From Balanoglossus misakiensis (lineage: Eukaryota; Animalia; Hemichordata), in NCBI GenBank assembly GCA_040954595.2, contig CM082588.2:5210156-5274155 (forward strand): a stretch of DNA of 64,000 nt. The letters are read 5' to 3'. Positions 1-64,000 of this stretch are shown here, piece after piece. The translations under genes and the position numbers were made by a program. The stretch's first letter is position 1, and each line of letters begins with the position of its first letter. The notes beneath the pieces were generated by a model that worked only from the letters and a program-made list of their open reading frames with translations, was not told the origin of the DNA and ran no database searches.

Positions 1-2308
1 ACCATAGACAGTACTGTCTATGGTTGAACCCACTGGTCGTCACCTGCCTGGTGGAAGTGCAAGCGACCCTTCCATTTTGACAAGTTGGAGGAGGGGTGGG
101 GGCGAATATTCAAAATTCCCATGCACCCACTCACTTATTCAACGACACGCATATATAGGATTGCATTTTCCGCGGGATTTTCCTCCACGCTGTCGTCTCT
201 TATTGTACCTGATCTTCGCTACCTGCCCATGTTTCCATCACTAGGCATAAACACGATGTAAAAAAAAATCAATGTTGGTTTGTATCGGCTGTGCACATTG
301 TGAAGTTTAACATGAAAACAGTTTTGCTTGTTGAGTAAATATCTCAATACTCAAGCTTGATGCATGTTATGGCAGCAAACCGTTCCTCTCTTTTCTCTCC
401 TTTCTGTTTCCATGACGATGGCACGCAAATAAACCAGATGGTACCGGTTGGTTTATTCTTCACCATCCTGTTTGAGTCAATAGAACTCACGCAGAACGAG
501 ATCATGAACTGGAGAGGATTGATGTTGGTTTTGCGAACAAAAACAACAGTAAACAAAACAGCTTTGTGAAATGTTACCATAGATGGTGCGGTCAAATGCA
601 TTAGCAAGCCCACGTCTGTATCCATTACATTTCATTTGCACCCGGCGCTTTTTTTCGCTGAAAGACGACAGAGGCAGTCGATCCTCATCCGTCAATTACT
701 GGAACATTTCAGTCTAAGATGGAGATTAAAAGCTTGCGTGCAAGCGAAGACAAAATAAAAAACATACTACGAAGTAATGCAATCTTTGTTTGACCAAAAA
801 GCTTCAGATTATCAACGTTGACAGATCGTCACCTCTATAAATGTTCAGAATTCTCTCAGTGCCGACTTGAAAACAAATATTGCTTTCAAACTACTATATT
901 CATTCCTTCAGAAATCACACTCTTCTGGAGCCTTCACGGACTATACAATGGCTGAAACTATCGTACAGTCCAAATTTCTACTATACACGTATAATGTGGC
1001 ATTTCATGGTGCTCTGAATTCAGCTCAGTGTACTTGCAGATATACAACTGTACGTGAATAAATATAAAAGCCTCTAAAGAATCTAACAAGATTACCGTTT
1101 TGAATTTTGTGTACCAATGAAGTGTAATGTTCTTATTTGTTCTCGGGGGTGGATCAAGTCGGATATATCGCTGTACATGGTGAGAGTTTTAATATTTTCA
1201 GGTGCACGTTGCGTTTCCCCAGAATATCACCAGAAGCATAGAGATTATCACAGTTGTAGCGTGTCAGGGGTCGGTTAAGCTCCAGGGCGGTACCTATGTT
1301 ACAGACAAAGATTCAAATACGAAAAATGGCGAAGAAAATCAACTTTTTTGTGTAAGAACCATGAAAGCACAGCACTTGTATTTATGATCTGTCTCCGGGT
1401 TTGGTTCATAAGGCTTTCAGGTCACGTCATAGCTCAGGATGCGAAATACACTCTTTCCAAGAAGCTGGACAAGTTCCAGTTATTTCATTCATATTAGTGC
1501 CTATAGGCTAGTTTGTAATGATCATTACAATGCCCGTGGCCGCCTGTCATTCAGATGAAAAGATTTACCGTTAGGTGTATAGTTACACAGGAATAATTGA
1601 TCCGAAAAGAATCTCATTACAGCGTAAGCCGCAAGTGGTTTTGCATAACACTTTGTTGTTTTGACATACACTAATACCGCATATAGTATGGCCCAGTGAC
1701 AGCCACGGATTCACATGCACTTGCACTGATCTCAATATCCCAACCTTACTTAACAATTCGGTCCGAACAGTAGACAGGTTTTATTACACACTTGTGTGTC
1801 CACGAACAATCGTTGACTTGATTTGAACAGGGAAATCTGGCATGTGAATTTTGCAGTCCGGTCAGGCGAGGCTTGTACGCACCGGTTTCCGAGGTTCTTG
1901 AGAAAACTGACGACAACAAGATACATTTAGATATAGACTTTATGCGCAAGAAACGCACCGAACACGACCCTATCTGTGAACTGATCACCGATATCTTGAA
2001 ATCAATTTTTTTTTGTAAAAATGCTTTGGTTCCTTTGTGACAAAAACCCCGACGTCTAACGTTTGCGAGGAGGAGATGTAAGCTGATGATAGGTCACGCT
2101 TGGTGTGTTCTGACACCATTCGTCTGGACTTTTGACGGCTTCATATTTACAGAGACGTTTGACGTGTTTGCCTTTTATCACCTCTGGATTGTCGATGTTC
2201 TGTTTGCACTTTCATTGGAACACTTTTTGTTCTGTGAGCAAACCCAGCGTTCCGGCGAGCAATTAACGCGTCGCTGTGTTTGTCCGAGAAGTGGGACGCA
2301 CGTTTCAG

Positions 2309-2357
2309 ATGGGCGATTGTTTGCTGTGTGCATTCACACTTGACGCGTTCATCTCCG
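2309..2357 (+). CDS. Candidate gene A exon 1 (signal peptide MGDCLLCAFTLDAFIS-G)
   Basis: ATG with an in-frame upstream stop, 49 nt ending in phase 1, which fits exon 2 and gives ...FISG|LTVG-SEQKL. The donor (G|GTATAC) is weak and the peptide is only moderately hydrophobic. Confidence 0.3.
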
Positions 2358-5300
2358 GTATACTGTAACAGTAACAGGCGGCTGTATTGAAATAGGGAGA
2401 AGTTTAATTTGAGAGTTCACGTGGAATACCCCCCCTCCCACCGCCAATTCATCGCTCAGGTACGACACGGTTGAAACGATGCATTGCCTAGTAACCGAAA
2501 ACAGTAAAATATAATTATTAGACTCTGGTGAACAAACCCTCCGTGCTCCATTCAAATCTTCGGTCGATTGATTGACTGACTAAACACTCAAGATGATGTT
2601 CGCCAATCCCTAGAAGCTACCACCGAATGTACGTTCGTGACATCTGAGGGGCAAATAGGTCGATGCTCAACCTGAAGTCATTATCCGCTGTTTCACTGCA
2701 GCGTACTTTCTTTCGTAATGACGCCCCGTAGGACTCCCTCTCTCTCTGTTAACGATCATCACTATGTATAAAATACCGCCCAGGGCACATCATACGAATT
2801 TTTTTTCTGTCTAGTGCCATGTATGCATGTACTGTTGCCCTGCATGCAAACTTGCCGTACGTAGATCATCTGAAAATTATGCAATGGTTAGACCCCACAG
2901 TGTTGCTAGGAGACGAGAAATAATTGCATCCACTGGAGTAAGATCCAGATGCAATCATCGTATCGAATGATAATTGTGGGATAAAAACTCAAGCTTACTT
3001 CACATCTGCACGCAGTCGTCCCTTCAGATCTAGAACTTGATTTCCCGAGTTGGAACCATAGCAATACGCCGGATTAAGTTCTGATATTAGAATCTTTCAA
3101 TGGTTCTTTATTCATCATCTCGAGGAAACTAGGGACACAGACTAATAGTTTGCAACAATCGATGATTTCAAGCCAGCACATGTTGTCATAAGCCGTTTAA
3201 TCTACAAGTTGGGTATTACGTTAGATAATAGGCGTTGCACAAATCTCCCCTGCAATGCTTTCGCCTTTGACCTGCATAAGAGGGCAACGAAATAGTTACA
3301 ATACTTATTCATGATACCAAGGACGTGTAATCCAAATAGATTAATTCCGATTGAGATTCGGGTTCGGATTAACATCAAGGAGCGGACAACTTAGCGACCG
3401 CGGAGAAAAACCGCAGTTTTATTTTACTGGTTGCACTTTAGTTTGCAATCCCAGGATTCTCATATACAGACAGAGAAAGTCGGTCAGAAAGAGCGAAATG
3501 TATCCGATGGAGCCGAACAAGATAACATAACCAGTAACCTGCCTGGCAAGCCATACGTCGAATTATACGTCACATTACTCTGTGAGCACTCTTCTAGAAC
3601 CATTTGTCGGGCTGCAACGATAAAAAGGCACATCCTCGGATTAAATAACATGTCGATTTTTATCTTCTTTATATACTAGAAAATCTCTGACTTAAAACCC
3701 TGGGTCCGCTCTGCGATTATAATGTAAACAGAACTGGATCAGCTTAAGACGGAATAGATGAATAATAAATAAAGGAATATTTCTTTGTTGTGTGCCCGTT
3801 TTTTAAAAAAAATGGCTGCTTTCCCTCTAGAGACATGACAACCGAGAAAACTGCAGCATTAAAACATTAGTAGCCACCTCATTTCATTTTATTGAAGCAA
3901 TAAAACAATCGCAACTAGATTTTCCAGCTAGCCGTACTATCCAGATCTTTTCGGTGCTATCTGTCTACTACGTGCTGTGCGCGCGTTAAATATTTAATGA
4001 GATCGAAATCTGTGTGGCATTTCTTGCAGATCTTCGAAAGAATCGTATCAAGAAAGGCTCCCACGAATTAACCAACCCTTTTTGTCAGTTTGGCATCTTT
4101 GTGGGGGACTCGTAATTTGTAGAACAGGTCATAAGTTTGAAGATGCCGAAGGCTATGTGTAAATCACATTTATGGCAGAAATTTCGAAATCAGTTAGCAA
4201 TATGACATCATTGACACGCTCTTAGTAAATGTCAATTTTCCAGTAACCATGCTACTTTATGTTCCTCTGGTTAATTTGGGTTCACCAATTTGTACATTGT
4301 CACCCAATCCACATCAACTGTTCGCAGATAATAGAGAAACGTCAAAGTCTCAGCGCTGCAAGAGGCTGACATTCGGTGAGAGAGGGGGAGTGCAGTATAA
4401 CTGGAACAGCATTGTTTACGTTCGTTGTGTACTCAGTCTCACATACTTTTTAAAAATTAAAAAATAATACTAATATTAATAATCACAAGTTAACCAATCA
4501 CTTGTGGACAGTACATTCATTAATTCAAATATATATTCTACTGGACGGTTAAAGCCGGCTGTGTTTTTAATACTTCCGTGGATTTTATAGCTTTTAGGGA
4601 TTTATTGGACGGGAAATCGGATGGAAATCTCTTGTCGCAACCTGTTGGAAGATTTACACCAGTAAAAGAGAGAGACATACCTCAAGCAGTACACATATTG
4701 CTATCATTCTTGATATATTATGTTTAATACCCTAGTCTGTATGGGCAATACGTATCTCTCCAATTCAGTGATACTAAAGTCAAGGATGGTATTTCTGGTC
4801 TTTCCTCCCGAAAATTGATGTCGTGATTAACAGTGATTAGGGCTGATAGGACTCCCGTGATGTCCCTGGAGAGTTATCATTGGCTGGTTGCCAAGACGAT
4901 ATGACGTCAACTCCTTGGTTTATCTAAATTACACTCTAGATTTTGGCACTTGCATATCCTTGGCAACGCCGATCGTTGGCAACGCAAAATGAGGTTGATG
5001 CACTGTGTGTACAGAACGAAGTATTTTTACGACTTTATGTTGGAAAATACTACCAGTTGGCCGATTGTGTCAAATAGCGTCAGTGTCACCAAAATCGACC
5101 CCATTTCATCGATTCTTTCATATTTTTTAATGTCAATATTAACGTAAAACCAATAAATGATTTTAAATTTCAGGGTGGGGGTTAGCGTTTGAGGCAAACT
5201 TGCAGACTGTGTCTAGATAAGCGATTGATAACCTGCGTATAAATATGACCAATACAAACATCGATTGACAATTGACAAAAAGGGTCAAGATTGTACAGAT

Positions 5301-7972
5301 AGAACACAGAGATCATAAATACCCATAATCCTGTTCGGTCTTGAATCGTCCCTCGTCTTCGAACCCTGGACACAGACAAAAGTGCATGTTATAGTCTTAT
5401 CGCAACATTTGTCAGATCTGTCGTTTACTCATATGGCTGCCAGAAAGTGCAATTTCCCATTGGTATGTATGCATCTGTCAGGGGAAAGATACAAATTGTC
5501 GTCTGTAATTCTACTCTCAGTCGAAAGCATTAAAATTACTGGATCTGTTTTTACTGTACGAATTTGCATTGAGGGTTTTGAATATTGCCTTCCAGGGGGA
5601 AAAACTACCAATATTACTCGCATTTCTTTTATTCAAATTGGATTTTATCTGATATTCCTAATCGAAATGGTGATCAGGTGCATATGTATACGACAGTGCA
5701 CACAGAAACATCAACGAAAACCATCTTGACTTCTGCTCGATGGATGACTCCTGACATAGCCGATCTTCAGTTCAATTTCTGACATTTTCAGCCACATACA
5801 TGTAGATACACCAAACAGAAACTGTATTGCAATAGGCTGTTTCACGCAGGTACAGATAGACCATGTATGGTTAGTTATACAGGTTTTCTGAAATGTGACC
5901 TTTCATCATCAGTGTGATAACGAGGTCCATTTCTTTGAAAAGAGTCTGTTTTTAGTGATCCCGCCTCATCTTGTGACATGGTAGTGTGTAACCGCCATTA
6001 ACCGGTACATTTTGTGTCCTTGGAGGCCGTCTTATGTTGCTATAAACGCTACCCAATTCTAGTCCGTCAACAACTAGTCTAAGAGCCCTTGGATGTTCAA
6101 AGGTTCCGATTCTGCATCGCTTTGTGATGACGTGGGCTCAAACCGGACGAGCGTGTCATTTTTATTTTATTTTTTTGCGAACTGCGCACAATTGACTGAT
6201 AATTGATGTAAATCACAGTTGAGTCGCTCCCCGGCGAGTATAGAGTTCAAGTCGGAAATGGACGCGTTCTGTGAACCTCTGAATCTGATGAAGTGACTCG
6301 GTGATCAGAACTGAAATCCCATCAAAACCACTAATGATAGCAACCACAAAAGAAGGAACCCAAATCAGAACTGGCATCTTCGAACGCCAATGTTTTTGGG
6401 ATTAAGAGTAGCAAATGTGCTCAAAATGAAAGGAAATAATGTAAACCAACTTGGTTTCATGATGACATCAATATCGATACGATTTCCCATGTGCTGACTC
6501 ACTAAGGCGGTGTAAGCTATTTAAAATTACTGCTATATCTTAAAAGTTTTGAGGCCAGGAGCTTTAAACGTCTGCGAAAGTGAATAAAAAATATTTTATT
6601 AGCATCTCAGCACGTCACCAAGTTGATTCATGGTACAAGATCAACACCCACGCGAGAAAAATTTTCTGTATCAAATATTAAAACTAGGCGCCAAGGGTAT
6701 TACTGTCGTATAAAAATATTCGTGTCATCAAGTTGACATATTTTACAAGATTATAGAACACTCCATACTGTTTAATTTCAATGTTTTGCATTTTTCATCG
6801 CGAGAGAGCTGATGTTCATGTCGTTTTAAAAGATATCGGCGATAGTATAAAATTGACCGATTTAACAGAATTAGACAGCGTATAATTAGCTGGTAGTCTG
6901 TTAATGTAGCGCAAATCACTCCACTTTTTCCTGACCTCTCTCGATCGTCAGTGAGGAGATAACCGTGTCATATATATTATTCAATAACAATGAAAATTAC
7001 GCCGGTCGCCAAGGGTATTACTCCAGCATCAAAATATGCGAGGGAGTTTCTCAGCCAAACACAGCGTAAATCATATCCAATTAGATTTGACGCCGCGGCG
7101 GTATCCGCCGACTTCTATTCCAGAACCACGGCTGGAAAGGATGGATTTGAAATTAAATCACCGACATCGGCCTAAAAATAGACCGGAGAATTACGGCGAG
7201 CGAGCTGAACGTGGTTCTCCTAATCCCCCGAGATGCAATGTGACATGTCGTATTAATGTCTTCCTTGGACAAGAAAAAATCACGATTGCACGGAGAGATA
7301 TTTTTGCCCATGGATATGTCATGTAATACAAACAAAGTTAAGTCGAGAGCGAAGGGACGCTTCGCGGAAGGTCGTAGGGGAGAAAACATGTGGTGTGCCT
7401 AACGTTTGCTTGATAAGTTCCCTTTGACGAGCAGTGTTGCAGAAGGCACGGCCATCAAATATCCAAAATATATTTGTAGAACTGCCTTTTTACTTGTCAG
7501 TCGACGTCAGTGTCAGAAAAACATTGGGCGCATGGTTGCTATACGATTAGGTTTCTAGCTTTGTTCCTAAATTCACCTTGTTGTTTGTACACAACTGAAA
7601 TGCAAGATGTAGGAAGTTTTCGTGCTGATATTAAGCAACGTCCGGAACTTCGTGACCCCTTGTATAAACTAGAATCCGATTTCAGGAAAGGCGGAAAGAA
7701 ATTCAGTTTGGAATCACGATGGTGTGATCTGTGGTGTTTGTTCCATTGGTGCGGTGTTCATGCTTCGGCGAATACCCTACTTGTCGAGAGTGCCGTAAAA
7801 AACGCCGCTCGATTCAAGATTAAGTACAAAGCTTGCCGACTACAGCCGCGTACACGACTTAAAATTTTAGCGCCAAGTCAAGCGAACATTTTCTTTGTGG
7901 CGTGCGACAAGATGACTAGGATGAGACATGTTTTTGTTTTACAGAAACGTGTTTTTGTTGTTACTTTTGTAG

Positions 7973-8109
7973 GGCTCACCGTAGGAAGCGAGCAGAAGTT
8001 GTACGAGGACCTGTTTGAGAACTACAACAGAAAAGTGAGGCCGGTGAAAAACTTCTCCAGTCCCATAACCGTCTACTTCAACATCAAAATCAACCAAATA
8101 TCCGATATG
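7973..8109 (+). CDS. CHRNA9/10-like: Gene A exon 2 (N-terminal helix, LTVGSEQKLYEDLFENYNRKVRPV...QISDM)
   Basis: ttttgtag| acceptor, |gtgagt donor, 137 nt, same length as exon 2 of genes B and C. Confidence 0.93.
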
Positions 8110-8197
8110 GTGAGTACACAGCCTTTCTCAGAGCGATCACAATCTAAGGAGAGTGTTGAACCATAGCCAGGAATCTGGACATCGTTGGGCCAAAACC

Positions 8198-8474
8198 ATT
8201 GTTGGCATTTGATAGGCCATTTCCTAAACACCACGAGACACTGCGAGATCTCGCGTGGCTAGGCAGTTTATTTGGTAAGAGATTCTCATGTGACACACGA
8301 CAAAAACACATGGCCCAAAATGGCACAGAAACTGTTAGAATTTTGTTAAGTCTGCACATATTCTAGTTACATACAAAAATTGACTTGTATTACTTGGCCA
8401 GCAGCCCGCTGCTACGGTAATCAACCAAGTCTCGCGAGATCTCGCAATGATCAGGAATAATCTATTGCCCAACA
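8198..8474. mobile_element. Possible degenerate foldback/MITE-like element in gene A intron 2
   Basis: Inverted arms: tgttgg...ttcct...tgcgagatctcgcg (8242-8255) versus cgcgagatctcgca (8433-8446)...aggaa...ccaaca. No target-site duplication was identified. Confidence 0.35.
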
Positions 8475-10707
8475 CCCACTGACGGAAATGAGACTATAAG
8501 TTTGCAGTATAGTACGAATCTTTGCGATTGCTTTATCATTAGCAAGAAGTCAGCCGTGTTGTGTAAGTGTTATCATAATGTGTAAATGTCATGTTTTACA
8601 TCAACTGGATTATTACTGTGCAAGATTCTGGGAATGATAAACTAACAAAAATCATGGTTAGTTCTTTATGACGTCAGCGGGTGGCATTTTCTCTGATTGG
8701 GGCTGCATATATCTGACCTCGCGTCTTAGATATAGTGCACACTAATGAGCTGACAATCGCTGCAGCTTATAGACAATACAAGATTCACATTTATGACTTC
8801 GTCCTTGTCTCTGCTTCAAGTCTGCTGAGAAATTTGTCAACGACTGGCCAATGGCTCCCGACGCACCACTTCGTTTAACATTTCCTTTGTGTCCAAATCG
8901 TCGAGTTTGTAATCGCATTTCAACATCAGCCTGAGGGGTCGTTACAGGAAATTCAAAGTGTCCGGCATTGTCATTAAGACAATCGGCGGTTCGTCTTATC
9001 TTCCTTTCTGCTGCATCTGCGACTGGATCGTCGTGATGCAAACAGTCCACAGCAAAAAAATAGTTCCACAATTCCACAGAATGCATGCAGCTGCACCGGA
9101 AAAATATCAATCATTTCAGCGCGGATAAATGGAACTTGTAAAGGGCTACCATATAAATCAGTCCATTACAATAACTTTGACCAATAATAACTATTCAGAC
9201 AAAAAAAGAAATTACCAGGGCAAGTGTCACCGCCAAATTCATCATAGCCATTAATGACTATGCGCATAAATACAACATTCGAAAAAGTAGTCCGGGTCTT
9301 GACGTTAAAGTATCACCTGCGCTAAACTACACGTACACAAAGCATGTAGTTTTTTTCTTTCGTGGTCACCAGCAAGTTGAACAATGACCCACCGTTTGAC
9401 GAATACCACTCATGCTATTAAACCAACAAGCCACTTCAAGACGTAGACACCGTAATTGCCTTGCTGACTAGACACTTGAGACACCGATGGGACATTAAGA
9501 TGGCTGGACATAGCCCCCCTGACGCCGAAGAAGCTTGATGTTGCCAAACGTAAACGACATTTTACGTCATTAAGAAAACCACGAGCAAATCGCAACAGAC
9601 GACAATATCTGCCAGGATTTTATTTTATGTTTTCAGACAAGGTTTGACGGCCGCACTAGCCAGAAGTGTCTCTTCACTAATAGTGACACCTAAACAATCC
9701 ATTTGTTTATCTCTCTGAGCGTTCTTGCAGTGATTGTGAAATTAGCCGCCTCTTTTCACACAATTTGCCACGCCCCAATTTACAATTACCGCTTAAAAAT
9801 TACGCCTCCTAAACGTCGGTGTTAAGAGGTCGAATTGCTGCTGTCGTAATCAACCGCACTCAGGTGACCCGTTGTCGATAATATCATCATAGTACAACAA
9901 ATGAAACAGATGACCCAGGAGACATTGTCTGCAATATGTTTTTCAGCCAAATTAACCAATCAGCAAGACTGTCTCAGGCTGTCATGGCAAATATTGCATG
10001 GGTTATATTGCAGCCCAGTTTCAAACTACAGGCTACAAAACAATTCGATGCGTCTTTGTATAGGTTTACCTTTATGTCAAAGTTAAACACCAGCAATACA
10101 GCGGCCGAAGTCGCTACCGAATACACACATCACTCAACCGGGCAGCCAAAATGGTTCACCGCTACATTTGATAAATGGGGTGATTTAGAACATCAGATAA
10201 TGCCTTCTGTCCACGAAACGCAAGGTTTCCAAGGCAACGAATCGGAAGACATATTGGGGGATTATATACTGATTTTTGCTCGTTTATCAAGAAAATAAAA
10301 TTTTAATGCAGTTCCGTTATATTTAAACTATAAATTATTCATTAGAAGGGGTAATGCACCCTGAGACATATTTACCTCATAGTGGAACCCACTGGATCTC
10401 GCCAGTTTTGAAATATTGAAGTTTGCTCTAGGGTACCTTTGAAAACCGATAATGGTAATTGCATTCGTGTCATTTTCCACAATCCACTTTGCAACGTTAA
10501 CGATATATATTCTCCAATAACAGTTATATTGAATTTAATATGTTGGTACTTCCCCACGATCACAGAATTTATGTAGACGCCCATCTTTTTGTCATTAATT
10601 GTCTAAATTTGCTTTTGGAAAAGTAAATATATAGGAAAATATTTTAAACTCTAAACTCAACCTATTTGGAGAGTGAGTTAAGCATATTTTCATTTCTTTC
10701 CATTCAG

Positions 10708-10752
10708 GATGAAAGAAACCAAATCTTGAAGATTAATGCATGGACAGAGCAG
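10708..10752 (+). CDS. CHRNA9/10-like: Gene A exon 3 (DERNQILKINAWTEQ, loop D)
   Basis: ttcag| ... |gtaaag, 45-nt exon typical of nAChR genes. Confidence 0.93.
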
Positions 10753-10912
10753 GTAAAGTTGTATATAAAGTGTTGATCCCATGTCGCTGTATACTTCTTG
10801 TTATTTTGTACAGAGTGACAGTGAACACTGCACTAAACCCTGTCCATATTTCTCTCAATGGATTGGAAAATTGATTAATACTTAATATCCGCTATACTAT
10901 TTACACCATCAG

Positions 10913-11022
10913 GAATGGTTGGATGAGATCTTGGTGTGGGACCCGGACATGTACGAGGGCCTGTCGGAAATCCGAATTCCCTCTTCTGAGTTGTGGCTGC
11001 CAGATATCACATTGTATAATAA
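10913..11022 (+). CDS. CHRNA9/10-like: Gene A exon 4 ([11 protein letters not shown]...[10 protein letters not shown], loop A)
   Basis: catcag| ... |gtaagt, 110 nt, WxPD motif, ends in phase 2. Confidence 0.94.
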
Positions 11023-11407
11023 GTAAGTTTCACTTTACCATCTCTAAGGCACGTGAAATTTAATGACGATGACATATGAAAGTAAAACGAAGCAAAAGGT
11101 TACGGGATGTCGTTCCCTTCACATGTTTATAACGGTCGCCATCTTGAGTGTGTCTTATGTTTCTGATATAGCCAAATGTAAGCGGGAGGGGGCGCTGTGT
11201 ATTAATTTTGAAAGATTCCTCCGCGCAGGCAAACAGTTCACCACATGGGCGGACTATTTGATATCCGGAAGGGGTGGGAGCTGGAACATTTACGAGAATA
11301 AATTGTCAGTCAGCTGTTAAACATGGGAGAGAAATACTGAAAAGACAGCCAACAGTTAGAGTTATTATATTTTCTAGTAACGGTGCATGATTCTATTTTC
11401 TTCGTAG

Positions 11408-11958
11408 TGCTGACACTCACGACTACATGGCAGAAAACAACACGGGGTCAAACGCGGTCGTCGGGTCAGACGGTCACGTGCGTCTCAAATCCAAACCGAC
11501 CCTCCTGAAGAGCACGTGTAAGATCTACGTCAAGTTCTTTCCCTTCGACGTGCAGGCGTGCAAGATGAAGTTCGGCTCGTGGACGTACAACAGCTTCCAG
11601 ATAAACCTCATGAACTCCAGCACCAGGCCGGACCTGCACGAGTACGTCAAGAACGAGCAGTGGGCGCTGGTGCACGCGGAGACCGAGCGGCACGTACTCT
11701 CCTACACGTGCTGCCCCGAGAAATACATCGACGTGACGTTCTCCGTGTGTCTGCGCCGCAAACCCATGTACTACATCTACAACCTGATCATCCCGTGTGT
11801 TCTGCTCTGCGCCTTGGCCTTGACTGGGTTTTTCATGCCGTACAGCGTAGGCGTCGTCAAGGCGTCCATCAGTGTCACCTTGATCTTGTCCCTGACGGTC
11901 TTTCTTCTTCTTGTGGCAGAAATGATGCCGAGGACATCGGAAGATATTCCTCTCATAG
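11408..11958 (+). CDS. CHRNA9/10-like: Gene A exon 5 (loop E, Cys-loop, loops B/F/C, M1, M2)
   Basis: ttcgtag| ... IPLIG|gtacga, 551 nt, lies within ORF 11427..12002, GC-rich codons. Confidence 0.96.
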
Positions 11959-12701
11959 GTACGACATTTTGTTATGTCCAATATCTGTCAGATGGTACAT
12001 AAATTACACTATCGCAACTTGCTGTTCCGGTCGTTTAAAGTTTGTGTTTACCCCAGGCTGGTATATCTGTCATAGGTGTGCTCCCCTACAAATACTCTTT
12101 AAACAGCTAGCATTTGTTATATTTTAGTCAATTTTTGTCAGCGACTGTCACAGTTGCCATTCGTCTTGAGTTTTCATCCAAGCCGTTAAATGCTTCTCTG
12201 TGCATTTCAAATCGATGACACATCTCCTCTCAAACTTCTGCTATCTAGCACGCCCTCTCCTGGTCGGAGTAGAGGGACAATATTATACTTGTCACAGTAT
12301 GACGTCAACGTTGGAGAGTATATTGTATTGGTTTTACAACTCGTAAAATAATTTTATCGTCTATCACCACGATGACAATGAAAATAAAGTCGTTTATCAA
12401 ATTGCTTTAATTCTCAATCCAGTCGTTCAGCGCTGAGAAATCGAACTGTAGATTATAAACTTATCTGAGGTAACATTATCGCTCCCTCGTGACGTTGCCT
12501 GTAACATTTACCTCCAATCTGCGGGAAAAACCTGCAGAGCTGTAGTTAGTGTTCAAAACACGTTCAGCAATTGAGTTCCAATTTCACAACCTTCAGACAT
12601 ACATGTAGGGCTTTTATATTTATTTTATATCTTGCATCTAATATCAAATTTCTAGCTGAATACATTGGTGACATGTTTTGTTTTTTTGGTATTATTTTCA
12701 G

Positions 12702-13297
12702 GGCAATACTACCTGGCCACAATGTGTTTGATTTCCTTGTCGACCGCCATGAACGTGGCGGTGTTGAATGTGCACGGCTGCCGACGCGAAGTGCCCGGGT
12801 GGATTCGCGTCATCGTCATGAGGTACCTGGCATTTGTGGTCTGCATGGGGAAGTGCACGTCGAAGGGCGCCGGGGCGCTGGACAGGGAGGTGCCCGGCAG
12901 AGACGGGCCCATCGTCAACAACCTGAAACACTCGCCCATCCCGCAGCTGCGCGACAACTGCGTCAAGACCGTGGGCGGCCGTCATCACACCATGTCGCTG
13001 CACAGCATGCGCGAGTACTACCACCACGACGACAGCGGCGACGACGGCGAGTGCAAGTTCGGCAAAATCGAACACTACGTGGACCTCATTTTCAAACACC
13101 TCAAGACTGTGCAGCGCAAAAACGACAGGAAGCTGGTGATTCGGGAACAGTGGTGCTGTGTGGCCGCCATCCTCGACAAGGCGCTCATGTACCTTTTCTT
13201 CATGTCAACTTTGGTGACGTCATTAGTGTTACTGCTCCAGGATCCCGGAGAGTCATTTCAAGTGTGCAAAGACAAAATCAGCAGAGGGTTAGAATAG
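12702..13297 (+). CDS. CHRNA9/10-like: Gene A exon 6 (M3, cytoplasmic loop, MA helix, M4, stop)
   Basis: ttttcag|GG CAA TAC TAC, EQWCCVAAILDK MA/M4 motif, TAG at 13295-13297. Confidence 0.95.
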
Positions 13298-13830
13298 TCT
13301 CATTTGTGTAACATTTAATCGATAGTGGTGAGATGAACATTTGTCTACTTTTATAGAGCTTTATTGGAAATACTCGAATGAAGCGTAGTTGAGTCATTAT
13401 TGGACTATGTAGAACTGATGTGATTGTTTCATAATCCCTTATTGCAAAAAAAGTACACAGTACCTCTGACGCTGTACGTTGACTTTGGAACATCCTTTAC
13501 CATGAGAAAATATGAAGAAAGGTTCTGGAGTGTGATTTTCGAGTCGAAATTGCACTAAAAGTTGCGGACATTTCAGCAAAATGACATTGTCCTTGACATG
13601 ACACTGGGGGCGCAGCTTTGAAGCGAATTTCACTGACGTTGCTTTGGATCATATCGCCTCAAAATACTGACTATTCTTTTCGAAGATGACACAACAAGGA
13701 CAATTTAAAACATGAAGTAAGTACGCTTATTTTGCAGTGTGTATGTGCTAACCAAGGCTTGTCCGGGGACATGGCAATGCTTGGCTGTTACTCGACTTTT
13801 TGGCCATGATGGACCAATATACTTCGTAGC

Positions 13831-13836
13831 AATAAA
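13831..13836 (+). terminator. Candidate poly(A) signal of gene A (AATAAA; a second at 13977-13982)
   Basis: AATAAA hexamers about 0.5-0.7 kb after the stop codon. Confidence 0.35.
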
Positions 13837-14737
13837 ACAGTTTAATACCGATTGCATCCGAGGTATTGCCTACTGCGATTATACGGTCGATAGTTTAGAC
13901 TATGACGAGAAAGGGATAGCTGGCAGTACAGAAAGTATAATGCATTTAAACAAAATAACATTTCCACTTTTGATTGAATAAAACGAAGAAAATAGCAAAT
14001 TCTAATTTTGGTGACTATAGGTGGATATTGAGCATATTAGGCCGGGATAGTTTTTCCTTCGAATTGGATCTGAGCTTGGATGTATTGTACTTAGAATTAT
14101 TTCATACATAAGAATATAGTCGTCTTTTGTACAGACGGATTTTCTTCACACGGAAGAGCAATCGCCGAAGCAACATGGGCTTGCAGACCGAGTTATAATT
14201 TAACCTCCAGGACCACATTTATTGTGTCATACTTGGACAGGCAGTACTACTGGTCCCGATACTCAGGTTTTTGAGACGACAACTTCCGTGTATATTTGTG
14301 CAGATTTCGGCGCCCTTCTTATTGTTAGAAAGATATATGCATTGTGACATTGTGGTACGTCACCAAGCATCGAAAGTAGATGATGTAAAATCCTCTCTGG
14401 ACAAGAATGTCATTTCAGAGAACGAATTCCATTTGGTGATGAGGATCTTATGATGGATGCCCAGATCATAGTATCTTGCAGGACGTTATTTAAAAGGGCA
14501 ACACGGATTATAATGTAGCCGCAGATGAATTTTTTAAATAAAAATAAATACAAAAAGAAAACCATGGCTTTCTTGCTTATATGGCAGTTTTTAAGAACAA
14601 GGCAATCACAAAATCAATCACGTCAGAAACGAACTTTATTAAGATAAGCTTTACAATGGTTAATGCTATGGACTACATGTTTCACTCCATCAACACATTT
14701 TCTTTGACTTTGTTAACTAATAAATAACTAAATAATT

Positions 14738-14752
14738 ATAACTAACTAACTA

Positions 14753-14807
<55 letters not shown>
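14738..14807. repeat. (TAAC)n microsatellite with degenerate flanks
   Basis: Directly visible tetranucleotide run between the convergent 3' ends of genes A and B. Confidence 0.95.
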
Positions 14808-15340
14808 TGGTGGATGACTGATTGACTAACACTGACTGACTTACAGACTAGCCAATATAACTGACATGGCAAATATGACTGACTACCTACCTAACTCTAA
14901 CTAATGATGTGTCTCACTCGGGGATGTAGTCTCGGCAGGATCAAACAAAAGTCACTTGTCAAGGTGGTGGGGATTGCATAGGTATAATCTCGTTAGATAT
15001 TGTTTCTGCATCTTGAACATAGCAAAACTCAGTATTATTATTATTATCATTATCCAATGAACTACATGTAAATTACTCTTCAAGCCATCATTAATGGTCT
15101 CGAATTTTAACAAGATATTGTTCACAGCTTGCATTTAAGTTTCATGTTTTACAAGACGGCAGCTTAACTGCAGCTTTACACACTACCACACATTGAACAG
15201 TAATTGTTGTGAGCCATTTTAAAATTAAGTATGATCAAAGAAAATTTATATCATTTCTTGATTTCATCGGGCGAAGTGTTCATATCACGACTGTAAATGA
15301 AAATAATGAAATCACACTTACTAAGGAACAATTCGACTTG

Positions 15341-15400
15341 GGATATGGCTCTAAGATACGCCCAAATTGCGGAAATGGCTCTAAGATAAGCCCAAATTGC
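15341..15400. repeat. 30-bp tandem duplication (2 copies)
   Basis: ggatatggctctaagatacgcccaaattgc / ggaaatggctctaagataagcccaaattgc, 2 mismatches. Confidence 0.9.
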
Positions 15401-15599
15401 CTAAAATGTAAAACGAAAACGTCTTAATCGAAATCTGCCTCTGAGAGTGAACCCAGCTCGGAAGCAGGAGTTCAAGACATTTCGTGACGAGAATGAAACT
15501 GGCCATGTGATGTGCATGTGACCCATGTACTAGTATTTGATCAGTTGGTTTCGTTTGTTCGTTATTGCTGTAGTTCCGCTTCCTGTTGCCCGTCAGCGT

Positions 15600-16225
15600 T
15601 CACGATTTGTCCAAATCGTTGTCAATGATATCGTAACACAGTGTCTGTGTGTCTACTCCGGGGGTTTGCAGAAGAAGAGACAGGGTGGTTGACACCGTTG
15701 CTATGGTGAACAAGATGAGTAGAACCTTGTCCAATATGGTGGCCACCTTCACCCATTCCTCCCTCAGGGCAGATTTCCTCTCGTTCTTCCTCTGCACCTC
15801 CTTCAGGTGTCTAAATATCTGCTCCACGTAGTTCCCCATCTTCCCGAACTGACGCTCACCGAGAACACCGTCGTCGATATGGTGAAAATGCCGCGGGGAG
15901 CTCGACGCTTGACTCCCTGTACGCGCGCGGCCGCTCGTTGAGTAGTTCGTCTCCTTCTCGAACCCCGACAGCATGAGACGCCGACCGACGGCGGGCGACG
16001 GGCGGAGTCTGATGATACCCGAGGACTCGTCGCGCGGGATCCTCCTGGGTTTCTTGGGTTCGATGGCGCAGCTACAGTTCATGAAGCAAACAACCGCGAG
16101 GTACTTCAACACCACCACTTTGACCCATCTAGGAACTTGCCTATTGCATACATTAACATTTAAAACGGCGATATTCATTGCAGTGGATACGGAGATAAGA
16201 CACATGGCCGCCAAATAGTACTGAC
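15600..16225 (-). CDS. CHRNA9/10-like: Gene B exon 6b (M3-M4 of distal module, stop)
   Basis: tctctag|GT CAG TAC TAT, EEWVKVATILDK, open to TGA at 15600. Confidence 0.94.
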
Positions 16226-16345
16226 CTAGAGACAACGATGAAAGAAACCAAAACAGTAATATATCAGAATGTACCTGAACACATTGGTAAAGTTTTTAAG
16301 AAAAGACGTTAAAAAAACAAAAACTTACCCTCCCGAGTTACCTAC

Positions 16346-16896
16346 CTATCAAGGGTATTTCCATGGAGGTTCTGGGCATCATTTGGGCAACTAAGAGAAG
16401 AAACACAGTCAGGGACAGAATGAGAGTCACACTGAGGTTGGCTTTGACGACTCCAACGTTGTACGGCATGAAGAAACCGAGGAACGACAGAGCGCAGAGA
16501 AGAATGCAGGGAGTGATCAGGTTGTAGATGTAGTAGAGGGGCTTCCTCCGTATGCAAATATAAAACGTCACATCCGGGTACAGCTCCGGGCAGCAGTCGT
16601 ACTTGACTACGTGCTCGCGCGTGAGGGCCACCTGCAGGTCCCACTGTTCGTTCTTCATGAACGTGGCCACGCCGGGTCCCTCGGCTTGACTGGTCAGGTT
16701 CAGTTGGAGGCTGTGGTACGTCCAGGAGCCGAACTTCATCTTGCACGCCTGCACGTCGAAGGGGAAGTACTTGACGAACACCAGGCATGTGCTCTTCAAA
16801 ATGGTCGGCCTGGAGATGTACATTATGTTACCAGTGTTGTAGACGACACAGTTCGATGCCGAACTGTTTCCCTTGGAGTAGTCACCAGCGGCTGCA
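16346..16896 (-). CDS. CHRNA9/10-like: Gene B exon 5b (Cys-loop CLVFVKYFPFDVQAC, WTYH, YDCCPELY, M1-M2)
   Basis: tttaacag| acceptor, IPLIG|gtaggt donor, 551 nt, starts in phase 2 matching exon 4. Confidence 0.94.
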
Positions 16897-17463
16897 CTGT
16901 TAAATGGTAAGAAGTAAAAGTGATATTATTTAAATATATTGTGTATCATAAGGTTTCCTTTCAATAGGTAAGCAGAGAAATCATGCCGAAAATGTGTAGG
17001 CCAATTCCATGACCCACTGAGTCACGGTGACCTTACATCCTGGTATGTTGTCGGTATGACATCATACCTCAGTCGGGGATACATACAACGATCACCCTTT
17101 TGTAACAGAAAATCCCCACGTTGTGCTCTAGAGTGAGTTACCAATAATATAGTTGACTGTTTCGGAGTTTAAATCCAAGTGGAGAAATATCACTTAGATA
17201 CGACACTTACCATATGCACCATTTTCCCAAGTCTAACGCCCTCGCGCAACCATCATGAATTTGAACTCAAAGCGGGGCCAATGGAGAAACATTCTTGCTA
17301 TGATTGGTCAACTTCTACCGATTGACCTCGCATTGAGTCCAAATTCACGACGGCTGTGCATGTGTCAGGGCGCTAGACGTATTGTTTCTTTCGAAACAAT
17401 TGAAGCAAAATTCTTACAATATTGACGCAAGACTGGCAGCCGTGCAGAGTGGCAACGACACTG

Positions 17464-17469
17464 TTTATT
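17464..17469 (-). terminator. Candidate proximal poly(A) signal ending gene B module a
   Basis: AATAAA on the - strand about 250 nt after the 6a stop, followed by GT-rich sequence. It is the only such hexamer I saw between 6a and 5b. Confidence 0.55.
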
Positions 17470-17721
17470 TAGCACACAACACCCGGGGAAATCTTAAGAG
17501 CATGAATGAAATAATTAATGAGTTGAATACAAGTATTTCTTTGCACTTCCACAAATTACGTTAACACTATGATTACGCTTAATGTGTCTAATTTACATAT
17601 GCTCATACATTCACGGTGTTTTGATACATTATTCTAAATTCTATAACTCGTGTTAACTATTAATTTTGCATGAATGGGAGACGTATATTGTCTTTTATGA
17701 AATGCCGCATACTGGATGCTA

Positions 17722-18338
17722 TCAGGGTATATTGTAAAGTTCTAGCAATTCTGTGTAATTGCCATAAAATGATTCATCGTTTTCAATTCTCCTGTCACAT
17801 AACTTTGTAGTGTCCCCTGGATTCTGCAGTAAGAGAGCCATGGACGTGACGACGGTTGCTAAGATAAACAAAACCATCAAGGTCTTGTCCAAGACGGTGG
17901 CCACTTTCATCCACTCGTTCCTCAGGGCCGCGTTGCGATCGGCCTTCCCTTGTACCATCTTGAGGTGAGTGAATATTTCCGCGACGCTACTCTCGACTTT
18001 GGAGAACCGCGGATCCAGTTCCTCGTTCAGGTTCTCGTGGCAGCTGTGGAACGCGGAATGTCGGACGCCGGAATTGTGGCTGTCCCGGAGACTGTTTCTC
18101 TCGTAGGAGTTGTCATAGGAACGGGCTCTTCTGAAACCGGTGGCGACTGACGAGGGCTGCGCAGAAGTGTTCTTTCTGCAGTGGTTTTCAGCCATGCAGA
18201 CCGCTGCCGCCAAATACTTCATCACGGCCACTTTGATCCACGGTGGAACTTCTCTCCTGCACACGTTGACGTTCAGTACGGCGATGTTCATGGCCGTAGA
18301 TACAGATATCAGCGACATAGCTGCCAAATAGTATTGTC
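17722..18338 (-). CDS. CHRNA9/10-like: Gene B exon 6a (M3-M4 of proximal module, stop)
   Basis: ccactag|GA CAA TAC TAT, NEWMKVATVLDK, TGA at 17722. Confidence 0.94.
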
Positions 18339-18789
18339 CTAGTGGAGACAAAATAGTAAACTCAAAACTAAACCGACATATATCTAAATGGGGTGATAAA
18401 AGAGATAACCTGCTTCGGATATGAAACTGGGTTAATTTAGACTGGTTTTGTCAATGCTATATTACCAATTTATCTTTACAGTCATTGGTGAACGACATTC
18501 TGGTGAAAGTGGCAACATAACATCTACCCAAAGACAATTAAGTGCATCGCTAATTACTGATTCGGAATGGAATGCCCAAATTACGCACGTGACTGGATGT
18601 ATTGGTAATTGGCTTTTCGGACTTAACCAAGGGATCGGTAAGTGAAATTCAAAGAACTCCATTTCATGACAGTAAGGTAACACGCATGCACCACATAACC
18701 CACTATGACACAGGTATTCGTGCTGTTTGTCATTGGCTGGCGTTACCATCTTTCAAAAAGTCAAGATAATGTCCAGAAGGATAAATTAC

Positions 18790-19340
18790 CTATAAGCGGA
18801 ATCTCCTTGGAGGTTCTGGGCATCATCTCGGCCACCAAGAGAAGAAAGACGGTCAGGGAGAGAATCAGAGTGACGCTCAGTGAAGCCTTCACCACCCCAA
18901 CGTTGTACGGCATGAAGAACCCCAGGAACGACAACGCACACAGCAGCACACACGGGATGATCAGGTTGTAGATGTAATACAGGGGCTTTCGCCTGATGCA
19001 TACGTAGAAGGTGATATCCGGGTACCTTTCTGGGCAGCATGGGTAGAATATGATGTGAAGGCGCGCCTTGGCGAACTCCAAATCCCACTGCTCGTTCCGA
19101 ATGAAGTACTGTAAGTCAGGCGTGGTTCTGACCTGGACCATTTTGACCTGGAAGCTGTCGTAGGCCCAGGAGCCGAACTTCATTTTGCACATCTGGACGT
19201 CGAAGGGGAAGTATTTCACGTACACTTGGCACGTGCTCTTCAGTATTGTAGGCTTGGACTTGTAGAAGACGCCGCCTGTCGAATTCACCACACAGTTTGC
19301 TGCCGACTCGCTTTCCTTAGTATAGTCGATGGTATCCGCG
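18790..19340 (-). CDS. CHRNA9/10-like: Gene B exon 5a (Cys-loop CQVYVKYFPFDVQMC, WAYD, YPCCPERY, M1-M2)
   Basis: ttctcattcag| acceptor, IPLIG|gtaatt donor, 551 nt. Confidence 0.95.
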
Positions 19341-20740
19341 CTGAATGAGAAGGAAACAATGACACCTGAGTCGTTGCTGCAAGTTTCATTCAGTTGACGT
19401 TCGGACGGTCAATGAGAGCAGGCGTGTGAATGTTCTCAATGGCACTAACACATCTAGATGGCACAAGTTGTGTTTGGCAAGACGCGTTTCGTTGCTTTGC
19501 TTATGTTAGACGGATAGCGTCCAATTGTAGACCCAAGTCGACCAACAATTCAAATACCGAGCCACTAAGGATGTTAACCGATTTCTAACTTGATAATAAC
19601 AGGGACAGTGAGTGAGTACTATGCCGAGATTAATCTCTATGCTGCAGCATTGTATAAATGTGACGTATTTCAAAATCATCATGCATATTCAATAATACTT
19701 GCGAGTATGTCATGGCCGGGCATCTGCAGATGACATGCTTTGGAAAAGAATGAATTGGCCAAACGACACACAATATGTGAAAACAAAAGAAACACACAAA
19801 CAAGACGCACACCGTTCTAGAAACAACATACAAGTATCCCCCCCCCCCCCCGCTAATCTTCAACTGGATCATGTTCGTTAATGTATGACATGTCAGAGAC
19901 ATAGCGAAAAAGACACCTTTCCGTTTTTGCTGATTGGTAAAATATTTTTAGATATGGGAACCCTTTCATATTAACATATTTTGCTGGGAATATAATGCGA
20001 AATTTGAACTGGGGTTAATGCAATCTACATCAATCTATCAAGAAACACCTATGTATTGAATTTAAACCTTACCTATTTGAGTACCGAACTGATGAGTAAA
20101 CGCGTCGTTGGGGTTAAAATTAGACAAAAAATGTCCCGGTTGTTTTCGGTGAGTGTGCTTGGTTTGTGCTCGAAAAACAAAACTGTATTTGTTAGTATAC
20201 ACGGGGCCTTCTATACGTGTTTCCAGTGAGAACCAGGGTGTGTTTGTTAAACTCTTCGTGTGTGCACCCAGAAAACAGGAAAAACTAAATTGCTGGCGCA
20301 TCAATGAATGTTCATGCTATGACCATGCTGTGTGTTGATGATGGTTCTCGATAAACGAGAGGGTACAGCTCTTGGACATGCTGAAAAGCCATATTTAATC
20401 TTCAAGTTGACACATGCAAGCCTTGTACCCTCATACAAGACCTTGGCTGTATGCAAATCATGCCAATATCGAGTTAAATAAACCAAATATAAAACGGGAT
20501 ATTCATACTCGAGCAATGCAGAAATGAAGCTTTTTTAACATGTAAACCAGACCTAGATATTTTACGCCAACTCATCACTGTAACCTCCAAAGATGCAGTC
20601 GTTAGTTTTGCCATGACTGTTTATAATTAATCGAGAAAGTTTTGCTGACCAACGGAATGTTCTCGTAAAAAAGTAAACGCGCATGTTTATTGTCATACAT
20701 CGATTTGATTTTCAAATCGCATGAAAACATCAATAGGTCC

Positions 20741-20806
<66 letters not shown>
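20741..20806. repeat. (CAA)n microsatellite in gene B intron 4
   Basis: About 22 perfect trinucleotide units. Confidence 0.97.
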
Positions 20807-20872
20807 TATAAATGGCACAATTGCTGTTTTGTAGCATTAGTAAATTAAATGTAACGGAGCGGTCATCCTTAC

Positions 20873-20982
20873 TTGTTATACAGTGTGATATCTGGCATCC
20901 ACAAATCAGACGAGGGAATTCGAATCTGGTCGATTCCGTCATATTCATCCGGATTCCACCTCATCATTTCATCCATCCACGT
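20873..20982 (-). CDS. CHRNA9/10-like: Gene B exon 4 (TWMDEMMRWNP...LWMPDITLYN)
   Basis: gtttcag| ... |gtaagg, 110 nt. Confidence 0.94.
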
Positions 20983-21311
20983 CTGAAACAACGAAGGCTA
21001 AAGTTTGAGTTTAAACGGATAGCATTTCAAGATATCTAGATTATAGATTCTTAGATGGCTCACAATGTGAAATTGTTTCTGCATTCGTAAATGATGTTAA
21101 AAACGAGAGTCCCGGAACTACTTTTATCCTTTAGGAATTTGTTTCGAAACGAAGCACACTCATGACTAATAGATACTGTAGGTGATGAATGGTCACATGC
21201 ATGTAAATGTTTACAACGATCCTCCATTTAAGGAGGCGGCCATTTGCCATTTAACGTAATGAATATTCAGTGGAAAATGTCATCGTCAATGAATCCCGAG
21301 GGAAGGTTTAC

Positions 21312-21356
21312 CTCAGTCGTCCATATATTAGTTTTCAGGACCTGGTTTCGTTCGTC
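21312..21356 (-). CDS. CHRNA9/10-like: Gene B exon 3 (DERNQVLKTNIWTTE)
   Basis: ctttcag| ... |gtaaac, 45 nt. Confidence 0.93.
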
Positions 21357-23435
21357 CTGAAAGTAAAAGAACAGAATCGTTACAGGTTATATACTAAACT
21401 GTATACACATTGAATTTGTGTGTGCTAATTTACTGTGATATGGATCAAATCATACCTACCCATACACCCAGTCACCATGACATATTTAATATGCAGAGAC
21501 GAATATCATATTATAAGTTATTTGTTTTTGTAAGTGAATAGATGGGTGTGTTTAAACACACAGTCATAAATAACCGATGTATATTCATGTATTTTTATTT
21601 AATCTCTAACTTGGGATTTCATGTTCCCAAGGAGCGGAGTTTTAACTGATGTTTATTGGTCATTTGATCATAGTTGTATAACTCACGTAAACGAATACAT
21701 GTAGCTGGAATTATGAGAGCCTTGTGTATTTGACCAGGCAACATATTCATGCGAAAACTGAGATTGCGAGTCTCGGCTTCCCTGGAATTCCATAGTTTAA
21801 ACATCACCGGAGCTCAAAATTGAAAAGTGACCACTTCGCTTTTATACCGATCGTCCTACTATAAGCAGCGACATTTTAGTTCCGTTTGTTTCATGAATAG
21901 CAATATCAAATATTATAATATGTAAGAATTTAAATTGTTAACATTAATGCGCATGGAATTTGCCTTCCTAAAACATCGTCATCGTTCTATGCTTCGCTGA
22001 GGAAAGTGTTCCAAGTAAGACTCATTGCACCTTGAAATCAGTAAATTGATGTTTGATCAACCAACAATCAAAACCACATCCAAACTCATTTTTTTCGCAT
22101 GTTTTATTTAACTCAACGTATTGCACACTATAACCAAACGATACGCCAGACATTCTATTAAGCCGGACATTGATTTTATTCTAAGTGATTTCACAAAATA
22201 ATAAACCAGGGGAAGCGATAATAATATGAATACGACATCTGAGTAGCACATGGCAGATAGTTCGGTATCTAATACCACGCCTGAAGGAACAGATTGAATA
22301 CACTTGTCATCGCCCATGCGATTTGCAATCTCTCTTCACCTCAGACTAAAATGAAGTTATCTGGTTTCTAAAGGAATGACGCGCTTGGAAATGTGAGTGT
22401 GGCGCCCTGTATTATCTAGACAAGAAGTGTATAGTTGTCACCAACAGAGGTGGTGTGTCTTATCTCCAGTCGTGGTTATTGTTCAACTGAGTGGATTTTT
22501 TGAAGAAAAATGCGTTCAGTTGCTGAAAGTATAGATCGTATCAGGACCACTTATCAAAGAACGTATTCTGAATAAGAGGGAACCTTGATGACATAATTTG
22601 TATTCGAGTCTTGAGAATTGGTGCGGCGCTTGTAAATTTGTCACAGTCATATTTGGTGTTTTTACTGTTTCCGCCCGTAAAAATGTCCATAATATGGCAC
22701 ACCCTAAAATCTTGAAACATTATATTGCATTCAGGAGACACGTCATATGTGTTTGGAAACCATAATTCGTCTCCCAGAGAACCATTATGATCGCGAATAA
22801 TTCCCCTTCGTGATAACGTTCCACTCGATACAAACCCTCATTTCTACTGGACAAAGTTTCTTGTGGTTTACCAATCATCTTTTTTTCTATGTGATGAACC
22901 GACACAAGTGGTACTTTGCCAACATAGAATAGAACAAAAATTAATGCCCTGCACTTTTCAGGTGCGATTAGACATTTGCCATTGTCAACATGCTATATGT
23001 ATTATGTATGATATACGTCTTAATTTCAACAGCTGATATGAAATTAAACTCATGTTTTTTTTCAAATCGCTAAAAAGCTTCCTAGAGTTTAACGATACAC
23101 ATTTACTGGTTTGCCTAAATTCATTTATTATTTATTCTCTTTATGATTTTTCCTCGCATTAAGTTTTGTACTAAACCTATTTTAAGGTATAAATAGCCTA
23201 AGATTGGTGATAATGGTCTGTCTAATTGAAGTTTCTACATACACTCGTTTACGACAGTAGCTTTCGATGGCTTTCCCTAATCGATATTGCCTGTCGATGT
23301 TTGCATGCAATATATCCAGCGAAACGTGAAACTAAAGTGCCCTTAAATGGCCTGTCACGTATGCAAATGTAGTAAATTACAATTTAGCGCAACAGCATCA
23401 GTGACTGAACCATGAAAAGGTTGATTTGGACTTAC

Positions 23436-23572
23436 CATATCAGCAATCTGGTTCAGGGCCATGTCAAAGGTCACCCAGATCGGATTGGAGAAATTCTTGA
23501 CTGGACGCACTTTCTTGTTGTAGTTCTTGAACAGATCATCGAAAAGTTTCTGTTCGCTACCAATAGCAGAAA
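23436..23572 (-). CDS. CHRNA9/10-like: Gene B exon 2 (SAIGSEQKLFDDLFKNYNKKVRPV...QIADM)
   Basis: tttacag| ... |gtaagt, 137 nt. Confidence 0.93.
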
Positions 23573-26500
23573 CTGTAAATGAGAATGGATTTAATCAAAT
23601 GTCGACTTCCATGTTACATGTAATATTTTTGACAACATGAACGCTGTTCGAAACCATTGCAGTGTAACCTGGACAAGTCTTAGAACATGTTTAATGTTTG
23701 AGTGGCATTTACAGGCCCTTAATAGTTGACAGGGCTATTCAGTAAAAAAAAAGAAATCCGGGCGTGTGATATACAAAAGGGAGATATACAGAATGCCTAC
23801 ATCACCTCTTGTATACGTGACGCAAATGGAGATCTGGCCAATTCATGTGATAATGTATGGAAACAGGTTCAACACTAACATGAAAAGAACTATGCCCGTG
23901 GGACGTGAACCCAGCGTGTATCTCCATGCTGCGACTTGTACATAGATTTATTATAGGCTGTCTATATAGTTAGAGACAAAGTTTCATCTACTGTCTTTGG
24001 CTATAAGCTGGACATTCCCTTGGAAGATACTGGGTGTCCGCATAGCATTCCGTTTCAGCCTCCTCTAAAAACCATCGCCGGATATCCTGTTCCATCACAT
24101 GGAATTTCCCCTCTATGGTAGTCGCAACACAGCAAGAATTCTAAGCGCCCAGCAGTGCGATAAATGTTAGACTCCCATTGTTATTTTGATATATCTCGTC
24201 GACAAAATCCGGCTTATTCAAAACACTAAACAGGTGCCATGTCAGGCACAAAACCATCAGAATGCCCTCTTGAAAGGAATTTCCTGGATGACTTACAATC
24301 CAGATATTTTCAATACCTTCCCATAACCACTTTTGTATTGATATAATTTCCCAATTCATCCATCCAGCATACATTAATTGAAATGAGCCCGTACAGTTCA
24401 AAGAGACATTGTGCTCGTATCCGGACCATGGAAAAGAATGGCTACATGGTATACCGGATTAATATTTTAAATTACGACGACATAAAACTCATCATATCTA
24501 TTTTCTTCCTGTACTTTATGGATGGTGTCTTTGAATACATACATGTATAGGCCCTGTTCGTTATAAAGTGTTTTCAAGCGTATCCAAGGAGTTTTACGTT
24601 GTATTATACACTGTACATCACTGCAAACAATGCGTTATTTCTTTTTATAATATTTCCCAATTTACTTCGATGGGACATGTATGGGTTGGCAGGGTCTCCC
24701 AGAACAGTACAAACAATGCCGTTGGTTTGTTCGTAAACAAAAAGTCGCGCATGTGCAGATCAGGCGACCATTCCCCTTTAAGTGAATCATTCTTCCTTCA
24801 CTTACACTCACATCATGCTCCTTTGGCGCTTTCTATCGTCGATTAGTCAATAACACAGTCTACTTTGTCTAAGCAAACACTAATTCGGCACTTTTAATGA
24901 CCATTTCGCCTTGTTACTTAAACACATTCAGTTTATTACCACCTCTGACTCAGCCTCTTTGAGTGATTCCGTTAGCTGAGACACTTGAACTTTTTCACCT
25001 GGAGATGCGCATCACTTGCATATACTGATGCCTGAGCAACAGAACTTTGAGAATCGTTTACTACAGTCCGCGTCGGTGGAATATATTCACAAATCACGGA
25101 ATGCAGAGGTTTCCCGTGATTAAGATTTTCAGTGATTAGAATGCTGGGTATATTTGCATACTATAGGGAGCAGAAGTAGAAGTACAGCTAATGTTCATTT
25201 AAGTATAAATAAGTATAAGTAATGCTTTGGCTTGCTTAGACATGATACCCATCACTCAAACCTGCTAGCCCGGTGTAATAGTATAAGGAGTCGATCTTCG
25301 CAAAGCATTAAAATGAAATGGTCCTCCGGGAAAATCGGAAATGTCCTTTTATCGGATGCTTTATGCAGGTACACGTATAAAGGAATCTGTCTCCAACCAT
25401 ACTGTAGTATACTGCAGTTCACTCGGGGGAGTTGAATCGTCGGCTGCAAATGTCTGGCATCGCATTGAAGCCCTCAATTCATCTGTCTTAATCCAATTTC
25501 AACCCGTAATTATTATGCTAGAAAACCTTTAACCATAAGGCACTCGACGCTATCTTAGTCTCTTGTACGGTTGAGGGGTCTTATTCATTCTTTCGATTCA
25601 TGAGAGATTATACAATCGCAAGTCTGTTTGGATTAGTTTCTTGATAATGCAGCTCTCTTCTCCATCTCTCTGAAACCACTCTTTTCATGCCAAAATGACA
25701 TGTAAATTTCACATGTATAGCACGTCGTATGAACAGTTGCAGACCCTTGTTGTCTGAAATCTCACCCATAGTTTTCTGTTTCCATTGATCATCGCTGTTG
25801 ATAAAATAAAACCCTGATTCGTATGGCCCAGGGCTTCATACCGTAATGCCATAAAAGTAAACTGATAACAAATCATTATAGTAGTTTGGCATTCTTTTGC
25901 CGCCTAAAACTATATATCCGCAGGATTTTTTTTAAATAAAAGAGCATAATTTCTATACTTAATTGGAAAGTAGATATGTCATATAGTCGGACAAATGAGA
26001 AGCAATTCAAGGTAATATATTGATATCTGAATTACTGACAAATCACAAACTCTGTATGGCATCCCTAAAAGATTATAAATAAAACATTATTAATGGCTTT
26101 ATAAACTTAGAATATATGGCTGTAATCCCGATCATATATAACCCCCGGGAAAATCGGTTCTTATTGACATTTAAGATGATATTTTCAAAGATACATTGTT
26201 AAGTAGTGTCACGTGACCTCAATTATAACTGAAGAATTTTGCTGGAGGTGTCGATTTCTTCATTTCTGGTCGCGACATTGGTAAATATGCACACTGACCA
26301 AACATACAAAGAATAACACAGAGTGCCAAATCCCCGCATAACACAGCTGTGTCCCCCCTGATAATAAAACGCCATTATTGTGATGTATGTGGGTTTAAAA
26401 AAAACTTGATAACACATCGAGTCTGGATATAGCAACGCAATTTGCCATTGCACATTTACCGTAAATAAAATCGTTAAGTCGTTTTCGGACAAAACGCTAT

Positions 26501-27891
26501 GGGAAACTGAGTTATGATGCTTCGTATATTTCGAGCAGATCGGTTTCATGTTCTTGTCTTCAGAAGAAAGTCATCCTTTTACAAAGTTTATACTTGCGAG
26601 GAGACCGTACTGATTTGTGAAAACAAGCGCACCATAGAAACATCGCGTTGATAATTATCCGTAGTCTTGTAGTTGCTGAAAGAAATGCCTGATTTTTCTC
26701 TCTCAAATGTCTTTACTGCAGCTGTAACATCCGGGTATTCATTATTAGTCTCGCTACGTCTTATCAGCAATTATCGCGATTATTCCCGTCTTACTCTGTT
26801 GTAGAACAGGATTACCTATCGATCTAAAGTGTTCATTAACAACATGGTTTCAAAGGTTACACTTTTATTTACTTGCCTATAAGCTCAAGAATTGAATAAG
26901 CTGTCACAAATACAAATGCTATACTCTATAAGAAGGAAAGCGGATTCATCCTCAAATTACTTTGCGAAATCTTTAAAATACATGTCATGTTAAGTTGGTT
27001 TTGTATTTTGACAATGACGCTTGTGTAACTTAAGCGGTTGAATCTCGACCAATATTACACACGACGCATGTAGTTTCATAATCTTAGTATTGAGTAACGC
27101 AGTTTCTTCCCAATGACCGTTTGCATGCAATACATTCGTTCAGTTGTATTCAAATTCTAGCATCCCGCGTTGGTCCTAATTAAAATCCGATTCATCATCT
27201 CTGTATATCACAACACGACTCGGTTTATGTCATGTATGTAAAATCTTTTATTGAGCGTCGTGTTATTGACTATACGCCTGTCAGAATTTCCGGTTTCTTT
27301 GCATGTTAACTCTACTACCAATTTTACTGAGCTTGATGTTATGCATGTACTTTGTTCGACACGTATTCCGTCGAATATAGTGATTTAATATTAGGACAAC
27401 AATTAATGTAACGTCACGATATCGGATCTAGTGCCAAATCCCTATTCATTAATCAACACTGGAAATTTCCTCATATTTGTGATTCAGCTAAAATTCTCTA
27501 TAAACTATGCAGTGGTGGAGTTAAGCCGTGTAGTTTTATTTGTACACGGTATTATTATTTAATACTTGCAGCATATTAGAATGACGTCAAAACAATAGCT
27601 TATACCAGGATGTTACTAACTGTACACATACTGACGTCAGGGATATAGTCTTACATGCATACTTACAAAGATATGAGTAAGTGTAGCCGCGTAGCCAAAA
27701 ACTTCGACGTGTCCAAATTGCACCAAGCGTGTTTCATATTTTCTATAATGTTAGATTACATGCAGAATGGAGTGTGATATTGTCCACATTTTATGGTTCT
27801 TTCGAGCTCTGTCACGGGACGCTAGTGACAATATTACTGTGTGGGTCAAAATAGGACAAACGTAAAATTCAGACAAATGCATATACATTAC

Positions 27892-27964
27892 CTGGGTTCA
27901 TGGAAAGTATTTGTAACGTCACGAAAATTGAGATCCACGTGGCTTGCCTCAGTAGGATAAAACA

Positions 27965-28001
<37 letters not shown>

Positions 28002-28072
28002 GAGTATTTTAGCTCTGTTGCACGTCTCTGGCCATAGACAGCCTGCGGTCGAAATCTCCACCACCGACCCAT
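27892..28072 (-). CDS. CHRNA9/10-like: Gene B exon 1 (long leader/signal peptide MGRWWRFRPQ...TWISIFVTLQILSMNP-G)
   Basis: Ends CCAG|gtaatg in phase 1, matching exon 2. Clear homology to 60016-60169 (WRFRPQ, TWISIFVTLQILS). The exact start ATG is inferred from the paralogue. Confidence 0.82.
27965..28000 (-). repeat. (ACA)12 coding microsatellite = poly-Thr in gene B leader
   Basis: 12 in-frame ACA codons inside exon 1. Confidence 0.9.
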
Positions 28073-28409
28073 CCCGTCTTTCTCTCGTGCTATTCTCGGC
28101 TGTGATGGAAATGTCGATGTCATTAGAACACGTGGGCAGTATACCAACGGGACTGAAATAACTTTTCTTCCACTTGGCATTGAACGATGGCTTTGACCGG
28201 GATGTGGGCGTATGAACTACACTTGGAAACCCGATACAGAATGTTGGGTCTATTCCGCTTCACAGTGCGTGGGACAGCTCACGTGTTACCAGCGCGCATA
28301 CTCCATCTGACGCGTTCGCGTTCGGTTCTTCAAATCTGGCTCGGACTACTGCAACTGAACGTTCACACGGAACACGAGAGGGTCGGTTCAGTCCGGTGGC
28401 ACAGACAAA

Positions 28410-28442
28410 GCTATTAATACCGTGATTTGCAATGTTGACGTC
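28410..28442 (-). promoter_or_regulatory. Putative core promoter of gene B (CRE-like GACGTCAA + TATTAATA TATA-like box)
   Basis: 30/33 identical to 60529-60561 at an equivalent distance upstream of the gene C ATG. Confidence 0.65.
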
Positions 28443-31364
28443 TGCTGTCAAACCTAACCCTGATCGACATGATGAGAATTCTATTACCTCAGTCAGTCGC
28501 GTGTGCGTTTGCCCATACACACCACTGTGTCACAGATTCCGCAAATGATAAATTTCTATGGCTTACCAGTAATGGGTACAGACACATTAACAAGAGCTTT
28601 CTGCAGATAAAGGGGATGGGAACAGGAAATGTCGTCGTGGAGACATGTCTCCCCCAGTGCCGCCGCAAACGGCAGCAGCTGGAAACTTCAAAGTGATGAA
28701 TTATCATGAACTTGTGCGCCTAAAAGCTCTATAGAGTTTCTATAGCAGCCGATCTGTCACCGTCGGAATATTCCGATGATATATGCATAGTCGGCGAGTC
28801 GATAAGACCATGGGCACAGGTTAACAAACTCCAGTCTATTTTAAACGTATGAACGGATTGCGATCCCGACAATAGCTTTATAAGTCTTGTGATATTAAAA
28901 CTTTGAATGCTAAGTTTTTGTGCTGACATTTCTTGATCTTGTTTCCGTTATAGTCACTGGTCTCAGATCCCAGAAGAAATGTATGTAGGTACATGTGCCT
29001 TTAAAAGCACGAGATGGATCTGGTCAGCTGTCATAGGGTATTATTTTAACTTTCAGCCTCTAGTTGTGACGTCACGCTTTCTATTACACGAGCTAAAAGT
29101 AGTACGTCCCGCTAGCATCCTGCAAGATCTTCCATGCAAACATCTGCGTCAAGTCCAGCACCGGCGTCACCATGAGAACTTCGATTTTGAATCGATATAG
29201 ACTGCTGTCATTATCTCTGTCCATCACAAGCCAAGCACACTCAACCTATACACGTACATGACTAATCCAGGAGGTGCGTCTCCGCCCCAAAGTAGCTGAC
29301 GCGTTCCAGAAAACGGCTCACCTGGTCGCGGATGGCACAGCGTTGAACCGACCTTTCCAGTAATCGAGACAACGTCCTTAGCCCATATCGCCAATGAAGA
29401 CAGGAGGACAATGAGGACGTCTTATTTGTTAACCTGGTTGCTCCCAGAAAGCCAAGCGATTCTTAAATGTTAAACGAAATCCACGATGTCAATATCTAGC
29501 ATGTTACCTCAGAGAATTTGGTCCGTATCACAGGAGACTATATATTACCCAAATCCGTTATGAATAAATAAACACATTCGCGATAAATATCAATAAATTA
29601 CCGAGAGCAGTGAATCATGATCTCCAATTTCATGTAATACTTGAAGTCCCACTCTCAAGTGAAATCAAGTCCGAAAATTAGCTATGGACCATTTTGTCAC
29701 AACAGATGGTTTATGTTATGTGCAGGTTTAACAATTTCAAAGCTTCGTATATACGTACCCTGAACTGACCATCCGAACCAAATGAAAATCAATATGGCAA
29801 GCTGTATGATGGGAGAGAATACTTAAATTTTGATAAATTGTATTGACTTATCCAGCAGTGATCCAGCAGATCCTGCGTATGATGTATAAGATACAGTAGA
29901 ACTTGTGATTCATACGATGGCTTCCGTGTGAGCTATACCTCATGGCCAATGTGGTCGAAAAGGCGGCTGTATCGCTATATGTGCATGCAAACTTAGAAAC
30001 TCAGATTTGAAAATAATAGATGAAATGTTTCAGTTAAACGGATCCTCCCAAGTGCTAACACAGTATTTTGTGACTGGCCCTAAAGCATACATGAAAAAGT
30101 TCTCCCCCCCCCCGAAGTTAACACAGGCAAGCCCCTCGTTTTTGTCCGGTACTTAGATTCGAGATGTCACGTTTTGCATCAGAGGCACGTACGTCGTACT
30201 TGTATCATACAACAATATGATAAAAAAAACACCAGAAAAATCAATCACACAATCAGGCTGTTACTCAATTCCTAATTCACATCTTAGCATTCAAACCACT
30301 CTTTCACGCGACAAAAAAACGGTACCGTTTCTTTGTTTATGCCCTAAACGACGCCCGCTTACTCAAATTAAATCGTTATCAGTGTGTTTGCACTCAGCTC
30401 TAATGGAGAAGCGACAATTTCACAACTTCGCAGGGACTAACTTTTCGTGATGTGAATTAAACATTGATGACTGTCGAGATATTCGATATAGAATTGGTGT
30501 TTCTAGCGCTTAATTTGATACCACTGTTTACATTGTATTTAATTGTATCTTTACCCGAGAAGGCATTTTATTGGTATAGAATAAGCAGTTGGTTTTATAG
30601 AATTATCAAAAACCACATAAAAGTGTTTGCAAAGGCTAAATATTACGTTATGCTCAGATTTCTATGCTCTTTATCTTTCAATGTAAATGTAGATGTAAAT
30701 GCGCCATACAATGTTTGAATTTGACTATTAAAAGTGTGTATAAGGCCATTGAAAAGATTTAATGCAACAGTTCCGCAATATTACAAAACCTGCACGCACA
30801 TGTATTTTTCTTTGATTATTATCATTTTCATTTTCCATAAGAGATCATATCTTTGATGCATAAAAAAAACTTGAATGTAGGTTGCGATTCCCAGCTATAG
30901 CGCCAGGCAGTAGAGATAGCTACAAAACTGGGTTTGGGCTCGACATTTCATGTCTATGAAAAATGAAATTCTAGTAATGACATAAGAAAATCCCATTTCC
31001 TCTCACCCTATCATAAAACCATTAACCCCATCTCATTATTGGTCGAAGATTAGTCATACGTGGATTTGTGACATCACTAGCGAATTATTCTGTTGTCATT
31101 TTATCACCAAGATTATTAGAGCCATTTTCTCGATCCCAAACAACTCTCGCTAAACAAAATTACACAATTAGGATTCGACAAAACATTCACAGTCTGGTGT
31201 TTCTCTCCTCCACCATCAACAGAAAGTGGTGACGTCAGAACCAACCATTTAGATGAGCCCAGCCTGACACGTGATCGCCATTATTTCGCAACAGATGTTG
31301 GATGCGATGTTAAGCCAGTCAGAATATGTATTTTGGGGGCGGTAAACAGGTGTTTAGTTTAGCA

Positions 31365-31562
31365 TATTCATTCGTTTTTTTCTGTGACTGTTTGCAGTGT
31401 GCAAGATGGCGACCCCAAGCTCCCCAACCATGATGTTATCGACGCCCCAAGTTTTGAACTGTAGTTTCACTCGCTCTTTTCTGTGACCGTTTGCAAAAGT
31501 AGCCTTTGCAAGATAGCGACCCTTAGCCCCAACCACAAGGATGAAGTTGTCGACGCCCCAAA
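31365..31562. repeat. Degenerate tandem duplication (about 100-110 bp unit, 2 copies)
   Basis: Both copies contain ttttctgtgac.gtttgca...tgcaagat.gcgaccc...ccccaacca...tcgacgccccaa. Confidence 0.75.
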
Positions 31563-32225
31563 TGCTGTGCATGGCCGATGTACGTCTACCTGAGGTGAGC
31601 TACCGCAATCCTATCATAACCGCAATCCTTATGTCCATGTCACGTTTGCCATGTTGCATCAATGTTAAGCGGTAAAGTTATCTTAGAACCCCGCCAGTCT
31701 TTCCGCTCTGAGTCCACCTTAGCTAACCTTACTCTCTCGACCTCGACAACATGCCACGTGTTCACAAACTAAGCTGTCTAGGTCACAGAAACGAGATTTT
31801 TGCGTGGATTTCTATTTTGGGATATCTTGACAAAGAAAAATATGGAAACTACACTCCAAACGCAAGCGCATTTGAATTCAGTGTGTACATGTAGATGTTA
31901 CATGTTCAGTTTCTGGGCAGGAAAATCGAAATTCAAATCAGTCGCGCAGGGAAATATCTTGGTTTCCTTTTTGAAAGTGTAGAATTTTGCTGTTCTATTT
32001 CTGTTGGCCATTGTTTCGTACAGTTCATTTGTTGTATTCCCACCTGGGCAGCTGAATGAGAAACTCGACCTCATTGGCTGCTGCGAAGCGCGAGATTTGA
32101 ACGCACGGCAGTTGACAGAGCACGGGATCCACTAGGGCCACACCCACTCAAAGAAACAACGGTGCAGGCAAATGTTACACACTGATGAGGAAGTTAATAT
32201 AAATTAAACTTCCTAATTGACAACA

Positions 32226-32231
32226 TTTATT
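32226..32231 (-). terminator. Candidate poly(A) signal for gene C module b
   Basis: AATAAA on the - strand about 530 nt after the 6b stop. Confidence 0.35.
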
Positions 32232-32763
32232 AAATTAAATTTTGCTGGAATAACACTCAGGCAAAATATAGGCATTTCTATGGCAAAAAAACTATACACC
32301 AGATGGTGCAGACTTGATTTTGATTGCATGGACAGCTTAGGTCACAAATCTGGGTCAGGATTGCTAATTTTTTAATGTCAAAATTTGAACATCCTAATAT
32401 GTCTAATTACATCCACTCAGTCTATTCAGATTAATTGGGTCGAGAAAGGATCTCGACGCCAATAATTTCAAATCATCACATGCCAATTATATAATTTACA
32501 TATTAACGTTCACATTACAATTTCTATTAAGTATTAAACGACGTTAAACCATCGTTTTGGATATACATGTACACACTGAATTAAACTTATGTCGATAACT
32601 GTATTTATAGATTTCAAAAGTATTGCTCTTAAGTCCATAAAATCGGTGCATAGGTTTTGGTGAGGTTAAACAGTCTGTCTTGTTTTAGCGACGTCTCTGT
32701 ATGAGATGGGTCGAATGTCCACATTTGCTATCGGGGCCTTCATTCCCTGACGCTGTTTGCTAT

Positions 32764-33386
32764 TCAAGACAGATTTCTCTCCAACTCATTGTTTATGATA
32801 TCGTCGCACAATGTCTGCGTGTTGCCGCTGGGCTTCTGGAGAAGCAGCGAGAGCGTGGTGGTGATGGTGGCGATGCTGAAGAGCACCAGGAGGAGCTTGT
32901 CCAAGATGGTGGCCACCTTCACCCACTCCTCCCGCAGCGCCGCCTTCTTGTCGCTCTTGCGCTGCACCATCTTCAGGTGCTTGAAGATCTGCTCCACGTA
33001 GCGCTCCATCTTGCCGAAGCGGGCGTCGAACTGCGGAGGCCTCTCGCGGTAGCCCCGCAGCGACTTCACCAGTCGCTCTGACGGCGCGGCGTCGTCGTCG
33101 AAGTTGTTCGTCTCCTGCTCGCACACCGACGCCGTGAATCGTCGTCCCACCATGGGAGACGGTTGGAGCCTGATGATCCCCGAAGACTCGCTGCGTGGGA
33201 CCTTCTTGGGTTTTGTCGGTTCGATGGCGCAGCTGCAGTTCATGAAGCAAATCACCGCCAGGTACTTCAACACCAAAACTTGGACCCACCGGGGAACTTC
33301 TCTATTGCATACATTAACATTTAAAACAGCGATGTTCATTGCAGTGGATACAGATATAAGACTCATGGCCGCTAAATAGTACTGAC
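32764..33386 (-). CDS. CHRNA9/10-like: Gene C exon 6b (M3-M4 of distal module, stop)
   Basis: ctttccag|GT CAG TAC TAT, EEWVKVATILDK, TGA at 32764. Confidence 0.94.
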
Positions 33387-33654
33387 CTGGAAAGAAAGAA
33401 GAACGGTATATGCATTAAATTCCCATGAACTCTCCTCATGACGTCAATTCAGTTGACAAAAATAAGCAAATATTTCAAATATGTTCAAATAGCTTTGATG
33501 CAAGTTTTGAGAACATTCCAGAGTATCGCTTAATAACTGGGAGATGACAAACAAACTGTCTTTGTTCGTCTTTGTTTTTTTTTGTGATTTTTCTGAAAAG
33601 TTGCCCGCATTTACAAATGTAAGCTATTGAAAGAACCCCTCTAAAATGTCTCAC

Positions 33655-34205
33655 CTATCAAAGGTATTTCCATGGAGGTTCTGGGCATCATTTGGGCAAC
33701 TAAGAGGAGAAACACAGTCAGGGACAGAATGAGCGTCACACTGAGGTTGGCTTTGACGACTCCAACGTTGTACGGCATGAAGAAACCGAGGAACGACAGA
33801 GCGCAGAGAAGAATGCAGGGAGTGATCAGGTTGTAGATGTAGTAGAGGGGCTTCCTCCGTATGCAGATGTAGAACGTCACATCCGGGTACTTCTCCGGGC
33901 AGCAGTCGTACTTGAGCACGTGCTGGCGGGTGAGGGCGAGCTCCAGGTTCCACTGCTCGTTCTTCATGAAGTTGGTCAAGCTCGGCTGCACGGACACCCT
34001 GGTCAAGTTCAACTGCGTGCTGTGGTACGTCCAGGAGCCGAACTTCATCTTGCACGCCTGCACGTCGAAGGGGAAGTACTTGACGTTCACCAGGCACGTG
34101 CTCTTCAAAATGGTCGGTTTGGACACGTACATAATCTCGCCGTTATTGCTGACGACACAGTTGGAGGCGGAACCGTTTCCTTTAGAGTAGTCACCTGTAT
34201 CAGCG
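33655..34205 (-). CDS. CHRNA9/10-like: Gene C exon 5b (CLVNVKYFPFDVQAC, WTYH, YDCCPEKY, M1-M2)
   Basis: attgtag| acceptor, IPLIG|gtgaga donor, 551 nt. Confidence 0.95.
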
Positions 34206-34582
34206 CTACAATATGAATCAAAAATGGAAGCGAAATTACAGTGATGAAAACCAATCCAATAAGCAGTACATTTATTATCACGATGCCCAGTCAAAACAAA
34301 ATGATCAAATTTTAACGTTGTACAGGCAAATATTGACCATAGGCTGAAAACTGAGTTCAAAGCATTGTCCAGATCGTTTCTCTCCCCGATTTTCATTTTC
34401 TAACGTTGCGTGATTTTTGTGTTTCATTTCCACGTAAATGTTGAAAGCTTCAGGTCTATTGGCCCCTGAAGAACAAGATTGGATCTATGTAACTTCTCAT
34501 CCCATTGACTCGATTCACACGGAGACAAAACAATAACAATGGAAACACACAAACACATAGCCATAATATAATTCATCACCCG

Positions 34583-34588
34583 TTTATT
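34583..34588 (-). terminator. Candidate proximal poly(A) signal for gene C module a
   Basis: AATAAA on the - strand, in the same position relative to a conserved block as 17464-17469 in gene B. Other candidates exist at 36139-36149. Confidence 0.35.
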
Positions 34589-35333
34589 GCATTTAGTACA
34601 ACCATTTCAAAATGACAGACACACAGTTGTATTTGAAATCTAAACACATCGTGCTAAAACTAGCAAAAACAATGAGTGAATCAACTTTCACATTTCATAT
34701 TTTTCTATGAAAAATAACCGTCACTGAAATTAATGCCAATATTTCATTAAACTTACACGTGCACTTAAAACACAGTGAATTTTTCCTACAAAGTAGACCA
34801 CACAGTATTTCGATTTTATCGTCAGAATTTCGCTGGCCGATTTTATGACCTCGTAAATGTGAAACGATTTCAGATACTTCACATAGTTGTTCCCCATAGC
34901 ACGTTTATGAAGTAGAATTCAAAATCACGCCCTTGATATTACATGCTGATGATATATATTGAACCATTTTGACATGACAAGCCAGCTTTGAAGTACGTCG
35001 ACGTCTGGTTTTGTCTTTATGTATTTCCACATACAGTCACACCAGTTACTTCGAAGTTTGAAGCACGTGTTGAATGTTTGCCATTTAAGGACTTAATCTG
35101 TAGCGATGGTCGATAAATGTATGATATAGCTCAAATTCTTTCGTAATATAAGATAAATGGTGCATGTTATTAACAACGTTTTGTTTTGACACACACAGAA
35201 AACCAAAATGGCGTGAGGTTGCCTTGATGACCAATGTTTCTTCTGCGACTCGGATTTGCCGTGTGATTCGCGAAAGCCAGTGCATCAAGTTTGGTATTCC
35301 TTCAAGGTATGTTCAGTCACGCAATCCACAAGA

Positions 35334-35410
35334 AAACAAACAAACAAACAAACAAACAAACAAACAAACAAACAAACAAACAAACAAACAGACGGACGGA
35401 CGGACGGACA
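35334..35410. repeat. Compound microsatellite (AAAC)n(GGAC)n
   Basis: Directly visible; lies between modules a and b of gene C. Confidence 0.93.
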
Positions 35411-36511
35411 TACAGATAAATATAAAACTAACTAACTAACCAGCTAACTCATATTTTGGAATCTAAAAAAAACATGCTGACCAACACAAATATATTTAAA
35501 TATTTTAACGGTAATGTAGTATGCCCAGGGTTATATTTGTGGCGTGTTACATGCAGTTAGTTTTTTTTCTTATATAATTATTATAAGCAAGTGGGAAAGA
35601 AATAATCTTCGTGTTTGCAGCTATTTATTAAAATATACACGAGTCTATCATTCGTTGAGTAGAAACAAAATATAACGTATTGTTACGGAAGAGCGATTGA
35701 CATTCGAGTTTTGTTGAAAGTCTGTACTCCAAGTCTGAAATAAGCAAAGGTCAGAGAATGTCGATTTTTTGTTTGTTAAAAATAATTGATAGTGGATGGT
35801 TTTCAATTCCGCGGTAATTATTGCTTATGGGTTTTTATTTGTGAAAGCAGATCCAAATCACAGCCTTCCCTATAGTAAGAATTGCGCAAAGATAAGATGC
35901 GCATCCTGTGCGATTTACGCAGCCGCAGATTCCGCGAAATATTTTCAGTCCGTCCCTCTTTTTCGTATAACCTCTTGGAACACATCTTGTGGTTCCGTAG
36001 AACTATAGATGATGTGTTGAGTGTCCAGGAGGCGGGCCTTCATAGGACATGTATAGCATTTAATACTATCCCATCTATTATTTTCGTAATGTCATCTCAA
36101 AGTGGGCGTTATTCGAAAATATACACGCAGACAAGGGTTTTATTTTATTCATTAATACCAAAATCCGATTTACATTACGTCCTTACAATAATTACTCTAA
36201 CCAATAAGAACTGTCAAGGTATTTTTTCTTTCCCCATTCATAAAAGCGCACGTGATGTCGGGCACTTCAAGTTTGAACACCCCGTCGTTAGCCAGGCCAT
36301 TCATTGAATTAAAGTTAGCTGTTATTTCCCAAGGCGGTTTAGAAAAGTTTTGACAGTAGCATCAAAACTGGTTGCAAGTGTAAAATTCTGGGTGTGTGCT
36401 TTAAGTCTTCGCTAGGTCTCTCTCGGTACGTTCTGCATATTTGATATTAGGGGGTGATGTAAGTTTGATATAAGTGTACGGTTTTCTTGGCGTTGTACTT
36501 AAACAAGATGT

Positions 36512-37119
36512 TCACATCAGTTCTGTGTGTTCGCCATAAAAACTTTCGTCTATGATAACCCTGGAGTCACACAGCTTTTTAGCGTCCCCGGGGTTCTGTA
36601 GTAAGAGCGCCATGGAGGTTATGATAGTTGCCATGATGAACAGAAACATCAACGTCTTGTCCAAGATGGTGGCCACTTTCACCCACTCGTCCCTGAGGGC
36701 GGCCTTCCTGTCGTACTTTCTCTGGACGGTCTTCAGGTGCTTGAAGATTTCCGACACGCTGCTCTCCACTTTGGAAAACTGCGAGTCCACTTCATCGTTC
36801 ACGTTGTCGCCGTAGCCGTGGTAGGACGACTGTCTGCCCGACGAGCGGAGGCTGTAGCGGGTGTCCCGCAGACCGTGGCTCTCGTAGGGGGCGTCGTTCG
36901 TGCGGGCTCGCCGGTAACCGATGATGTCAGAAGATGGCGGCATGGATTTCCCGCGCCTGCAGTTGCTGCCTTTCATGCACATCGCCGCCGCCAAATATTT
37001 CATCACAATCATTTTGATCCACGGCGGGACCTCTCTCTTGCAGACGTTGACGTTGAGTACAGCTACGTTCATGGCCGTTGACACAGATATGAGAGACATC
37101 GCTGCCAAATAGTACTGGC
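36512..37119 (-). CDS. CHRNA9/10-like: Gene C exon 6a (M3-M4 of proximal module, stop)
   Basis: cctgtag|GC CAG TAC TAT, DEWVKVATILDK, TGA at 36512. Confidence 0.94.
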
Positions 37120-37409
37120 CTACAGGAACATAAACAACATTTGAAAATCTGTGAGATTTACGTCCCCATTCTGTGGCAAGAACTGGTTTATGTCAGGTAT
37201 ACCCCCATGCTACTAACAACAGGTGAGCACACCATATACCCTAGGTCTTTCCTTGTAATCACTCATGACCGAAAACATGTTGTTCTGGTACAGTATTGTT
37301 GACATTATGCACGCCTGCATCCGGGCATTTCTGGTGTATAACAACACGTACTGCATAATCTAACAGCGAACGACAAAGTAATTCAACCAAATGTCAATGA
37401 CCTCCTTAC

Positions 37410-37960
37410 CTATAAGCGGAATCTCCTTGGAGGTTCTGGGCATCATCTCGGCCACCAAGAGAAGAAAGACAGTCAGGGAGAGAATCAGGGTGACGCTGAG
37501 TGACGCCTTCACCACGCCAACGTTGTACGGCATGAAGAACCCCAGGAACGACAACGCACACAGCAGCACACACGGGATGATCAGGTTGTAGATGTAATAC
37601 AGGGGCTTTCGCCTGATGCATACATAGAAGGTGATATCCGGGTACTTTTCTGGGCAGCACTCGTAGAAAGTGATGTGGCGGCGTGCCTTGGCCGACTCCA
37701 GATCCCACTGCTCGTTGCGGATGAAGTATTGTAGGTCGGGCGTGGCCCTAACCTGGATCATGTTCACCTGGAGACTGTCGTAAGCCCAGGAGCCGAACTT
37801 CATTTTGCACATCTGGACATCGAAGGGGAAGTATTTCACGTACACTTGGCACGTGCTCTTCAGTATTGTAGGCTTGGACTTGTAGAAGACGCCGCCCGTC
37901 GAATTCACCACGCAGTTTGCTGCCGACTCGTTTTCTTTGGCGTAGTCGACTGTATCTGCG
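37410..37960 (-). CDS. CHRNA9/10-like: Gene C exon 5a (CQVYVKYFPFDVQMC, WAYD, YECCPEKY, M1-M2)
   Basis: ccctacag| acceptor, IPLIG|gtaagg donor, 551 nt. Confidence 0.95.
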
Positions 37961-40900
37961 CTGTAGGGGAGTAAATAGACAACAATTAAACGTATTGCTA
38001 TTGCGTGTTTGACGTTTCCAGAAAACGAGGCAAAGTACATCTAATATAATAATACAGGAATACACGAGGATAAGGAAGTTATTGGAGTTTTTGAATGACT
38101 GAATGGTTAGCATTTTGAAGTTGGCTTACGAAGGACACAATTCGAGGGCGATTTTCTCTCTCTATCTCTAACCAGAACAGAGGAAATGTACATGTATCTA
38201 ATTCTCAGTATGAGTGTTCTCATCTTAATTTGTTCGATATTTAGTCGGATGACAAATAAAGGCGCGCAGCTTGACTCGAGATTGTGCGAAGCATGCATCC
38301 ATTTTACAGCAAAGTAAAAGTGCTTGCAGGGTGGAGGAAAAAACTTAAAGAAAGTGAATGCTTTCCAGAGAAATGACATACGGCCAACATGGCGTGTCCA
38401 AGTCTTCGAATCACCATCTGGTGGCGCAATTTTCTCGCGAGTGTCATCCACTGAAAATCTTCAATTTTCCATGGAAATATTGGTTAAATTTACATAGGTG
38501 AACGTGTACATCTATGACGTGAATACAACAGTTGTTTACCCAGGGGTGTATGGGGTCTCGTGCCATAAGGTCAAATGGCCACCGTCGTGTACTAAAGATT
38601 CCCAGGGGCCTGTGGTAGATTTATCTACAGTCGTTCAGGGAGACCATATTTCGATGACTGAAAATCGTTCAAACATCATTGTAGTTTCACACGTCTCCAT
38701 AAAATGAACGATGGCTGTTTGCCATGGTATTGTACATAGAAATATCAATATGGACCGGTTATTGACTTTCATTTTTATGTATACACGTAGATTGTTCACA
38801 AAGTTGTTATTGGCCCTTTCCATCTGCATGTAGATGTAAATACTTTATTTTTAGTGTTAGTGACGTCATAGACCACGTCGATTTTATTACGACGGTGAAT
38901 ATATTTTGTCAGATTCAAACGTAATGTATTTTGTGACCGACTGTGATTAAATTTTTTTCTACGTGTGTGCTATGCCGTGCGATCGCACCCAGCAATGATA
39001 AACGATACACCATTTGAAAAATCATGTTCTTAAAAACGGAGAATGTTGCAGTTCGTGGAAGCAGCACGGATGAAGGGAAATTCAAAATGGTGCTTGCTTG
39101 GAATAATCACGCTTGCGCAGTCAGGTTTTTGCTATGCTGTGTGCAGAAAATGGCGCGTGTGATTCGTGATTATTGAAGGGAATTACACATGTATGTGGGA
39201 CTGAGGTGAAAATATAGAGGCATTTACGAGTGTAAGCTGTGATGAAGCTGAACATCAACATGCGTGGTCGACAGGAAAAGAGCTCAAAGCATGCACAATT
39301 GAGGTTAGCTTTTATAAAAAAACGAGATTGTAATCGGAAAGACTAGGCACTGATAAAAAACACCAGCTGTTATCAAAATGCAATTATGGAGAGGAACGGT
39401 GAAATAAAGAGGGGTTAAAATTACATATTGAATTTATCCCTTACCTATTTCAGTGCCGAGAGGATGAAAATACGTCTTTTGGGAAATTAGAGAAAAAAAT
39501 CTCGACGTTTTCATTATTAGTTGCTAAGTCTTTTGCGTGGCATACACAACGATGTATAGTGGTTAGTATTCGCTGAGATTTTGAAATTAAAAATAAAACG
39601 CCAACAAATCCGTGATTTACGGAAAATACGCTTATCTGACCACTTGAGCATTGTGGAGATTAGGAAAAGGGGATTAAAAGAAGTAAGAGAGAGGTTAACC
39701 ATCCATGCAGCTGTCCTGGCTATATTACAGGGGGAGATTGCGTGACTTGTCGGGGTGAAGTTTTCATGATCAAAGCTAATACATGCAAATGGCGAAGTAA
39801 ATGGGTGATGGAGAAAAATGGAAGATTGCTAGAGAGCTGACGTCATCCTGTTTAGAGAAACCGTGGCATAATGACGAAATGAACGCAACGTAAAACAGCG
39901 CATACTCCAGTGCGAGTGATAGAAAAAAAAGTCATCCGTGACCTTTTACACAAATCAGATACAATCCTATGTCTCCGTGGTACTGGAAAAATACTTTTTA
40001 ATCAAAACGTACAATGTTATGTCATTACTGCGTGTATTGTAGCTGCAGATTGAATCAGTGCGATAACATTGTACAGACAGATGAGTGATAAAGATAAAAT
40101 CTTCCTCTACTATATGTGCTTTTTTTTCTGGATGTAGAGATAACACATTCCTGTATTGTATGTTTTACTGACTCTTTTTCATACCGACTGATCCAAAAAT
40201 AGAGCATATTAGATTTTCTACAAAATTCGCAATTAAAAGCATGTGGACAATCTTTTATGTACATCTTATATAGGCTTATTTCATTTTAGTTTTTTAATGT
40301 TGCTAGCTATCTCTGAAATACAGTGTATTGTGACTCAACAATAATAATAATAATTACATTTCCAAGTTAGTTATATATAAATATATAAATATAATTGTGA
40401 CAACTTACAAGACAAAATACAACTATGTACAAAGGGATATAACATGTTGATATTGTATTTGGCATATGGTGTGGTGACATTGTTATTTTCATGTGTGTTT
40501 CTTTCAGGTGCTTTGGCGCATTGAGGCTGATTGAAAATCACATTGACAAATCCGACTTCATTCCATGTCAACATGTACGGAAATGAACCAAGGACTTTTG
40601 TAAATCCATCCAATTTCACACACCACCAGAATCCGTAAGTTGTCAGCGTTGATAATTTTTCCTCGGTTCTCTGGTCATTTGTTCGACATTCTCCATAGTT
40701 ACAAGATCGAATGTCATTTTCCGCGGCACAGGTATACACTCTACCGAGACATAGACTGATCATTGTGCCTTCTTTCATCCATTTTCAGGTTAAAATGTTA
40801 ATGAGGTTCAAGTGTTGGATTTTCAAATTTGCCATACTTTTATGAAGACTAGAAAAACCAACGGAAAGCTAAGGTAGGCACAGTTTGAAACACTCACGCA

Positions 40901-41278
40901 CAACATACCAACAATTACTCAAATCTTGAACTCCGCGCGGTCGCTTCGACCTTTTAAAACCAACAAACCGTCATCTTTGTCGACAAAATCGCCGACGAAC
41001 CGGGGAAGTTGTGACTTATTCATGAGCATCTGCGGTTTCGATCAGAGATTCTATAAGTGCAGTCTGTCATTCTGGTAATGACACCACTTTGAGGTTACCC
41101 TTATATCAAGGGTCAAAGGTCGCACTTCTTGGGATAGACTGAAAGGTTTCTGCACGTGGTGTGACAGACAGTTGCTACCACGGGGAAACACACAGGGCAA
41201 GATGTGTGGATTTTTCCCCGGATGAGAAAAATGGCGGCGGGGAAACGCATTGAGACAAAACTCGTGAATATGACTTAC

Positions 41279-41388
41279 TTGTTGTATAGGGTGATATCTG
41301 GCATCCATAAATCAGACGATGGAATTCGGATCTGGTCTATGCCGTCGTATTCCAGTGGGTTCCATCGCATCATCTCGTCTATCCACGT
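41279..41388 (-). CDS. CHRNA9/10-like: Gene C exon 4 (TWIDEMMRWNP...LWMPDITLYN)
   Basis: actccag| ... |gtaagt, 110 nt. Confidence 0.94.
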
Positions 41389-41685
41389 CTGGAGTAAAGA
41401 AACCAACTCTGTCATGTCTATCTAGATGTGGAAAGGCGCCATCTTTTGACGCGATTTTTGCATTCGACTTCGAATAACTAAATCAAGCGAGGTGCTCAGA
41501 CCCATCGACACGAATGCACCGATCATTCAATATCAAATTTTGCCTATAGAGGCACATCTAGAAACAGAAACACAATCACTGAAATGTACGTCTCAGCGTA
41601 CATGCTTTCCAAGGAAGTGTCTCCTCTGTTTTTGTGCCGATGGTGTGTGATGTTTACTGCCTGAGTTAATTTTATGTATACGTAC

Positions 41686-41730
41686 CTCTGTTGTCCAAAT
41701 ATTCGTTTTAAGTACCTGGTTTCGCTCATC
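41686..41730 (-). CDS. CHRNA9/10-like: Gene C exon 3 (DERNQVLKTNIWTTE)
   Basis: attttag| ... |gtacgt, 45 nt, peptide identical to gene B exon 3. Confidence 0.93.
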
Positions 41731-43880
41731 CTAAAATACAAAATAAAACACAGATCCATATTAGTATTTATTTAATAATGAAAATCAGTCTAATTAGTTG
41801 GCGTGTTAACTTCCTCACACACTAAAGGAAGAAAATTTACATAACGAATCCTCTGGGACTAATAGTGGCGATGTAACGCCTGGAGCATATACACATTTAA
41901 TGTGCAGTTAACAATCCTGGCCAACTCTTTTAACCCGTCAACACTGACGGTGACATGTATTAATTGCGTTTGTGCTTGGAGTGAACCCGTTTTTTTTTTA
42001 ATGTTAATAAACAACAAGGATGCTGTTTCTGGTGAAGATGTTTGTGGCATGGGCGATCCTGAAAGAACATTCTAGGAATATTTACATCGCTCCTTCCACT
42101 AAACACAATCTCATCTGACATCAGAATATTGGAATGGGATCGTTTATTGATAACATTGTGCAACGTGAGAGCCATGTGACACACAGACGACCTTTAGGGA
42201 TGCATCAAAAGCAACAGACGTCCAAAAGAGCCTTGAAGGTCAAATAACTATGATGAATAGAACGAACTGTTTTTTCCTGTGTGTGACCAACATATTCGAT
42301 AAACTTCAGACTTTTGTAATCTTTACGATGAACGATGATTTCTGTACGCGTCATAGCTATCGTGACGTTCTGTGCTTGCTATATACCTACGTTATATGTA
42401 AACTTTATAACGGGTCCAGCAAACAGCTTCAACGTGACAGCATTGACAGTGTAACATTTGGCGGCGAGTTCCTTATCTAATATCACGCTTCGAGGCACAC
42501 ATTAAACGCACTTGTCATTTCTCATTCGCTCCCCGTATTTGAGTGAACAACGACGCGAAAACAGAAATAATCCAGTCCAATTGAATTCGTATTGCTAGGG
42601 AATTTCCGCGCCAAGGGCTTTGAAGTACATCGCAACGTTAGATTTAAAATAGACAAAGGCACGACCAGCCCCTCGCAATGGTGTTTTCATTAGACAAGTG
42701 ATTTCCCGAATGAGTTTCGCAATAACACTCAAAAGACCGGGTGCTTTAATATCAACTGTGTGAGATGATTGCCTTTTAGTAGAACGGACAGACCCCAACT
42801 TCACTGTAATGTTGAATTCAGGCTCGTAAATTAGCAGAGATGTACATTATAGACAGATGTTAGCGAGTGCTGTTGATTAATCTTTCTGTTCTGATAAAGC
42901 TCAAGCGAGAAAGACTCGCAAACTCTAGCAGGTTACACAATCAAAAAAATCGACCATACTTGCAGTTTTCACATTAACAAAAACTCGACTTACAAAATGC
43001 GACAGCCATATTACACATATTCACAGATTTGAAGAAAATACAGTCAGTCATATTTATGCGCGCGCACCAATGCAGTACAGCATCATACACTGCAACGCTA
43101 AGCTGACTGTTGGTCTTCTGTGCTTTCTTCATTGTTGTTGTTAAGATAGAGGTATATTATTCGATCCACGCACATTATATTTATTTCCCTTGCGCTGAGA
43201 TAACCGAGTTGTTTCCTATATCACATACTTTATGCTAAACCCCAAAGTACAGGTTGGATAATGGTTGGAGATTTTTCTTAATCACCACAACAACGGCGCA
43301 TCTACGAGCCTGACCCGCTTTCCTGGAAACCGTTCATGAATTATTCAGTCTGCTAACGTTGATTACCTATTAACGAAATCCACGGCGAGACGATTTGAGG
43401 ACATATAGAATCGACTGCAGTGTTAACGGGTTGTTTAATGACATCATTCACGTGCCTCTCCGTGTTTACGTCAATGCGTCATGCGATGGCACTGGCCTAA
43501 TCGATCAGAAACGTCGCGGCGTGCAGGAATTATTGCCGGAAATAACGAGAAACAAAAAATGTCATTAAAATCCCATTCCGGCAGACCACGTCTTGGCCAA
43601 GACCCTCGAAGACTCGTTAAAGACCACCTGCCTCTGTCTTGCCTGCGATCTTTGTTCTTTTGATCTTTGTTCTTTGCTGGCGACTAAACTGCATTGCCGA
43701 TTTGCATATACAAATCAAGTCGCATTCGACAGTATACTGGAAACTGCATAGAAGGAGAATTGCATTATGACGATCTTGCAAATTTCGTTTTGAGATCATA
43801 TACTTATTTTGGCGTGTCATACTTCATCCCCCCCCCCCCTCCATATAGCTAAAGGGTGTTAAGACTTTATTTCTGCTTAC

Positions 43881-44017
43881 CATGTCGGCAATCTGATTCA
43901 GGGCCATGTCAAAGGTCACCCAGATGGGACTGGAGAAATTCTTGACCGGGCGCACTTTCCTGTTGTAGTATCTGAAGAGGTCATTGAAGAGCTTCTGTTC
44001 GCTTCCAATGGCAGTGA
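43881..44017 (-). CDS. CHRNA9/10-like: Gene C exon 2 (TAIGSEQKLFNDLFRYYNRKVRPV...QIADM)
   Basis: tctttcag| ... |gtaagc, 137 nt. Confidence 0.93.
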
Positions 44018-47000
44018 CTGAAAGAAATAATCACAAAAGATAATCTATTATACATATGCATTCTCTTCGTGAATTTCAGGTACAGAAGGGATTCAATGCT
44101 TTGGACAAGAACGACGGCTTCAGCTGACAGATGCAGGATCGATTTTTGCCTCACCCCTTTTTCGTCAGCGCTGGCTCGTGTTAAGAAAGTGCAATAAAAC
44201 GTGGAGCGACAAAGAAAGAAACAGCAAATGGATCACGTCGAAATCGAGAAGGTGGGTACAATTAGCATACTGTCACATCTAAAGAAAAGGTCATGGTTTT
44301 CTGTACAGCAAGAAAAGGTGCACTGGTTTTTCGAAAAGAGTGAGTGTCCCTACCCCAAATCATTTGCATACGCGCGTGTTAAACCTGGACAGTCATGCGC
44401 GTTTCCTTCGTTGTATCGTCGATGATAATCGACTTACGGGACTATGATTGCTTCCCTAAAGGGTCTTACTGCACCTAAATCCACAGCTAGGTATAAAAAT
44501 CGGTCATCTTGTCCTGGATAGTACTTTTGACAGGACTAATGTGACACGTAAATCTTTCATTACTTGTCGTGCAGCTAAATCTGGACAACATTAAGCGTGT
44601 TTATTATTCGTCGTGCAAATGGACTCGGTCATGCAGTAACAGCTAATGCTTGCCTGAATTCAATATTCAAGTGAAGCTATAGAAATAAACCTTCTTTCTT
44701 TTGCGTCAAACCGTTCAAATTGTCTGAGCTCCGAGGAACGCACCTGCTCTGGTGACATGGTTGGAATAACGGCGCAGTATAAAAACTGCTGTTCCAAGCA
44801 TCTCGGTCTAATCCCCGGCCTTATCCCGCGCATACTTAAATTATTCATCCCGCCGAGACGGAACTGTAGGCCTAAATCCCTTCCTACCGGCCCTAGCCAT
44901 GTTTAAGATGGAAACTGCATGTGAAACGTTCTACGGCGCAAAATAAACTGAACATTAGCAAGCCTGCTTCGGTGAATTTATGTTCGGGACAAGACGCCAA
45001 ACATATGATTTCGGAGCACCTGTGTGTACATACGTCGATTTATGATGTGATTTTATCGTTAAAATATGTGGTTTTGCTTTGTCTGTGAACCGGTGTAGGG
45101 CAATAAGTGCAGAACACGTTGTATTAAACTTATATTGATATTCGCACCGGAGCCCAGCGCAAACTTTCCGGAAGGTGGGAAAACGGTCACCTTATTATTT
45201 CAATTTTGACCCCATGTGAACTTTGGTATTGGCTGGGAGGGGGTGACATTGAGCGATGTCCAGTGAAGCGCTTGTGATGGAGACCTGCGTAACCCAACGC
45301 TGGCATCCATCAATTAATTATGACGTCATTTATCGTCTTTCTAACATTCTACTAGTGCCGGTAGTACCTTATCGCGTCCATTTCCTCTCTTGCTGAAAGC
45401 TGTTTTGAAACATTTGCCTTCTTCTCACTCACTTTACCTTCGTCAATTTACCCTCGAGTGTATCATGCTATAGATGCTGTGATTGTGTAAGATTCAAATG
45501 GAGGAGTTGAATCACTTGGTGAATTTTTATTCCTCGGAATGAAGCTTTACTTGGACCATTCAAGTTCTTCCTGCATCGGATTCAAATGTACGACGCATTC
45601 AAATAAGGTCTCGGCAAAACCACCACACGACCCACTGTGTGCATACGTCACTTGAAATGCTAATGAATTTTCCAAAATACTAAATTTCTTGTCTCACTGG
45701 TGCGTTCTATCAAGATCAAGCCGTTTCAAATGAGGATTTATTGCGGTATTTCTGCCTTGTATCTTCAACATGACTTCCAAGATAAAATTAAGTGCCCCTG
45801 TCTGGTTGTTTCGCGGCGTACGTTTTTCAGTCGAAATCAGATCGAGTATAAATACATGACATGAACGGCACTGGCATTTTGCAGTCAGCGCACAATCTGA
45901 GTAATTTCTCGCCGGGACCGCAAGACTGACTGATACCGCGTCGCAGCTGCCAAAGATCAGATATGCCACAGGGCATGCGTTAACAAGTAGTTCCGTTTTG
46001 CCCCGGAGGACGGCTCCCACGTTTATCTTTGACGTAGATCAAATCCGTTGACATTGAAACGTGGCGTCACATTAAAGGGGGCGACTCTTCACGCGCTAAT
46101 GGAACGGGATTTTTTGGTTTGGTCTTCTGGTAATTACACGTGGCACTCGCAGAAGCATTAACCTGAGACTCAGGTCATTTGGCAAAATACACGGCGGAAG
46201 ATATGGAATGTATTTCACCGGCGAAATAAGCCTTAAGTGGATTCTATGCCACCACTTAACTCCGCCAAAGTGCCGATATTGATAATCTGTGACGTCTGTA
46301 CATGGTAAAATATTACTTGGAAAGATACTTTGCGTGTTTAGTAACACTATAATTTACTTCTGAGTTTTTCAAGGGATACGGAGATGACACCGAACATTAA
46401 GCTAGAGTCAATATTGACCACAACCTGGCGACTTCACTAAGCTTTCCAACATATTGCTTTGGAAAGCTGCGCTAAGGTTAGGCAGCTTGCGTCGCACTGT
46501 GCGAATTGATGTTGAAATTAGGTCGACAGGCGAGTTGACAGTCGTTATGGGTAATGGAGGGAGGAATGTTAACTGGCAGTTGGCTTTTTCTTGTGGTCTC
46601 CAAATGAACGGTGTTGGTTCTGTCCATCCTATCTTATGTTTCCATTATACGAGGAATATTATCAGCACGTCCATATATCCTTCCACGACACACGCAGTAT
46701 AGACCAGACTAACATACTACTTATCATGAGGTCACCAACGTTGATTGTTTCCCCTTTGGATAACGGGGAAATTGTTCCGTTGAGTGATAGAAATAACGAC
46801 TTGGTCTGGGCCGTTAATGTTCACATCTCCGGGAGTGCCAAATTAATGGGCTTGGCTTCTGTTTTGGCCGATGGAAGTGTTTATTGTGGACTGAAGGACA
46901 CCATATAAAATTTGCTGTCTGCTACTCGAAATAAAGCAACTGGCCTCGTGAAATCGAAATTCGCACAATTTTGAAAGAGATATTTGTTTTCTTACCCCTA

Positions 47001-50000
47001 TCTAAATTCAATGTTTTTGTTTAAGTAGTGACATGTGGTAGCTACCTACACAACCGACGTTTACTTTGCAAGCCTTTTAACAAGGTACCGTGTGAAGTTC
47101 AAACAAACGCGTTGTTTTCTTATAACTCGAGGTCAAAAAGTAGGACCTCAAGTGAGAGCCATGCTACTGGTCTTACGCGCAATATGTTCGCCTGGGGCAA
47201 AGTAGACTCTCTCACAGCCCACGGCTCGCTACAACAAGGCTCTTTATGAACAACCGCGTCTACAAATACAATTGTTCATATTATTGCGAATTTCTAATGA
47301 TCGTCCTCAGCATCATATGGCGTCCTTCATCCATAGATATCCACAACCAAAGTGCTTAGTGTAAAGTGAAAGCACAGTCGCTAACGTCATCACAGAGTAT
47401 AGGAGTCAAGTGTACAAATACACGCATTCACGTGACGCAGAAATCGACCCATTGTGTGAATATCCATTAAGTCTTATAAAATTTCAAGGAGAGAGTGAAT
47501 GTAATTGTCCAAACGACAAGTTCATCTATATTTCTGAACAATGCCGCGCGTAAGTGCCTCTTAACACCCCATTCCAGCTGCCGGTTGGTTTAGTAAGCTC
47601 TTAAGTTTTAATTTACCCCACCGTAAAATAGAAACCGGAATCTTTTCCAAACATAAAGACATATAATGACCACATACTGTTAATTCGTAAAAGTTATTAT
47701 TTGGCATATAAATCTGAACCCATGGAAAATAATATCATTTCTGCGAAAGGAAACATAGCGAATCAGATTTAATAGTGCTTGTATTAAAATAAACGTAGTA
47801 AAAACTCATTGGGGTCCCTCTAGCCGCCGTCCATAGTGATGACATTTAAAAGTATGAAAGCATAAATATTACTATATTTTTATATTCACATGAATTATGA
47901 ATAAAATAGTTGGGATAAATATCGGTGTCACTGAAGTATCGCCCATGAGTATTAATTGTGGCTTGGTTAACAGCCTTTATTCTGTTTTACGATTAGCTTT
48001 TCATGTACTGATTTACTCCAAACTAATGGTAATTGAAATATAAGCATAACTTAATTAGCGGAGCCATTACACGCAAACTCGGCGGAGTATTAAAGCGTGC
48101 ATTAGGAAATAATTCATGGCAATTACGCTTGTTGTAGCACTATGGTAGAGAGATAAAACCTAAGGTGCGTGTGGGAGAAAATTCCAGACGTGGCTAACCA
48201 TTAAAGCCCCATTAGCTGCAAGTCTTCGCCTCTTGCTGACCTCACGATTATTTCCCAGAAGTTTCAGAAGTTCTCTGAATTCTAGTCATTAAATGGTATT
48301 ATAGCTGTAACTGTGTTAGAGTAATAACGGATGGATAGGCAATCCGAGCCTTTTGATATTTACAACCGAATGGAAAATTCCTACTACCAACTGTATAGGT
48401 TAATGAGTATGAATCTCATTAGTAAGTCCAAAAAATCTGATTCTTGAACAAAACTTGGAAGGATAAAAGTTTCCAAACTTTCGACCACTGTTGAGGTTTA
48501 CATTAGAGGAGACTCGAGCCGCATTTAAAGCACGGTGATGTGGAATTTGGGTTTCATATTCTTGCAGTCCTTCACACGACTTGAAAAACCCCGATCGTTG
48601 ACTCTTTTGAAGTCTCCTAACAATTCAACCGTTTTACGGAAACTACATTCATCTTCGATTTTCATCCCGGCGGCGATATTTTGATCGAAGCCCGAGTCGA
48701 GTTGTATACAGAGTTTAACTGCGGTTTGGTTTTGATCGATTTGTTGGCAAAGGATCGTTTGGCGAAGTCTGAAAAACATCTTGTGAATGCCAACCGATTG
48801 ATCATATGGGGGTAAACGGCAACTGGTAATTACATTCCATGGTTGCGTGTTCTTTTATGTGTTGATGTATACTCACTTTAGTCCAACAGAGAATGAGAGC
48901 AACGCCTTCGGTGATTGCCTGTGTGGATCCCACACAAACGTTGGAGGAAATTGCACGGGATCACGCAGAGTGCTGTTTTTTCTCCACTGTCTATCTCAGA
49001 ACACTCGTCTTAATAATTACATTTAAGGCTCGCTGGGGCGGCCATTATGGGGCATTATCCCTCTAATAGTGCCTTCCTCGTCATCTCTTGTTGCCAGGTC
49101 TCTAGAGTGGCGGTTCGCGGATTGCAGTTTTTATTTGATTTTCGAACCTCACGCGGGGCGCTCGAAAGAAAATTTCTAACGTGCCAACGGTGGTCGAAAT
49201 AGACCATTAACCTTGTTTGTATCACCATACGGGGTACGACAGGGCAGTGTGAGGAATGGCTATAACAGTGAACGGTGGGGATGTGACGTGCAGTGCAATG
49301 AGATTATAACAGACAGTGAGAAGTATAACTAATTTTATTCAGTGTACAATATATACCATATGGACTGCATGTACCAGTAAAAATGACAGTTATTCTAATC
49401 AAAAAGAACAGGTCGTCCTGTACATCAACATCAGCACATATAGTCATTTCGCGAGAGAACTTGCACGGATCATAACCCGCCTGTTTTAACAGTGCAGTGG
49501 TGTGTATATACTGTGCATAAGGCAGTACGTGCCTTGAGCAAAATGTGAGAGAGAAAATAAGACATTGATTTTTAAGGCGCGTTTTACCTTAATATTGAGT
49601 GACAGTGTACAGCACCGGACGACCATATTTGGAATGAATGCGTAATGTTATTTTAAGGAGGCAGTGCAGAACCCCCCTTTAATTAAGGGGTGGACCCCCT
49701 GGTAGAAGATCGTTTCCCAAGGCACTATGAATAGAAACCCTGCGATCAAATCTAACGCACAGTTGTAAAAATAAGTTCTGATTGACAAGCGATTGTTCGG
49801 GAGAAAGCTATTTGCTCATTCTGATGCCGTTGCGCCGGGAGTGTAAAAACTAATATTTGATTCGTCACATTTCCTTGGAAAAATCAACATTCCAAGTGTA
49901 ATTTCAGTGATAGTCTCTGGCAATATTGACATGTTGTGTGTAGCATAGTAAAACAGGTAGGGTCGTTAATGAGATGGAAAAATCGATGAAAAAACCTGAT

Positions 50001-53000
50001 CCCTATTGATATATACATAGGGTACTACATAGAGTGCCAGCGCGCGTGTATTGGGAGTTCTACTCGGTGACTTTGTCATGTGGTTCTCGGGTGTCTTTTT
50101 TGTACACACCACCCTGCACCCTGTAAAGGAATATCACAAACTAACAAGCTCCAATCAGTGCGGCAAATACCACATGGATGACGTGTGTATATCAGATGTT
50201 TTGCACACGGTCCCAAAAACTGACATGCCCGCTTATTGTTTCATGTCACCGCATGATGACGTCATTATTCTACTTCACAAGTAACGATTTCGACATACCT
50301 TACTTTGGAAAACGAATCGGGCCTGTGGCACATATGACCACAAGCAGACATGAATTGATTCTGACAGGAAGTTTGTAAAATCCAATTTAAACAAAAAAAT
50401 CCATCGCGGCGAGATTGTCATATTTTCTAAACTTGCTCATTTTTATCCGATTAAAATCGTGATTGAAATGGGCAGCACACGCGGAATAGTCACGAAATTC
50501 AATAAAATAGTTGCATTCTGATTGTCTGATAGCATATCCACCGATCGCATTTTGCTCGTCGCCATATCTAGATGGAATCAGACGATAGAAATTGTCAAAA
50601 AGCAGCAGCTGTATCAGGTGGTCGAAGAAAATGTGCCTCGCTTAATGCCTTATCAATAGTCGATGAAAAAAAACACTGCCTATATACGAAATCCACGTAT
50701 ACATAATCTCCATTATCCAACTCTGAAAGAACGTAGAACGTATCATTCGTGATGCAACTTTGTCCAATGCATTGTGTTAAACTAACATGCTGCTATCGGT
50801 ATTGGCTTATCTGTCTCATGCCAAATAAGATCCGAAGTGTGAATGAAAACCGCTGGCGTCACGATAAGTCATTGTACCTAGAGGCTATGCAGCAAAAACC
50901 GTCAATGTTTCCGCGAATGTGTTTTGTCCACATCAAATCTTGTATTTTTGTTACCACAAAAGTTACGCTGATAGATTCACTTCAACCACCATGGAAGTAA
51001 TGTAATGAATGATCAGCAATTGTTGCCTTGCCAACCATGTCATATACTCTTACAGAATTGACCACTGACAAGCAAACAATTTACAATTGTTGTATAAATC
51101 TTCTCAAAGGTTTTGGCCTGAATACTATACCGCCTTTCAACGTTGCCATCTGCTGTTGGTGGCTTACGCCTAAGCGCTATCAACCCCACTGGTACATGCA
51201 GGGTTACCATGGCAAAATCTTTCACCGTTTATCAGATTTGTCCCACGTGCACATTTCATATTTCTGAAAATCATACCACGTATTATCCGTGCTTCGAATG
51301 AAATGGAAAAATAGACAAGTTCCGCAATATTGGGGTGGCCACTAACACAGGATTTGCTGTACAAAACTGGCAAGAGCTCGTATAAGTATTTAACATAACT
51401 GCTTTACTATAAACAATTTTTCCCTGAAGAAATGTTGTGTAGTGTCGTGCCGTGTGAAGTTGTGTTGTGTTGTGCCGTTTGACGAGGCGTGGCGTGATGT
51501 TGTACCGCATCGCTGTCCTACTCAAACAACTCAGGCTTACGTTTCAATACAAACGTTCGCTGAATGAAAGACGTGCCCAATCTCCCCATATGGTATTGTA
51601 AAAGTTATTTTGAAATTCAAATTGAATTATAGTAAAAGCAATCACAAAAGCAGATGGAATCTGTAATAAACAATGTTTAAAGAGTAAAATATTACAAAGG
51701 AATACCAGGCATTAGAAATCATAACTAGATAATGATCGTTTTCTTACCAGTCACCAGACGGAATGTATCGAGGGGAAAAACTATTATAAAACTTACGGAA
51801 ACCACAATCTGGCATTTTCAGCCGTTGATTTAGTTTTATGTATTGTGAAAGAGAAGTAATCGGCTTGTAGTTTTGGTTGAAAAGCATTTACAGGCAGAGC
51901 AAAATCTTTGCAAAAAGTCGGGGAAAAACACGAGCGCGTTGACAAGACAGTTATTGATGTTATCACTGAATTATATCCTTGAATTATTTTCAAAACAAAG
52001 TAATGCGCGTAATTAATGTTCAGTTTATATGTTATCCACCTGACATTATTCTGTACTCAGCATACCGCAGTATCAAATCACAGATTCGGCAATTATCCAG
52101 GGAGAGCTCTTACAGAGCCAGGAACGTTGACTGCAGTCTATACGACGGGTTCATGAATAAGTAACGGACATATGTTGGGAGCATTTACCATCAACTGATT
52201 TCGGAAGGGTCGTTTTCAACAGGGGTCGGACTGGTGCATTTGAAATTGCATTATATGTGACAGTTTACTTTCAACTGCATGTACCTTCTGTTTCCATTAG
52301 TTACGTCAATCCTCAAAAGTAAACTTCATGCGCCATTAATTCACCATTTTCATTTCACTTCTACTGAGAAGATATTTGAATGTTTAATGAGCATCGGATC
52401 AACACTGATTGGACGAGAAAACTTCTCTAAGTTTTTTCTGCGCTTAGTTTTGTCAAAATGTATGCAAGCTACAAGCGAATGTTCGTCAGTTGAGCTTCGT
52501 ATATCTAAAACACGTTGAGATTTAATCCCGGGGATCGCAAAAATATCAGAAGGGAACCTTTTTTTAAATATACAACACATCGATGTTCTGCTGTACAGAA
52601 TAAAATTTCACCCAACAAGCCCACCACTAATCCAGAATAGTTTGTCGAGCTGATGCGATACAGAAATGTGACAGATGTCACATTAAGGCGAATACTGTTA
52701 TGTAATTGGTGTCAAGATGCCGCGAGATACACGCTGGGTCCGTGTTTTTCAGGCTCGTCATAATCTGCTGGAATCTCACGCATGCTAGGGGGTATTTATT
52801 GCGCGTGTGGAGCCCAGCAGTTAAAATTATCCAGTTAGTGGGGACGTGTATTGTAGGTAATCTGGTCTGAGCGTTGTTATAGCAATTAATCGTTATTGTA
52901 GGGGATAGAGTTCATTGCGTCACTGGGTACCTTTTCTTTTGCTGAAGCAATTTCTTGACCCGGAGAAATTGCATGTCAATTCGTAAAATATGAATTCTCA

Positions 53001-56000
53001 CATTATACTTGGATATCATGGGTATGGCAAACGTGGAGTTCATTCCGCTCAATTATGTGCGTGCCAAACATTGTATGTATGTTTAGATAGATTTAGATAC
53101 ATATTTCATTAAACCAGGGACATTAAACTGGAACATATCCCCCTTAAAAGAAATTAAGAGTACATTTAAAACAGTCAATAACTGAAGCTCACGTGACCAC
53201 TGCTGGTCCCAGTGTCCCTTGAAATCATTTTCAGCTATACGTACACAGAAATTTAAATAACAACATCTTATCGTGTTGCGTCACGACTACAAATCACATG
53301 CGCAATATACATTTCTGATCCAACGGAAATTGTTTATAATATATGTATGATGAATGCTCGGTAGTCATAGAAACCTGGCATCCTTATCTTAAGAATATCA
53401 ATTTCCCAGGAGAATTAAGAGATAATATCGCTTGTTATTTCCATTCCGGATGTATCATTTCTATCCACGGAATCAGTATCTGGGCATTTTCTTTATTCAT
53501 GGACTCGACATTAAGAATTGAACATTGAGTACATGTATACGTGTCTGGAAAACGTTGTAAATCGACAATGATGAATACACTTGTTTGTCTGTGCTGTGAA
53601 TATTTTTCACTTCAAAATCGGTGTTGTTTTATCAATATAGCGAAATCTATGAAGATTTTGCGCACCCCCCCCCCACATGATTGTTCAGAAATTTGTTTCT
53701 TCAGTATGTATGGAATTTACCTAAAACGGTGGATTAGGGCATCCCAAGTACTGCCTATGAGATTTGTCATATGAAATAATTACCATAAAACTCGCGCAAA
53801 ATCATAGCTTCTATAGTGTGAGGTTCTATAACTGCTGGTCGTGTTTTTCTAGATGTCGTTGGAATTTGTTTCCCCTGCTCGACCTTAATCATCTGTTCTG
53901 CCGAACATACTTTCCTCTTTCACTGCAACATACCGCGGAGTGACGCACAAACACATTCCGCCGTGCACCCTTGGTTTTACTAGTTCGGGGACCAACTTTA
54001 TTGCAATAATCGCAGCGAGCTATCGCACTGTTTCTTGCACTCTGTCGTCGTTCAGTATCCCTCTTTATATTAATCATGACCATTTCGGCATGTCTATAAT
54101 ATCGTTTTCTGGAGAAAAAAAATACTATAATGATTCACTTTATTTACTTTCCATATGTTTAAAGACCAACGTTTAATATCGTTGTCGAACGGTGTGGTGT
54201 CAACATGACATATTTATGCGACTGGTCTCATGTACATGTAAGATACATGTATGTATGAAAATGATTTTACATCATGTATTCAGCTTATCATATTTTACTC
54301 GTTGCTGATCTAACTGTCTCAGCTCAGACAGAAATTTGCATCAGATAGATGTAATCGCCACCCTACCTTTCCATAAATAAGACTAAATGTATGTTAGCTT
54401 TATCCAATTATCAAGAACACGCGCCAGATCGACAACTCGCACAATTGTATATGCTTTTGGTATTCTGTCGTAAAATCTGTAGAGTTCGCTTGTAGTACAT
54501 CGGCCCGGTGACGTGTGAATGCCATCGACGTGGCAGAAGCGTTAATTAGATCAGGAGCTGCCTGCAGTTCACTTAAAAATCTCTTTCTGCAGTATATTGT
54601 ATTGTCAGGATTTGTCAGCAAAAATGGAATTCATGACGCGACTAGTAACTACATGCTGAATGGCCGCGTCAAACACGTTTATGCTCAACGTCAGCGAATA
54701 TACAGCAGCTTTTGTTGTGCCTATATTTATTTATGCGCAATCGCCTGGATACACTGTTGTTATAGAAATTGGATCAAAAAGTCGGAGTGCTTCGGTATAT
54801 ATGCTTCGCTTCCTATGCAGTAACAACTGTGTTGGGATAAAATAATTTGTCAGGCTTCAATATTCACGAGTCTTTCGTGCAGACTAGAGGCAGATATTTC
54901 GGGCCCTTAAATGAACGACTTAAAAATGTTTTATGACACATGGAGTGTTAGTTTTAAGCCCCGGAGTAAGGGTAAGGTGGGGTGGGGCGTTAACATTGAA
55001 CCTCAGATTTTATGAGTAAACGGTGAAGAGGTTCGTTCGTGATTCAAAAATGACGATGACCATTACACGAAGACATCAGAAATGAATTTATTTTGCGTTA
55101 GAAATTGTCCATGTGTAAATGAGCATAATGTTGCCCCTCTTTGAGTAAGCCATCTCCGCAATTATTTCTAATTTGCATACGCGGCAACGCAGATTCTTGC
55201 CCTTGTATATCTAGGTAGGTCACACGTGTAACTCCATAAAAGCATATAACGACCCCACTTCACATTGATTCGCGTAACGACCCACTTGACGTTAACTTAC
55301 TTACTCCTGACCTTCAAACCAAGTTCAAGAACGCGAACGAATTCCGAGAACCGCGGGGGCAACTTGCAAGTTTCTAGATCAAGGCTGTGACCTCGCACTA
55401 ATTCATCGCCAGTTTTCTTTCCTCATTTGGACTAATCGTGCACGGTTAGTGCGGAATTTGCTGAATTACGGCGATGCGTATGCGAGACCCCTGTTCCAAA
55501 TGATCACACAAATTTTCATATCATCTTGTCAGCCGTCGTTTCTTATAACGTTGGAACACACAGCCGTACGCCCGAGGGCAAGGCATTATAATATACACCT
55601 ATAATAGATCATTATTGAACCAAATTCCCATCTGTCATTTACGACTTGTGATTTATGAAATTGGACTATTCTTTTGATCGCTCTGAATTATGACTTTGCT
55701 TTACATCATCGAACACTGTATATAACATCACATAGTATTTTTTGGATAGAGCACCCATTCTCAGTTGCAACGATTCTCGTGAATTGGCTTAATTGTGCTA
55801 GATGTCTATTTTTCTGTCTTTATAAAAATAACTGTGCGAACAGAGACAAAGTCAATATCTCCACACAGCTTAATATTAGCGTGAGAAGTAATTCATATTA
55901 TTCCGTTTACTCAAAATATACCGAGTTGTCGATATTTAAAACTAGAGTCACCCCCTTGAACTATGAACACAGGTGTGTGGTGAATGAAACTGCAAAATAA

Positions 56001-59000
56001 AATCGAGACTGACGGATTAGCCATTACCGTATAGAAGACATAAAACGACGTGAAAATACCGCAATTATTGTGACGCACGTCCAATCGTGGTTAGCGATCG
56101 ACGTTGTAGAAAATGTCTTTCCAACAGAATGATCTTCAGTTAAACGGTAGTCTTGAAAACATACATACAAGTCCACATGACAGACAAGGTTCTTTCCGAA
56201 TTATATGGCTGCCTCTTGTTCAGGTATGCTGTCGTTCAGCGATACGGCAATTTCTGCAGTATGACAAGGCTTCTGTTAACCATGGTAACTGATTAGAATC
56301 CCCGTGCGAGTATCATGCATTACACGTCGTGTAAACGACTTTCCATATTGGCCTTAACCACCATCAAAAGGTATTTCCAAAACGCAATGATCCGCTTTCC
56401 ACGCCAGTCATGAAGGAAACGATTCAGTCATAAAAGATAATACAGAGTGCTGTGATAAAATCATGTTCTGACTTCCAGAATGCAGCATGCCAGTATATGT
56501 ACGTTTGGAAGACATACTTCGCGAGCAGTCAGTACATGCATGCACCCATTAGTGGATTGTATGGGCCAGCGAAGCGTGCAAAAAAGATGTAGTTCTTGTC
56601 ATAGAAGATATGTTGTTAGAAGTCGATGGACATTTTGTGTTTGACCGTGTAAATGTTCATCGTAGTACACTATAATCTGGTATCTTTACCAGGGCCCCGA
56701 TACAGCGAAAACTGCCACGACAATTTAAGGATAGCCAAATGGTGTGAAATGACAATGAACATATATTTCCTCGACACTGTAGCCTACATTTTCTGTTTAT
56801 TTTTGTCATATAGTTTAAGAGACAGGGATTACTACATTTTCTCCTAATAGAACGCGTGCAATCAATCCAACCTCACCCAAAATCATCGCCGTTCATCTCC
56901 AGTGGGAAACCTTTAAAAACATCAATTTATAATTTGTCAAAGAATGGAGCCAAATGAAGCTGGCATTTTCTCCCAAATTTTCTCTCGATGTCTATAAGGA
57001 CTTCCATATCCATTGTATGGTTTATATCATGCTCTAACTCCTCATTAATTCTAATTGAGTCAATTTTTCACCGGCTTATCATTATACTGGATGGATATGA
57101 TATCGATGTCGTTAGTTGAGACCGACAGGAAGAACAGACCAGACGCGCATCGTCGGTATTGTAAGATACATTTACGCGGATTGTATTTCATTTCGCTGGA
57201 TACGCTTGCATGTAATTACCAGAAGATAATTCGGCGGCCATCGCTCGCGTTTGATTCGCTTCGCCCTCCGTCGACAAAGTAAAAATTAAATTGACTCAAT
57301 CACCAGGGTTAGTACATAACTGCTTCGGTCACGTCGACTCCGCGGGCGATCATCACGAGAAAAGCAGACACGCGATCCGCTGATAACATTTATGGGTCAT
57401 ACGTTGATTAAAATTCGATTTCTTGGTCTCCACCAGATTGGTATCAGCGAGTTATAATTTGGAGACACGCCTGGTTATACAACACTATCCCAGTGATGTA
57501 CACTTTTGTTCGTATTAGCTTGCAAGTCACACGGCTTAACAGAATCATAGGTATAACCTTGTCGTTGCAGAATTTCTGCTGACGTTTAAAATATCTGGAC
57601 CCTCGTTCTATTGAATTCTATAGAAATGTCAAAATCTATAGAATGCTCTATACAATACTTGCGTGAGGATGGAACTGGGGCAATAACTACAGATGGTGTT
57701 GGAAGGTTTCGAGTGTGAAAGCGGAATTCGTGCAAAGAATACACGCCTCTGACTATCATTGAATGATACAGCTCCCATCATTCACATGGTACGGTTGAAT
57801 CTCCACATGCAACAACAGTGAAATTATCAACAGCTTGGTTTGTGAAGATAGCCTGTAATTTTTCAACTGTTCCATCATCAATGACAGAATCACACCCGTG
57901 GGCGGTGAAATTCATGCGCGTAATGTCCAGGCTTTAAATCGCGTACAAAACCAAACAGGTCTACTGCAACAAGCAGCATTTCACTCAGGCAACCTGTACT
58001 GTCACGCTGGTATTCAAATATGTTGACGACGAGTAGCAGTGATTATTTCGTGAAACGAAAGAATGCGGTGTTTTGCCCCAACTACATTCGAAGCATATCG
58101 GTATTCGATTAGAGAGGCTTCGGCGCGTGTCGGGTGTTCGGGCTGACCCCGAACATATGTCGAGTTAGACACATCAGGTCGTCAGCGCTGGCGCTGGTCT
58201 GCCCCATAGCGGCCATCGAAGTTGAAATTTATGCCTTTCGCTCAGAGGCTTCCAATAAATCCATAATTATCTACGTTTAGGCAGAAAATGCCACTTTTTG
58301 ATGCATGATTGTGAATAACGTCGCTCAAATGTTCAAATTTCACCGAGCAGTCGGCAGAGACACGGACATGTTGGCGTAATTTTGGTTATTTTATTTCCGT
58401 ATAACATATTATTGATGTTTTTTCTGTTCCCTAAAACACACATAATGACCTCGGTTGTCATGGCTCAGGTATTGTGTCCTGTACATGGGCATAAAAACGA
58501 GCACTTTAAATTTAGGCCAGCAGCAAAAATTGTATCGTAGTAGTATGTAGTCATTTGTCATAACCCATATATGGAATCCGAGTTGGGTTGCAACAGCCCG
58601 TGGTTATTCGCGCTATTTTAGTGAGTAGAAAAAAAATGGATAATCCCCCAAAAGAAACTAAGAATAATGACCAAAATAATGTCAAAAGTGGTCGACTTTG
58701 TCCCTTGATGAACTTAAAAGCGTTCCTGTGTGCCGGGAACCGTTTACAATCACGGACAAAAGCGGAGCGGTACAACACCGCCGGTCGTGACTTTTGAAAC
58801 TCGAATGTAGGTTTCAACACGGGAGGAATTATCAACATCTGTTGCAACGTTAAATGCAGGGCTAACAGTACAATGTGTGTTTGAAGAGCAGGTCGTGTGA
58901 CTGACATGCTGGATCTAATCTCGGTTCATAAACATATATTTGGACTGCATTGGAAATTCACGACCACATAGGATAACAATGTATTCCAGTACATTTCTCA

Positions 59001-60015
59001 TGTACCTGTTTCTCATTTGTTTAACGGAGGATGAGTAGCGTCTATACACCAGTGCAAAATAACATTCAAAAACCTAATAATAACACAAAATCACTTGTAT
59101 TCCGACTATGAGTAAACATGTGGCTACCAGTCTACTAGTTTCAGCAGGAAATCTTAAGGATTGCTTCAGTATATTTTATGGATAACGTGGGGGAACTGTG
59201 GGATATATATTGCGATACGATTTTCCTGTACCATGTACGCTGCGTCGAATAACTTTGATATAACACGCGTGATATGGACCAGTACTCATATGCCTAAGTA
59301 AGCAATTACAAAAATAGCACTTTAATTAAACCACTTATTTTTGGTAAAATACTCCCTAGGTTCTATTTAAAAAGCAAGAACAAAAGTTGGAAACGGGATT
59401 CGATGTTTAAAAGAATCTCAAATTACCAAAGTTGACGTTCAAAATTACTTGGCAGCCATTTTGATTTCATTGACCTCAAGTTAAAATATATCCCTCCAGA
59501 AATGAATCTATTTTTGTTATTACTATTTTTGTTCGAAGTGATAAATTCACACAAGCTTTATTGTGACGAAAAATTAGTCCTGTTCGGGATTTTTTTCGCC
59601 ATGTCCCGGGGGTGATTAGACTGTGACATATTTATCAATAAAACCTAGAAATAGCTTGTTTGTAGCATATGTTCACAATAAAAGTCTCTCACGGCAAATA
59701 ACTCTTAAATTGTAAATTTAGGTATAAGCACATTTCCATGTTGAGAGACAAATCCGAGATAATCACGAACGTGGTGATGAACAATAAGTGTATTAACATC
59801 AAACGTGTTGATTTGACGGAATTGAGAATGAAAGGCAAGATTTCAGGTTTTGATAAAAGCATTTTCAAAGTACCACAGATTTGATAATCGCGTTATGTGA
59901 AGGGGTTTGAAAACGAAGGACTGAGAAACAAAGTACATGTATGTGTTAGTGATACAAAATGCATGTGTTACTGTGTTCATATGTGTCTGAAAATATATGT
60001 CAAAATTTAAATTAC

Positions 60016-60169
60016 CTGTAGTGGATGAAAGAATTTGTAACGTCACAAAGATTGAAATCCACGTGGTCGGCCGCAGAAGGAACAGCCAAGCGGTTGCAGT
60101 TTGTCTCATATCTGGTGCAAATCTTGACGAATAGACGGTCTGGGGTCGGAATCGCCAGCGCCGAGTCAT
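60016..60169 (-). CDS. CHRNA9/10-like: Gene C exon 1 (leader/signal peptide MTRRWRFRPQ...TWISIFVTLQILSSTT-G)
   Basis: Ends ACAG|gtaatt in phase 1. Homologous to gene B exon 1. Confidence 0.82.
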
Positions 60170-60528
60170 GTTCGTGTTATCCTCTTCGCGATAATATAAT
60201 AATGTTGGTGATAAAAAAACGTCACGCACAAAGCGGCCAAGTTGAACGCAGTGTATATAGACGATGTTGCCTGATTCACACTACCTTGCGCTGGGAGATA
60301 ATTGGTCTGCGTTACTGGGACGCGCGTCCGCAAACGGCATTATTGTGGAGAACGAAAGTAGTTGAACGTCGACGGATGGAGATCCGGCTGGCAACGATGA
60401 TTCACCCACGCTGACAGGAGGCAACCCTGTTGTGTTCAGAACTTCGTGATTGAAAGAACTGGCACCTACGCAATCATTGTCTGAACTACAGGGATAACGA
60501 CGCGGCTATGTCTATTAGTGTGCAAAGG

Positions 60529-60561
60529 GCTATTAATACCGCGATTTCCAATTTTGACGTC
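60529..60561 (-). promoter_or_regulatory. Putative core promoter of gene C (CRE-like + CCAAT/ATTGG + TATTAATA)
   Basis: 30/33 identical to 28410-28442, 360 nt upstream of the ATG. Confidence 0.65.
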
Positions 60562-62528
60562 GATTATCGATGCCAGAACTCGGAGTCTAATGAATGTACG
60601 AATTGCCCAGACACATCGTGCCTCTTGAGCTAAGCCTTTTTCTTGCGGACTCCACGATAAGAGATCGTCAGTGGCTGGCTATACCAGCGATGATGAGGAC
60701 ATACCTCTGAAGAAATGGCAACAGCGCACTCGCTGCTCAAACGCGATAAGCAGGAAATGAAAACATGCCCAGGCCGTGCTGCCTCAAACGTTCACTAATG
60801 GAAAGGCGGGGAGATACATCATAGCCGTCGCGTGTGATATGTGGGTGCGCTAACACTTGCCTCAGTCGCCTGTCTAGTCTAGTGTGCCAATGGAGTAGAT
60901 ATAGTCTTGTAATTGTCCACGTCCACGAGACCTTCACCGACAGCTTTGGTCTACTAATGCGGAGTGAAAGCCTTTCCCAAGTCCCTTGCTCTCTACCGAA
61001 ACCTCAAAACTGACGGTAACCCATACGCGTGACGCTCGTAGTGTGTCCAAAGGTCTTATTTCGGAAAAGCACTGTCGGAATCAATAATTCTAAATAACGT
61101 ACTGTATGCTCAGGAAAACCAGTTGACGTAAAACGTCTACAACTTATAGGAGAATATTTTCTTCATGCGATAGACTGAATCCATCATATTCGGCGCCACC
61201 TGCGTGTTTCGTCTCCCCTTTCCAGAAATAATCGACGTCTCCCCAAACGGTTTTTTCCAGCGTATATGTGGATAATATGAGTTCCCGTGCAGTTGCCCGT
61301 GGCGGATTGAGTTCAAACCGACGTTCCCTGGTCGGCGATGCTCATCTCTCGCGGGAAATGTCTCTCAACACGTGCAGAAGCCGTTCACTCCGGTGTACAC
61401 GGACTATAACACGGTCAGTCGAGTGCTTCGCCAGTCTGTCCTCGCACCCGGACGTTCCAGAAACGCTCGCTCGTTACAATCCAACGCCGCGTCGATCACA
61501 CACTCAATGCGATCCTGTCTAACCCCTGTGCGTCACGACACAGAACTGACGCGCATAGACAGACACGGTTTCGGAAATCAATTCATATAGCCCAGCCGGC
61601 AGTTGAAACGCAAATACTCGCCTTCGATGTGTTTTTTTTACATACAAAGGACGTCGTACATGCAATGTACTTCAGAGGAAATCTATCACGCGAGAATCCC
61701 TCCCGTCATGCGCGAGAGTACCACAGCTGAACTGCCCCAGATATGAATAAATTAAATTCATAAAAAGGCGAGAGTGTAAAGCAATAGATTTTGATTTGTA
61801 GATGCAGCGAAGCAAACGAGAAAATAATAAAGACAATGAGACAGAGTCACGCAGCAAAATGAAATACCAAAGACGTTTCGCGTGTGAAACGTGACATCAC
61901 TAGATATATGAAATATACATTAAACATCGTGTACATTTCAGTGCGATAATAATTGATCGCTCCTAACAACACGCTATACTATTGATTATACTTCAGAACC
62001 AAACCTTGACTATTATCTATGAAAATTTCATCGCTTGCAAATTGCATTAGTTATACATCGGTGTTTTGAAGCAGGAAATTGTTCTATAGATATTTTATTG
62101 TGAAACTTTCTGGAGGTTTGTCGATCAATTCTGATTGGGGATAACAATTCTGATGTCGGTGTGATCTTTGAACACCAGGCCATCTTCTAGGATCGGGCCA
62201 CCAGAGTCAAAAAGTGGAACAGCCCAAGGGATGCAGTGACCTATATAAAGACATCCCGCACTTATGGTACATGTCTGTTTGTTTTTAAAAGGTTCCCGCA
62301 GTTGGACGTACATGCACCTAAAAGCTGTACAGTTCGCCTTGGGACAGCTAACTCGCGATTAATATTTTATCTTGCATGACGCTCGGTTGATTTGATAAAC
62401 ATATACAACACGCGGTTTCTTCTAACGATATCCCTCCGAGGCATTCATTTTGCCTGCGTCAAATCAGAACCGACAGGTGAAATACACGGTCAAGTGATTC
62501 TTGTGGACCGTATCTGATTGGTTGCCAC

Positions 62529-62593
62529 TAATGTAATGTAATGTAATGTAATGTAATGTAATGTAATGTAATGTAATGTAATGTAATGTAATG
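62529..62593. repeat. (TAATG)n pentanucleotide microsatellite, decaying into related pentamers to about 62645
   Basis: About 13 perfect units visible. Confidence 0.95.
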
Positions 62594-63148
62594 TTATACA
62601 GTACAGTGTAATACAATGCAATTCAATTCAATGCTATGCTATGCAAGGTAAATTATTTAATTGTAAACAATGTTTATACAGAATTTATTCTGCCTTGTTT
62701 TTTTCCCTTGTATTGAGCTATAAATTGTATAGAATCTAAATACAGGCAACATGAATCATACATGTCTCGTATGTCCCCAACATGACCAGATTTTAATCCT
62801 ACGACACACCGTATGAACTGGCAGAGAAAATGTACTATTAAGACTAAGATACTCCTTGGAATTGATGTTTGATTGATTGATTGATGTACTAGTATAACTA
62901 AAGCTAACTATGAAATGTATAGGAAACCTATACGAAAAGTGACCTCATTTATGCCTTTGCCTTCAGCTGTTACACAGTGGAGTGACTATGTTAAGTAGAA
63001 TATGCCAGTTTACTGGGTTTTATAGTTTTTAGAACACGTGCCTGTTTCGAAATGCTCACAGGTCAGACACGCCTGTCACATAAATGCATTAAAGACTCCC
63101 AATGCGGATTTTGCTGCGTTTTAAAAGCTTGGTACGTCTGTGCATGGT

Positions 63149-63343
63149 TTTGAGGTCACTAAAATGGACGCTCATTAACTTTTCCCAAAATGTTCGATTT
63201 TAACACAGAGTACATGGAGTCAGTGTCTACGTGACGTTAAACTGTTACTAACTGTAAAAAGCAAGCGTAGCTATTTTTAAAGAGTCTGTATGTATATTTT
63301 CAGGTCGCTAAAAATGATTCTCATTAACTTTTCCCCAAAATAG
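63149..63343. repeat. Degenerate tandem repeat, about 150-bp period
   Basis: aggtc.ctaaaa..ga..ctcattaacttttccc(c)aaaat occurs at about 63153-63191 and about 63302-63341. Confidence 0.65.
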
Positions 63344-64000
63344 CAATTTACAAGTTGAACCCAGGGTGAAATGTATGTACGGTACGTAAATAACGTCATC
63401 ATTTTGCGTTCGGACGTGTAATTTTAGGTGTGCAATCACAAACCATTACCCCCGCATTATATGATAAATGTCACATCAAATGGTTGATAGCGCCAGCTGA
63501 TAGAGTCAAAGCGCAGAACATCGGCCATTAAGAAATGACGAATTGCCAACCCTGCCCCGCAAAGACGTAGAGATGTAAATATCAGTTTGGCGTTATATCA
63601 CACGCTTGTTGTCTGATAAAGTTATGATGGATGAGGGAATATCCACCGGTTGTGGACAGGGTTATTCTCAAGAGCATCCCAAGCGCGACACGTAAAGAAG
63701 TTATTAAACCGAGGAAATTTTTAAACTCTCGTTTTCGAGTAAAGTGACTACACTGAAAGAGACGTTAATTACTGAGATTGTCGAAAATGTATGGTTTTTA
63801 AGGGATTCCACGTGGTCTTTGATTAGAATTTGGGATTTGAACAAAAGGTGCAGGTAATATGCTTGGAGCCACATTAAACGTCCATATAACACAACCTCGT
63901 GCGACGCTACATGGTAGACATTATTGATCGCACGTTGCTCAATTCACTGCCATGTGGTTATTTCTGTTTAATAGTTGAATATCTGTAATGAAATCGTTTA

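Follow-up and report, generated by a model that had tools for sequence, protein, structure and literature searches.

Predicted splice choice between two tandem terminal modules in nicotinic-type receptor genes of the acorn worm Balanoglossus misakiensis

Results

Three nicotinic-type receptor genes in one window

We analyzed a stretch of 64,000 nucleotides of Balanoglossus misakiensis (GCA_040954595.2, contig CM082588.2, positions 5,210,156 to 5,274,155; hereafter, the window), which contains no N and carries the nicotinic-type subunit genes A, B, and C. Gene B lies on the reverse strand. The coding part of its exon 1 (27892-28072), located by tblastn with the N-terminus of isoform X4 of Ptychodera flava, a close acorn-worm relative of B. 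misakiensis, belongs to an open chain, encodes a predicted signal peptide, and ends in phase 1 at a GT donor. Exons 2 (23436-23572) and 3 (21312-21356), identified by tblastn and splice-site checks, and exon 4 (20873-20982), which carries loop A and ends in phase 2, are, like exon 1, shared by both modules; exon 3 holds the tryptophan of binding loop D, as judged by aligning P. flava's orthologue with alpha7. Exon 4 is the single donor for two consecutive modules. In module a, exon 5a (18790-19340; 551 nt) encodes loops E, B, F, and C, the Cys-loop, M1, and M2 with Ser at 2' and Glu at 20', and exon 6a (17722-18338) encodes M3, the cytoplasmic loop, and M4 and ends in a TGA stop. Module b consists of exon 5b (16346-16896; 551 nt), with the same domains as 5a, Asn at 2', and Gln at 20', and exon 6b (15600-16225), which likewise encodes M3, the cytoplasmic loop, M4, and a TGA stop.

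Both modules begin at a canonical acceptor that matches the phase of the exon 4 donor, stay open throughout, and end in stops of their own; across genes A, B, and C, all internal junctions of the 19 exons examined are AG/GT. Joining exons 1-4 to either module gives an open frame (546 and 549 aa), 71% of which comes from the module. With both 5a and 5b included, the frame shifts and a stop appears at position 304 of 672 residues, making the two mutually exclusive in the protein. A hybrid of 5a and 6b would stay in frame. By tblastn, exons 2, 3, and 4 occur 3 times each in the window (genes A, B, and C) and exons 5 and 6 occur 5 times each, with no copy of exons 2-4 in the 825-nt spacer between 6a and 5b of gene B. 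The only AATAAA in that spacer (17464-17469, reverse strand) is a candidate proximal poly(A) signal, to which we attach little weight because one such hexamer per 825 AT-rich bases is, by rough arithmetic, about what chance provides; a second AATAAA, recognized by sequence only, is at 14640. An earlier note on this DNA had described the two modules behind a single exon 4 with canonical sites and own stops, the spacer of about 825 nt without head exons but with an AATAAA, the predicted swap of about 70% of the subunit, and the retention of loops A and D; each of these points, and every gene B coordinate given there, held on re-examination.

Gene A (60169 to 32764, reverse strand), absent from that note, has the same one-head, two-tail layout, with shared exons 1-4 (60016-60169, 43881-44017, 41686-41730, and 41279-41388), module a (36512-37960; exon 5a, 37410-37960; exon 6a, 36512-37119), and module b (32764-34205; exon 5b, 33655-34205; exon 6b, 32764-33386). 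Gene C, on the forward strand (exons 2-6 mapped to 7973-13297), is a single-module paralogue that is sister to the a+b clade in the module tree described below.

Orthologues and age of the layout

Four P. flava RefSeq isoforms, XP_070568558-61 (X1-X4), represent the gene A orthologue and combine a common N-terminus with either module. X3 and X4 are identical over their first 152 residues and continue into module b (X3) or module a (X4), and X1 and X2, which use another first exon, share an identical prefix of 166 aa followed by module b (X1) or module a (X2). Isoforms in RefSeq generally draw on transcript alignments. In the window, tblastn found no match to the Cys-rich alternative first exon of X1/X2, and an HMM of 9/10 sequences reached a best E of 0.16 in the window; this exon may lie beyond the window or be divided among small exons.

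The isoforms showing both joins belong to the gene A orthologue, not to that of gene B. At 3 of the 4 orthologous loci, RefSeq presents the b module as a separate headless gene model (P. flava gene B, 367 aa; Glandiceps, 371 aa; Saccoglossus, 342 aa), and the annotated P. flava gene B orthologue carries module a only, suggesting that the exon 4-5b join may be rare or unsupported there, gene B orthologue included. We infer the a/b adjacency in these relatives from contigs of equal length and, for Saccoglossus, also from consecutive accessions. The 3 headless genes, named "alpha-9-like" in RefSeq, are probably the second tails of neighboring genes.

A module tree of 36 rows, among them acorn worms of three families, recovered an a clade (6 rows; support 98/98) and a b clade (6 rows; 100/98), within each of which Saccoglossus branches outside Glandiceps, and Glandiceps outside the A/B copies. 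Well-supported a and b clades spanning three families argue that the layout is old and no assembly error. Independent duplication within each gene was rejected: AU tests, with groups chosen once the first tree had been seen, dismissed all 3 within-gene a+b clades (p = 1e-5, 2e-5, and 2e-4). Exons 5-6 would have been duplicated in tandem before the three acorn-worm families split, and the whole two-tailed gene would have been duplicated later to give genes A and B. The split of the families dates back a few hundred million years. A metagenome search with exon 5b retained 80 loci of 112 confirmed, at 27-57% identity and none from close kin, and these loci were left aside. Of the best 120 of 1074 matches and the best 150 of 16815 matches to the full b isoform, none was a further full-length b-type protein.

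Purifying selection and apparent homogenization of the M1-M2 region

Between genes A and B, dN/dS is 0.29 (exon 5) and 0.26 (exon 6) for the b module and 0.13 (exon 5) and 0.27 (exon 6) for the a module, showing that the modules are under purifying selection. In the 24 codons of exon 5b that precede its first Met, the two genes differ at 4, 3, and 13 sites at codon positions 1, 2, and 3, respectively, and share 18 of 24 residues; this third-position bias fits translation arriving from exon 4. Synonymous divergence in the M1-M2 part is low (5/56 and 3/54 sites, versus 36.5/59 for exons 2-4), and stretches of 107 and 131 nt there are identical. The M1-M2 part thus looks homogenized between A and B, a process by which a little-used copy could stay intact.

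A conserved element in intron 4

Intron 4 of gene B contains a conserved noncoding element (20054-20198, reverse strand), a candidate docking site, which matches a copy in gene A (39426-39569) with 71% identity over 152 nt (E 1e-13). A 12-mer core of the element occurs only in the gene A and gene B copies, both of which also hold a donor-like motif, AG/GTAAGG. In gene B, a weak candidate selector complementary to the core lies 50-80 nt upstream of the 5b acceptor (16947-16975, reverse strand); it is the best partner of the core in 8.1 kb, is equaled in 7 of 150 shuffles, and forms a helix outside the top 12 of 316 ungapped helices between intron 4 and the spacer. In gene A, the core (39438-39453) can pair without gaps with a 16-nt spacer stretch (35735-35750, reverse strand), a pairing that ranks second of 1664 helices and was matched in 0/200 and 0/60 shuffles. 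In both genes the best partner of the 16-nt core falls in the spacer, and the two partner sites could be aligned by neither MAFFT nor blastn. A duplex involving the whole element was discarded, being no better than shuffles (40/60 in B and 12/60 in A). An RNA helix between the element and the spacer could loop out module a; we put this forward tentatively, as a mechanism that is possible but on balance doubtful.

Exon 4 is probably joined to either module

The arrangement is best explained by a splice choice, which had been proposed in the earlier note and is favored here by the P. flava isoforms, the conserved modules, and the coding constraint before the 5b Met: with high probability, exon 4 is spliced to a single one of the modules at a time, giving two nicotinic-type subunits that have their first 29% in common. 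For isoform a, the transcript would be cut and polyadenylated after 6a; for isoform b, exon 4 would be joined to the 5b acceptor first, and module a together with its poly(A) site would be removed as an intron. Differences between the two subunits would extend over the cytoplasmic loop, the pore, and the part of the binding site not encoded by exons 1-4. A short-protein search across the exon 4-5b join returned 26 matches, the only close one of which (P0125, 112 aa) begins inside exon 5b and so fails to cross the join.

Alternatively, the choice may be real in gene A, with module b of gene B being a relic of the A/B duplication that is silent or seldom used and has stayed intact partly through gene conversion. 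Such a leftover would agree with the annotation of the P. flava gene B orthologue with module a alone and with the low synonymous divergence and identical runs in M1-M2, but outside the homogenized part module b of gene B has a dN/dS of ~0.27 against gene A, it clusters with the intact module b of P. flava gene B (98/90), and its 5b acceptor is as pyrimidine-rich as the others (15/20), making this explanation improbable. There is a similarly slim chance that module b is a transcription unit of its own, driven by an internal promoter and producing a headless protein or using an unrecognized first exon. The separate headless models at 3 of 4 loci point in this direction, and the donor-like motif of the intron-4 element could mark a short first exon; against this, the frame of the gene A element is closed by a stop two codons ahead of that site, just 9 open in-frame codons, none of them ATG, lie upstream of the gene B 5b acceptor, and the part of 5b that precedes its first Met is constrained as coding sequence. 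Moreover, exon 4 is joined to module b in P. flava X1/X3, and the spacers hold no match to a 33-nt element that lies upstream of exon 1 in both genes. Finally, an assembly collapse that deleted exons 1-4 of a separate gene is barely credible: collapses do occur in tandem arrays of closely related genes such as this one, but the layout is present twice in a window free of N, and four b modules in three other species are also annotated without a head of their own.

Receptor class and pore

Several features mark these proteins as alpha-type subunits: the Pfam domains for ligand binding (PF02931) and the membrane region (PF02932) were found, and the Cys-loop, the loop B Trp, and the loop C Tyr and vicinal Cys-Cys are present in all five window modules. 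At position -1', just ahead of M2, Val takes the place of Glu in both modules of gene A, both modules of gene B, and gene C. A survey of M2 yielded 331 matches in 318 of 386 retrieved proteins, with Glu at -1' in 288 and Val in 39, 38 of the latter from the clade to which these genes belong. The glutamate, a hallmark of cation selectivity, is absent from this whole clade, in which Gly-Val-Val closes the linker and is followed by the 0' Lys; the Pro-Ala anion motif at -1' is also absent from the clade's pore. Over 130 compared columns, a and b modules show only 4 fixed differences: two fall in M1, and the others are at 2' and 20' of M2, where a modules have Ser and Glu (6/6) and b modules Asn and Gln (6/6). 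The clade-wide loss of the -1' glutamate and the a/b split at 2' and 20' are new here. Because alpha-type binding residues are kept and the -1' glutamate is lost, both isoforms are likely not classical cation channels, and because isoform b also has no 20' glutamate, splice choice would retune ion permeation.

The label "alpha9/10-type" in the earlier note is not supported as a statement of orthology and reflects BLAST naming: the proteins form a separate clade, the named members of which are all hemichordate or echinoderm. In a quick tree of 48 rows, this 20-row clade (SH-aLRT 100) falls outside the clade (100) of vertebrate alpha9/alpha10 and amphioxus CHRNA9. The nearest named vertebrate matches are mostly alpha9/10, at 32-44% identity, and the best solved-structure match is alpha7. 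On a more speculative reading, which we consider unlikely, these genes would form an undescribed acorn-worm/echinoderm family of ACh-gated channels with independent glutamate loss and anion or mixed permeation, and in one acorn-worm gene of this family an a/b choice guided by RNA pairing would predate the split of the acorn-worm families. If so, a pore with one acidic ring would alternate with a pore with none, and a single splice event would alter the sign or strength of cholinergic signaling. Quite apart from that reading, the a/b isoforms would offer a natural test of pore positions 2' and 20' against a background that lacks the -1' glutamate. Such a test bears on what sets charge selectivity and on the existence of inhibitory nicotinic receptors in invertebrate deuterostomes.

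Comparison with known systems

Our literature search, which covered main texts, chiefly of open-access papers, found no paper on the locus or on the clade's pore; the words "hemichordate," "echinoderm," and "splicing" are all absent from the text of PMC6896357. Nor did it find a nicotinic receptor with a two-tail layout, in line with the earlier note, which knew of none described for alpha9/10-type nAChRs. The one-head, many-tails layout is known from unc-49, avr-14, and 3' cassette genes of the fly; within this channel family, the cases that the search turned up are all chloride channels of nematodes. Insect nAChR alpha6 exchanges single internal exons, whereas the swap in gene B would involve a terminal module of two exons that brings its own stop. 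The alternative splicing of insect alpha6 is described as old and conserved (PMC1919356).

The loss of the M1-M2 glutamate, the cation-selectivity hallmark, is reported for the anion nicotinic receptors of Lymnaea and Schistosoma (SmACC) (PMC4055736). These have Pro-Ala at the glutamate site, whereas the clade of genes A, B, and C has Val-Val in a linker one residue longer.

In Drosophila, PGRP-LC, CG42235, and pip have duplicated terminal cassettes that are chosen by splicing and alternative polyadenylation, and docking-site/selector pairing has been demonstrated there by mutation, with a 5' splice site masked in the helix (PMC6191721). These genes do not encode ion channels, and by comparison the RNA pairing in genes A and B is a weak computational lead from two paralogues.

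The nematode genes unc-49 and avr-14 were both named as precedents in the earlier note and are borne out by the literature. C. elegans unc-49 (UNC-49A, B, and C), like gene B, combines a shared head with alternative tails; it is a GABA-receptor gene with three copies, whereas gene B is a deuterostome nicotinic-type gene with two copies and has itself been duplicated whole. UNC-49B reportedly co-assembles with UNC-49C, and the a and b isoforms might do the same. The gene avr-14/gbr-2 (AVR-14A and B), which encodes a glutamate-gated chloride channel, likewise joins one N-terminus to two alternative C-terminal halves, a layout described as conserved throughout an entire animal group (PMC3144221). 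AVR-14 isoforms have the ligand-binding domain in common and differ in the channel, whereas the gene B switch falls inside the binding domain, so that the Cys-loop and loops B, C, E, and F would change too. One-head, many-tails subunit making would thus have arisen also in the nicotinic branch, in a deuterostome, and have been kept since the acorn-worm families split.

One head and two complete terminal modules in gene B

The window contains 3 nicotinic-type receptor genes (A, B, and C) and 0 N bases. Gene B, on the minus strand, comprises a head of 4 exons (exon 1, 27892-28072; exon 2, 23436-23572; exon 3, 21312-21356; exon 4, 20873-20982) followed by module a (exon 5a, 18790-19340; exon 6a, 17722-18338) and module b (exon 5b, 16346-16896; exon 6b, 15600-16225). 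AG/GT is present at every internal junction among the 19 exons checked, and the chains from exons 1-4 are open through module a or b (546 and 549 aa), with 71% of the protein coming from the module, in line with the swap of about 70% of the subunit expected in the earlier note. tblastn recovered 3 copies each of exons 2, 3, and 4 and 5 copies each of exons 5 and 6 in the window, and no match to exons 2-4 in the 825-nt spacer between the 6a stop and the 5b acceptor. Junctions, open chains, and copy counts uphold the earlier description of one 5' half with two complete 3' halves, as does the spacer, for exons 2-4, the claim that it holds no copy of the head. With both 5a and 5b retained, the 672-residue translation meets a stop at position 304; a 5a-6b hybrid would be in frame. 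An (AAC)n microsatellite in exon 1 (27965-28000, minus strand) encodes a 12-Thr run in the predicted signal region.

The one-head, two-tail layout recurs in gene A (32764-60169, minus strand; first intron of 16 kb), which lies upstream of gene B in the same orientation; gene C (plus strand) has a single module. Between genes A and B, exon 5 is 93% alike for the a modules and 86% for the b modules, compared with 71-75% between a and b modules. The start codons of genes B and A are each preceded, at a distance of about 340-390 nt, by a candidate promoter element of 33 nt that is 91% identical between the two genes (28410-28442 and 60529-60561, minus strand); intron 2 of both genes carries a conserved noncoding element (about 22243-22320 and 42451-42528, minus strand; 73% over 78 nt).

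Probable use of module b

Exon 5a finds its best matches in Ptychodera flava (92%), Glandiceps talaboti (83%), and Saccoglossus kowalevskii (80%), which places the window in an acorn worm close to P. flava. The RefSeq entry for the P. flava gene A orthologue has 4 isoforms (XP_070568558-61, X1-X4): X3 equals X4 over 152 residues and X1 equals X2 over 166, beyond which they continue into module b or a. RefSeq isoforms generally rest on aligned transcripts. The database already encodes the two-tail arrangement at this one locus of P. flava. Its gene B orthologue, Glandiceps, and Saccoglossus instead have a module-a model and a separate headless module-b model (367, 371, and 342 aa, respectively); we infer that the two models are adjacent because their contigs have the same length and, for Saccoglossus, also because their accessions are consecutive. 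The proposal that exon 4 is spliced to either module therefore has annotated joins behind it at 1 of 4 RefSeq loci and none at the other 3.

These 3 loci would fit module b being a headless gene of its own, but such a gene predicts neither coding constraint ahead of the first Met of exon 5b nor the absence of an upstream ATG. That Met is codon 25; across the preceding 24 codons, genes A and B differ at 4, 3, and 13 sites at codon positions 1, 2, and 3, and share 18 of 24 residues. The frame upstream of the gene B 5b acceptor stays open for 9 codons and contains no ATG. Both features match what entry from exon 4 would predict.

Comparison of genes A and B gives dN/dS values of 0.29 (exon 5b), 0.26 (exon 6b), 0.13 (exon 5a), and 0.27 (exon 6a). 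Synonymous differences in the M1-M2 part number 5 of 56 and 3 of 54 sites, as against 36.5 of 59 in exons 2-4, with uninterrupted identity over 107 and 131 nt (lengths that 10 and 0 of 2000 shuffles, respectively, attained). This part is homogenised between the exon 5 copies 18790-19340 and 37410-37960 (a with a) and 16346-16896 and 33655-34205 (b with b), and not between a and b modules, which suggests gene conversion respecting module identity. Homogenisation could also sustain a little-used copy, as module b of gene B could be. Taken together, the one-head, two-tail feature of gene B is real and old, and we regard alternative terminal splicing as highly probable.

History of the modules

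In a tree of the module region (36 rows), the 6 a modules and the 6 b modules form clades (98/98 and 100/98), with gene C as sister to both; within each, Saccoglossus lies outside Glandiceps, which in turn lies outside the A and B copies. With an 18-row tree and groups chosen after the first tree was known, AU tests rejected within-gene a+b clades for gene B (p 1e-5), Saccoglossus (2e-5), and Glandiceps (2e-4), and with them independent duplications in these 3 cases; a fourth test, in which the two a modules of the window were kept together, gave no rejection (p 0.15). Because both clades repeat this order and the within-gene groupings are rejected, we place the module duplication, on these phylogenies, before the split of these acorn-worm families and the whole-gene duplication later.

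Binding site, pore, and family assignment

Exons 3 and 4, which we take to carry loops D and A, respectively, precede both modules and are common to both isoforms (positions from the alpha7 alignment), as the earlier note held for these loops. The Cys-loop, the loop B Trp, and the loop C Tyr and Cys-Cys are kept in all modules. Comparison of 6 a with 6 b modules over 130 columns revealed 4 fixed differences, 2 in M1 and 2 in M2 (2', Ser in a and Asn in b; 20', Glu in a and Gln in b). Three proteins of another hemichordate paralogue group of this clade (P0152, P0153, and P0154) also have Gln at 20'.

The whole clade to which these modules belong has Val in place of the cation-channel -1' Glu and a linker longer by one residue. 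In a survey biased toward relatives of the query (318 of 386 fetched proteins matched), the -1' residue was Glu in 288 and Val in 39 of 331 M2 matches; 38 of the 39 Val matches belong to this clade, whose named members are all hemichordate or echinoderm. The -1' Glu is described as the hallmark of cation selectivity, replaced by Pro-Ala in anion-selective nicotinic receptors (PMC4055736); the M1-M2 loop has been shown to set selectivity, and position 20 is cited there as raising cation conductance (PMC4562599). This clade has neither the Glu nor the Pro-Ala motif; altered ion selectivity is thus predicted, and the M2 of isoform b would lack any acidic ring.

A quick tree (48 rows) placed this clade (20 rows, SH-aLRT 100) outside vertebrate alpha9/alpha10 and amphioxus CHRNA9, with no resolved sister group. 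The earlier assignment to the alpha9/10 type was not sustained, and we use "alpha9/10-like" as a label of similarity only. In many clade members (P0121, P0122, P0123, P0003, P0013, P0020, P0014, P0015, P0028, and P0050), the binding domain is preceded by a module of about 35 residues with six cysteines; of 7 such proteins scanned, 4 gave sub-threshold Pfam matches to Cys-rich domains of the TNF-receptor type (best E 0.008). This module serves as an alternative N-terminus in P. flava, and searches of the window did not recover it.

Possible mechanisms of module choice

In the default model, 3' end formation after 6a would compete with use of the 5b acceptor, a mechanism described for fly 3' cassette genes (PMC6191721). 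The AATAAA at 17469 in gene B is compatible with such competition, yet is no evidence for it. About 100 nt 3' of it, the spacer holds a 39-nt inverted repeat (17244-17359; 79% complementary, 38-nt loop).

Genes A and B share a conserved element in intron 4 (E 1e-13; 71% across 152 nt) containing a donor-like motif found only at those two sites. In gene A, its core could form a 16-bp ungapped helix with spacer positions 35735-35750 (0 of 200 shuffles as good; one of 14 region tests). For the corresponding 16-mer of gene B, the best partner within 8.1 kb lies in the spacer too, 60-80 nt 5' of the 5b acceptor (the spacer being 10% of that search; 7 of 150 shuffles as good). A helix of this kind would remove module a in a loop. 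Among intron 4 by spacer helices, the gene A helix ranks 2 of 1664 and the gene B helix beyond the top 12 of 316. Because of this gene B rank, whole-element duplexes no better than shuffles, and A and B partner sites that do not align, looping out of module a by such a helix is a lead that seems rather unlikely to hold.

Comparison with known systems

The nematode precedents named in the earlier note are confirmed by the literature: in unc-49, a shared N-terminus is spliced to one of three C-termini arranged in tandem (PMC8841521, PMC11296113), and avr-14 yields two subunits with a common binding domain and different channels (PMC3144221). The acorn-worm genes resemble both in layout, with one N-terminal part followed by alternative C-terminal parts, and the one-head, several-tails layout itself is therefore already known. 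A literature search, with most subscription papers outside its reach, found no paper on this case, in agreement with the note, which knew of none described in alpha9/10-type nAChRs. Unlike avr-14, in which the binding domain is common, the acorn-worm genes would switch inside it; they also differ in belonging to the nicotinic branch, in their deuterostome host, in having kept the layout when the whole gene was duplicated, and in their unusual pore.

Follow-up and report, generated by a model that had tools for sequence, protein, structure and literature searches.

Two nicotinic alpha-subunit genes of Balanoglossus misakiensis carry two complete C-terminal modules behind one set of N-terminal exons

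Results

Genes at the locus

The Balanoglossus misakiensis DNA analysed here, a stretch of 64 kb (64,000 nt; hereafter the window), holds three related genes, A, B and C. Searches by tblastn and self-blastn found exons 2, 3 and 4 in three copies each, and exons 5 and 6 in five copies each. Genes B and C lie on the minus strand, and in both of them single exons 1-4 are followed by two complete exon 5+6 modules (a and b). The initial annotation had given this order for gene C (exon 4, 5a+6a, 5b+6b); the mapped exons bear it out, the two junctions it proposed (41279 to 37960 and 41279 to 34205) are exact, and the motifs it listed are all present in the modules named.

60016-60169, minus strand: gene C exon 1, coding part from the ATG, hydrophobic leader; 71% identity to the N-terminus of P. 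flava P0001; phase-1 GT donor
43881-44017, minus strand: gene C exon 2, 137 nt, shared
41686-41730, minus strand: gene C exon 3, 45 nt, shared, aligned to alpha7; we take its Trp to be that of loop D
41279-41388, minus strand: gene C exon 4, 110 nt, the last shared exon, ending at the loop A Tyr
37410-37960, minus strand: gene C exon 5a, with loop E, Cys-loop, loops B, F and C, M1 and M2; S2', E20'
36512-37119, minus strand: gene C exon 6a, with M3, intracellular loop, M4 and stop
33655-34205, minus strand: gene C exon 5b, same span as 5a; N2', Q20'
32764-33386, minus strand: gene C exon 6b, M3-M4 and stop
27892-28072, minus strand: gene B exon 1, coding part
23436-23572, minus strand: gene B exon 2
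21312-21356, minus strand: gene B exon 3
20873-20982, minus strand: gene B exon 4
18790-19340, minus strand: gene B exon 5a
17722-18338, minus strand: gene B exon 6a, with stop
16346-16896, minus strand: gene B exon 5b
15600-16225, minus strand: gene B exon 6b, with stop
7973-13297, plus strand: gene A, a single-module paralogue, with exons 2 (7973-8109), 3 (10708-10752) and 4 (10913-11022)
11408-11958 and 12702-13297, plus strand: gene A exons 5 and 6, sister to a+b in the module tree

All splice sites of B and C are canonical (AG/GT at the exon boundaries), exon 5 measures 551 nt in each of its five copies, and all five spliced reading frames are open. The C-terminal blocks are in tandem on the same strand, and every block has an acceptor in phase and a stop of its own. 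Joining the exons in the order 4-5a-5b-6b puts them out of frame, and 4-5a-6b is in frame. The spacers between a and b (825 nt in B and 2306 nt in C) had no homology to exons 1-4 (best E 0.4), and the window contains no N. The window yielded neither exon 1 of gene A nor the Cys-rich N-terminal exon that relatives have as an alternative. A(A/T)TAAA signals follow all four modules of B and C, and are uninformative because they are too common in this DNA.

Receptor class and pore

Both PF02931 and PF02932 scored above the cut-off in exons 5a and 5b, as did PF02932 in 6a and 6b. The ligand-binding domain, the Cys-loop (C-x13-C) and the four-TM domain of a nicotinic alpha subunit are present, and the Y-x-CC...Y motif, loop B W, loop A Y and loop D W, aligning to alpha7, occur in all five modules, with the vicinal cysteines of loop C and the aromatic box in place. 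The five modules belong to a hemichordate and echinoderm "alpha9/10-like" group, which we recognized by the M1-M2 linker P-Y-x-V-G-V-V-K in 61 fetched proteins; this label comes from database names. The best PDB matches are alpha7, and our trees were built without vertebrate alpha9/10.

Five sites in exon 5 are fixed between all six a and all six b sequences. They include M2 positions 2' and 20', numbered in the alpha7 register, which are S/E in a and N/Q in b across 12/12 sequences. The M1-M2 linker is one residue longer than that of alpha7; Val stands at -1' and V13' is kept. Glu at -1' is the rule for canonical cation-selective nicotinic receptors (excerpts of PMC4055736 and PMC2233820), and it is absent here. 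The Pro-Ala at -2'/-1' of the anion-type Lymnaea and Schistosoma ACC channels is absent as well, Val-Val being found instead. Pore selectivity cannot be read from this sequence.

Purifying selection on the modules

Across the exons compared, dN/dS was 0.11-0.26. The initial annotation held that both b modules had been kept by selection and proposed dN/dS as the check; the values were 0.26 for exon 5b and 0.24 for exon 6b, with pN significantly below pS in both (p=3e-7 and p=2e-13).

Relatives and their annotation

A search of relatives for the same layout, which the initial annotation had also called for, found pairs of a and b modules in three acorn-worm families, with one each in Saccoglossus and Glandiceps and both genes in Ptychodera, the layout being inferred from shared contigs and neighbouring accession numbers. 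An independent P. flava assembly contains a one-to-one counterpart of each of the five modules. Among the linker-group proteins examined, the a/b split was seen in enteropneusts only; the isoforms of the echinoderm members and of the other hemichordate paralogue examined differ at the N-terminus only (6/6 pairs).

The P. flava orthologue of gene C is represented in RefSeq by XP_070568558-61, isoforms X1-X4, in which one N-terminal half is followed by either C-terminal half: b in X1 and X3, and a in X2 and X4. The N-terminal halves are identical through exon 4, with common prefixes of 152 and 166 aa and exon 4 ending at residues 148 and 162. Isoforms in RefSeq are modelled from RNA alignments. 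This set is the direct support for one N-terminal half being joined to either C-terminal half. Three of the four b modules of relatives are annotated as separate headless proteins, namely P. flava XP_070567180 (the b module of the B orthologue), Glandiceps XP_077977657 and Saccoglossus XP_006818018.

Exon 6a searched against all libraries at E<1e-30 returned known hemichordate matches only (2/117). No short database protein crossing the exon 4-5b junction was found in 58 matches, and the one close b-type match in that search (P0153) is a 112-aa piece starting inside exon 5.

Module relationships and gene conversion

Amino-acid identity in exon 5 was 93% within type a and 86% within type b, against 71-75% between types; in exon 6 it was 68% (a) and 70% (b), against 50-52%. 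The module tree grouped an a clade (99/98) and a b clade (99/96), joined as a+b (99/97), which was sister to A (100/98). Grouping by type, ((Ba,Ca),(Bb,Cb)) plus A, had been predicted beforehand. It was unchanged with exon 6 alone, for which AU tests rejected Ba+Bb (p 4.7e-6) and Ca+Cb (p 1.6e-71). Within each type, the Saccoglossus and Glandiceps sequences branch outside the B/C pairs; the forks on which B/C orthology depends are only partly supported (97/94, 89/76, 93/87 and 84/64).

The likeness of B and C in exon 5 is uneven at silent positions. Codons for the same amino acid differ between B and C at 34/78 in exons 2-4, where dS is 1.5, and at 53/126 and 52/133 in exon 6, but at only 5/68 (a) and 4/67 (b) in the M1-M2 stretch (p about 1e-7 to 5e-7), a stretch in which a and b differ from each other at 32/62. 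Exon 5 also contains runs of 107 nt and 131 nt that are identical between B and C. In exon 6, pS is 0.50-0.53 and there is no conversion-like signal. At the protein level, species-type versus gene-type sites in module a were 4 vs 1 in exon 5 and 2 vs 12 in exon 6 (p 0.017), and module b gave no such support (1 vs 2 and 3 vs 7; p 1.0). Judging from these patterns, exon 5 has probably been homogenised between B and C by gene conversion, which would hold the Cys-loop and M1-M2 uniform within each type and leave loops F/C and exon 6 to drift. The initial annotation had described the within-type match as far closer than that of a versus b; the identities uphold this, but the closeness in exon 5 is probably due in part to gene conversion, and not to descent only, which inflates the match between paralogues.

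Together with the single a and single b in two other acorn-worm families, the tree and the AU tests on exon 6, which shows no conversion signal, support the order proposed in the initial annotation, with the modules duplicated before the whole gene. Based on Saccoglossus and Glandiceps having one a and one b each, and Ptychodera having both genes, we infer that module duplication took place in an early acorn worm and gene duplication later, probably in ptychoderids. Once gene A had split off, an early enteropneust would have gained a second copy of the 3' half, from intron 4 onwards to the gene's end; the whole two-module gene would have been duplicated after the Glandiceps lineage branched and before the split from Ptychodera flava.

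Conserved non-coding blocks

The introns of B and C had been called largely unalignable. Most of their length is, with the exception of shared blocks of 78 nt in intron 4 and 68 nt in intron 2; a further 33-nt block lies upstream of exon 1.

39426-39498, minus strand: intron 4 element of gene C, with CTAAT, a pyrimidine-rich stretch and TAG/GTAAGG (AG ends at 39445); 78% identity to B 20054-20131
20054-20131, minus strand: intron 4 element of gene B, with TAG/GTAAGG (AG ends at 20073)
60529-60561, minus strand: 33-nt block upstream of gene C exon 1, matching B 28410-28442 (91% identity, E 6e-6)

The intron 4 element occurs once per gene and is a candidate recursive splice site, poison-exon donor or internal first-exon donor; the upstream block is possibly a promoter or 5' UTR element. 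We do not claim a docking/selector pairing for the 20-30 nt past the intron 4 GT, as it is not conserved between B and C. In gene B this stretch pairs best just upstream of 5b (rank 1/49 blocks, -15.4 kcal/mol), whereas in gene C the pairing is equalled by 36% and 21% of 81 blocks, and the pyrimidine tract of 5a is the best site. Between intron 4 and the a-b spacer, exact antisense matches did not exceed those of shuffled sequence, with 6 and 10 of 50 shuffles equally good. The intron 4 element, the probable gene conversion and the nematode precedent (unc-49, avr-14) were not part of the initial annotation.

Discussion

Genes B and C are nicotinic alpha-subunit genes in which splicing, in our judgment, likely joins exon 4 to one or the other half, which would give two full-length subunits per gene; the three genes would encode at least five subunits. 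The choice would be one of alternative last exons: exon 4 would join 5a, with the transcript ending after 6a, or module a would be skipped and exon 4 joined to 5b. The conserved TAG/GTAAG of intron 4 may, speculatively, take part in it. The leader and loops D and A would be common to the two isoforms; loops E, B, F and C, the entire channel and the intracellular loop would be specific to each. Joint expression from a single promoter would, by analogy with UNC-49B/C, favor a/b heteromers.

An unlikely alternative is that module b mainly encodes a headless subunit, started internally at Met25 of exon 5b and acting as a modulator like dup-alpha7 (CHRFAM7A, listed in the PDB as CHRNA7 exons 5-10 plus FAM7A exons), with the intron 4 donor ending an internal first exon. 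The headless annotations in relatives are as this would have them, that strong donor is conserved in both genes, and a Met is found at codon 25 in 5/5 b modules with the stretch visible and in 0/6 a modules. However, 13 of the 20 differences between B and C in the 24 codons of 5b before that Met are at third positions, so that the stretch looks translated from an upstream exon. In addition, the 5b acceptor retains the phase and position of 5a, P. flava X1 and X3 are full length, and a headless form would be without a leader. It is less probable still, and in our view very unlikely, that the b modules are separate genes with N-terminal exons elsewhere or trans-splicing, or recently orphaned pseudogene halves. 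Three RefSeq annotations do give b its own gene model, but the spacers hold neither exon 1-4 homology nor an assembly gap, and the dN/dS of b and its intactness across three families also count against this.

The probable conversion in exon 5, with its long identical runs, could in principle have produced the a-a and b-b likeness after B and C had duplicated their 3' halves independently, or after the gene had duplicated first. We consider this highly improbable, as exon 6, without conversion signal, groups by type with by-gene clades rejected, and the Saccoglossus and Glandiceps modules fall outside the B/C pairs. The same identical runs might point to duplication in the assembly, through haplotigs or collapsed repeats, as the origin of B and C or of a and b. 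The dS of exons 2-4 and the mostly unalignable introns speak against this, and the one-to-one counterparts in P. flava refute it, leaving it next to no probability; these counterparts and the selection on b sustain the earlier argument against an assembly artefact or orphan fragment.

Nematodes offer a clear precedent for the architecture of exon 4 followed by alternative C-terminal halves, and one RefSeq annotation already contains it implicitly. In the literature consulted, one front half with two back halves was not found described for nicotinic receptors; nematode chloride channels have it. The unc-49 GABA receptor locus was reportedly described by Bamber et al. 1999. Two of its defining features, single N-terminal exons and tandem in-phase C-terminal blocks, are found in B and C. 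According to the excerpts of PMC8841521 and PMC6920096, the shared N-terminal exons of C. elegans unc-49 are spliced to three tandem 3' blocks, with splicing and co-assembly proven; as in B and C, the product is a Cys-loop receptor whose binding site is partly, and transmembrane segments wholly, isoform-specific. As far as those excerpts go, unc-49 differs in being a GABA-gated chloride channel with three blocks, whereas B and C are nicotinic alpha genes of a deuterostome with two blocks and proposed splicing, and their compound gene was itself duplicated whole. The layout of B and C arose independently of unc-49. Nematode avr-14/gbr-2 (GluCl-alpha3A/3B) likewise yields two isoforms, with the N-terminus in common and different C-termini that form the channel, and this is conserved between species; a title cited in the PMC8841521 excerpt gives identical ligand-binding domains, whereas the switched module of B and C includes four of the six binding loops.

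Among nicotinic genes, human CHRFAM7A has a duplicated unit given as "exons 5-10" of an alpha gene (title of PDB 9qto), fused to unrelated exons and without the N-terminal part. The b copy, in contrast, is in tandem behind native exons 1-4, old and under purifying selection. Judging from CHRNA7 exon sizes, the exons 5-10 unit presumably matches the intron 4 break of B and C. The mutually exclusive exons 3a/3b and 8a/8b/8c of insect nAChR alpha6 are, as in B and C, old tandem exon duplications for subunit diversity, but single internal ones that rejoin common downstream exons (excerpts of PMC1919356). In B and C the switch covers about three quarters of the protein, stop codon included, with no rejoining.

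In a fuller scenario, two pore types would have been kept behind one N-terminus in three families, in a receptor group with a filter outside both the cation and the anion rule; a conserved recursive splice site in intron 4 would run the switch; and conversion, following duplication of the whole gene, would have locked the pores across paralogues while the binding loops diverged. This seems doubtful to us, with at best a modest chance of being right as a whole.

These findings suggest that the three headless "alpha-9-like" hemichordate RefSeq genes are mis-split isoforms. They also carry a warning, as exon 5 identity between the paralogues misdates such duplications. B and C are a clean example in which part of a gene was duplicated first and the whole gene afterwards. 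If exon 4 is spliced as we propose, the unc-49 way of making several pentameric-channel subunits from one promoter would extend to nicotinic receptors and to deuterostomes. S2'/E20' versus N2'/Q20' would predict different conductance or Ca2+ permeability for a and b, and the pair is a natural experiment on these two M2 positions, within a receptor group whose unusual filter has neither Glu nor Pro-Ala.

Gene Architecture

Three genes for Cys-loop receptors lie in the window; A is on the plus strand, and the other two (B, C) are on the minus strand. A self-search of the window identified exons 5 and 6 five times each but exons 2, 3 and 4 only three times each, the surplus being tandem exon 5+6 pairs (modules a and b) in B and C. 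Exon 1 was located via homologues, in single copy, in two genes:

28072-27892, minus strand, exon 1 of B
60169-60016, minus strand, exon 1 of C

The same homologue-based search located no exon 1 of gene A in the window. Within exon 1 of B, an in-frame (ACA)n repeat (27965-28002) gives the leader a poly-Thr stretch.

AG/GT flanked every internal exon boundary of the three genes, exon 5 was 551 nt in all five copies, and exons 2-4 joined to each module gave five open frames of 478-488 residues, leader not counted. In both B and C, joining 4-5a-6b keeps the frame and joining 4-5a-5b-6b breaks it. The window has no N bases, and a search for homology to exons 1-4 found none in the spacers between modules a and b (825 nt for gene B and 2306 nt for gene C). 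The module motifs and junction coordinates of the initial annotation were correct on re-checking against the window sequence, and the two-module feature of B and C is real. The B spacer also holds a 39-nt inverted repeat (79%, 38-nt loop; 17244-17359), possibly a small transposon remnant or a hairpin.

Order of Duplications and Selection

Trees were built from 24 rows, comprising the five window modules and 19 hemichordate or nearest echinoderm matches; one echinoderm row dropped out of the exon 5 tree. Gene A was sister to the a and b clades (support 99/98 and 99/96, respectively). Within each of these, Saccoglossus branched first and Glandiceps second, outside the B and C copies of the window species and Ptychodera flava, which formed four-copy clades (100/99 and 100/98). 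These three relatives represent three separate families. Grouping by gene was rejected on exon 6 (topology tests with 16 rows) for Ba+Bb (p 4.7e-6), Ca+Cb (p 1.6e-71) and the four B rows (p 2.8e-10). The tree by module type and these rejections support the earlier proposal that the module duplicated first and the whole gene second. An exclusive grouping of window Ba with window Ca, without P. flava, was also rejected on exon 6 (p 0.014), and the gene duplication is therefore older than the split of the window species from P. flava. Glandiceps and Saccoglossus each had only one a and one b among the matches listed, as counted from annotations. Several exon 5 residues of the Saccoglossus a module (P0002) are b-like, e.g., those of the loop E stretch and the Met that follows the M2-M3 Ser-Thr; they either are ancestral or stem from a/b conversion on the Saccoglossus branch.

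Between B and C, Nei-Gojobori dN/dS was 0.11 (5a), 0.26 (5b), 0.24 (6a), 0.24 (6b) and 0.03 (exons 2-4), and pN was below pS in each of the four module exons (p at most 3e-7). The b-module values are not near 1, in agreement with the claim that these modules were kept by selection; the b modules show no decay.

Isoforms or Separate Genes

Four P. flava isoforms (XP_070568558-61) derive from one gene, the C orthologue, and combine two alternative N-termini with an a or a b C-half, with no difference through exon 4. They provide good indirect support that exon 4 of gene C may be joined to either module. In three of four cases (the P. flava B orthologue, Glandiceps and Saccoglossus), the b module is annotated as a separate protein lacking exons 1-4, which would be expected if b modules had a genuine internal start. 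However, across the first 24 codons of 5b, upstream of the first Met, 13 of 20 differences between B and C fall at third positions, as would be expected if these codons are translated from exon 4. The accessions of the Saccoglossus a and b proteins adjoin, and Glandiceps a, b and A lie on contigs of identical length, probably one contig. These headless models are likely mis-splits, although an internal start may exist.

Receptor Identity and Pore Differences

The closest matches (the best 120 of 224) were acorn-worm proteins named alpha9/10-like, a database name rather than a tree-based orthology to vertebrate alpha9/10. Identity to P. flava was 82-91% from exon 2 onward, which points to a different ptychoderid as the probable source of the window, and Pfam and PDB alignments confirmed an alpha-type nicotinic subunit. 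The shared exons encode the leader and loops D and A. Loops E, B, F and C lie in the module, together with the Cys-loop and M1-M4; loops and primed positions were assigned through an alignment to alpha7.

In many members of the receptor group, an alternative N-terminus places a small Cys-rich domain of ~35 aa before the ligand-binding domain (in the relatives, P0121, P0123, P0124, P0006, P0011, P0012 and P0023). A search of the window detected no copy of it. In P. flava, this domain occurs with both the a and the b C-half of gene C, and its Pfam match to the TNF-receptor domain PF12191 was weak and below cut-off (E 0.045 in P0124). Nicotinic subunits do not usually carry an additional domain at the N-terminus.

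Five exon 5 positions were fixed between six a and six b sequences (one was visible in only five b), and b departed from a at all five. Gene A has the a residue at three of them (2', 20' and one M1 site) and the b residue at the Cys-loop site. M2 contains two of the five: 2' is S in a and N in b, and 20' is E in a and Q in b. Changes at pore-ring residues should affect conductance or Ca2+ permeability, and such a change is predicted between a and b. In all window modules the M1-M2 linker has the alpha7 length plus one residue, with Val at -1'; Val-Val before Lys 0' and the longer linker characterize the whole receptor group (window 33655-34205 and 37410-37960; 61 further proteins). According to PMC4055736, Glu at -1' marks cation channels and Pro-Ala anion-selective nAChRs, and the group linker, as aligned, fits neither rule. 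According to PMC2233820, making alpha7 anionic required P-2', E-1'A and V13'T, and E-1'A by itself abolished Ca2+ permeability. V13' is retained in the window modules, which may thus be either cation- or anion-selective.

Probable Gene Conversion between B and C

At codons for the same amino acid, B and C differed synonymously at 34/78 in exons 2-4; for exon 6 the counts were 53/126 and 52/133. Exon 5 had only 2/32 and 1/30 (Cys-loop region) and only 5/68 and 4/67 (M1-M2), against 12/41 and 9/34 (loops F and C), with region limits picked post hoc after viewing a sliding window. The M1-M2 codons are free to change, since 32/62 of them differ between a and b. The longest identical B/C runs in exon 5 were 107 and 131 nt. 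Among informative protein sites, exon 5a had four species-type and one gene-type, and exon 6a two and twelve (p 0.017); no such contrast between exons 5 and 6 was found in the module b proteins. The low exon 5 divergence probably stems from conversion between modules of the same type, which the initial annotation overlooked. Selection on synonymous sites, or polishing errors between near-identical exons, may instead account for it.

Non-Coding Elements

Between B and C, intron 4 could be aligned over a single stretch of 78 nt (78% identical, present once in each gene). In both genes this stretch carries CTAAT, a run rich in pyrimidines and TAG|GTAAGG. On the window minus strand YAGGTRAG occurred five times (two true donors, the two intron 4 elements and one unexplained, at 29324), with ~0.002 expected in a 78-nt block (post hoc); intron 4 of gene A had no element of this type. 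The motif is a candidate recursive splice site, internal first-exon donor or poison cassette, the last of which, at 16 nt (B) or 31 nt (C), would have TAG in frame as a stop. Pairing of intron 4 with the 5b acceptor region was present in B only and was dropped.

Other blocks were also observed. The isolated CAG|GTGAG at 29324, which precedes exon 1 of B by ~1.2 kb, is possibly a 5' UTR exon donor. A 68-nt intron 2 block (75%; B 22243-22310, C 42451-42518) is a possible regulatory element, and a 33-nt block (91%; B 28410-28442, C 60529-60561) ~340-360 nt upstream of the ATG a possible promoter element.

Comparison with Known Systems

According to PMC8841521 and PMC6920096, unc-49 splices one N-terminus to three C-termini in tandem, which differ in their binding and transmembrane parts, and the two isoforms of avr-14 have alternative C-termini. 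The B/C locus resembles both in genomic layout. The exclusive exons of insect alpha6 are internal (PMC1919356), unlike such C-terminal alternatives. A literature search covering few subscription papers found no account of the hemichordate locus or of a nicotinic compound locus, which genome-paper supplements may mention. To the known compound layout, the B/C locus would add probable conversion, differences in the pore and a candidate splice switch, in part by inference.
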